Positions 1 to 64,000 of a DNA stretch of 64,000 nt are shown in pieces (the first letter of the stretch is position 1; each line of letters starts with the position of its first letter). A program made the position numbers and the translations under genes. The notes under the pieces are model-generated. The model had not been told where the DNA came from and searched no databases. It saw only the letters and a program-made list of their open reading frames with translations. This DNA is from Amoebidium appalachense (taxonomy: Eukaryota > Protista > Ichthyosporea), in the NCBI GenBank assembly GCA_963693365.1, contig CAVNZM010000011.1:8834664-8898663 (forward strand), in the 5' to 3' direction.

Positions 1-218
1 TTTTTCAGTTTACAGGTGTGGAGTCGCCGGTTAGACCGGTGGTTGAAGACTTGCCATTAGGACCGGCTGGCAATACCCGGTGGACGCGGTCTGGAACAAC
101 GCATGCCCTGAGGACCACCAAAAGGCAAAGGAGACAGCTCAGGCATTACAGGCCACCCGGGCAGTAAACAAGCGAACACAATCGAAGCCACCAAAGTTTT
201 GGGGTGTTGAATCTATAG

Positions 219-1724
219 ATGGCACACGGGCGAGGGAAGGATGTAGTGGAAAGATTTCCCGTGAAGCCGCGCTGCTTTTTCAGGTTCGTAAAGAAAAATG
301 CAGAACATTTTGTGGAAGAAACGCCGGTCTCCCCCAGCACTCAGACGTACGCATGGACACCGGAAAACGGTTGCCTCTCCCTCTCCCTGGAAAGCACAGA
401 ACCCGACACGATCCCGGTGTATCTTGCCTGTGTTAAACGTCTCCGGTTCGATGCGCAACAGGATGGCTACTCCGTGAATATCGAGTTCGAGAACCAAGAT
501 AGTCCTGGGATACGCACCTTCGACACAACTTACGATTCGGTTCGAAACTTCATGTTGGACAAGAGGGGCAATGCTTTCAAGGAGATCATGGTGAAGCACG
601 CCCCATACCAGATCGAGGAGTACAAAAAGAGTACCATCCCTGGGAACCCAACACCCCCATATTTGCAGGAGGATTCGGTAGCAGACCTCTTGTTTGACAA
701 ACTGTACCGCGGGGCCCAACAAATTTCGGGGTCCATAAAAGATTTGATAGGGGTAGGGTCTGTGTGGACTTCGCCTGCAGTAGAGGGGAGAACCAATACT
801 ATAGTAATGCTACAGACATATCTTCCGAAGTCCACAATTTTCGCCCCCGGAGAATTGCTCCGTACACAACCCAACAACGAGTCAATGACTGTCCAGCCAT
901 CGTTTAGGAATCTCAGGAACGATGGCTTCATGACCACCATATCGATGCCTAAATGGAAGTTCTTTTTTAGGAACGAACTCGCGACAATGTTGTTCCAATG
1001 GCTGACTGACCCCCAACGGGTGCCCTACTTTATTATATACACAGGTGAAGTGCACCATGCTTCTGTCATCATACTCGTTTCAGGTGACAAGTCGAGTATA
1101 GTTCTGGAGTTCTTCAATGTCCATGCCCCGAGTAGCACGTTGACAAAAGCCCTTGTCTCATTCATGAGAAGCGCTGATCCCACAGGCAAGCTGAAAGACA
1201 TACTTCGATCCCTCAAACCCGAAAGGGTTTGCACTGATTTGCAAAATCTTCATGGAAAAAGGACATTGTACGACGAATTGTTTGACAGAGACGAGGTGGT
1301 CGATGGGGCCTGTGCGTCTTGGTTGAGTATTTATATACTGCTGCGGACTTCACAAGCCGACTGGTCGTCCATACCGGGTGCGGATGGGCACACCATAGGC
1401 GAGCGGATCTGCAACTTCATCAAGACGAAAATCGCAAGGGATGGGGGATTCCAAGCGGTCTATAAGGTCGGGGGAACGATCGCGATGTACGGAAAGCGCC
1501 TGATCGAACTCTACGGGGCTAAGATGTATCAAACTGCGGATTGGTGGGCGCAAGACGGCGTCAATCAACAGGAGCGTTACCGAGAGGTCGTGGACATGGT
1601 GCTTTCCAAGAAAGTTCTCGTATTGACCGATGCCGAGCTTAAGGATGCAGGACTGCCAACACGCAAGGACGGCGAGAGACTTGTGAACGAGGTCCGAGAA
1701 CAAGCGGCGCGCCTCCTCCCCTGA
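219..1724 (+). CDS. Putative clan-CE-like (Ulp1/adenain-order) cysteine protease, paralog 1
   Basis: 501-aa ORF. HASVII...LEFFN...LQ...DGACASW gives the His, Glu/Asn, Gln, Cys order. Full-length similarity to 6546-8063. Confidence 0.6.
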   Translation: MAHGRGKDVVERFPVKPRCFFRFVKKNAEHFVEETPVSPSTQTYAWTPENGCLSLSLESTEPDTIPVYLACVKRLRFDAQQDGYSVNIEFENQDSPGIRTFDTTYDSVRNFMLDKRGNAFKEIMVKHAPYQIEEYKKSTIPGNPTPPYLQEDSVADLLFDKLYRGAQQISGSIKDLIGVGSVWTSPAVEGRTNTIVMLQTYLPKSTIFAPGELLRTQPNNESMTVQPSFRNLRNDGFMTTISMPKWKFFFRNELATMLFQWLTDPQRVPYFIIYTGEVHHASVIILVSGDKSSIVLEFFNVHAPSSTLTKALVSFMRSADPTGKLKDILRSLKPERVCTDLQNLHGKRTLYDELFDRDEVVDGACASWLSIYILLRTSQADWSSIPGADGHTIGERICNFIKTKIARDGGFQAVYKVGGTIAMYGKRLIELYGAKMYQTADWWAQDGVNQQERYREVVDMVLSKKVLVLTDAELKDAGLPTRKDGERLVNEVREQAARLLP

Positions 1725-1766
1725 GGGCACCAAAAGGTCAAGAATTGAGGTGGATTGATCCCTGCC

Positions 1767-2132
1767 TCAGCGGAGGACCTCCCTTCTCAGCGCAGCGGCC
1801 AGCCGCGCGAGCCAGGCGGTGCGGTCGTCGCCCAGGCGTGTGGCAAAGTCGGCATAGGACATCTGTGCCGAGAACCATTGACCCTTCTCCTCGTTCCAGT
1901 AGCGCAGGCCGTTAACATTGGAAACTTCCATGCGCGGGCACCGGCCGCATTCGCCAAAACGGGCTGTGTCGGCCTCCCAGCCCGCGGCCAGGCGCTTGTC
2001 ATAAAGCAGGGCGGCACAGGCGGGTGCGTCGCAGGGCGGGTCACGACCGAACACCGTGCGCACCGCATCTCGCAGCGCAAGCGCAAGCAGGGTGGTCACG
2101 CAGAGGGCCATGAGCAGGAGTACCAGCTGCAT
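1767..2132 (-). CDS. Small signal-peptide/membrane protein
   Basis: 121 aa, ATG start, hydrophobic N-terminus, fills the gap between neighbouring genes. Confidence 0.6.
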   Translation of the reverse strand: MQLVLLLMALCVTTLLALALRDAVRTVFGRDPPCDAPACAALLYDKRLAAGWEADTARFGECGRCPRMEVSNVNGLRYWNEEKGQWFSAQMSYADFATRLGDDRTAWLARLAAALRREVLR

Positions 2133-2180
2133 TGTTACGTCACGGGCGCATTTTGTGCCGGCTTAATCTTCCTGTAGTGC

Positions 2181-2768
2181 ATGCACATCACGCACGGCGA
2201 CCGCTTCGTCAGCCGCAACCTCGCGCTGCTCAGCTGCCCGGTGGAGTGGCCCGAGGACCTGGCCAACACGAGGCACACGGGCATGGGCCTGCGGTGGCGG
2301 CGTGACGGCGACAAGGTCACCGCCATGCTCGGTGAGACACGCATGTACTGGAGGGCGCTGCCCGAGGCCAACGTCGTCACGTTCACCGATGACCCGGCTC
2401 AGGCGAGCTCTTTTGGGTTCAGCGACTGCCCGCTCCCGCAGCCCAACCACGTTCCCGACACGGGTCTGGCGGGCGTGCGGGTGCGTCTGCACGACAAAGA
2501 CCTGCCGGCTCTCCCCCCACCTAGCGCACCGCCCCAGGGCCGCGTGGAGCTCGGCGTGGCCTTCTCCATCGGCGTGCTCGGCGTGGGGCCCCTGCCCATG
2601 CCCTCGTGGTTTGTGTCCTCGGTCGCAGACACGAGCCCCACCATGCAGTATGGGTTCCGCGGCGTCAACCTTGCGCTGTGCCTGCTGCACGTGTGGCGCG
2701 TGCGCGTGTGCGTGGACCTGTTCCCGTTCCCGGGCCTGACGCTTTTTCTGGCGCTGCTCGAGCTCTGA
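2181..2768 (+). CDS. Hypothetical protein
   Basis: 195-aa ATG ORF with GC3-rich codons that tiles with its neighbours. Confidence 0.55.
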   Translation: MHITHGDRFVSRNLALLSCPVEWPEDLANTRHTGMGLRWRRDGDKVTAMLGETRMYWRALPEANVVTFTDDPAQASSFGFSDCPLPQPNHVPDTGLAGVRVRLHDKDLPALPPPSAPPQGRVELGVAFSIGVLGVGPLPMPSWFVSSVADTSPTMQYGFRGVNLALCLLHVWRVRVCVDLFPFPGLTLFLALLEL

Positions 2769-2788
2769 TATTTTGTAGCCATCTATCA

Positions 2789-3184
2789 ATGCGTGCGCTG
2801 CTCCTGTGTCCCCCCCTGCTTGCACTGGTCCTTGCGGCCCCCGAGTGCCTGGTGTTTGCGAGCTCGGCAACCCTTGCGGCAACCACCGCGCACGTGCCGC
2901 CCAGCTCCACTGCCGAAACAAAGACGTGGTGGGCGACCCTGACGCACGTGGAGACCGTTGCAGCCACCACCACAGCCGCCGCTTCGATTCAAACCATCGA
3001 AACCACCTCGGCCTCGGAAACTCCCACCGAAACGGACACCGACGTATTCGAGATCCCCACCTCCATCACTGAAGGCGACCCAACCGACGAACCCATGCCC
3101 ACGATGCCCGTGGACCCGCCCGCACCACCCGCCGGGGTGAACGCATCCAACTGGGAGTGCCGTTGCACGCTCATCAGACGTTAA
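2789..3184 (+). CDS. Secreted Thr/Pro-rich (mucin-like) protein
   Basis: MRALLLCPPLLALVLA signal peptide, Thr-rich stalk, C-terminal WECRC. Start reassigned to ATG 2789. Confidence 0.65.
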   Translation: MRALLLCPPLLALVLAAPECLVFASSATLAATTAHVPPSSTAETKTWWATLTHVETVAATTTAAASIQTIETTSASETPTETDTDVFEIPTSITEGDPTDEPMPTMPVDPPAPPAGVNASNWECRCTLIRR

Positions 3185-3264
3185 TCATTTCTCGGAAAAC
3201 CAGAGTTGGCCTGTCCATTCTTTGTTTTGTTCAGCCACGCCAGCTTTTAATTTGCGCAAGAAGA

Positions 3265-3768
3265 ATGGACTTGTCAAATGCGATTGCCTTAATCATTCTA
3301 ATGCTTACTATCGGTGTGTTGGCATGGGCATACATCAAGTACGAACCCAAACCTGCCCCTGGCAAAAACGACAGTACCCCTAAGCCTGGCCCCGGCAAAA
3401 ACGACAGTACCCCTGCAGTCGCACGGACACAGTGGTATGCTTTCGACCAAGTGGGGGACCACAGCACGGACAACACGTTTAACGACTGGCAAGACCCGGT
3501 GAACTATGGGTACACGTCGGCCAGTCAGTGCATTAACCGATGCCAATCTATGAGCGGATGCCAACAGGTGGGCTATTCGCCATGGCAGGATATGGACGGG
3601 AAGCGGCCAAAAGGCTATTGCTACATGAGAAAAGCCGTCAAGAAATGGCCGTTGGATGCGTGGTCAAACAAGTCCGGTGTGGCTGCATCGGAATCGCAGG
3701 TCACGTATGTGATGGCCGCACAAGTGCCGGAGAGCGAGAAGCAACATGGCAAGCTGGTTGAGTTCTAG
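3265..3768 (+). CDS. Membrane-anchored PAN/apple-like domain protein
   Basis: N-terminal TM helix, duplicated PKPxPGKNDST linker, SASQCINRCQSMSGCQQVGY...CYMR cysteine pattern. Confidence 0.6.
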   Translation: MDLSNAIALIILMLTIGVLAWAYIKYEPKPAPGKNDSTPKPGPGKNDSTPAVARTQWYAFDQVGDHSTDNTFNDWQDPVNYGYTSASQCINRCQSMSGCQQVGYSPWQDMDGKRPKGYCYMRKAVKKWPLDAWSNKSGVAASESQVTYVMAAQVPESEKQHGKLVEF

Positions 3769-3946
3769 CATGAATCAGATGAACAAATGTAAGAAAGGCT
3801 GGCATTTCCATTGCCCCCTGGTTTGGGTGCACGCTGCTACAAAGATATTTGGCAACCTTGTTTTTCTTTGTCGTGTATATGGCCAATTTGATGGCTGTTT
3901 GATCTTGTGTCTAGAGCTGGCTTCTTTTTTATTGTGCCCCAATGTA

Positions 3947-5305
3947 ATGTCGCATGCGCGCTCCCGCATCCTTGACGACATGGCGTCCCACATCGATTTC
4001 TCGGCAGCCGTGGCGCGCCGGGCAGCGTTCCCGCACGGGCCAGCCCTGCCCTCGGCCCCCCGCAGCGTGTCGGTGCCGAGCGAGGCGCCCCCGCGTGTCG
4101 AGCCCCCGCAGCCGCCGCAGGGCCAGTGGCGCTACCACTTCGTGACGGGCGGGTCCGAGTGCCGGCCGCTGCAGGTGGAGTTTCCCGCCACCCAGTCCGT
4201 GCACGGCATCCGTGTTGAGGGCATCAAGGCGCACAGCGTGTACGACGTGTGCGAGGGCGCCAACAAGCTCACGCTGTCGCTGTCGTACCTGGACTCGCCC
4301 GACGGCCGGCCCCCAGGCATGTGGGTGAAGGCGTCCACCGACGTGTACCTGCCTGTGGGCAACTACACCCTGGACACCCTGTGCGCCGAACTCGAGATGC
4401 GTCTGGACGCCGCCATCGCCGCATGCTTCAACCCCAGCTACAGCCCCGAGGAGGTGGCGGACATTTTGGAGATGTACCCGGACACGCTGCCCTACTACGC
4501 CAGCGTCACACACACGGAGCGGTTGCGCCGGGACGCCGAGCGCAACGGCGAGGCGTGGACCAGGCACCAGGACTTTGTGTGCAAGACGCGGTGGGCGCCA
4601 CGCCGGCAGGGCCCGCGCGACGAGATCGCATTCGAGGCGCTGATGCTCGCGCAGCTGTACTACAGGGAGAACGCATGGGCGTGGCGTGAGCTGGCCAACG
4701 AGCGTGACACCCACGGGCGCATCCAGTGGCCGTTCCACAACACGCTGTACAACCTCATGACGCCCTCGAAGCTCGCGCTGCCCGGGCGACTGGTCATCAG
4801 CATCCACCACCGCAAGAACATGGACCCGGACACCATGAAGCACTGGCTGCCGTATGCGTCGGTGCCGACGTTCTCGCTTGACGTGTGCCGGGGGCTCGGG
4901 AGCGTGCTGGGAATGGCGGCCGGCGCGCACGTCAGCCACAGCCTGACAGCGGGGCTGCCTCCGCTGGCCCGCTACTTCGACGGGCGAGACCATGCGGCCG
5001 TGGAGGAGGGCGACCAGCAGCTGCCGTGCCAGGGCGACAACATCCAGTGCGTGTTTGGGACGGATGCACCCCTGGGCCCGCGGGGGGCGCTCATGGTGCA
5101 CGTCATGCAGGGCGAGACGAACCTGCAGGGGCGCATCATGGCGCCGGGCGTGCAGGGGGCGGCGGGCGGGGCGGTGGACGACATGCTGGCGAGCCCGCAG
5201 ATCTTGGGGACGCTGGACCACGTCGACACGCTGCGGCTGGTGGTGGTGGACGAGACCGGGACAAGGGTGACTGGCTGTTTCTCGGCGCTGGTCGCGGTTA
5301 AATAA
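3947..5305 (+). CDS. Putative minor capsid (penton-like) protein
   Basis: YDVCEGANKL...VYLPVGNYTLDTLCAEL, LGSVLGM and C-terminal TLRLVVVDETG...FS resemble PLV/NCLDV penton-type motifs. Confidence 0.55.
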   Translation: MSHARSRILDDMASHIDFSAAVARRAAFPHGPALPSAPRSVSVPSEAPPRVEPPQPPQGQWRYHFVTGGSECRPLQVEFPATQSVHGIRVEGIKAHSVYDVCEGANKLTLSLSYLDSPDGRPPGMWVKASTDVYLPVGNYTLDTLCAELEMRLDAAIAACFNPSYSPEEVADILEMYPDTLPYYASVTHTERLRRDAERNGEAWTRHQDFVCKTRWAPRRQGPRDEIAFEALMLAQLYYRENAWAWRELANERDTHGRIQWPFHNTLYNLMTPSKLALPGRLVISIHHRKNMDPDTMKHWLPYASVPTFSLDVCRGLGSVLGMAAGAHVSHSLTAGLPPLARYFDGRDHAAVEEGDQQLPCQGDNIQCVFGTDAPLGPRGALMVHVMQGETNLQGRIMAPGVQGAAGGAVDDMLASPQILGTLDHVDTLRLVVVDETGTRVTGCFSALVAVK

Positions 5306-5332
5306 AAGAGACTCCCAGATAATTCCTGACCT

Positions 5333-5848
5333 CTACCCGCCCATAGCCGCCCTGTCAGCGGGGCGTTCAACCTGTGGGAACCTAGGCACGAACGAGAAGG
5401 ACTCGAATGTCGCGTACGCCGCACGGCGCGCCACAGCCATGCCGCAGTGACGCGCGCGCTCCTGGAACTGCTGGTAGCGGTCGGTGTACTGGGGATCGGA
5501 CGACGTCTCCATGAGGAACACGCCAAACCTGTCCTCCTCCTCGTCACCGAAGAAGATGATATTGACGACGACGGGGACCCCCTCGAGCCGCCCGACCATG
5601 AGCCAGTTGTAGTGCCCCCTCCCATGGATCATCCAGGGCTCCCGCGCCTGTGCGCTTTCGATCAAGAACAGAAACGACTCCTGCCCGGACAACACATCCT
5701 CGCACGGCAGTGTCAGCTGCAAGTAGAATGTGTTCGGCTGGCCCAGCCGTGGTATCATTTCGGCCAAATCCGAGCCGCCGTCGATAAACACCTCGTGGTC
5801 GTAATCCGCGTCCCATCCCCATGTGGCCTGTGAAGTCCCGATTCCCAT
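5333..5848 (-). CDS. Hypothetical protein with possible N-myristoylation motif
   Basis: Start reassigned to ATG 5848 (MGIGTS fits MGxxxS). Divergent from the RuvC gene. Confidence 0.6.
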   Translation of the reverse strand: MGIGTSQATWGWDADYDHEVFIDGGSDLAEMIPRLGQPNTFYLQLTLPCEDVLSGQESFLFLIESAQAREPWMIHGRGHYNWLMVGRLEGVPVVVNIIFFGDEEEDRFGVFLMETSSDPQYTDRYQQFQERARHCGMAVARRAAYATFESFSFVPRFPQVERPADRAAMGG

Positions 5849-5926
5849 GCCTGTGCCAACAATATTCTTGTAAACGAGTTGGGCAGGGAAGCATAAAAGG
5901 GAATCCCCCAACCCCCCACCCTCACA

Positions 5927-6526
5927 ATGCGTGTGGCCGCCATCGACATCGGCTTCCTGAACCTGGTGGTGTGCGTGCTCAGCACGACCGACGACCCCGC
6001 CACGCCCTTCATCATCCACACGTGGGACCGCTGGCTCGTGGGCAACCCGGACACCACGGCCACGGTGCTGGTGGAGCTGCTGCTGCGCCGGCTGCACGAG
6101 GACCGCGCGCTGTTCGCGGACGTCGACATGGTCGTCATCGAGCGCCAGATGGTCACCAAGCTGAGCGTGCTGGCGCACGCGCTGCAGGCGTACTTCCTCA
6201 CCCTCAGATTGACCAATGGCCACGGGCCCGGCGTGGTGCTGCAGCACGGCACGCGCAAGAACCAGTGCGGGGCGTGGCTCGCCCGCCACGGAATGGCTCC
6301 TGCGGAGACGGGCAAGGCGGGGTATGCGGTGTACAAGCGGCGTGCGGTGGTCGACACGCAGCAAGCGCTCAAGCTGCAGAGTGAGCAGGGGTGGCGGGAC
6401 AAGTTTGGGCGGGAGGGCAAGAAGGACGACATGGCGGATGCGCTGCTGCACGGTCTGTGGTACCTGTTCTGTCGGAATCAGAAGGGGGGGGTCACGCTGA
6501 AAGAAGGCAGACAGTGTTCAAAATAA
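5927..6526 (+). CDS. RuvC-like Holliday junction resolvase (poxvirus A22 family)
   Basis: AIDIGFLNL, VVIERQ, YKRRAV and KKDDMADALL catalytic motifs. Confidence 0.9.
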   Translation: MRVAAIDIGFLNLVVCVLSTTDDPATPFIIHTWDRWLVGNPDTTATVLVELLLRRLHEDRALFADVDMVVIERQMVTKLSVLAHALQAYFLTLRLTNGHGPGVVLQHGTRKNQCGAWLARHGMAPAETGKAGYAVYKRRAVVDTQQALKLQSEQGWRDKFGREGKKDDMADALLHGLWYLFCRNQKGGVTLKEGRQCSK

Positions 6527-6545
6527 AGTTGGCAATCGCCCCTGC

Positions 6546-8063
6546 TCATGCGAGCACACTTGCATTCGGAGTTGTCGCTGCTGCTTTCGCGATGTCTTCC
6601 ACAAGCCGCTCTCCATCCCTGCGCCTCGGCAGTCCTGCGGCTTCAAGCTCGGCATCGGTCAACACGACCGTTTTCTTGGTTATTACCTCTCTTATTACCT
6701 GTGTGTACCGTGGGTCATCAAGATTCGGCTGCACCACATTTATCTCTCCTCCATGCATCTTAGCCCAGTAGAGTTCGGTCAGTTGCTTCCCGTACAGGGA
6801 CAGCACGGCCCCGATTTTGTAGACTGCCCGGAATCCTCTGTCCACCTTCTCAAGCTTTGTCGTTATATGATTGCAGACCCGTTCCCCAATGGTGTTTCCA
6901 TTGCCCGGTTGGGAACCCCAGTCGAAGCTTGACGTGCGCAGGAGTATGTAGACCATCAACCAGGAGGCACATGCCGAGTCGTGTATTTCGTTTCTATCGA
7001 CAAGTCCCTCATACAAAACCCTCCTAAAACTTGTCTGAAGGCTCTTACATACAGATTCGTGTTGGTAGGTGCGCAGAACTTTCGAGCTTCCAGTGTAACC
7101 GGCCCCCTCAAGGAACATACAGAGGGCGTCAGCGATTAGCCCTGCCGGGGCAGACATGTTAAAGCACTCGACCACCTTGACTTGCGAATCGATAATGACA
7201 ACAGAAGCATGCTCTGGGCTCGACACATGCATTATATAGTAGCGCTCACGTTCTTGGCTTTTCAGCCATGAAGAGAGGTTCGACACGAATGCTTTCGGGC
7301 ATCTGAAACCCCACTTTCCTGCTGACACCTTCCAAGTGGACATTTTACCATTGTCCGTCACAACACTGAGTGCTGGTGTGGACTTGGGGACAGCATCACT
7401 ATTATGCTCTATTTTGAGGGATGTGCCAGGGGAAAAACGAACAGATTTTGGCAGATAGGTTTGCAGCAGTACGAAGGTGTTGTCCCGAGACCTGGCGCCA
7501 CACCCTGCCACAGCCGGTGAGGCTTCAACGGAGCCAACCCCAATCAGCTCGGTCAGTGACTTCTGAAGATCAACGAGACCGTTGTACCAGTCAAATAGAA
7601 GTGGCCACGTTTTTTGTATGTCCTCCATCATGTCCGAGGGCGTAGGTCTTCCAGGGACAATAGCCTGTTTGTACTTTTCGGCCACGTAGGGAGCACACTT
7701 CACCACAATCGACCCGAAACGGTGCTTCCGCTGGTCCACGAGAAACCGGCTTTTTGAATCATACCTTACAGCAAACTTGTATTCCGTTCCAGCTGTTTGA
7801 CGCATACAAATAAACAACAATCTGTAGCCACCCAGCCCTGCTTCAAAAACCAGAGATGTAACACAGGTCAGACAGACTGGTTCGACATCATTTTGAGTGC
7901 TCCACAAGTTGATGGAGAGACAGACGTCCCCCATAGCCCACTTGTATGTCTGGGTGTTGCGGGGTTTCAGATGTGCGTCTTCCAACTTGAAATGTTGGGT
8001 ATTGCGTTTGACAAACTTGAAGAAGCAGTGGGGCTTTACCGACAATGTCTGTGTTAAAGCCAT
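6546..8063 (-). CDS. Putative clan-CE-like cysteine protease, paralog 2
   Basis: 505 aa; EHASVVIID...VECFN...LQ...DSACASW. Shares VKPxCFFxFVK, LQTYLPKS and LTDAELxxAGLPxRxDGERLV with 219-1724. Confidence 0.6.
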   Translation of the reverse strand: MALTQTLSVKPHCFFKFVKRNTQHFKLEDAHLKPRNTQTYKWAMGDVCLSINLWSTQNDVEPVCLTCVTSLVFEAGLGGYRLLFICMRQTAGTEYKFAVRYDSKSRFLVDQRKHRFGSIVVKCAPYVAEKYKQAIVPGRPTPSDMMEDIQKTWPLLFDWYNGLVDLQKSLTELIGVGSVEASPAVAGCGARSRDNTFVLLQTYLPKSVRFSPGTSLKIEHNSDAVPKSTPALSVVTDNGKMSTWKVSAGKWGFRCPKAFVSNLSSWLKSQERERYYIMHVSSPEHASVVIIDSQVKVVECFNMSAPAGLIADALCMFLEGAGYTGSSKVLRTYQHESVCKSLQTSFRRVLYEGLVDRNEIHDSACASWLMVYILLRTSSFDWGSQPGNGNTIGERVCNHITTKLEKVDRGFRAVYKIGAVLSLYGKQLTELYWAKMHGGEINVVQPNLDDPRYTQVIREVITKKTVVLTDAELEAAGLPRRRDGERLVEDIAKAAATTPNASVLA

Positions 8064-8186
8064 CTACACAACAGCCGAATTTTTCGACATATGGGTGGTT
8101 CCCTGGGACAGTTTCGGATGGGTTCCCGCGCGGGGTGGGGGGGGGGGGGATTGCGTCCATTCTGTGACCGATATATGCAAAAGAGT

Positions 8187-8594
8187 TTATATCCCTGCTG
8201 CACCGATGCCAGCAGGCTTGACGCAGCAGAAGTCCGGCGCGCACGGCATCGACGTGGCCCTGCGCCGCTTGCACCGCAGCACCCCGCCGGTCTTGGGGTC
8301 CGGTCGGTAGAGGTTGCAGCCCACAAACTGGTTGCACGGCACGAGCGACGGATTCTGCGGCACCACCGTGCGGCACAGCCACCCGCACCCCACCCCCGGC
8401 ACCGGCACCTGCGAGCACACGGGCGCTGCGGTGGCCGTCTGCGCAACGAGCCGTGTGCATCTGGATGGTTGGGTGAGGGTGGGCGTCGGGGTGGTTGGCG
8501 CCGGCGTCGGGGGGGCCGTCACGGTCACGTAGCTGGCGGCGGCGGCGGCGGCTTGTGCAAGTAGAGCAACGAGCGCGTACATTACCGTGTGCAT
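8187..8594 (-). CDS. Secreted Cys-rich protein
   Basis: MYALVALLAQAAAAAA signal, Thr/Pro linker, Cys-rich C-terminal domain. Confidence 0.6.
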   Translation of the reverse strand: MHTVMYALVALLAQAAAAAASYVTVTAPPTPAPTTPTPTLTQPSRCTRLVAQTATAAPVCSQVPVPGVGCGWLCRTVVPQNPSLVPCNQFVGCNLYRPDPKTGGVLRCKRRRATSMPCAPDFCCVKPAGIGAAGI

Positions 8595-8677
8595 GGATAA
8601 TAGTTGTGGGCGCAGGGGTGTTCTTGTTTGTTGGGGGGTGGGGGGGGCCGGAGGTCCCAGAGCTGGTTGTGTTTTAT

Positions 8678-8880
8678 TTATTGCGGCCTGCACATTTCCT
8701 CTGTTTGAAGAAACGAAACTTTGAAGGTATGTCGTTGGGCTACTGCGATTGAAGAAACGAAACTTTGAAGGTATGTCGTTGGGTCCGGAACAGCAGGTGA
8801 CAACTTCCCTCCCTTACCAAATGAGCAATTGGTCACTTTGACCAATTGGTCCCCTGTCGTATCCAATAGATGCTGGTTGG
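8678..8880 (-). pseudogene. Fragment of a Bro/KilA-like gene with a 35-bp internal duplication
   Basis: VTNCSFGKGGKLSPAVP matches VTNCQFQVGGKASPGVP of 9927-11114. TTGAAGAAACGAAACTTTGAAGGTATGTCGTTGGG occurs at 8705 and 8749. Confidence 0.55.
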
Positions 8881-8900
8881 TGTGCCTCGGCCACTATACG

Positions 8901-9815
8901 CTACACAACGTGCTTCGCCAGGAAGCTCACAGGGTACAGCTTGACCGTGCGCACGTCCCCGTTGACCACCATCTGCGTCGTCTCGGGCTCGCACCCCATC
9001 TCGTCACGCCAGGCCTTGCTGACCATGCGGCCGAGCGCAGAGGCGGACTTGCACTTGATGCCACGGTCGACCACGAACTTCCCCACCGTGACATAGTCGG
9101 AGAGGGTGGTGCCTTCGATGGCCCGCAGACCCTGGTTGGGGAGCAGCATGTTGGAGACCGAGTCGTTGACGAGCTGTCGCATGCGCGGATCACGGTCCAG
9201 CCCCAGGCGCTCAAGCAGCGCCTCGTACTGGGCGAGGTTGTCCATAGCCATCTTCTGGTTCTCCCTCTCGAGACGCGTGATCTCCGCCTCCTCCCGGCGC
9301 AGACGCAGCCTCCGCTCCTCCTCCAGCTCCTCGCGGCGGCGCTTGCGGTCAGGGGTCTCGTCCGTGCCGTTGCGGAAGAACTCGCGCTCCTCGGGGGTGC
9401 TGTTGTCGTAGCGGGCCTCGATCTCGGGGATGAGAGAGAGATCACCTGACAGGAGACGGGCTATGTAGGTGGCACAAGTCTTGCGGAACTCGTGCGCGCG
9501 CTTGCCGGGGAGCAGAAAGATGATCTCGATGAGGAACTTGAAGGGAGCTACAGGTGTCAACTTGCCCTTTCCGTCGATGCGGAGAACATGGTGTCCATCA
9601 GACACCATCTTCTTGATGTTGGAGTCTGTGGAATTCCTGAGGTCTGCCCATGCACACTTCGCTGCATTGGTAGTGCCTAGTACCAGGGATGCTACGTCCA
9701 GCACACTTGCCATCTTGGTGTCTTGGTCAATGCGAACAGTAGCATCCTTGAACTGGGGGAACTCCTTCCACAGAAGCGACATGTCCACCTTTGAGTTGCT
9801 CTGTCCGGTAGCCAT
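8901..9815 (-). CDS. Bro-N/KilA-like DNA-binding protein with coiled coil
   Basis: MASVLDV...LTPVAP...IIFLLPGKRAHEFRK...RLLSGDLSLIPEI is a motif set typical of large-DNA-virus Bro-like proteins. Confidence 0.75.
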   Translation of the reverse strand: MATGQSNSKVDMSLLWKEFPQFKDATVRIDQDTKMASVLDVASLVLGTTNAAKCAWADLRNSTDSNIKKMVSDGHHVLRIDGKGKLTPVAPFKFLIEIIFLLPGKRAHEFRKTCATYIARLLSGDLSLIPEIEARYDNSTPEEREFFRNGTDETPDRKRRREELEEERRLRLRREEAEITRLERENQKMAMDNLAQYEALLERLGLDRDPRMRQLVNDSVSNMLLPNQGLRAIEGTTLSDYVTVGKFVVDRGIKCKSASALGRMVSKAWRDEMGCEPETTQMVVNGDVRTVKLYPVSFLAKHVV

Positions 9816-9850
9816 GCTGTGTCAGACTGACCCCAGGTGGCCGTGTGTGC

Positions 9851-9874
9851 TCTTTTTATACCTGCGCGTGGCAC
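9851..9874 (-). promoter_or_regulatory. Conserved GTGCC...AGGTATAAAA promoter, copy 1
   Basis: GTGCCACGCGCAGGTATAAAAAG about 40 bp upstream of ATG 9815. Confidence 0.6.
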
Positions 9875-9926
9875 CCTCAGTCGTGCTGAGGGCAGGTTGG
9901 TGCTTATCCATTGAAATGTCTTGGGG

Positions 9927-11114
9927 CTACTGCGCGTGCTCCTGGCTGGCTTTCTTGAACACGCTGATGACGAGGTCCCTTGTCAAGTCGTCTTCCATGT
10001 GCTCCCTCGCCATCTCCAGCATGGCCGCGGCAAAGGTCACAAAGTCCACACGGAACAGCTCGCGCTCAACGTTCTTGTGTTTAAGCGCGGTGTGCAGACA
10101 CTTCTCTGCAAGCGCCAGCTGCTCGGACGGCACGGGAAGCGCAAAGAGCAGGCGCTTGTTGGGCCCCACATGCCACGTACCGGCCTGCTTCATGCGGCCC
10201 TTCACGTCCTTCAGGCTCTGGCCGATCTTCAGACAGGGCGGGTCGCCATACTCGGACACAAACACGTAGATACCGGACTGCTGCTTGGTGCACACGTGGT
10301 TGGTGACCCGGCGCAGCTCATCACTGGCATCCTCGAATTCCGATGGAATTTGGTCCTGCTTGAGATTGTCTGTGGTCTGAAGTTCCAGAAGCCGACACTG
10401 CACCTCGAGTTTCAGGCGCTCCTCGCGAATCACACTTGCCCGCTTGTCACACAGAGCGCCTTCCTCGCGCATCATCATGATCTCCGTGTACTGAGCAGAT
10501 TCGGCGATGCGCGCCTCCTTGTACAGACTCAGTGCAGTTTCCATCTCGGCCTGGTTGGTCATGAATTGGGTGATGTCTCCGAGCTTCAGTCTCTTGGGCT
10601 CCCTCTCGGGGGTGCCGGCCGCACCCATTTCCCCCCTCACACTGTCGCGCATGAAAGCGTTGGGTCCTGACGGGTTGGCCGCTGCCGTGGCACTGTTGCG
10701 CTCAATGTCCTCCACGAGTGTTTCGTCTCCTCCTTCCAGGCGCGCTATATCTTGGGCCCACTTGTCAATGATCGCGGAACCATAGCGTGAGCCAGATGCA
10801 ATTTTTAGGGTTAGCCTACCCAGCGACTTAGCAGGCACACCAGGTGATGCCTTCCCTCCGACTTGAAATTGACAGTTGGTCACATTAAGAGAATCTTTGA
10901 GTTGAGGGTTTTTCTGCAAGAGACGGCGCAGATAGCAACCCGCTGCGTCTCTATCCAAACCGCGGACAAGCATGGTATAGTCCACCAAGCTTGCCATCTT
11001 CACACCGTCGACCTCACATACTCGAATGGCATAGTCGCCAATGCCAATACATTCGCCTTTTTCAGCGACAATCTCGTCTCCGGTCATTACGACTTCGTTG
11101 TGTTCAGTTTCCAT
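9927..11114 (-). CDS. Bro/KilA-like N-terminal domain plus T5orf172 (GIY-YIG-like) domain protein
   Basis: MASLVD...RLEGGDETLVEDIERN at the N-terminus; GIYVF...LKIGQS...RMKQ...AEKCLH...RELF at the C-terminus. Start reassigned to ATG 11114, just downstream of a TATA box. Confidence 0.8.
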   Translation of the reverse strand: METEHNEVVMTGDEIVAEKGECIGIGDYAIRVCEVDGVKMASLVDYTMLVRGLDRDAAGCYLRRLLQKNPQLKDSLNVTNCQFQVGGKASPGVPAKSLGRLTLKIASGSRYGSAIIDKWAQDIARLEGGDETLVEDIERNSATAAANPSGPNAFMRDSVRGEMGAAGTPEREPKRLKLGDITQFMTNQAEMETALSLYKEARIAESAQYTEIMMMREEGALCDKRASVIREERLKLEVQCRLLELQTTDNLKQDQIPSEFEDASDELRRVTNHVCTKQQSGIYVFVSEYGDPPCLKIGQSLKDVKGRMKQAGTWHVGPNKRLLFALPVPSEQLALAEKCLHTALKHKNVERELFRVDFVTFAAAMLEMAREHMEDDLTRDLVISVFKKASQEHAQ

Positions 11115-11152
11115 GGTTTGCGAGACTGAGGGGTTGGGTTGTGTGTTGGGCT

Positions 11153-11176
11153 CTTTTATACCTTCGGTCTCGGCAC
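11153..11176 (-). promoter_or_regulatory. Conserved promoter, copy 2
   Basis: GTGCCGAGACCGAAGGTATAAAAG about 40 bp upstream of ATG 11114. Confidence 0.65.
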
Positions 11177-11195
11177 CGGAACGAACTGATCTTTT

Positions 11196-11420
11196 CAGGG
11201 GAGGTGGGGGGTGGGAGGGGCTGGGGGTGGCTGGGGGTGCCTCGTCTGCCTCGCATGCCTCGCATGCCTCGCGCGCAGAACGGTGTGTGCGCCGTGTGCG
11301 CGTGTGCCCGTGTGCCTCGCACGCCTCGCGTGCCTCGCGGGGTGTGTTCGTGCTTCCTTTATTGTTCCTCGTGTGCCCCCCACAGCCACCCCCAGCCACC
11401 CAGGGCCCGGTGGGGGGGGG
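11196..11420. repeat. Intergenic foldback repeat, copy A
   Basis: 15-bp inverted ends GGCTGGGGGTGGCTG (11219-11233) and CAGCCACCCCCAGCC (11383-11397); TGCCTCGC units; minus-strand AATAAA at 11358-11363. Confidence 0.85.
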
Positions 11421-11457
11421 GATTCTCCTCGTTTGATTTGAGTGGTCGTGTCATTTT

Positions 11458-12435
11458 ATGCATATTATGGAAATGCATGGCGCAGACCTCGCATACACAA
11501 AAGTTGTTCAAAAGTACTCGCGTGCGGATGGTCAGAGGGACTTTGCGGGTCTTGTGCGCTGGACCCCACCACCCCTCCGAAAAGGATCACCAACTACGCA
11601 AAGCAGAGTCGGCCTGAAGGCGGCAGACGTCTACCTCGCCAAACACCGCTTCAGGGCTTCCCGTTACCACAAGGGGGGTACACCCCGTCCCAGTGTCTAT
11701 GACTGTTTGCGCACCAGGGAGGGTAGAGCAAGCCTGCTCAAGGCACAGGCCAGAAATCCAGGCCGTCACATCCAAAATGCAGCCTCCATAAACTTTGGCG
11801 TGCCTGGTCAGTTCAAGCCTGCTGTTGTCAAGCAGCTCTACTCCACCTACTGTCTCAAGGGACGCGTCCTCGACCCATGCATGGGGTGGGGCAACCGTCT
11901 GCTGGCAGCCCTGGCCAGCCCACACGTCACACACTACTACGGTGTCGACAGCAACGTCGACATGGCAGGTGCCTACCGGGATCTGCTGGCAGCATACAAC
12001 ACCGCAGGCAAGCGCGGGGCACAAGCGCTCCACGTGGATACAAAGTGGGCCCCGTTCGAGGCCGCGGCCGTGCACGGCAAGTTCGACTGCGCCTTCACGA
12101 GTCCACCATACTACAAAATAGAGTGCTACGCAAACATGCCAGCCTACTGCGACTACGAAGACTGGTGGGCCAGGTTCTACATCCCCATGCTTGAAAAGGT
12201 CGTGGCGCACATGGACGCGGATGGCTTTGTCCTCATCAACATACGCCAGAGCATCACCGAAAGGAGGATGTGCAGGCACATGGCAGGCCTGGGCTGGCCC
12301 CTGTACACCAAACACCGCATGCCCATAGCCGTCCGGCCCGGCTCAGGGGTTGCTGGTAGGCTGGACTACGAGCCCATCTACGTGTTCAGGAGAAAGGGTG
12401 CCGTGTCAACTCCAGGCCGCCACACGACCAAATAA
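11458..12435 (+). CDS. Amino (N4-C/N6-A) DNA methyltransferase
   Basis: Motif I VLDPCMGWG, then YYGVD, then motif IV FTSPPYY. Confidence 0.88.
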   Translation: MHIMEMHGADLAYTKVVQKYSRADGQRDFAGLVRWTPPPLRKGSPTTQSRVGLKAADVYLAKHRFRASRYHKGGTPRPSVYDCLRTREGRASLLKAQARNPGRHIQNAASINFGVPGQFKPAVVKQLYSTYCLKGRVLDPCMGWGNRLLAALASPHVTHYYGVDSNVDMAGAYRDLLAAYNTAGKRGAQALHVDTKWAPFEAAAVHGKFDCAFTSPPYYKIECYANMPAYCDYEDWWARFYIPMLEKVVAHMDADGFVLINIRQSITERRMCRHMAGLGWPLYTKHRMPIAVRPGSGVAGRLDYEPIYVFRRKGAVSTPGRHTTK

Positions 12436-12494
12436 AGTCGTGATCTCAAGAGAAAAGCCGCCCTGCGAGGCGCTGGCGCGGCTGGCGGGTACCT

Positions 12495-12625
12495 TGTGTG
12501 GTGTGTGCGTGTGCCCGTGTGCCTCGCCTGCCTCGCGCCGGGTGTGTTCGTGCTTCCTTTATTGTTCCTCGTGTGCCCCCCACAGCCCCCCACAGCCACC
12601 CCCAGCCACCCGCGCCCCGGGGAGG
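12495..12625. repeat. Intergenic repeat, copy B (right half only)
   Basis: 12541-12587 is identical to 11341-11387. Confidence 0.85.
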
Positions 12626-12635
12626 TGTCACGCCA

Positions 12636-13049
12636 TCAACGCCCGGACTTCCGAGCCTCTGGCGCAGCGGCGGGTGCCGTGTGCACGGGTGGGGGGGCAC
12701 TGTGGGGCCCAACTGGAAACAGCCCGTACAGGATGTCCTCCTCGCACGTCACCATGATCTCGTGCTTGTCCATGATCCTCATGGCGTGCGCGATGGTTTC
12801 GGCGGGCACGGGCGGGCCGTGGTTGAACAGGTGCACGCGCATCTCCTTGTCGGGGTGGAAGTGGTGGTTCGCCAGCACGTTCGCCATGGCGGTCTTCCAG
12901 TCGGCCAGCTGCTCGACCTGGACGATCTGGTGGTCCGTCAGCACGTCGATGCGCCCGACCTTGGTGAGCGTGTCCTCGACGCCTTCCAGCCGGTCGGCCA
13001 GCTCGTATACGACCATGTTCCGTGCGAACTCAAGCTCGGTGTCCGTCAT
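12636..13049 (-). CDS. PD-(D/E)xK nuclease paralog, probably catalytically inactive
   Basis: GRIDVLTD is retained, but IEVK is replaced by VQVE and GQ by AN. Confidence 0.7.
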   Translation of the reverse strand: MTDTELEFARNMVVYELADRLEGVEDTLTKVGRIDVLTDHQIVQVEQLADWKTAMANVLANHHFHPDKEMRVHLFNHGPPVPAETIAHAMRIMDKHEIMVTCEEDILYGLFPVGPHSAPPPVHTAPAAAPEARKSGR

Positions 13050-13154
13050 CACATACCGCACACATAAAATTCGCGTGCCGCCCCAACCGGGTTACCCATT
13101 GACAATCACACATCGCACTTTCGACCTTGTGTGTGCGCCCGACAATGTTGCGGC

Positions 13155-13470
13155 GCGTGGGGGGCTGGGGGGGGCTGGGCGGGGCTGGGGGTGGCTGGGG
13201 GCGCGGGTGCCTCGCGTGCCTCGCGTGCCTCGCGCGCAGAACAGTGTCTGTGGGCGCCCTGAGTGCTGTGTATGCCCGTGTGTGCGCGTGCGCGGGTGCC
13301 GCGCGCGCGGGTGGTTCCTTTATTGGTCCTTGTGTGCCCCCCACAGCCACCCCCAGCCACCCAGGGCCCCCGGGGGAGGGGTGCTCACCCCTCGCATGCC
13401 TCACATGCCTCGCATCCCTCGTGTGCCTCGTGTGCCTCGCGTGCCTCGCCCGCCTCGCGGGGTGGGGTGT
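13155..13470. repeat. Intergenic foldback repeat, copy C
   Basis: Same 15-bp inverted ends (13183-13197 and 13344-13358), TGCCTCGC arrays, minus-strand AATAAA at 13319-13324. Confidence 0.85.
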
Positions 13471-13502
13471 GTGTGCGTTTGTGTGTTTCTTCTCGGACAA
13501 CT

Positions 13503-14170
13503 CTAATTTGCCATGATCTTGCTATACACTATCTTGTGGGCACGGGTGTGTCTGCCAGGTTTCCCTATAGAGACACGCTCTCCTGCGGGAACAAACGACG
13601 ACCCGCCCAAAACCCGTGTCAGCACCGTTCCCAGTCTCTTGATCCCCACCTCGCAATCGTCCAACATATTTATATCAGCCCATTGTCGCATGCAACCGGC
13701 CATCCCCGATGTCGTAACCCAGGTCCCATTCTCGATACCAAAGCTGTGTGTTCCGCGTGCGCCTGTCGCTATGTCCTTTAGAAAGTGTATTTCGTTCGAC
13801 TCCTGTGCCCTCTCCGTTGGTTTTGTCCGGGTTGTGCAGATGTCCCCGTGACACCCCCAAATTAGCCGCAGAGTGTCGGGCTCCACCGTCACAAATACCC
13901 CAAGAGATTCTAAGGTCTCAACGGCAACCCTATAAACCTCGATGGATGCGTAACCAAACAGGTGCACACGAGCCTGTCGACCAGGGTAGAAGCGTTGGTA
14001 CGCCTGCACCTGTCCAAGCGCCGCCTTCCACTGCGCCACACGCTTGACCTCGATGACCTGCGTGTCCGTGAGTATGTCGATTCGGCCGGCTGGCGTGACC
14101 ACTTCGCACTTCCCCCCTCAATCCTGGCTAACCGATCTCTGACCGACGCTTCATCATACGATGCCATCAT
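13503..14170 (-). CDS. PD-(D/E)xK nuclease fused to a copy of the helicase C-terminal domain (1-nt frameshift near 14112-14117)
   Basis: MMASYDEASVRDRLARIEGG, then EVVTPAGRIDILTDTQVIEVK...WKAALGQ in the next frame. The last ~95 aa align with the C-terminus of 14617-16674. Confidence 0.8.
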
Positions 14171-14221
14171 AATAGGGTACCAAAAAAAACACGACTCATT
14201 TTTATATTATAAGCCAGTCCG

Positions 14222-14600
14222 GGTGTTATGAATCCGATATAACACCAATCACAACAAAACCACCGACACACCACCAACCTACCCAAGTTACCACCAACCT
14301 ACCAACAGTAATCGCGATTTCGATTAGTAGAATTAGACCCAAACGTCGATTTCACTTATAAATAGTAGGTTGGGTAGGTTCAGTGGGTTGTTTTGGGGTT
14401 GAGTCGAGCTGGGGCAAAAACAAACGAACACCAACGATGTGTGTTTGGGGGGACCCCTCCGAGAACCTACCCAACCTACCGAAGTTACCAAAACCCCCAA
14501 CAACCAATGAAATACGCCCGTTAAACCAAGAAACCAATCGGATGGCTTTGTTAAAACGTTTGCGCAAAACCCAAGCTACCACCAAGTGGCCGAAGTTACT
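14222..14600. other. Iteron-like spacer (candidate replication origin)
   Basis: Six AACCTAC copies; perfect 17-bp inverted repeat (14365-14381 and 14463-14479); CCACCAACCTACC direct repeat at 14271 and 14291; GGTGTTAT/ATAACACC hairpin at 14222-14246. Confidence 0.45.
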
Positions 14601-14616
14601 GAAAGGAAGCTGGCGA

Positions 14617-16674
14617 TCACTTATGCGAAAGTATCTTCGAGAACGAAACTCGATAAGCACGCGATGTCTTTGACACTGCCCCCACTGCCACCGATTCGCG
14701 TAGCGGCACATGCAGCGCCTCTCCAAACACCTGTGTCAGCGTCGATCCCAACCTCTTGATGCCCACCACCCGCCGACTGTCGAGCATGTTGGCGTCCGCC
14801 CACATTCGCATCCGTTCAGCCATGCCAGTGGCTGTTACCCAGCACCCATCCGCGATTCCGAAGTCTTGTGTTCCGTCAGCTCCTTGGGCGATGTCCCTCA
14901 GAAATTGTATTTCTAGCGGCAGACTCTTCTCCATGAGCTGTTGCTTGAGCTTAGTATGGGGGGGCGGCGGCATTGTCTTAGGGACATCGGGAAGGTCCAG
15001 GAAGAAGTGGAACAGAGCCTCCAGCACCTCCGGTTGCCGGTGAAATCTGACGAACTCGTCGAAGTACCGGAGCTGACCCACCCGAGAGCCGTTTGCCTCG
15101 AGACATATGAATCTCCGATCGGATAGCTCCACACGAACGGGCCAATCTTCGTTTGACAGAAAGACGTAGCGCTCGAAGTTTTTGGTGTAGATGCCATCCA
15201 CACCCTTCTTCTCCAAAAGGCTGTCTTCTTGTGTGATCAGACTTTTGATAAGGTTGTTGGCCTCGTGGCACCCACCAAAGACACACTCGTCGATAACAGC
15301 TAGTAGTTTGTGGTTGAGGTGGGAGTTGAACTTGCTGGATATGTGTTCCTTGTTCTTCACGTAAGCGTAGTATTCCGAGCCTACCAGCGCCTTGAGTACG
15401 TCGAAGAACACATTTTTCCCGGTTCCCTGGACTGACTTGACGAGTACCGCCGTCCCAGACTTGGTGTCGGGGTGCTGGAAAATCTGGGCAACCCACTTGA
15501 GAAGGTATTCAAATACCTCGGCGTTTCCATCGGCAAGCACCTCGAATGCGTGGCGTATGAACATCTCGATCCCGCCATATTCCCGTACACGGTACTTCTC
15601 GAGGAGCTCATCCGGCATGACCACAACCTTCTGGCCAGGATGGTAGGGGGTCATCGGGCATTCTGGGCCCATGTAACGGAATCCCTCAGTGTACTTGATG
15701 GGGAAGCCGCGAAAGAAGTTATATGTGAACAGGGCTCCTTGGCGGTACTTGGGGTTTATCTCTCCTGTCTTGGGATTGGGCGACGCGGGGTCGAAGACTG
15801 CTTGCCCATAACGAGGAACGTGGCGTCCCATAAGGAAATCAATGCCGGTGTACGTCCGCTTGATTTCACCACCCTCACCCTCCATCCACTCAACCACGAA
15901 ACCCTGCATGGTGCATTTCATGTCCTTCTCGGTCAACGTCTTGAGTGTGTACACGCCCTTGTCATGGCACCACACCTTCAAGAGGTAGAGGGATGTGCCG
16001 TTGATTTTTCCCACCCACTTCTGCAGGTACTCGACGAGCTCAGCTTCCTTCCAGGTGGTTGGTAGCAGGTCCGGCATGAACTCGTATCCACCCGGAGGGT
16101 CGGTCGACTCTTGCTCAAGAACGCGGATCACCTCCTCGATGAGAGTCTGCCGCTTCCGGTCCTTGTTTGCAACCACGGCGGGGGCGGCTGCTGTACTAGG
16201 TGCTGTGCCGAATGTGGTCGTATGGGGCCCCTGGGTCCAACGCGTCGCGGTCGTCCAGTCGAGAATCGGGTTCATTACTACCCTGTTGGCCAAAGGAAAT
16301 TTCTCCTTGGCCCATGACTTGAGCGCAGCTCTGTTAGGCCCGGGAGCTGGGTGGCGGGTGTTGCACTCGTAGTGTGCGGTCTTGTGGCGCTTGGACTGAC
16401 GGGTGGTTATTTCGGCATAAACCAGTCCAAACTGTCGCTTGAGGGAATTGTGGAGGTCGTTGTGATCGAAGGGCTCATTGTCCACCGTAACTTCCCGGGA
16501 CCCCTGTGGTGCAAAGACTGCGAGGTACCAGTCAGGACAGGCACTGCGGCGCGAGAGCCCTTGGTTTGCCTGCTTGGGTTGATCTGCACCCTCGCAGCAA
16601 ACCTCGTATTCGGTCTTCTCCGTATCCTTGCCGTCGCACCGGGCAGTGTTCATGTTTGAGCGAATGACATCCAT
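14617..16674 (-). CDS. Superfamily 3 helicase (D5/NrS-1 helicase-like)
   Basis: LLKWVAQIFQHP, Walker A QGTGKN, Walker B AVIDE, motif C FLSN, SDRRF arginine finger. Start reassigned to ATG 16674. Confidence 0.9.
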   Translation of the reverse strand: MDVIRSNMNTARCDGKDTEKTEYEVCCEGADQPKQANQGLSRRSACPDWYLAVFAPQGSREVTVDNEPFDHNDLHNSLKRQFGLVYAEITTRQSKRHKTAHYECNTRHPAPGPNRAALKSWAKEKFPLANRVVMNPILDWTTATRWTQGPHTTTFGTAPSTAAAPAVVANKDRKRQTLIEEVIRVLEQESTDPPGGYEFMPDLLPTTWKEAELVEYLQKWVGKINGTSLYLLKVWCHDKGVYTLKTLTEKDMKCTMQGFVVEWMEGEGGEIKRTYTGIDFLMGRHVPRYGQAVFDPASPNPKTGEINPKYRQGALFTYNFFRGFPIKYTEGFRYMGPECPMTPYHPGQKVVVMPDELLEKYRVREYGGIEMFIRHAFEVLADGNAEVFEYLLKWVAQIFQHPDTKSGTAVLVKSVQGTGKNVFFDVLKALVGSEYYAYVKNKEHISSKFNSHLNHKLLAVIDECVFGGCHEANNLIKSLITQEDSLLEKKGVDGIYTKNFERYVFLSNEDWPVRVELSDRRFICLEANGSRVGQLRYFDEFVRFHRQPEVLEALFHFFLDLPDVPKTMPPPPHTKLKQQLMEKSLPLEIQFLRDIAQGADGTQDFGIADGCWVTATGMAERMRMWADANMLDSRRVVGIKRLGSTLTQVFGEALHVPLRESVAVGAVSKTSRAYRVSFSKILSHK

Positions 16675-16726
16675 TGTGGTAGTGAAGGGGATAGATAATA
16701 TTTGACGGTCTGAGGTCTGGCAAGCG

Positions 16727-16750
16727 CTTTTATACCTTCGGGCTGGGCAC
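16727..16750 (-). promoter_or_regulatory. Conserved promoter, copy 3
   Basis: GTGCCCAGCCCGAAGGTATAAAAG about 55 bp upstream of helicase ATG 16674. Differs from copy 2 at two positions. Confidence 0.65.
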
Positions 16751-17185
16751 AAGACTGGGGTGTTCAGTCTCAACGTGCCTGTTCAGGGTTGTAGACCAGG
16801 CAAATGCAGCCTGGCACTGGTCGAAGGGGCATGTAAAACGCCCGCTTGCGCGCCGGGGCCGTCTCGGCAGCTGACACCCTTCATGAGCTGTTCGTCGGTG
16901 AACCCACAAACCCGCAGGATAGACGTAAGTGGCTGGACAGTCTGGGCATTGATAGGGTCGGCTGCCAGAGTGTGTGCGCTGGTGCAGTTTCATGTGGTCG
17001 CTGCGGGCAAAGCTTGCAAAGCAGCCGGGTTGTGGACAGGCATATGCGCCGGTGCTATTATTCTTGTGGGTATTTTCGTGTCTTTTTAGATTTGCCTTGA
17101 ATGTGAACATTGCTGAACACAGTGTGCAAGCGTGGCGCTTCGGGTTAGGGGGTGTCTCTATGGTTGGCGTGTATTGGAGGTCCAT
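16730..17185 (-). CDS. C2H2 zinc finger protein (4 fingers)
   Basis: CTLC..F..KANLKRH...H; CPQPGC..F.RSDHMKLHQRTHSGSRPYQCPDC; CPFDQC...H. Start at ATG 17185. Confidence 0.85.
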   Translation of the reverse strand: MDLQYTPTIETPPNPKRHACTLCSAMFTFKANLKRHENTHKNNSTGAYACPQPGCFASFARSDHMKLHQRTHSGSRPYQCPDCPATYVYPAGLWVHRRTAHEGCQLPRRPRRASGRFTCPFDQCQAAFAWSTTLNRHVETEHPSLVPSPKV

Positions 17186-17277
17186 TACTGCTAAGTGGCA
17201 AGAAAAGAAACATGATAACGCTTTATATAACCCCTGGTCTTCTTCGTCGGCCACTGATTTTTTTGTGACCTACAGTG

Positions 17278-17432
17278 ATGGCCACCTACAACGAGGCGTT
17301 TGTCAGCGACAAATTGGCACGGATTGAAGGTGGGAAACGCGAAGTGGTGACCCCCGCGGGCCGCATCGACCTGCTCACAGACACGGACATCATCGAGGTC
17401 AAGCGCGCACCGCAGTGGAAGGCCGCACTGCG
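17278..17432 (+). pseudogene. 3'-truncated PD-(D/E)xK nuclease paralog
   Basis: MATYNEAFVSDKLARIEGGKREVVTPAGRIDLLTDTDIIEVKRAPQWKAAL, then an abrupt switch into tandem repeats. Confidence 0.8.
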
Positions 17433-17439
17433 CTGCAGC

Positions 17440-17975
17440 GCAGAGTTGGCCAATGAACGGTCAAAGCTAGCGCGAAGTAGTGAATATTCAACGAAGCTAG
17501 CGCAGAGTTCACGTTGGCCAATAAACGGTCAAAGCAGCCCAGAGTTGGCCAATAAACGGTCAACCAAACACGAACCCTCGGTCAATATCCGGTCAACCCG
17601 AACTCGTGTTTGGCGCAAATCTAGTGAACCCAAAACGAACATCGCGCGAACCCCTGCCAATATCCGGTCAACCCGAGCTCGTGTTTGGCGCAAATCTAGT
17701 GAACCCAAAACGAACATCGCGCGAACCCCTGCCAATATCCGGTCAACCAACACGAACCCTCAGTCAATATCGTTCGATCCACGGAGCATCCATTTCAATA
17801 TTGGTCGAATCACGGAGACCACCTTTGAATAATGCTTGAATCGTATTCACCCGCTATTCAATCTGATTGGTCGAAACATTAAATCTGATTGTACGAAACC
17901 GGTTCAATCTGATTGGTCGAAACATTAAATCTGATTGCACGAAACCGGTTCAATCTGATTGGTCGAAACCGTTTA
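17440..17975. repeat. Tandem repeats (75-bp and 50-bp units, CCAAT/ATTGG-rich)
   Basis: 75-bp unit at 17583, 17658 and 17733; AATCTGATTGGTCGAAAC unit repeated over 17860-17970. Confidence 0.85.
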
Positions 17976-18158
17976 TTGACAGGAGTCCCAATTGTTGGGG
18001 ATGACCGGCTGGCTACCACCCCAGCACGTGCTTCTCCAGGAAGCGCACGAGGTACACCTTGACCGGGTGCAGGCAAAGACGTAAAAGATGAAAAATAAAT
18101 AGAGAAGCCACGGGCAAGAGGGTGGGAAGCCCCCCTCCCCAAAAAACAAAACAAAGAG

Positions 18159-18273
18159 CGCCCGGTGATAGCGCTCATGACACATCTCTCCAAGAACACA
18201 TGTGCAAGCGCACGGTGATTGCGCTCATGACCCTACACTCAAACAACACAGGTGCAAGCACACGCATTGCCCC

Positions 18274-18324
<51 letters not shown>

Positions 18325-18443
18325 AAAGCGCCCGGTGATAGCGCTCATGACACATCTCTCCAAGAACACATGTGCAAGCGCATGGTGATTGCGCTCATGA
18401 CCCTACACTCAAACAACACAGGTGCAAGCACACGCATTGCCCC

Positions 18444-18502
<59 letters not shown>

Positions 18503-18621
18503 AAAGCGCCCGGTGATAGCGCTCATGACACATCTCTCCAAGAACACATGTGCAAGCGCACGGTGATTGCGCTCATGACCCTACACTCAAACAACACAGG
18601 TGCAAGCACACGCATTGCCCC

Positions 18622-18684
<63 letters not shown>

Positions 18685-18803
18685 AAAGCGCCCGGTGATA
18701 GCGCTCATGACACATCTCTCCAAGAACACATGTGCAAGCGCACGGTGATTGCGCTCATGACCCTACACTCAAACAACACAGGTGCAAGCACACGCATTGC
18801 CCC

Positions 18804-18860
<57 letters not shown>

Positions 18861-19550
18861 ACAAAGCGCCCGGTGATAGCGCTCATGACACATCTCTCCA
18901 AGAACACATGTGCAAGCGCACGGTGATTGCGCTCATGACCCTACACTCAAACAACACAGGTGCAAGCACACGCATTGCCCCTCCCCCCCCCCCCCCCCCC
19001 CCCCCCTTCCCCCCTCCCCCCCCCCTCCCCCCCCACCCCCCCCCCCACCCCCACAGCACACCCACAAAGCCCCCGGTGATAGCGCTCATGCCTCAGCTCT
19101 CACACAACACATGTGGAAGCGCCCGGTGATAGCGCTCATGCCTCAGCTCTCACACAACACATGTGGAAGCGCCCGGTGATAGCACACTTTGCATCCCCCT
19201 CCCCCCCCACACACAAAGGCATTCGGGCACACACATGCACACTTTGCATCCCCCCCCCCCACACACACAAAGGCATTCGGGCACACACATGCACACTTTG
19301 CATCCCCCCCCCCCCACACACAAAGGCATTCGGGCACACACATGCACACTTTGCATCCCCCCTCCCCCCCCCCCCCCCCACAATCCCCCTCCCCCCACAC
19401 ACACACAAAGGCATTCGGGCACACACATGCACACTTTGCATCCCCCCCCCCCCCCCACAGGCACGGGCCCACACATGCCCCCTTTGCATCCCCCCCCCCA
19501 CACACAAAGGCATTCGGGCACACACATGCACACTTTGCATCCCCCTCCAC
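18159..19550 (+). repeat. ~180-bp tandem array built from 50-bp subunits and poly-C, followed by a ~60-bp array
   Basis: CGGTGAT(T/A)GCGCTCATGA... subunits, about 5 higher-order copies; CAAAGGCATTCGGGCACACACATGCACACTTTGCATCCC repeated over 19180-19550. Confidence 0.9.
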
Positions 19551-19655
19551 CCCCTTCGTGAGAATGCACTGAGTGTCACATATTTATAATATGTTGAATT
19601 TTATTGATTGTGAAAAAGCACGAAGTCGCCTACCCTAGTAATATGGTGATACCGA

Positions 19656-21520
19656 TCAGTCAGGCCATTGATCGTAAAAAGGCACGAAGTCGCCTGGCCT
19701 GCTGGTAATATGGTGATACCGATCACAGTCAGGCCAAAGTTCATCCCATGTGTTGGTTGCTGCTTCATAATACAACCAGTGGTCGTATGGTTCACCAACT
19801 ACTTGCACATGGTGATTCCTGATGGCATCCTCGAGGACTATCTGACACGGCAGTTGCGGGTACCAATCCGCACCATCCAAAACCTCGGCGATAGGAACAG
19901 CACTCCACAGGGCATCCGCGCTGGGAGACGTGTCAGGCTGGCCCGTGGTCTTGTTAATACCGATATAGCTGCCGCGCTGTTGTTCCAAATGGTCGGAGGG
20001 GGTTTGTACCCAAAATAACTCGATGTCTGCCTGCCAGGGGCAGACGCCGTCGGCATCGTTGAGCATGATTTGGTCAAATCCACTCGGGGGGTAGATGACG
20101 GCCGCTTGCCGGGTTTCGGTGTCGTAAGCATACAACCCGTCAACAACGAATGGCAAATCTCTACCTTGCCCCTCCGCTTTGGCTGTTTTGAACTCTTCGC
20201 GCTCAACATCTTTCCTGATTGTGTCAATGAAGTCTCCCCAATCGAAGGGAAGCACCATGACGTGTCGTTTGTTCATGACGTCCACAAGCATCTGCCACGA
20301 CACGCCCACTTGCAGACGCCGCATGTATGTGGAAATTTCGACGGTTTCGATGTCGGTATCGATCTGGCCCAGGGGAACAAACTCGCCTTCTTCCTGCCCT
20401 TCCTGAATCTCGTAAGCAAACCACCCCGTGCACCGCCCGAATATGTTTTTGCGCTCGGCAGGCCCACCCTCGCTGTAATCCGCCTGGACCCTGCTAACTA
20501 AATTCGAAAGCTTTTTGTCCCATTCCAGCTTGTGTCTAATGATGTTTGCGTAGTCGTACAGGTGGGCTTGGGTACGGGGTGCAGTTGTAACTGGCGGGTT
20601 TGAGGCAGCTTGTGCCAAAATATTGGCCTTTTGGGTGGCCATATCTAGTATTATATTCGCATGGACATCGTCGTAGCCGTCGTCGTCGTGGTCCCTCCGG
20701 TGGGCATAATGGTCCATCAATCGCAGCAGCAAACACGTGTTAAACGACTCTAACGTATACGCAGAGCTGTCTAACTTGACAACTCCTGCAGACCCTCGCA
20801 ACCACGCAGTGCACGGCGGGTAATGCCGCAGTTTGCCGTCCCCCGTGTACCCCTCACTGGGGTGTGTCTCTACGATCCTTCTAATAGCATCCTCAGGTCC
20901 GGAAGTAAACCCCACCAGTTCCAGAACCTACTATCCTGAAAATCACTGTTATTCTCTATGGCGTATTGGACATCCGCCAAAGTGGAGGTTGCAAAAAACA
21001 TATCGGCAAAGCTCTCGCTCGTTTTTTGGTCCAGTTCGGACATTTTTGCCGCAATCTCTGCTGCTGTGGCCTGCATCACCGTCCTAGTTGCAAGGCAACA
21101 GCGCCCTTCAGGGTTGTACACGGCCAGCTTGTCATAGCTTCGGAGGTACACCGCTGTGCATGCACGGAAACCTGCTTTCAACTCTTCCTGCAGTTGCAAT
21201 AGACTCAACGAGGTGTCTACCTCAAACACAACAAAAGGGTGCAACGTTTCCACTAGAGTGACATCTTCGGGGGTTGAAACCGTGGCAAGGCCGTTGGTGT
21301 TTGCAAGAGAAAACACTACAACATCTTCCCCTACAGGGCCTAACAACAGCGGTGTCTTCGATGGAACGATCCGAACACGCACTGGCATTGAGGGTGCAAG
21401 TCCCATTGCTGACAGCGAAATAATAATTCTGCCTATACCCTGCATGCCAAATCCTGTTGTGTTTTCGTGCAGCTGAGGTCGGTGTATTTGAAACGATTTG
21501 GATATAATAACATCAGTCAT
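19656..21520 (-). CDS. Hypothetical protein(s): ORFs 20870-21520 and 19656-20915, probably one spliced or frameshifted gene
   Basis: Two overlapping non-repetitive ORFs (216 and 419 aa); the second lacks an ATG at its start. A CCAAT-rich region lies upstream at 21525-21625. Confidence 0.55.
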
Positions 21521-21873
21521 CGCGCTGATTGGCTAAACGCGGATGACACATCTTTTAACGGATGATTGGTTGGATAAATCTAGTTACCATCGGCTAGCCG
21601 CGCTGATTGGCCAAATCCAATTGGTGTTGCTTCGGCATAACCCGTGCGCAAGCCCGAAAATTCGGATTTGTTTCTTGGTATTTTTTGAAGTCCGGAATAT
21701 TTTTGCCTGGGGTGTATGGTATTTTTCATCCCCAGTTAAAGGGGGTGAAAGGGGGTTCCTATTTTAGCTTACCACGAAATTTGCAGGGGTTTACCATAAA
21801 CTGAAAATATGATGGTATTTTTGAAACGTTTAGGGTATTTTTTACCGTAAAAACGGGGTTATGGTCGGGCCTG

Positions 21874-22172
21874 CCCGTGCGCTTGCACCTGTGTTGCTTG
21901 AGAGTAGGGTCATGAGCGCTATCACCGTGCGCTTGCACCTGTGTTGCTTGAGAGTAGGGTCATGAGCGCTATCACCGTGCGCTTGCACCTGTTTTTGGGG
22001 TTGTCCCCGCTTGCACCTGTGTTGTTGGCGAGTAGGGTCATGAGCGCTATCACCGTGCGCTTGCACCTGTGTTGCTTGAGAGTAGGGTCATGAGCGCTAT
22101 CACCGTGCGCTTGCACCTGTGTTGTTGGCGAGTAGGGTCATGATCGCTATCACCATACCCTTGCTCATGAGC
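21874..22172 (-). repeat. 50-bp tandem array, inverted relative to 18159-19185
   Basis: CCGTGCGCTTGCACCTGTGTTGCTTGAGAGTAGGGTCATGAGCGCTATCA is the reverse complement of the 18.2-kb subunit. Confidence 0.9.
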
Positions 22173-22256
22173 GCCCCCCCCCCCCCCCCCCCCCCAAACC
22201 CTCCTCCCATCTGCCCGCACAACCCCAACCCCACATTATATCGTGCACCGGGTAAC

Positions 22257-22649
22257 ATGGACGCTGGCGCACCCCTTCCCCCACCCAGCCCATTCGCACC
22301 CCCTCCCCCGATCCGCACAAGCCCGCGCAGCACCCCCGGGCCCTCCCCCATCCTACTGGCCATCCTGGCCGGCCTGATCCTCTACGTGCTCTGGGACACG
22401 TTCAGCCCACGTGTGCGGCGGCGCCTGGCAGTGCTCAAGTGCCAGCGTGCGTGCCCAATGTGTGCCAGCTGCGGCAGCTGCGTTCCCCGCCGCAAGTGTG
22501 CGCACTGCCCCCGCTGCCACGTGTGCGGTGCCAGCCCCACTCGGTGCGCACAGTGCCCCGCATGCACGCGCTGCCCGCCCGAGCAGAAGTGCCCGGCGTG
22601 CCCCACGTGTGCGCATGCGCCTGCGGTGGTGATCAAGGAGCGCACTTGA
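22257..22649 (+). CDS. TM plus CxxC-repeat Cys-rich protein (virus-like)
   Basis: MDAGAP start, ILLAILAGLILYVLW helix, multiple CPxC/CxxC repeats, GC-rich and intronless. Confidence 0.6.
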   Translation: MDAGAPLPPPSPFAPPPPIRTSPRSTPGPSPILLAILAGLILYVLWDTFSPRVRRRLAVLKCQRACPMCASCGSCVPRRKCAHCPRCHVCGASPTRCAQCPACTRCPPEQKCPACPTCAHAPAVVIKERT

Positions 22650-22685
22650 AGGGTTGGGTGAGCAGAGATTTTTGTGGCATAGAGT

Positions 22686-22946
22686 ATGGCGTACCAATGG
22701 GAGTACAAGCTGAAGGAGGAGCCCGGCAAGGCACCCGTGGTGCAGGCAACTATTGTGCCGACCGAGGCCACCACCCGGCGGACGCAGATGGAGCAACGAG
22801 CATACGCACAAGAGCTTGCGGAAAAGGGCTATATAGATCTGCCCGATGAGTTGGCGGAGAAGTGTGGATTCAAGAAGTGGGTGCCGAAGAATCAACGACA
22901 GACAGCAATTGTACTGCAGAAGATGATGGAGCCTGAGGATGCATAG
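22686..22946 (+). CDS. Small hypothetical protein
   Basis: 86-aa ATG ORF with natural composition directly after the previous gene. Confidence 0.55.
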   Translation: MAYQWEYKLKEEPGKAPVVQATIVPTEATTRRTQMEQRAYAQELAEKGYIDLPDELAEKCGFKKWVPKNQRQTAIVLQKMMEPEDA

Positions 22947-23135
22947 AGACCTACACACAAAGGATGAATGGACTTACACCACAAACATGGAAAATGTAAA
23001 TGACGAGAGAATCTCCACAAACATGGAAAATGTAAATGACGAGAGAATCTGTTGGGATGTTTAATTTTGATGAGCTGGAGTCTATCTCCCCCCCCCTCCC
23101 CTTCACCGTTCAATGAAAACTTGGTAGCATGTGTA

Positions 23136-23236
<101 letters not shown>

Positions 23237-23544
23237 GTGTGTGTGTGTGTGTGTGCGTATGTGTGTGTGTGTGTGTGTGTGTGTGACAATGTACGTGCCA
23301 GTGTGCTTGTACACAGATTGAAAAGGAGACTTGGGGTATATTAAATGGAGTCTCTCCCGCTACCACGGGCAAATACATTCAATAATCATTACGGAAACTT
23401 GGTACTGTTACCGGGCAAATACAATATACATGAAAATTTGGATAAGATTGAAGCAGATCACATTCGAATAAACATTACAGAAAACTTGGTATGAAAACTT
23501 TGTACCACGTCTTTCCTCCACCACACCCATCACAAACCCCTATA

Positions 23545-23927
23545 GATGTGGATGTGTGCCTACTGCCCACACCACCACAAATACGTTTCCCCCACCGCAC
23601 CCACCACAAACCCTAAGTAAGATGTGAATGTGGGGCCTACCCGCCGCCACCACTACAACTACGTTTCCCCCACCGCACCCACCACAAACCCTAAGTAAGA
23701 TGTGAATGTGGGGCCTACCCGCCGCCACCACTACAACTACGTTTCCCCCACCGCACCCACCACAAACCCTAAGTAAGATGTGAATGTGGGGCCTACCCGC
23801 CGCCACCACTACAACTACGTTTCCCCCACCGCACCCACCACAAACCCTAAGTAAGATGTGAATGTGGGGCCTACCCGCCGCCACCACTACAACTACGTTT
23901 CCCCCACCGCACCCACCACAAACCCTA
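23545..23927. repeat. 78-bp tandem repeat, ~5 copies
   Basis: CAAACCCTAAGTAAGATGTGAATGTGGGGCCTACCC... repeated directly 3' of the JmjC stop codon. Confidence 0.9.
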
Positions 23928-24251
23928 GGCCACATTCATTTTGGCTTCCTCCTCGAACTCCTTGATGTCAGCCTTGTACTTCTCTCTCAGCTTTTTCCAC
24001 TGTGCAGGGGACACCTGTGGGTTGATAGTTGGGTGTAAGTGGTAGTCCAGCCAGGTGATTTGTTTATGCAAGGCTCAGACATCACTGTATGCCATTACCT
24101 CAAACACACCCACGCACCCACCACTACACCACCATGGCACACACCCACAGAAAACGAACTCCTACGTGTGGACCAGGTCAAGAAAAACTCTGCAAGGACC
24201 CAAAAAACCGTTTTTACGAACCCCTACATGTAATTGTGAATGCTAGGGCAT

Positions 24252-24315
<64 letters not shown>

Positions 24316-27300
24316 GTGTTTGTTTGTTTTTTTTTTTTTTTTTTTTTTTTTTTTGGGGGGGGGGGGGAGGGGGGGGAGGGGGTTACCTTGAAAACGTGTT
24401 TCCTGTCAGTGTAGCCACACGTGCATGCCGGGGGGGGGCTTCTTGCCAGCGACCACAAGCCAGTTGACCGTGGCAAAATTTACCGCCTCGGCCAAGCTGC
24501 TACCAGTAGCATACCCAAAGTGGTATGCCCCAGGCAATGTGTAGATGACCTCGCCGGCCTGCTGAACCGTGTGCTGCACAGGAACACCCTTCTTCATCAA
24601 GTAACGGGGGTGGATGAACACAGACTGTCCCACCCACATGTTAGTCATATGAAAAACCGGGTGGTCGTTTTTGTAAGTGCTTTTTTGTTTTTTGTTCTTC
24701 ACGTCATTCACGTCAGTGTCTACCACTCCCTCTCTCTCTCTCTTCTTGTAGTCCTCTGTTGTGTGTGTGGTCGTTTTTTTTTTTTTTTTTTTTTTTTTTG
24801 GGGGGGGGGGGGGTGGTGAGGGATTACCTTATGCTGTGTGACTTTCTTGCAGATACCGGCCCCCGAAAGGCCAAGCCTCTTGTAGATATCCTCGAGGATA
24901 GACGTGACCTGTCCATTGTACTCTGCACTGATTATATACCAGCTTTTGTCTCCGGGCCCACGGGTCATGATGTTGACACTTCCGAGCAGACCGTCTTCTG
25001 TGTGGGGCACAAACGGAGACCCCGTCGTGACACTGCAAGGAGGCATGTGATTGGGGTTAAAACAATAATTAGTTCCGACTTCGATGTGATCCAATACATT
25101 CCGAGAAGACCTGACCCATACACATACACCCAGGATGGTTCTGTGAACAAAAGGGGCATTCTGCAAACCTGCCTTTTTTTCCCTTTGTTGTTTGTTGTTG
25201 TGTTTTTTTTTTTTTGGGGGGGGGGGGGGAAGGGGTGGGGGGGCATACTTATAGAGCATCGGTGTTGAGATGCCCTCACAGTTCTGGAACTCTCTCGATA
25301 CAATCGAGCCCAGCGTCTCCAAGCTGAACATGTAGTCGATTTCTTCCCTCACTACCTGTACACACACCACATTGCATCAACACAACATACACTCTCCGCA
25401 CAAACACACGCACACACCCATGCCTACACAACATGCACTCTCTGCTGCACAAACACACGCACACACCCATGCCTACACAACATGCACCCTCTGCTGCACA
25501 CACACGAATACACCCATGCCTATACAACATGCACCCTCTGCTGCACACACACGAATACACCCATGCCTACACAACATGCACCCTCTGCTGCACACACACG
25601 AATACACCCATGCCTACACAACATGCACCCTCTGCTGCACACACACGAATACACCCATGCCTATACAACATGCACCCTCTGCTGCACACACACGAATACA
25701 CCCATGCCTACACAACATGCACCCTCTGCTGCACACACACGAATACACCCATGCCTACAGAATACACCCATGCCTTCACAACATGCACCCTCTGCTGCAC
25801 ACACACGAATACACCCATGCCTACAGAATACACCCATGCCTTCACAACATGCACCCTCTGCTGCACACACACGAATACACCCATGCCTACAGAATACACC
25901 CATGCCTTCACAACATGCACCCTCTGCTGCACACACACGAATACACCCATGCCTACACAACATGCACCCTCTGCTGCACACACACGAATACACCCATGCC
26001 TTCACAACATGCACCCTCTGCTGCACACACACGAATACACCCATGCCTACACAACATGCACCCTCTGCTGCACACACACGAATACACCCATGCCTACACA
26101 ACATGCACCCTCTGCTGCACACACACGAATACACCCATGCCTTCACAACATGCACCCTCTGCTGCACACACACGAATACACCCATGCCTACACAACATGC
26201 ACCCTCTGCTGCACACACACGAATACACCCATGCCTACACAACATGCACCCTCTGCTGCACACACACGAATACACCCATGCCTTCACAACATGCACCCTC
26301 TGCTGCACACACACGAATACACCCATGCCTACACAACATGCACCCTCTGCTGCACACACACGAATACACCCATGCCTACACAACATGCACCCTCTGCTGC
26401 ACACACACGAATACACCCATGCCTTCACAACATGCACCCTCTGCTGCACACACACGAATACACCCATGCCTTCACAACATGCACCCTCTGCTGCACACAC
26501 ACGAATACACCCATGCCTACACAACATGCACCCTCTGCTGCACACACACGAATACACCCATGCCTACACAACATGCACCCTCAGCTGCACACACACGAAT
26601 ACACCCATGCCTACACAACATGCACCCTCTGCTGCACACACACGAATACACCCATGCCTTCACAACATGCACCCTCTGCTGCACACACACGAATACACCC
26701 ATGCCTTCACAACATGCACCCTCTGCTGCACACACACGAATACACCCATGCCTACACAACATGCACCCTCAGCTGCACACACACGAATACACCCATGCCT
26801 ACACAACATGCACCCTCTGCACAAACACACGCACATACACACACATGACACACACGTACCTCACTGGGTGTATGGGTGTTTTTAAGAGGTGTCAGATCCG
26901 TTCCGTAAAAGAACATTTTACTGTAAGTTTCCGGTATGCAGTCCAATTGCCCCCAGAACTCCTCCTCATCCAACGGGTCCCCCTGCTCAATCGTGTTAGC
27001 TCCTGTTCACGGTAACCATACCCTAATGGTTGCAAATACGCACCTCTGGAATTTGCTCTTTGATGTCGTCCCTATAAACGAGGAAGACATCCTTGATGGC
27101 GGTAGCCTCCAGACAGATCTTGGTGTAGGATTTTCTCACTGGTGTGGCCCAAGCAGCCTCTTTCAGCCCCTGCACTACCGGTTCGGGAAGCATGAACTTG
27201 ACGGCACCAGCTGCCCGAACCTCGTGTCGTTTTTCCATTACCCTAACTATCGTCTCAAATGAGAGCTTTTCTAACTGCAGTTGGCTGAGATGTTTCACGG

Positions 27301-29124
27301 GTACCTCGGTGAACCCCACCGACTCCCCTGTCTCCGCCCCCTGCTGTTGCCCCCTATCCGCCTCCTCCGCTTCTTGCTCTGTGTGTGTGTGTGTGTGTGT
27401 GCCATGCGTGTGTGCACGTGTGTGCCGGGTGTGTGTGCATGTTTGTGCCGGGTGTGCGTGTGCGTGTGTGTCGGGGTGGGGGGTAGGATTAGCCAAGGTG
27501 GATGCACGTGTGCAGGTGTGTGCTCTCTCTCTCTCTCTGTGTATGTGTGTGGTGGTGGTGGTGGTTGGGTGTGTGTGGCGGGGACTAGTCGAGGTGCCCA
27601 GGTGCATGCATGCGTGCAGACGTGTAATGGCTTGTGTGTTGGGGGGGGGGGGGGGGGGGGGGGGATAGCCTGGCAGGTGCATGCGTGCGTGCAGACGTAT
27701 GATCCCTTCCGTGTGTGTGCGGGGAGAGGGGGATAGCCCAGGTGCATGCATGCGTGCAGACGTGTGATCCCTTCCGTGTGTGTGCGGGGAGAGGGGGGAT
27801 AGCCCAGGTGCATGCATGCGTGCAGACGTGTGATCCCTTCCGTGTGTGTGCGGGGAGAGGGGGATAGCCCAGGTGCATGCATGCGTGCAGACGTGTGATC
27901 CCTTCCGTGTGTGTGCGGGGAGAGGGGGGATAGCCCAGGTGCATGCATGCGTGCAGACGTGTGATCCCTTCCGTGTGTGTGCGGGGAGAGGGGGGATAGC
28001 CCAGGTGCATGCATGCGTGCAGACGTGTAATGGCTTGTGTGTTGGGGGGGGGGGGGGGGGGGGGGAGCGGGGGGATAGCCCAGGTGCATGCGTGCGTGCA
28101 GACGTGTGATCCCTTCCGTGTGTGTGCGGGGAGAGGGGGGATAGCCCAGGTGCATGCATGCGTGCAGACGTGTAATGGCTTGTGTGTTGGGGGGGGGGGG
28201 GTTACCCGGCCTGAAATCCCAAGGAGATGTGTTGCGGGTGTGGCGGTAGCCCTCTGCCCCCTCTGCCCCTCCCTCTCCTCCCCCATCCCCACCCTCTCCC
28301 TCTCCCTCCCCCTCCCCCTCTCCCCCCTCCCCACCCCCACCCTCTCCCTCTCCCTCCCCCTCCCCCTCTCCCCCCTCCCCACGCCCACCCTCTCCCTCTC
28401 CCTCCCCCTCCCCCTCTCCCCCCTCCCCACCCCCACCCTCTCCCTCTCCCTCCCCCTCTCCCTCCCCCTCTCCCCCCTCCCCACCCCCTCCCTCTCCCCC
28501 CTCCACTCTTGCCCGCTTTCTCGGTCGGTCACTCGTCGGTGCAGGTAGCTTGAAAGCGGGGCTGCCTGGGGGGCTACGTGCAGCCCCATCCCACCACACT
28601 TTCCATCCGTGCTTTTTGAAGATGCGACAAATCTGGAACTCCCCCGGCAAAGTACCCACCACGGCAGGTATGCGACTGTAGTCCTTACTGCCAGGATACA
28701 GAGAAATGCGACCGAGCTTCACCGCCCAACCCTCACTCGAAAACGGATGATAGCTGTGAAGATCATAAATCTTCCATCGAGGACCACCAAATCTGAGAAT
28801 CCAGGCTACAACTTCCGGGATGCCCATGTCGTTTTCGAATTCGTGTAGGTTGTAGTTCTTCCTGCAACTAGGACGTCCGTCGTCCAGTTCAATCAAAAAA
28901 ACATAAACATGTTCTGAACCCGTTGGCATCACCAAATATATGATCGGTGCGAGTTTTTTTTTTTGAGGATGACGATAAATACTCTGACGTGTGAGTAGCC
29001 TTTTACCGGTAAATATAACTGACGGATCAACGTCGTTCGAAAGCCTAAATGTGGGTGGGTCGAGTGGTATGCTGCTCGGGAATGCACGAGTGATGAGCGC
29101 CAGAATATTGCCGTTAACAGCCAT
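23925..29124 (-). CDS. KDM4: KDM4-like JmjN/JmjC histone demethylase, ~7 exons (29124-28206, 27378-~27040, 27002-26860, 25355-25249, 25032-24828, 24624-24387, 24014-23925)
   Basis: JmjN-like AGAVKFMLP; EEFW...YGTD; GISTPMLY; PHTED; KSWY; C...HK; QQAGEVIYTLPGAYH...AEAVNFA; CTC. GT-AG junctions restore the frame except for an uncertain exon 2 donor and a C9 run near 24430. Confidence 0.85.
25410..26822. repeat. 40-bp minisatellite (~35 copies) inside a JmjC intron
   Basis: Unit ACAACATGCACCCTCTGCTGCACACACACGAATACACCCATGCCT(A/T)C-like, near-identical copies. Confidence 0.95.
27590..28200. repeat. ~60-bp minisatellite inside JmjC intron 1
   Basis: GATAGCCCAGGTGCATGCATGCGTGCAGACGTGTGATCCCTTCCGTG repeated about 9 times. 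Confidence 0.9.
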
Positions 29125-29239
29125 GTTGCTGTGTGTGTTTTTGTGATGTGTGTAATTGTGAGCACCCTCTGCCTGTAAGACTGTCTGTGAGAGCGCTCTG
29201 TCTGTGTGCTTGTGCCACCGTGTTGTAGCGCTCGTGCTT

Positions 29240-29383
<144 letters not shown>

Positions 29384-29682
29384 AATCGTTCCTAGGAAAG
29401 CTCGTGCATGCGCGCGCTATGTTTTTTGTGTCCAGTCTAACAATGTTTGTGTTTAGCAGAACTCGTTTGTGTGTGTGCTCTGTTTTCGTATCCCAAACAA
29501 TCTACGATTGTGTGCATAAGCCTAAAATGTGCCTCGCACAGGGAAACATGAAGGAAATTCTATGTATCTGTATTGGCTAAAAAAGGGGACAACTGATAGC
29601 GCGGTGTGCACAGGTTATTATAACAAGTTTCTTTGTTGTTTTCGTTCTGTTTTTGGCAATCTAGCCTATTTGTAATTACAAT

Positions 29683-29950
29683 GGAAACATGTACAACAGC
29701 AGCGCCGGGCGAAAGTGACACGAACTGGTGTGGTGCGCTTGATTATGTTTGAAACATGCACAACAGCAGCGCTGGGCGAAAGTGACACGAACTGATGTGG
29801 TGCGCCTGATTACGTTTGAAACATGCACAACAGCAGCGCTGGGCGAAAGTGACACGAATTGGTGTGGCGCGCTTGGTTATGTTTGAAACATGTACAACAG
29901 CAGCGCCGGGCGAAAGTAACACGAACTGGTGTGGTGCGCTTGGTTATATT
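29683..29950. repeat. ~67-bp tandem repeat, 4 copies
   Basis: GAAACATG(T/C)ACAACAGCAGCGC(C/T)GGGCGAAAGTGACACGAA repeated. Confidence 0.9.
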
Positions 29951-31429
29951 TGTTCGTTCGGGAATCAAGATGGACTCTTGTAATTTCTCCGTTGTATATA
30001 GAGCGCAAAGAGAGTGTTGAACATATATTCTCATTTCGCAAAGCTTGAAGCAAGCAAGAAAATCACGTTTTTGATGACTGGCCAATTAATGTTTTGTTCA
30101 GTTTGGCCAATGGAATCACTGATTGGCGCGTACGTGATAATAAGCTAATCAGTGAGATCGGCTAATAATAGTTTGGGTAGCAAGGCCAGCCTGCCCAACC
30201 AAGACCCTTTTGCGAGTAACAATTGTGATTTATTCTAATAGGCAATAAATATTAAAAAAGCATAATTTATTTATGTTTATTTATACTTTACGCGGACACA
30301 GACATTTGCTTGGAATTTTGTTTGGAAAGGGTCCTGTGAATCTGGTCTTCGAAAAGCGTTGCAGCCTTGAGTCACGGTGTATTGACCAACTAGATTGTAC
30401 CAATGCCGATAAGCGCTTGCCTAGAGTACCAGTGCCCGATCACGTTGACCCAACCATTATTCACCAATCACCGATTGGTTTTGTTGGCTGGCGCATTTAC
30501 GTGATGACTGGCCAATGAAATTACTTAGTGACTGATAGCAGCACCGACCCTGGAGCGTTTTGACTGAGCAAGGAATAAGGGAAATCCTAAAAGAGGGTTG
30601 TATGTTTTATGACATATAAGGTTCTATAAATAAACAACCATGCGCTTGGGATTTTGGTTGGAAAGCGTTTTGTATTTGCCCAATTTGAATCCGATGCTTC
30701 GATTTCGGTCAATCAGAATACCCTGAGCATCAGCGCCGCGAATCACGTGGGGCAAGAACCAACCCCTATGCACCAATCAAACGCTTGCACGTAAAAAGGT
30801 CCGCGAATAAGATGTTGTGAAAGCGTATATCCTTCGATGTTTTAAACTAGCGCTCGTTTTGTCCTGTATATTATATTTTTATTTCGTATATTCACCTTTT
30901 TTATACAGTTTACCTGTGAACCAAACACGATTAGAGATATATTCGCTAACAGCGCCAAAAGGTTCTGTTTTTCTTATGCTTGATTCTCGTAACATAAGAT
31001 CGTATTTTGCGCAATGGCTTCACATAAATTATTGATGACGGTTTTTTTATATCAGTTCACAGCGCTGTCATTTTCTACTTTTCTGATTCTTTTGTTCATG
31101 GCTGTGTTTGCACACGACGGTGTTTGCCTAGAGAAACGTAACACTCTCTTTTTTTTTTTCTTTTTCTCTTGTTCACGACTGGGTTTGCACAGGACTGTGT
31201 TTGCGCAGAGAAACGTAACACTCTTTTTTTTACTTTTTCCTTTGTTCACAACAGAGAATCGTATTCGTAGCACTTTCTTTTTTTTTTTCCTTTTTCCCTT
31301 GTTTTTTTTTTTTTCCTTTTTCCCTTGTTCACGACTGGGTTTGCACACGACTGTGTTTGCGCAGAGAAACGTAAGACTTCCTTTCTTTTTTTCCCTTTGT
31401 TTATCCTTTTTTTTGTGAAAACTGTCACG

Positions 31430-32652
31430 ATGGATTATTCCCAGCAAGCTCCCGGGTCGGGGTCATACGAAACCAACATCAGCAAGTCCGCCGACCCCGT
31501 CACAACGCAAGCCCCCCCCCCATCCAACCCCCCCCCCACACTCCGGCGGCGAAGTCCCCTCCCCAACCAACCCCCCCACACTCAGGCTCCGGCGGCGACG
31601 TCCCCCCCCCCATCCAACCCCCCCCCACACTCCGGCGACACTGCTCCCGTCGATCCAAAAATGTTCGAAGAGTACTTGGAGACTGTGTTGCAGTCGAAAG
31701 TAGACAGTGCCATTGCCTCTGCATTGGCAAAGGTCGGTACTGCGGCCACTGCACCCGCTGTCACCACCCCAACCACCGAATTGCAGGAGAAGCTGGAAGC
31801 CGCAGAGAAAGAATTACAAACGAAGGATCACGACATCCAAATCCTTAAGGGGGAAATTGCCGAGCTAAAATCGGCGGCGGCCAAACAAAAACACCTTGCA
31901 GATGCAAAGGAACAGGTGTTATCGGCAAAGAATCGGGACCTCGAAGGGCAGCTTGTTGGAAAGGTGGCCGATATCCTGGAGCATCAGACTGAAGGGGAAA
32001 GATACCGGGCCGAGATTACCAAGCTTCAGTCACACATTGCGACCATGAGGGAATCATACCGTAGAACAATCGACGAGAGCACACAGAAACTTCGTGATTG
32101 GAATGACCCCCAGCCCCTCCCCGACATTACCGTCCAACACGGTCTCGCCCCCCCCCCCCCCCCCCTGGTACGACCAATCAAAATCCCATCCCCACCCTCC
32201 CCCCGCCCGGTACCACTCAGCCCAAAACCCCCCTCAACCTCCCCCTGCCCATTCTCCCCCTCCCCCCACCTGTCATGCCCGTACCCCCCTTCAATCCGTC
32301 CCTCACCACCGTTACCAGCACCCAATCCCACACTTTTGGTGCCTCCATGATGTCGAACCCCTCTGCATATTCCCAGGGTTCAAAGAGAGGGGTGTCAGAT
32401 ATTTCTTTTGGTGTGTACAAACGGCACCGCCAGGAAGAGACGTCATTTGAGACGGCATTAGATGAGGAATTGGAGGACATGATGGCTTTGGGCGAGAAGG
32501 TCGAGGGGAAGAAAGGGAAAGAAAGTGGTCGAGCAAAGAAACCAAAACAGAGTCAGAAACCAGCCCCTGCCCGCAGTGGCAGGACACGAGCAAAGCAAGT
32601 TTCAGATATACAGGTTATTCACGGGGACAGTGATGAAGACGATGAAGATTAG
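31430..32652 (+). CDS. Coiled-coil protein, probably 2 exons
   Basis: MDYSQQ start, Pro-rich repeats, heptad coiled coil, likely intron ~32168-32318, basic/acidic C-terminus. Confidence 0.6.
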
Positions 32653-32994
32653 GTTGGGAGTGGTGAGGGGTGTGTTTTGATTTTGTTGTATGTGTCAGGG
32701 GCTGGGTATGGCCACAGGGGCTGGCTGATGTATTTTAATATATGACTGTTGATACTGGTAGCACCTTACGGTTTCTGTATTTATGTTAACGAGCATCTTA
32801 TGGATCATAGCATGTAGGCATCTTTTTTTTTCTGGTTCTGGATGGTTTAGTATCTTGTGGTTATTATATATGTACAAGTCTTCTGGATGGTTTAGTATCT
32901 TGTGGTTATTATATATGTACAAGTCTTGTTTTGCTGTTTTCAACCGATTAAATATCGATTGTATACAAAGAAGTCCAGGTCCCTTTTGGTACAC

Positions 32995-33019
32995 ACTTGC
33001 ATGCACGTTCAAAGTCTCC

Positions 33020-33050
<31 letters not shown>

Positions 33051-33353
33051 ACACTCCCTCCCCATGCATGCATGCCCGTGTGGCACACAGTTTGTGTGCT
33101 TTCATAAGTCTATCGATGCATGCACGTTCAAAGTCTCCCCCCCCCCCCCCCCCCTCCCCACACTCCCTCCCCGTGCATGCATGCCCGTGTGGCACACAGT
33201 TTGTGTGCTTTCATAAGTCTATTGCATGCACGTTCAAAGTCTCCCCCCCCCCCCCCTCCCCCCTCCCCACACTCCCTCCCCATGCATGCATGCCCGTGTG
33301 GCACACAGTTTGTGTGCTTTCATAAGTCTATCGATGCATGCACGTTCAAAGTC

Positions 33354-33385
<32 letters not shown>

Positions 33386-34170
33386 ACACTCCCTCCCCGT
33401 GCATGCATGCCCGTGTGGCACACAGTTTGTGTGCTTTCATAAGTCTATCGATGCATGCATGCCCGTGTGGCACACAGTTTGTGTGCTTTCATAAGTCTAT
33501 TGCATGCACGTTCAAAGTCTCCCCCCCACCCCCCCCCCCCCCCCCCCACCCCACACTCCCTCCCCATGCATGCATGCCCGTGTGGCACACAGTTTGTGTG
33601 CTTTCATAAGTCTATTGCATGCACGTTCAAAGTCTCCCCCCCCCACCCCCCCCCTCCCCCCCCACCCCCCCCCCACCCCACACTCCCTCCCCATGCATGC
33701 ATGCCCGTGTGGCACACAGTTTGTGTGCTTTCATAAGTCTATCGATGTATATTGCATGCACGTTTAAAGTATTTATTTCCCCTCTTTTTGCACACACAGC
33801 TTTGCACACACAGCAACTGTCTTTTTATTGTATCCACTTTGGGTATGAAGCGCTGGCGCTGGGTTTGTCGTATACTCCACTTCGGGGCTTTTGTATGCAG
33901 CGCTTATTTCCCCTCTTTTTGCACACACAGCTTTGCACACACAGCAACTGTCTTTTTATTGTATCCACTTTGGGTATGAAGCGCTGGCGCTGGGTTTGTC
34001 GTATACTCCACTTCGGGGCTTTTGTATGCAGCGCTTATTTCCCCTCTTTTTGCACACACAGCTTTGCACACACAGCAACTGTCTTTTTATTGTATCCACT
34101 TTGGGTATGAAGCGCTGGCGCTGGGTTTGTCGTATACTCCACTTCGGGTCTTTTTGTATGCAGCGCTGGC
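32995..34170. repeat. ~110-125-bp tandem array followed by a 131-bp unit x3
   Basis: GCATGCCCGTGTGGCACACAGTTTGTGTGCTTTCATAAGTC about 7 times; TATTTCCCCTCTTTTTGCACACACAGC... three times. Confidence 0.9.
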
Positions 34171-34190
34171 GCGGTGACACGTCAATCGGA

Positions 34191-34511
34191 TTAAAAGTCC
34201 GAGTGACTTGTTTGTCTCAGAGCGGTGTCGTACTCCGCAGCACCCGTCTTCTTATTGAAATAGTATATGACTGCATACATCAATGGTGTAACCAATAAAC
34301 ATGTGAGGACAATAGCAGCGCTGACGTACACCAGATACATTTTGTTCACTTTCTCTCTAGCATTCGGTTCGGACTTCATTAAATTGTACCAGTGTATATT
34401 TGCAACGACACTGCATATAGATATCACATAAAGAATGCCTGTGGTGACCGTGCTGTCGAACATGTACGTGTACCTCACAAAACTTTCAGTATCCGACGTG
34501 TTACACCCCAA
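34191..34511 (-). CDS. Small two-TM membrane protein (5' end uncertain)
   Basis: Two hydrophobic segments in a 106-aa ORF with a non-ATG start. Confidence 0.4.
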   Translation of the reverse strand: MGCNTSDTESFVRYTYMFDSTVTTGILYVISICSVVANIHWYNLMKSEPNAREKVNKMYLVYVSAAIVLTCLLVTPLMYAVIYYFNKKTGAAEYDTALRQTSHSDF

Positions 34512-34767
34512 AAGTGACCTCTCTGAGATCTTGCCTGTGGTACAAACTCTTGATGCCGTGTTGCTCTTGTGTTTTACCAGTACCCCTCTCTCCAGATGCC
34601 GAATTTAGATTGGAATTCGTGAATACACCCATGTGATTGGTCAGTGGTTTGGCACCAAGAGATTGATTGATATGCCATCAACCAGTCAACAAAAAGTACT
34701 CGCTTTTACTTTTTGTCTCGCTTCACCCCAATCCAAGAACAGTGCACACCAAAACAAAACACTAGAA

Positions 34768-35250
34768 ATGGGAGACGCACTTTTGCGCCCCGATTCGGTT
34801 GACCCCGAACGATGCCCTGCATTTGCACCCTCAAAAAAAGCCCAGTGCAAAAACAAAAAGAAAACATGCCCACACCACAAGGACGGCTTCAAGCCCTGGG
34901 TATGCTTTGCCCCTGCCACCGGTGTCCTCCTCTACAGCGACAACACCATCAACATCCTCCACCCCCACAAGGCCGGGGACTATGCTCATGCAAACCTCCT
35001 GCTGGACGACCTCCTGGCCGCCTTTACAGTCGCAGAAATGCAGCGCCCTCGCACCGAGCGCACCGGGGTACCCGCGCTGACTGTGTCCACTCCGGATCCA
35101 CCCATGGGTGCACCACAGCCACCGGTTGCAGCTGCAGCGGTGGGTGTGGGCAGGGAAAATGGGTACTGCCAGGGCAAAACCAAGGCTGGCAATCCCTGCA
35201 AAAACAGGGTGAAATCTACGACCCATTGCCATAAGCACAAGCCCAAATAA
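34768..35250 (+). CDS. Protein with two C-x9/10-C...C-x2-H zinc fingers (type common in large DNA viruses)
   Basis: CPAFAPSKKAQCKNKKKTCPHH and CQGKTKAGNPCKNRVKSTTHCHKH. Confidence 0.7.
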   Translation: MGDALLRPDSVDPERCPAFAPSKKAQCKNKKKTCPHHKDGFKPWVCFAPATGVLLYSDNTINILHPHKAGDYAHANLLLDDLLAAFTVAEMQRPRTERTGVPALTVSTPDPPMGAPQPPVAAAAVGVGRENGYCQGKTKAGNPCKNRVKSTTHCHKHKPK

Positions 35251-35561
35251 AAAAACCACCCACACACCCACACGTGCCAACATACACTATCCTCCCCGTG
35301 AGTGGCATGCCAGTCTCCCCAGCCCCCCTGCCCCCCAGTCCCCCCTGCCCCCCTGCCCCCCTGCCCCCCTGCTCCCCTGCCACATGCACACCCACACACT
35401 GGGTGCCCCCCCTGCTCCCCTGCCTCCCGGAACCAGGCCCCAGTGAGTGCTCACGTGCCCCCCCTGCCTCCCCTGCCTCCCCTGCCCCCCTGCCTCCCGG
35501 AACCAGGCCCCCCAGTGGTGGCATTCCAACACGTGCATGCTAGAAGATGGTTTTATTGGCA

Positions 35562-35990
35562 TTAGAACCTAGGCATGACCAGTGCCGTGAAGCCTTCTCT
35601 GTTGAGTTCCAATTGGCCGTCGCTGTTGATCTGTGTGAGCCAGATGACTTCCATCCCACACTGGGCACTCACGTGGATGCCATGCAGAATGAAGCCATCC
35701 ACAATGCTCTTAATCTTTGCTGCTTTTGGAAACTCGTTACCATAAAAGTGCACACGTGTCTGGTGCATGGGATAGCTCAGACGGTAGAACACTATCTGGC
35801 CCATTGCTGTCTTGTATAGGTTCCATGACTTAACTTCAATCAGCTCGGTAGCTGTAAGTATATCAATTCGCCCGTGTATTGTATTAACTTCAACAGTACC
35901 ATCAAGCTTATCAGCAAGCATGTCACGCACCACTTTCTCTACACTTCCATTGCGCCGTGCTACATGAACAAATGGTCTTAACTCAGCCAT
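35562..35990 (-). CDS. Stand-alone PD-(D/E)xK nuclease paralog
   Basis: EKVVRDMLA...EVNTIHGRIDILTATELIEVKSWNLYKTAMGQIVFY with catalytic residues intact. Confidence 0.8.
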   Translation of the reverse strand: MAELRPFVHVARRNGSVEKVVRDMLADKLDGTVEVNTIHGRIDILTATELIEVKSWNLYKTAMGQIVFYRLSYPMHQTRVHFYGNEFPKAAKIKSIVDGFILHGIHVSAQCGMEVIWLTQINSDGQLELNREGFTALVMPRF

Positions 35991-36732
35991 ACATGGGGGA
36001 TAGATAGTATCACACAACCATGGTTCCCCCACTCTCCCCAGCCTCCTGTGCACGTGTGCCTCCCCCGACCCCCTGCCTCCCCTGCACGTGTGCCCCCCCT
36101 CCTGCCGGAACCACGGCCCCCAGTGGTGGCAGCCAGTGCCTTACATGCTAATCTATTCTATGGCCACATGGCCAGATGGCCAGATTGTTTTGACTTCAGG
36201 TGGATCCCCCCCCCTGCTCACAGACTGAATTTGATCTGGCCATCTGGCCATCTGGGTATAAACCGTTTTCTGTTCTAATATTGGAGAACTGTCGATAGTG
36301 ATAGAAAATGTCATTGGAAGAACAATCGGGAAATCCCGCGGTGTGACAACCAATCAGAATGAAGCAATATTGGCCAGACTCTGGAAGACCCCCCTCCCCC
36401 CTCAGATTGCGACATCAAAAATTAGAAAATATAAATACTTTAATTAGCCCCATATTTTAGGAAGCATCCCCATCATCCCTGAGACATACTAAGCATGTGA
36501 AGCATCATTTTGGCGCGCTTCGACTACCAAATATGTATACAAAAGAGTATCTCAAGAACTCCGGATTTGCCGATCTATCCCAGACCTTGAAATAGTACAT
36601 CGATTCAATGTCGCACACATCGATTCAAATGTCGCTTTTTATTATCTGCTAATAAATAGTATCCTTCGCGCATCCACCCCTAAACCAGGCCATCCATGGC
36701 CCTAAGGGCCGGGGAACACCCCCATCCATGTC

Positions 36733-37917
36733 ATGGCACATGCCTATAATCGTTTCAGAACCTCTTTCAAAGTTCCATCTACACCCATCACACATGTGCG
36801 ACCATTAAAACGTCCAGCAGATACACCTACCACAGATGCACAACCAGAAAAACATCGCCTTAGACTAAGCGCAACACCTATTTACAATACACTACCCATT
36901 CAGAATAACACCACACCACTCCGTAGAAACACAATAACAACCATGCCGAAACTTTCGGTTGATACAGTACTGGCAGAACTTGCCCTCGTTAAGAAACAGC
37001 TAAATGAGCTGTTACCACTCAAGAACATGATAGAAAAACTCCAAACAGAAAATACCCAACTCAAGCTCACCATTGATTCACTCACAGCCCAGCTAAACAT
37101 TAGTGGATCGCAAAACCCCAAAACTCATGAGCAAACATCTCGCGACGGAGACATTTCCACCCCAACACAAAACAACACAGGACCGGAAGCACAGCTCCCG
37201 GCAGAGTTCCTAGAATATGCGAACTCTCGTAAAACACCCGAGCTCCGCCAAATTGCCAAGGAAACATATGCCAGCATTCTTGCAGGCAACGAGTACCGCC
37301 GCAACTCCCCTCCCAAACCGCCGGCTAAGGGGAACACCCAAGCAAACGGTAACATCAACATCCCACCCAAATACGAGAGGGTGTATTTCAAAGTCAAGCA
37401 CGGCAGACGCCCACACAGGGCCATGTGGTCCATCTTCAAGGCTCTCGGCTTTCGGTGCTCTCGCATCCTTTGTCTGTCCTTCATTGGATACGATGTGCTG
37501 GAAGTAGCAGTACGGGGCGACTATAACCGTGCGTTCATCCGAGACGCGACAAAGGGGTGTGGAAGCTTCTTCACCCACCTCCCAAGCTACGACCCATGCG
37601 CGCCGGAAAACATTCAGAAAGCAGACAAAGAACGTAAAGTGTCTGCTAAGAATGCGTGCGCCACACGTTGTCGTGTACGCATCAGCAAGGCAAAAGAGTT
37701 CCTCGCAAAGTTGGAAAACGATGCTACGAGCGTGATAGACACGGACACGAAGGAACCAATGTTTTCTGGTGAGAAACTGCTCGAGCGCAAACGCCGATGC
37801 GAGATGGAAATCGAGCTCTTCTGCGAACTGTTCGCGCTGGCGGAAGGTCGTGCATACGACCCCGTAAGCGACAAGTGGGAACCAACCCCACAGGTGTCGG
37901 ACCAAACCGATGCCTAA
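36733..37917 (+). CDS. LINE ORF1 (coiled coil plus RRM-like region)
   Basis: 394 aa with a coiled coil, directly upstream of and overlapping ORF2. Confidence 0.85.
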   Translation: MAHAYNRFRTSFKVPSTPITHVRPLKRPADTPTTDAQPEKHRLRLSATPIYNTLPIQNNTTPLRRNTITTMPKLSVDTVLAELALVKKQLNELLPLKNMIEKLQTENTQLKLTIDSLTAQLNISGSQNPKTHEQTSRDGDISTPTQNNTGPEAQLPAEFLEYANSRKTPELRQIAKETYASILAGNEYRRNSPPKPPAKGNTQANGNINIPPKYERVYFKVKHGRRPHRAMWSIFKALGFRCSRILCLSFIGYDVLEVAVRGDYNRAFIRDATKGCGSFFTHLPSYDPCAPENIQKADKERKVSAKNACATRCRVRISKAKEFLAKLENDATSVIDTDTKEPMFSGEKLLERKRRCEMEIELFCELFALAEGRAYDPVSDKWEPTPQVSDQTDA

Positions 37918-40900
37918 TTTATCCTTCTTCTTCTGGAATGCTCGGACACTGGGCCCCCAAAAGGGCCTCCCCCCCGGGACACTCGACGATAAAATCAGCT
38001 ACATACAACAACAGACAAACAACCACACGTTTACAGTGATTTGCGAAACACAGTTTAAAAACCACCACAAATTCAACTCTACATTGGTCGACACATCCAC
38101 ACACCCCGGTTACGCGAAAAACCGAGGCATTATTGTACTTGCCGCACCACACGTGAGAGTGAAGTGCAAACCGGTAGCAAAAACGGAATTCTCGGTTTCT
38201 ATAGAGTTTCTTTCTAATGTTTTTACTTTTGTATATTACCCACCATCTATGTCGGTTGTCGAATTGACTCACGAGTTGTCACAGTTACCAATGTCCACTG
38301 TTATTTTAGGTGATTTTAACACGCGACTCCACCACACAGACACACTGCAAGTGAGTGTCGGGTACCCATCTAAGCCCCCGGAGCGTGCTATCCCTTTAGC
38401 AAGGTATGTCCAAAGTCACACTTTGCGGTTCCCTCAAATATCCCATGCCCACAACACCGACTGGGGAGTGGCCTTTTGGCCATCAACCATGTCAAAACTC
38501 TCTCTCCCTCCTAACCTCTCTAGGTCATCTGACCACTCTCCTATCCTTTTCCTACCTAAGATCTCCCTTGATCTGCTCCCCCCTCCTCCTCCCACCTTTC
38601 GCCTCCGTCTATCCCAGCTTAAGTCACAGTGGGGTAGAGTCGATGTATGTGTATGCTATGCTACGAAACACCCTATATATATGCGCCTATTAGAATCTGC
38701 ACAAGCCAGGCCAGATTCACATCTCGTACTAGATACATGCACTAACTTTATTGTTGATGATTTGATAGATCTCGGTGATTATGCTGGCGGTGGTAGGAAG
38801 GAATATCCCGATGCTCTCTTGTTACCAAACACCACTCCCGCTAGACTAGGTGAACCCCTGTCTCAAAAGGAAAGCTTGCGCCGGCTTGCTAGTATGAATC
38901 GATTTGGCCCCCCTGCTCGTATTATTGGTGATACCACTGGAGACCCCCTCATAGACTCTGATAAGTATTTCTCGGAACTGTTTAAAGATAGGACCCCCGC
39001 TCAGAAACCTATTGTGTGGCCTGTAGACCCATCTATCCCCATAGAATCGATCCTCCCCTTTTTCAGTCCCGATGCCATATGGTCTGTGATATCTAGTTAT
39101 AGCTCTAGTAAGTCTTGTGGACCTGATGGACTCCCTGCTGGGTTTCTTAAAATCCTTGTTCCCTCCTACCCACAAAAGGAAAGTGATCGTGCTATTAAAC
39201 CTGATCTTACTATCATGTTAAGCTCTCTCTTTTCTTGGTGTGTTAAATGTGGACATGTCCCGTCATCTTGGTTAGATACCTTAGTGATCCCCATAGTTAA
39301 GAAGGACTCTGAGGGCCCCATATCATCCTTTCGCCCCATTACACTAACCCAGGTTGTTCGTAGATTCTTTGAAGCTTGCTTACTTAGGTTATTTGCACAT
39401 CACCCTAGGTTTCAATCTATTCTTCACATACACCCATGCCAATCCGCTTTTCGTAAAAACAATTCATGTTATGTTCAAATAATGGCACTGCACGATTCTA
39501 TGCAAGTTGGTGCACAATATGTTGGCTTTATTGATTGGAAAACTGCTTACGATTCTGTCTCCCCTGGTCTCCTATGGGAAAAGCTTGCTGCACGGGGTGT
39601 ACCACACTGCATTGGTGTTCTGTTAGAAGCACTCTTGTCTCAAACCTATGGTAGAGCTGTGGTTAATGGGCATCTTTCATATGGTTTTGCTCGTACTAGA
39701 GGTCTCTTGCAGGGTTCATTGCTTAGCCCCTTTTTGTTTAACCTATTTATAGATGATTTGGCTGTCAAGATTTACGCCGAAAACGATGACCCTATTAATA
39801 ACTTTCCGCCTGCACTTCTCTATGCTGATGATCTGTCCCTCCTTGCCCGTACCCCTAGACGCCTGCAAAGATTGTTCGATGTAGTGTCAGAGTGGTGCAA
39901 GGCAAACCTTATGATCCTTAACATAGACAAATGTGGTGTTCTTGTACCTGATATAGCTAACAATTTACACACATTTACATTATCATCTAAACCTGTACCT
40001 ATAGTTCCAGAATACAAATATCTTGGTGTTCCGGTTGATTCTGTTGGTGTTATGTTTCCCCATATGGTCGAAAAGAGGGTAGAGTTGGCTCGTAAGCGGT
40101 TAGCTTTCTTCTCGGCTAATATTTTTAAAGACACACCCCTCCATCCTTCTATTAGACTTACATTTATTCGCACTTTTGTCTTCCCGGCATGTGAATATGG
40201 TTTACCCCTTCTCGCCGCTTGGATCAAGAAAGAGAGAACTAGAGCGCTTAAACCCCTGGCAAATTTCCTTGAAGCAGAAGTTGCCTCCTTTCTATCTAAC
40301 AACTGTTGTAAACCTGGGCCTGTAACGCTCTCGATATATGGTCTGGTCCCAATAGCTTCTAGAGTATCCTATCTCGCGCTGAAATTCAATAAGCACATAA
40401 GCCGCTTAAAGAAGTATTTGCCCTCCCACCCTCTCTTCTCTATCCGACCTGTCCCCTCCTCACCTCTCCCCTCTTTCCTCCCCTCTCTCTCCCCTTCTCC
40501 CCTGGGCACAAATACAAATAAACCCCGCAATAGTGTGTGTGTGACTTTGGACTGCCACTTACTTGTTAAACATGTACACAATCACAAGATAATCACGCAA
40601 TATAACAAATGGAAAAAGATACCACACGACACTAGACCCGATGAAAGCATACACCTTGAAAAACTAAGCCTTATGTCTCGTTTTATATATACTGACCGCC
40701 TCAACCATATTGCCAAATATGGCACTCGCAAGTGTATAACACCTAAATACATATTACCTTCCTGTAGAACTGGTCTTTCTCTAGCTGATGGTATTATTGA
40801 TCAATTACCACGCTTTTACTGTAAACGTGCTATACAGTGGAGATCTAATAAGTATAAGGTGGCATCATTTGCATGCCCAAACAACACACACACACACCAG

Positions 40901-41104
40901 TTTAACCGGTCATGTATCGCCAAATGTAGTTTGATAGACCACATAATACCGCAACACACACACGTCACATTCACAACAGACACCCAGAAAGATAGCCTAC
41001 CTGTAAATTACAACATCCTTGATTTTATACTAAACACGCGTAACTACGACCTGTTTATTAGATGTATTGATTGGCTTGAGAAACACATCACTACAAAATT
41101 ATAG
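37910..41104 (+). CDS. LINE ORF2: apurinic endonuclease plus reverse transcriptase
   Basis: WNART, CET, GDFN, SDH (APE); GPDG, RPITL, FIDWKTAYDSV, QGSLLSP, YADD, YKYLG (RT). Confidence 0.97.
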   Translation: MPNLSFFFWNARTLGPQKGLPPGTLDDKISYIQQQTNNHTFTVICETQFKNHHKFNSTLVDTSTHPGYAKNRGIIVLAAPHVRVKCKPVAKTEFSVSIEFLSNVFTFVYYPPSMSVVELTHELSQLPMSTVILGDFNTRLHHTDTLQVSVGYPSKPPERAIPLARYVQSHTLRFPQISHAHNTDWGVAFWPSTMSKLSLPPNLSRSSDHSPILFLPKISLDLLPPPPPTFRLRLSQLKSQWGRVDVCVCYATKHPIYMRLLESAQARPDSHLVLDTCTNFIVDDLIDLGDYAGGGRKEYPDALLLPNTTPARLGEPLSQKESLRRLASMNRFGPPARIIGDTTGDPLIDSDKYFSELFKDRTPAQKPIVWPVDPSIPIESILPFFSPDAIWSVISSYSSSKSCGPDGLPAGFLKILVPSYPQKESDRAIKPDLTIMLSSLFSWCVKCGHVPSSWLDTLVIPIVKKDSEGPISSFRPITLTQVVRRFFEACLLRLFAHHPRFQSILHIHPCQSAFRKNNSCYVQIMALHDSMQVGAQYVGFIDWKTAYDSVSPGLLWEKLAARGVPHCIGVLLEALLSQTYGRAVVNGHLSYGFARTRGLLQGSLLSPFLFNLFIDDLAVKIYAENDDPINNFPPALLYADDLSLLARTPRRLQRLFDVVSEWCKANLMILNIDKCGVLVPDIANNLHTFTLSSKPVPIVPEYKYLGVPVDSVGVMFPHMVEKRVELARKRLAFFSANIFKDTPLHPSIRLTFIRTFVFPACEYGLPLLAAWIKKERTRALKPLANFLEAEVASFLSNNCCKPGPVTLSIYGLVPIASRVSYLALKFNKHISRLKKYLPSHPLFSIRPVPSSPLPSFLPSLSPSPLGTNTNKPRNSVCVTLDCHLLVKHVHNHKIITQYNKWKKIPHDTRPDESIHLEKLSLMSRFIYTDRLNHIAKYGTRKCITPKYILPSCRTGLSLADGIIDQLPRFYCKRAIQWRSNKYKVASFACPNNTHTHQFNRSCIAKCSLIDHIIPQHTHVTFTTDTQKDSLPVNYNILDFILNTRNYDLFIRCIDWLEKHITTKL

Positions 41105-41108
41105 CGCA

Positions 41109-41179
<71 letters not shown>

Positions 41180-41211
41180 CCAGCTGATACCGAGTGTCCC
41201 GAGGGGAGCCC

Positions 41212-41258
<47 letters not shown>

Positions 41259-41879
41259 GGGGAACCCCAACTAATTGATTTCTCCTTGTAGTCTTTATGG
41301 TGTCTCGTAGAGAAAGTAAACCCTGATATATAGTCACCACCCGACATCTATGTACGTGATCATGATATACCGCTGAGGGGATATTCCGAGCAAAACCCCC
41401 CCCCCATACCTGAGACTGGTTCTCTTTGCCTCGAGTAAACAGCGTAAACCCCCTAGTATATATCCACCCCACGTGCACCTGGATAGATCGTCTATCCAGG
41501 GTCCCCCTAAATATCATTTGGATCTATCCCTAAAGTGCCTGAATATCCCGGATATATCACAAATCCTGAGGCCCCCCATCTATCCCAAAATTCTCCGGGA
41601 TTAATTTACATGCCCCTACCCTTTCGCCCCCACCACCCGCCTTACACACAAACACACATACATGCCGGTGACCCAACCCCACCCAACAAAATCGCAAAAA
41701 GTATGCGCATATACAATGATAGCACCACCTGGTCCAGATGCAGGCAATCACACTGCTGTGCATACATTGCACATTTGTGATCATGTTAACTGCAAGCCCG
41801 ACATCTTATGTACCTCTATTGCGGTAAATATGAGCCCCGTTTGATGCCCTAGATCTAGAGCATTGGGTTACAGTATGCT

Positions 41880-45350
<3,471 letters not shown>

Positions 45351-46126
45351 TTATGGTGGTGGTGGCCCAGTGGTGGTGGTGATGGGAGCTGATGCAGCTG
45401 CCAAAACCTCCGAGTATCATGCCTGTGGATCGGTCATCATGATCCAACATTAATTAGTGTAAAATAATAGAACACATTCTGAATTGTCATCTGGGTCCAG
45501 CCAGATTAACACACACAACTTAGTCAACAATACTTGACCAATTCAACGACTTACTAATATAACTTAAATAGTTTTCACAATCATGTACCATCACTATTAT
45601 AAGTCAAGCTCGAGCTCAGCCGCTCTATTAGCTTCATAACAACAAGGAGATGCCTAAAAAGGAAGGTTAATCGGTTTAAAAAATGAAATGGATTGCAATT
45701 GACCCTTTCATTGATTCACTCGAGTCGTAATTATGGGGTTACAAGCACGTGCACTCAGAAAATCCGCCTTGCATGTCGAGCATATTTTTGTAACAAAATT
45801 GCACATTCGCACATACTTTTCAACCCAACAGCAAAAGACCCACACTAAAAAATAATCGAACGTCATGGAATACGGCTTTCTAAGATAGGTTCTTGAATTA
45901 GAGAATGCATACGTCTTATACGCAACAGGTTTATCACAGCTAAGACATATCGTGTTGCAGCAATACACGTCAGATACCGGTTTGAATAACACCCGGTCAG
46001 TAATGCTAACATAAAATGTTAGTTAGCCAACTATGTCGTACAGGCTGAGCATACACCGTCACGAATCGCTAAGTAGACAGCCTAAATAAAATCATTGAAA
46101 CCAAACATGCATTCCCATGTGGTGCA

Positions 46127-47395
46127 TCATAATGATTCTACACCACATTCTACCAACACTGCTAACGAACCTGATTTTGAGTTGAAATCTAGACACAGTG
46201 GGGGTGAATAATTCCCCGGTTGAGTATCCACTATTGCACCTACATTCCGCACAAATTTCTGGTGCAAAGAATACGAATTCGTTTTCCACACCGTCCACAG
46301 AATAAAAAGGTCTCCTTTAACACACGTGTTTTTGAGTTGCGCCCTGTAATTCCCGTCTTTTCCTTTGACGGCCGCAACACATTTCCCATCGTTTGTCTTG
46401 AAAACGTCATCTGTTCCCAAGGGGTAGCTCACCACACGCACCACATTTTCAGAGGTACAAGGTCCGTAACGAAGCGTTGTTTCGTTTGGGACCGTAACAA
46501 GGCACGTCGTGTGTGAAAGTTCGAGGGGGTTGAAGAATCTAAAAGGGAAAGGGATGGGTTTTTGCGGAATTTTTACCGGTTCCCCATAGTCCAAAGTCGT
46601 CGAGTATTTGCTGCAATGATTGGTCGCCCGCACCAACGCGTACAAGCCCGTCGCGGCGTCATCCAATGGAATATCTTCCATAAAAATATTTCTCTGATCT
46701 TTAGCCAATAGAATCTTACACACCCACGTGTTTGTTCCCCACGACCCGATCTGCGCCACACATACCTCCTTTGGCGAATTGTCTTCCGATGCTACTCCTA
46801 AGGTTACCCATGAAACAGAAGCATCAATATACCTCTCGTTTCCCACACTTCGCAATTGTGAGACACCCATCCTCACATCCTGCTCTATCGAAACTCCAAC
46901 TCTTTCAACCCGGGTGATCGATTTCTGTGAGCAATAGTACTTGTTTCCCACACCGTTTTCAGATTTTTTCAGGTAAACAAAATTGGATGGAGCACATCTT
47001 TTCCTCAAGTGCAGAGAGCGAACGCGTACGTTGATCGGGCGTCCGAGTGGGTTTGGGTATAGATACACCTGATGCGCCCCTGAAGTGTATTTTGTGCTCG
47101 TGTGAATAACACACGTGCTTCTCCCGATAGTGTCCCCACTCCCCCTCCTTCCATCCAGAACCTCCCAGCACAATTCATACCCATTTGCACCCGCAGCCTT
47201 CTCCCATGTTGCTTGAAACTCGACTACCTGGGTGCGTCTATCTATTTGAAAAGTTTCGTAGGAAAAATAGCCCCCGGAAGGGGCATTTGGCACTTTGCAT
47301 GGTGGGTCAACATCTGCACGTGTTGGTGTTGCATGCGTGCTACTGCACAGAGAAAATGCAGCGAGTGTGAGTAAAAAATTGCCCATTCTGTGCAT
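46127..47395 (-). CDS. Secreted protein with FN3-like and ricin-B-like segments (intronless)
   Basis: Signal MGNFLLTLAAFSLCSSTHA; WEKAAGANGYELCW...VRVRS (FN3-like); CLVT...GPC, CVAA, LCLD...LVEC (ricin-like). Confidence 0.65.
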   Translation of the reverse strand: MHRMGNFLLTLAAFSLCSSTHATPTRADVDPPCKVPNAPSGGYFSYETFQIDRRTQVVEFQATWEKAAGANGYELCWEVLDGRRGSGDTIGRSTCVIHTSTKYTSGAHQVYLYPNPLGRPINVRVRSLHLRKRCAPSNFVYLKKSENGVGNKYYCSQKSITRVERVGVSIEQDVRMGVSQLRSVGNERYIDASVSWVTLGVASEDNSPKEVCVAQIGSWGTNTWVCKILLAKDQRNIFMEDIPLDDAATGLYALVRATNHCSKYSTTLDYGEPVKIPQKPIPFPFRFFNPLELSHTTCLVTVPNETTLRYGPCTSENVVRVVSYPLGTDDVFKTNDGKCVAAVKGKDGNYRAQLKNTCVKGDLFILWTVWKTNSYSLHQKFVRNVGAIVDTQPGNYSPPLCLDFNSKSGSLAVLVECGVESL

Positions 47396-48863
47396 ACATT
47401 GGCTTCCAAAGCAGAAAACAACAACAAACTACATACGTAAGTGGCGGGATGTTTGTACATGTGTAATTGTGTGCCAAGCTGAAGCAGGACCTCGAATTCC
47501 AGTGGTGTATTTTATGAATGGTATATATAGTGCTGCATAAGCTGGAAAAACATAAGATGTAACGTGTACTAAAGCCTTGGCACATGAGCTCGAATTGTGT
47601 CCGACGGTGTTACACTTTTATGTTTGGGTTAAATTTTGCACATGCACATAGGGGCACAGAATATTTTACTGTTGGTTCCTTTTTGATCCTCTTTTAACGA
47701 TGAATGAGGGTCAGACTAGTGGTTAGTTGTACCCTAATTGTCCGTTGATAGTGCGCTTTTCCGTTTCATCGTGAGAAGCTCCTCAACTATTCACCGTGCA
47801 TGCATCATCGAGTCCGACTCAAACCACAGTGTGAATCCTCAGATAGAGATGGCATGTATGTGCCATGACTTTAAACATTTAATTGGGAATAAAATTCCGC
47901 CCCGGCAACCTCATGAGTGCGTATACTTAGAGGACCATGTTTGCTGGAAGCTCCCGGCAACGTTGGCCAAGGGATAATCTTTTAAAATACTGCAAAAGAG
48001 AAGCAATTTAATATGTATGTTGTAAGCTTGGTGGAGTGCGGACGCAGGGATTCTGAGAACTGCGGAATGAGGAATCTAAATTTTAAAAGTGTACTCCTAT
48101 TGTTGAAGGTGATCGGTGCCCTGAACCAACGGATACATGCACGCTTACCGATTGGTCAACTTATTGTGGAGTTCTAATTGGTTGAAGGACTATCTCCTAT
48201 AGTAACCATCGCATTCTTTTGGTCATCACATTTACATCAACAAAAACAAGGCAATTATCATGAATTGCCATCAAAATTTTATAAACACGCGCTTTATAAT
48301 GTCCTATAAACAAAAAAAAAAACACGACTCAGTAATTTTAAATCTTTGTTTTGTAGAGAGCTATGTTTTTTTCTCTGGATTTCTGAAGGCACGCAACCGT
48401 TAGCTCTAGCTAATAACTCAGCATCATATCGCCCTTGTGATCGGCTCTTCGAGCCGTTGCACGATTGTCTAATATCTCTGAAAACACTGTTGAATACGAA
48501 CACAAAAACGTTCAAAAGAACACTATATTCCGGCTTTTTCGTTTGTTTTATTATACAACCAACATACGCCTACGCAGGAATATGCATGCTTTGTTGACGT
48601 GCTGTACATACATGATGTGCATATGTGTGTGTGTGTGTGTGCACATGCATGTGCAGCTGCGGCGCTGGCGAAAATAATGTCATCGGAAGTTTCGGAACGT
48701 GCGCAGTACGAGAAGAATTCTGTAAGAGCTCCGCTCGCACGTGGTCACGCACCCATGAGTTTACACCCGGTCAAGAGTATACGGAAATCCTTACGCTAAC
48801 ACCCAAACCCCCCCCCCCCCCCCCCCCCCCACCCCCGTCCCCCCCCCCCCACCCCCCACCCCC

Positions 48864-48904
<41 letters not shown>

Positions 48905-49205
48905 ACCACCACCACCACCACCACAGCTCCCCCCTTCTTTGCTCATGATCACATCCGAACTCACGTTGTTCAACCGTTACGGTAGCGCCCCGTGCACCAC
49001 TGGCACGTGCACCCGTGCGATTGCCCTGGCATATATATAATCCAACTTAAAATTTTTGTTTTTCTGATAATTACTTTATACTATGAGTTAGACAACCACT
49101 GACTTCTACGATAAATTGCTGGAAAATACCGAGGCGAAAGGCCATTCTTCTCTCTCACTCTCCCTCTCCCCCAGTCTCTCTCTAGATCAGCTCTCTCTCA
49201 AATTT

Positions 49206-49247
<42 letters not shown>

Positions 49248-49410
49248 CCCTCTCCCCTCTAGATGTTCTGCCTCCGGAACCTCTCTCTCTTGCTCTTTCC
49301 CCCCCCCCCCCCCCCCCCCCCCCCCGTCTCTCTCTCTCTCTCTCCCCGAAGTCTCTTTTGCGCGCATCACCGGGGTGTGTGTATTAAACGTCCGTGACGG
49401 TTCTAGAAGT

Positions 49411-49444
<34 letters not shown>

Positions 49445-49763
49445 TCATTCACTCTCCCTCTTTGCCCACGTATGTAGTGTGTGTTCGCGCGAGCATATGC
49501 ATGCGCGGTGTGGTGTTTGTTATAGGCGCTATGTGTTACGCCAGTGTATACTGCATGTCTATGCGCTCACGCATGCCCTCATTGCGCGTGTGTCAGGGAA
49601 AAGGAGGGGCGCAGAAGAGGGGGGGGGGGGAAGGAGGGGGGGGTGGGGGTGGGGGGGATCAAATCGCGCTATCGTGTGTGTGTGTGTGTGTATACTGTAC
49701 ACATGTGTGTGTGTGCGGGCGCACGCACAGGTGTGTTCAAATGCTTATCGTGCCTGAATCTCG

Positions 49764-50100
49764 TGAAAGGGCTCGTGATCGGGATGCTTGCTGCTGTAAG
49801 TGGTACCGGTGCGAAGGGGTATTTACAGAACGAGAATTTCAACAAACTTTCAATCTTCTATAAAGCACCACTCATTTTTGTATGCTAACGTTCCGTGCCG
49901 TTGGTGGTAATCTCTCAAACATTTTGTCATATTACTAAGAGAATTTTGAGAGATTACCACCAACGGCACGGAACGTTAGCATACAAAAATGAGTGGTGCT
50001 TTATAGAAGATTGAAAGTTTGTTGAAATTCTCGTTCTGTAAATACCCCTTCGCACCGGTACCACTTACAGCAGCAAGCATCCCGATCACGAGCCCTTTCA
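49764..50100. repeat. Perfect palindrome: 156-bp arms with a 25-bp loop
   Basis: 49764-49919 is the reverse complement of 49945-50100. Confidence 0.95.
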
Positions 50101-50721
50101 GCATCGATTAAAGTTTCGCCAACATTCAACCGTCTATGTACATGAAATACACCGCTCTTTCTTTATACTACACACAGACTGTAAAGCAGTGTGGATTCTA
50201 GACACCACTAGAAACACGTGGAAACGATCTACCATCATACCACAATAAAACTAACTTGAAATAAGAAAAGAAGGGAACAAACAAAAAAATCTAGGCACAT
50301 TAAACATAAAAAAATCAAAATCAAATGTCTGTCTTTACAGGAGCTACCTGCGAATGGTGGTTGTGTGAAAGGGGAGGTCAATACTGCCACGTGCGACTGT
50401 AGCCTCAGCCGCCGTATGATAAACTATACTCTATTTTTCAAGGGTATGAGTTGGCGCGTGATCACGTCGCTTCGGAAGGAAAGTTTTGTCAGCCTTGAAA
50501 AATAAGAGCTACCTCCAAAGGTAGCAGAGGTCAATATGAGATCTTGCCAAGTATCTACGAAATGGCACCCAAACACCACCACCGAACCCAACGACGAACA
50601 AGCAGCAGATTGTAATCCAAAAAGCATCCGGAAGGACAACCAACCGACAACCATTCCAAAAATAGATGACGAATAAGTGAACAATGAGCCCCCCCCCCCC
50701 CCCCCCCCCCCCCCTCGTGGG

Positions 50722-50759
<38 letters not shown>

Positions 50760-50782
50760 CCCCCGAAAAAAACAAGACGGAA

Positions 50783-50824
<42 letters not shown>

Positions 50825-50915
50825 CAAAGAATACGAAGACACAAACCATCGTACGACTAGTCATCACCAGCTACACCAAAACAACAGAGGCCAAACCGAA
50901 AACACAAAACTGCCC

Positions 50916-64000
<13,085 letters not shown>

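What the first reader, a model, noticed from the sequence alone, without database searches (positions are those of the whole stretch)
13503..16674. Nuclease carrying a copy of the helicase C-terminal domain, with an iteron-like spacer between the two genes
Seen: the last ~95 aa of the nuclease ORF (EIHFLKDIATGARGTHSFGIENGTWVTTSGMAGCMRQWADINMLD...GIKRLGTVLTRVLG) align along their whole length with the SF3 helicase C-terminus (EIQFLRDIAQGADGTQDFGIADGCWVTATGMAERMRMWADANMLD...GIKRLGSTLTQVFG). Both are diverged yet open, which suggests selection. Known: D5/P4-alpha-type helicases end in a winged-helix DNA/origin-binding domain. Inference: the virus grafted its replicase's DNA-recognition module onto a PD-(D/E)xK nuclease, which could give an origin-targeted nuclease for initiation, concatemer resolution, excision or exclusion of related viruses. 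I know of no described system with this arrangement.
Basis: partly seen in the sequence, partly recalled or inferred. Interest (0 to 1): 0.85.

Follow-up and report, generated by a model that had tools for sequence, protein, structure and literature searches.

The report
Viral nuclease borrows replicase's tail domain
In a virus-like stretch of a eukaryote's genome, a small gene for a predicted DNA-cutting enzyme ends in a copy of the tail of the neighbouring DNA-unwinding protein, with an origin-like repeat between the two genes; related nucleases have picked up such tails from different helicases several times, so they likely cut the replication origins of competing relatives.

The parts
14617..16674 (-). 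685-aa replication initiator-helicase: HUH-type origin-binding domain, middle domain, NrS-1-like SF3 ATPase, C-terminal tail
   Evidence: DUF5906 E 3e-20; NrS-1 6k9e E 3.5e-17; Walker A at aa 417, Walker B at 460, sensor at 506 conserved in 7 of 7 rows; AF2 model
16195..16542 (-). N-terminal HUH-fold domain (about aa 45-160), predicted catalytically inactive, like the origin-binding domains of SV40 T antigen and papillomavirus E1
14620..14913 (-). helicase C-terminal tail (98 aa), predicted winged helix
   Evidence: helix-strand-helix-helix-strand-strand order, pLDDT 60-86 per block; paired with the nuclease tail in trees
14276..14480 (.). candidate replication origin: six AACCTAC repeats (+14276, +14296, -14365, -14374, +14464, +14473), AT-rich core 14304-14363, 17-bp inverted repeat 14365-14381 / 14463-14479
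   Evidence: layout matches the description of SaPI origins downstream of rep (PMC9371898 passages); function inferred
13503..14170 (-). nuclease-tail fusion gene; frame broken at about 14111-14117 in this assembly, open in five of six covering samples
13884..14170 (-). PD-(D/E)xK-like nuclease domain with D, ExK and QxxxY motifs intact
   Evidence: alignment A4; relative L054 passes the PDDEXK_9 cut-off (28.4 bits vs 25.5); no Pfam nuclease hit for the window's own sequence
13506..13793 (-). tail copy on the nuclease (96 aa)
   Evidence: 53% identity to the helicase tail; Atlas 0.94 to clusters in which 17-18% of members carry Pox_D5 PF03288; dN 0.42, dS 1.54
12636..13049 (-). paralogue of the nuclease domain without tail; ExK and QxxxY motifs lost, likely inactive
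   Evidence: tblastn E 8e-16; alignment
17278..17427 (+). second nuclease paralogue, cut short in this copy; other copies run on
   Evidence: 80% complementary over 102 nt to 14017-14118; loose ends at 17426 in X1, X2, X8
11458..12435 (+). amino-DNA methyltransferase-like gene nearby; link to the module untested
   Evidence: N6_N4_Mtase E 0.009, below cut-off; phrog_67 E 8e-4

Best explanation
The fusion gene likely encodes an origin-directed nuclease: a predicted PD-(D/E)xK cutter joined to a copy of a viral initiator-helicase's tail, which would guide it to the repeats of a related replication origin and cut there. Shown: the tail copy, its conservation, the repeat-built spacer directly downstream of the helicase gene, the family of such fusions, and the repeated capture of tails from different helicases. 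Inferred: that the tail is a winged helix that reads the repeats (by analogy with SaPI Rep and P4 alpha), that the nuclease is active, and that the target is a sister replicon. In this reading, cutting a co-resident relative's origin either excludes it or lets the cutter's own tail-origin-nuclease block be copied in during repair (homing). The element's own origin would be spared through tail divergence (47% of residues differ), occupancy by its own helicase, or methylation. The host element is likely an endogenous Nucleocytoviricota-like virus of a protist such as Amoebidium.
For: (1) The A2 tail profile against 1.84 billion representatives gave 13 hits at E<=1e-3: 6 helicases or helicase ends, 5 nuclease-tail fusions (P0031, P0033, P0040; partial P0036; reversed order P0039), 1 zinc-finger-tail protein and 1 tail fragment. 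(2) Between groups the nuclease domains are 45-56% identical but their tails only 16-30%. Each tail is nearest a different helicase: window 53% to its neighbour, P0031 49% to P0023 (99/97), P0033/P0041 47/45% to P0034. One clade of all 7 nuclease tails is rejected (delta lnL 119.6, AU p 1.6e-80). Repeated re-copying is what tracking of a changing sequence specificity would produce. (3) Linkage recurs: P0041 is GHT06_003768 and helicase P0022 is GHT06_003767, both with a 183,011-bp contig. There the nuclease tail is 33% identical to its neighbour but 45% to P0034; grouping it with the neighbour is weakly rejected (p 0.0496). (4) Sister helicases in the same samples are about 86-88% identical in DNA over the pieces laid but stop aligning six codons into the tail, so the tail is the variable part. 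(5) The origin layout matches SaPI. (6) Odn precedent. (7) In 53 IMG/VR ORFs the same nuclease module usually sits behind a DNA-binding domain: 19 KilA-N, 4 Rha, 1 Bro-N; 29 have no named one.
Against: No binding or cleavage data. The winged-helix fold is not confirmed: no Pfam hit at E<=1, no PDB sequence hit, HH-align to distant helicase tails not significant (probability 0.1), and the fold lists were filled by other domains. The helicase has an N-terminal T-antigen-like origin-binding fold, which could be the true iteron reader. In this window the nuclease tail's nearest known relative is its own neighbour (94/92), which would imply self-cutting; the hint that sister helicases are closer rests on 11 residues (9 vs 7 matches, hand count, table 7). 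The tail also occurs on a zinc-finger protein with no nuclease (P0037). dN/dS averages over both branches, and the nuclease branch is about twice as long (0.53 vs 0.25). Origins beside the relatives could not be examined.
Confidence: 0.55

Rival explanations
1. Helper for the element's own replication. The nuclease binds its own origin and supplies a regulated nick or cut for initiation, resolution or excision, in place of the helicase's inactivated HUH domain.
For: The tail is closest to the neighbour's (53%); the residues leading into the presumed recognition helix are identical over 7 positions; the HUH domain lacks the presumed catalytic tyrosine; linkage is seen twice.
Against: In the second linked pair the tail does not match the neighbour (33% vs 45%). 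T-antigen/E1-type initiators work with an inactivated endonuclease domain (PMC4889955 passage). An essential partner would be expected to co-descend, not to be re-made at least three times. One sample and this assembly carry a broken copy.
Confidence: 0.15
2. Accessory shuffled protein or regulator. A promiscuous small nuclease-fold module picked up a nearby DNA-binding domain, as it does with KilA-N, Bro-N or Rha. It binds DNA loosely, or binds the repeats as a repressor or copy-number control, without origin-specific cutting.
For: 24 of 53 viral homologues carry KilA-N, Rha or Bro-N; some bacterial homologues carry MarR-like HTHs; the window holds four copies of the module, one with lost motifs; the tail is also found on a zinc-finger protein.
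Against: Catalytic motifs are intact in the six fusion nuclease domains aligned. Tails were taken repeatedly from this one small helicase family, in both domain orders.
Confidence: 0.15
3. Protein docking. The tail copy pairs with the helicase's own tail and recruits the nuclease to the replication fork, or blocks the helicase as a dominant-negative.
For: The P4 alpha origin-binding domain is regulated by homo- and heterodimerisation of winged-helix proteins (title of Yeo et al. 2002, seen only in the reference list of PMC4889955; Cnr as the partner is recalled).
Against: This would call for a match to the cognate helicase, which the second linked pair lacks.
Confidence: 0.08
4. Leftover of an insertion. 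A mobile nuclease landed at the helicase's 3' end, displaced or duplicated the tail, and the chimera is dead or decaying.
For: Frame break in this assembly and in sample S3; longer branch for the nuclease copy; nuclease-first order is unusual for this module.
Against: Open frame in five of six covering samples; dN/dS 0.27 with bootstrap upper limit 0.51; only 189 of 2000 neutrally mutated tails at matching protein identity stay stop-free; five further clusters of fusions.
Confidence: 0.07

Closest known systems
Odn (Gp88), origin-directed nuclease of Vibrio phage ICP1 (Barth, Nguyen, Seed 2021, PMC8263062; abstract, passages, section 7 read)
   Same: Chimera of a mobile nuclease domain and a copy of a replication initiator's DNA-binding domain (42% identity there, 53% here); iteron-bearing origin as the shown (Odn) or presumed (here) target; swapping or fast change of the specificity domain among replicons.
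   Different: Odn is T5orf172/GIY-YIG plus RepA_N, encoded by a phage against a satellite. Here the nuclease is PD-(D/E)xK-like, the domain is the C-terminal tail of an SF3 helicase, the gene lies next to a helicase and origin-like spacer in a eukaryotic endogenous virus, and capture happened at least three times.
SaPI Rep/PriRep and phage P4 alpha replicons (PMC9371898 and PMC4889955, passages read)
   Same: Self-loading helicase-initiator whose C-terminal winged helix reads short iterons; in SaPIs these lie just downstream of the gene, in opposite orientation on either side of an AT-rich core; PriRep5's closest structural homologue is NrS-1.
   Different: No primase here; an HUH-type origin-binding fold sits at the N-terminus instead; a nuclease with a tail copy follows the origin.
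SV40 large T antigen and papillomavirus E1 (PMC4889955 passage)
   Different: The helicase here is of the NrS-1/D5 type (DUF5906) with an added C-terminal tail, in a giant-virus-like gene neighbourhood.
KilA-N / Bro-N / Rha fusions of the same small nuclease module in large DNA viruses and phages
   Same: Same nuclease domain (37-67% identity in best segments) joined to exchangeable DNA-binding domains.
   Different: There the DNA-binding domain is N-terminal and is not a copy of a replicase part; none of the 51 loci has this tail or a related helicase nearby.
Amoebidium giant endogenous viral elements (Sarre et al. 2024, PMC11244446; passages, section 7, supplement text search) and mriyaviruses (PMC11253617; parts 2-3 of 7 read)
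   Same: Intron-poor viral gene stretch in a repeat-rich eukaryotic genome, with a JmjC gene and an A22 resolvase; a tail-bearing protein is recorded from an Amoebidium parasiticum transcriptome (P0037). Mriyaviruses also have RuvC, an SF3 helicase, HUH and PDDEXK genes.
   Different: No capsid, ATPase or VLTF marker was found among the ORFs scanned, so the virus family is unassigned. Mriyavirus HUH proteins are separate and keep their catalytic motifs.

Membership tests
Odn-type origin-directed nuclease | nuclease fused to a domain homologous to part of a replication initiator | tested here: met
   53% identity to the helicase tail; family-wide
Odn-type origin-directed nuclease | T5orf172/GIY-YIG nuclease and RepA_N binding domain (Odn orthology) | tested here: not met
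   the nuclease has D-ExK-QxxxY motifs and the tail belongs to DUF5906 helicases; T5orf172 is found only in a separate gene at 9927-11114
Odn-type origin-directed nuclease | target origin belongs to a different, competing element | tested here: inconclusive
   window tail nearest its own neighbour; P0041 tail nearer another helicase; sister tails seen for only 10-11 codons
Odn-type origin-directed nuclease | iteron-dependent cleavage | not testable with these tools
   needs purified protein
PD-(D/E)xK nuclease | catalytic D and ExK motifs | tested here: met
   D invariant and E, K nearly invariant in A4, present in the window's copy; motifs kept in the 6 fusion domains aligned
PD-(D/E)xK nuclease | profile or fold match | tested here: inconclusive
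   no nuclease hit for the window's own sequence; PDDEXK_9 weak in 3 of 22 members and above cut-off in 1 of 53; single-sequence model pLDDT 51, fold searches uninformative
D5 / P4-alpha / SaPI-type helicase-initiator | SF3 ATPase motifs | tested here: met
D5 / P4-alpha / SaPI-type helicase-initiator | N-terminal primase domain | tested here: not met
   aa 45-160 fold as an HUH-type origin-binding domain; PHROG primase profiles match only aa 288-656
D5 / P4-alpha / SaPI-type helicase-initiator | C-terminal winged-helix domain | tested here: inconclusive
   for: Atlas 0.94 to Pox_D5-bearing clusters, predicted topology; no support
D5 / P4-alpha / SaPI-type helicase-initiator | short opposed repeats around an AT-rich core downstream of the gene | tested here: met
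   pattern only; origin function not tested
Active HUH rolling-circle Rep | HUH motif II and catalytic Tyr of motif III | tested here: not met
   HUH complete in 3 of 6 rows, H-x-E in the other 3 including the window; Trp at the presumed motif III place in 6 of 6 (the column assignment is inferred)
Amoebidium-type giant endogenous viral element | core NCLDV markers (MCP, A32, VLTF3) and host identity | tested here: inconclusive
   A22 resolvase and JmjC weak hits; no core marker among the ORFs scanned; no genome held

The most novel reading that the evidence does not exclude
A family of eukaryotic-virus replicons uses an undescribed initiator: a T-antigen-like dead HUH domain, an NrS-1-type helicase and a fast-changing tail, with a SaPI-like origin right behind the gene. 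A companion nuclease keeps re-copying the tail of a sister replicon, cuts that sister's origin, and so drives tail-origin blocks through the population of co-infecting and endogenous viruses: an origin-homing arms race inside a protist genome.
Probability: 0.3. Interest if true: 0.85.

Novelty: new variant of a known kind. Interest (0 to 1): 0.66.

Why it matters
Origin-directed nucleases are in print only for the Vibrio phage-satellite conflict, as far as my search reached: 7 papers hold the term and the 5 listed concern V. cholerae and its phage ICP1. This case would extend the strategy to viruses of eukaryotes, with another nuclease class and with evidence of repeated, independent capture of the targeting domain. 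It also gives a concrete 200-bp candidate replication origin for a giant-virus-like element, and an initiator that joins the papova-type and D5-type origin-binding solutions in one protein; I did not find that architecture in my searches. All parts are small and can be assayed. The score is held down because the principle is known (Odn), function is untested, and unchecked notes of this scan report the same theme in other viruses.

Tried and rejected
No whole genome is held, so copy number and full sister tails could not be read. Word-seeded protein searches missed the fusions: the full ORF gave 20 hits covering only the nuclease domain, and the tail profile at longer lengths gave only 4 helicases. 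I first read this as 'a one-off fusion'; the unseeded search overturned it. Locus scans found no close relative with context. With the tail alignment: 0 of 29 stretches in viral contigs and 0 of 131 in metagenome contigs. With helicase alignments: 3 distant viral loci of 65 stretches, 0 of 162 in metagenomes, 4 distant bacterial loci of 47. So origins beside relatives were not seen. Tests of the winged-helix fold gave nothing decisive; the Pox_D5 and tail searches in two held virus records were empty and uninformative. The 7-row tail tree under the mixture model left the window pair unresolved; LG+G4 gave 92.9/83 with alternatives rejected at p<0.01, and 94/92 with 20 rows. Whole-tail swapping among five helicases was not shown: tail and ATPase trees have the same unrooted shape, only rates differ. 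An R-M pairing with the nearby methyltransferase got no support: no hit among the ORFs of the 54 loci then held, 51 of them nuclease loci. The GC-rich repeat block behind the nuclease was considered as a displaced second origin and set aside: it occurs three times, twice upstream of other genes. No RNA holder was listed, which says nothing on expression. The complex predictor was not available, so tail-tail binding is untested. X20's 45-74-nt matches to the repeats were ignored. Text searches of the Amoebidium paper's two held supplement files found none of the domain names; figures and tables I could not see may list these genes. bioRxiv supplements were not seen.

Full report
Setting. The window is eukaryotic: microsatellite-rich from about 18 kb on, with a LINE reverse transcriptase at 37910-41104. 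Its first 18 kb are a compact stretch almost free of microsatellites, with virus-like genes: an A22-type resolvase (5927-6526), a T5orf172 protein, a methyltransferase-like gene and a C2H2 zinc-finger gene; a JmjC-like ORF lies at 24720-25331 (several hits are below Pfam cut-offs). This resembles the giant endogenous viral elements described in Amoebidium (PMC11244446, passages and section 7). A protein with the same tail is recorded from an A. parasiticum transcriptome (P0037). The host is inferred, not shown: no genome is held, and three relatives are annotated in Daphnia assemblies (P0022, P0041, P0030).

Observation. The last 96 aa of the nuclease ORF match the helicase's C-terminus at 51 of 97 columns, and the DNA at 141 of 209 bases. 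Nei-Gojobori gives dN 0.42 and dS 1.54, ratio 0.27, bootstrap range 0-0.51; this averages both branches. The gene begins at ATG 14170 and is broken near 14111-14117 in this assembly. Of 8 runs laid, 7 cover the place: five runs from five samples join the frames, and two runs of one sample match the window. The break is a lesion of some copies, not of the family.

Spacer. The 446 bases between the helicase stop and the nuclease start hold all 5 exact AACCTACC copies of the 64 kb and 6 of 8 AACCTAC copies, arranged + +, a 67% AT core, - -, then + +. A perfect 17-bp inverted repeat links the last two pairs. 6 of 1000 shuffles reach the top 8-mer count; folding z is -2.18, with 3 of 100 shuffles as good. 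SaPI origins are described as 6-12 short iterons immediately downstream of rep, with at least two on each side of an AT-rich region pointing in opposite directions, read by Rep's C-terminal winged helix (PMC9371898 passages). The match is one of layout; origin function is inferred.

Nuclease module. The domain has D, ExK and QxxxY motifs; one relative passes the PDDEXK_9 cut-off. It is a roving module: of 53 IMG/VR ORFs, 19 carry KilA-N, 4 Rha, 1 Bro-N and 29 no named partner. None has this tail or a related helicase in the locus fetched. The window holds three more copies.

The family of fusions. Seeded searches missed it. The unseeded profile search gave 13 hits: helicases or helicase ends P0021, P0024, P0030, P0032, P0034, P0035; fusions P0031, P0033, P0040, P0036 (nuclease part incomplete) and P0039 (tail first, nuclease last); the zinc-finger protein P0037; and fragment P0038. 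P0041, in P0033's cluster, has the locus tag next to helicase P0022, and both list a 183,011-bp contig. In a 20-row tail tree (P0028 and P0043 left out as near-duplicates), nuclease tails are scattered: the window's with its neighbour (94/92), P0031 with P0023 (99/97), P0033/41/36/39 with P0034 (96/97), P0040 unplaced. One clade of nuclease tails is rejected (AU p 1.6e-80), while the nuclease domains stay 45-56% alike. That is at least three captures. P0041's tail is 33% identical to its neighbour and 45% to P0034 (clade with neighbour p 0.0496, marginal). P0032 and P0033 both list a longest contig of 3198 bp. If that is one contig, which I could not check, the same nuclease domain (100% identical) lies beside two helicases only 34% alike. 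Sister helicases in the samples are about 86-88% identical in DNA over the pieces laid but stop aligning at the tail. Over the 11 residues visible, one matches the nuclease tail at 9 and the neighbour's at 7; another, over 10 residues, at 7 and 6 (hand counts). That is only a hint.

Mechanism. A conserved cutter that keeps acquiring the most variable domain of one helicase family, and is encoded beside such helicases and an origin-like spacer, is best read as an origin-directed nuclease acting between related replicons, by exclusion or homing (0.55). Rivals: helper for its own replication (0.15), unspecific or regulatory shuffled protein (0.15), protein docking (0.08), dead chimera (0.07). Binding, cutting, target and self-protection are all inferred.

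Comparison. It works like ICP1 Odn, which joins a T5orf172 nuclease to a domain 42% identical to PLE RepA_N and needs iterons to cut (PMC8263062). It is not an Odn orthologue: both domains differ, the virus is eukaryotic, and the gene sits beside a replicon of the targeted kind. The term appears in 7 papers, and the 5 listed concern V. cholerae and ICP1; none of the 25 giant-virus papers listed used it. I reached Odn through. Six unchecked notes of this scan, read afterwards, describe helicase tails on nucleases in other giant viruses and phages; they are not evidence, but they suggest a recurring theme rather than a unique case.

Verdict. Real, a new variant of a known kind, interest 0.66. 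The boldest reading, an origin-homing arms race among replicons with an undescribed dual origin-binding initiator, has probability 0.3 and would merit 0.85.

Noticed in passing
window 16195-16542 (-): The helicase begins with a T-antigen/E1-like inactivated HUH origin-binding fold in place of a primase; HUH-fold + NrS-1-type SF3 + tail was not found in my paper searches.
   Followed up: yes
window 11200-11420, 12500-12620, 13150-13460: A GC-rich block of 9-bp tandem repeats with a conserved core occurs three times (79% over 225 nt). Contigs of other copies join it to the region upstream of the helicase (joints at 16750 and 16632). Possibly a shared promoter-type module.
   Followed up: partly
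window 18100-22154: A tandem array of about 178 bp (18100-19100) and a 50-bp array (21830-22170) share 109-nt arms in inverted orientation (89%), enclosing two unknown ORFs (19656-20717, 20870-21520): transposon-like.
   Followed up: no
window 219-1724 (+) and 6546-8063 (-): Two 500-aa paralogues of unknown family, 44% identical, in inverted orientation; no Pfam or PHROG hit.
   Followed up: partly
window 35562-35990 (-): A stand-alone copy of the same nuclease module with intact motifs, 18 kb from the viral stretch and next to a LINE element.
   Followed up: partly
window 14894-16619 (laid contigs): Sister helicase copies about 86-88% identical in DNA exist in the same samples and diverge abruptly at the start of the tail.
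   Followed up: partly
P0037: An Amoebidium parasiticum transcript encodes a C2H2 zinc finger plus this tail and no nuclease; the window has a C2H2 gene (16730-17185) directly upstream of the helicase.
   Followed up: no
P0022, P0041, P0030: Relatives annotated as Daphnia sinensis (183-kb contig) and Daphnia pulex (1.2-kb contig) genes may be viral contigs from an associated protist; a paper search found nothing on this.
   Followed up: partly
window 24720-25331 (-): JmjC-like ORF (E 0.004), the domain reported as most enriched in Amoebidium viral insertions.
   Followed up: no
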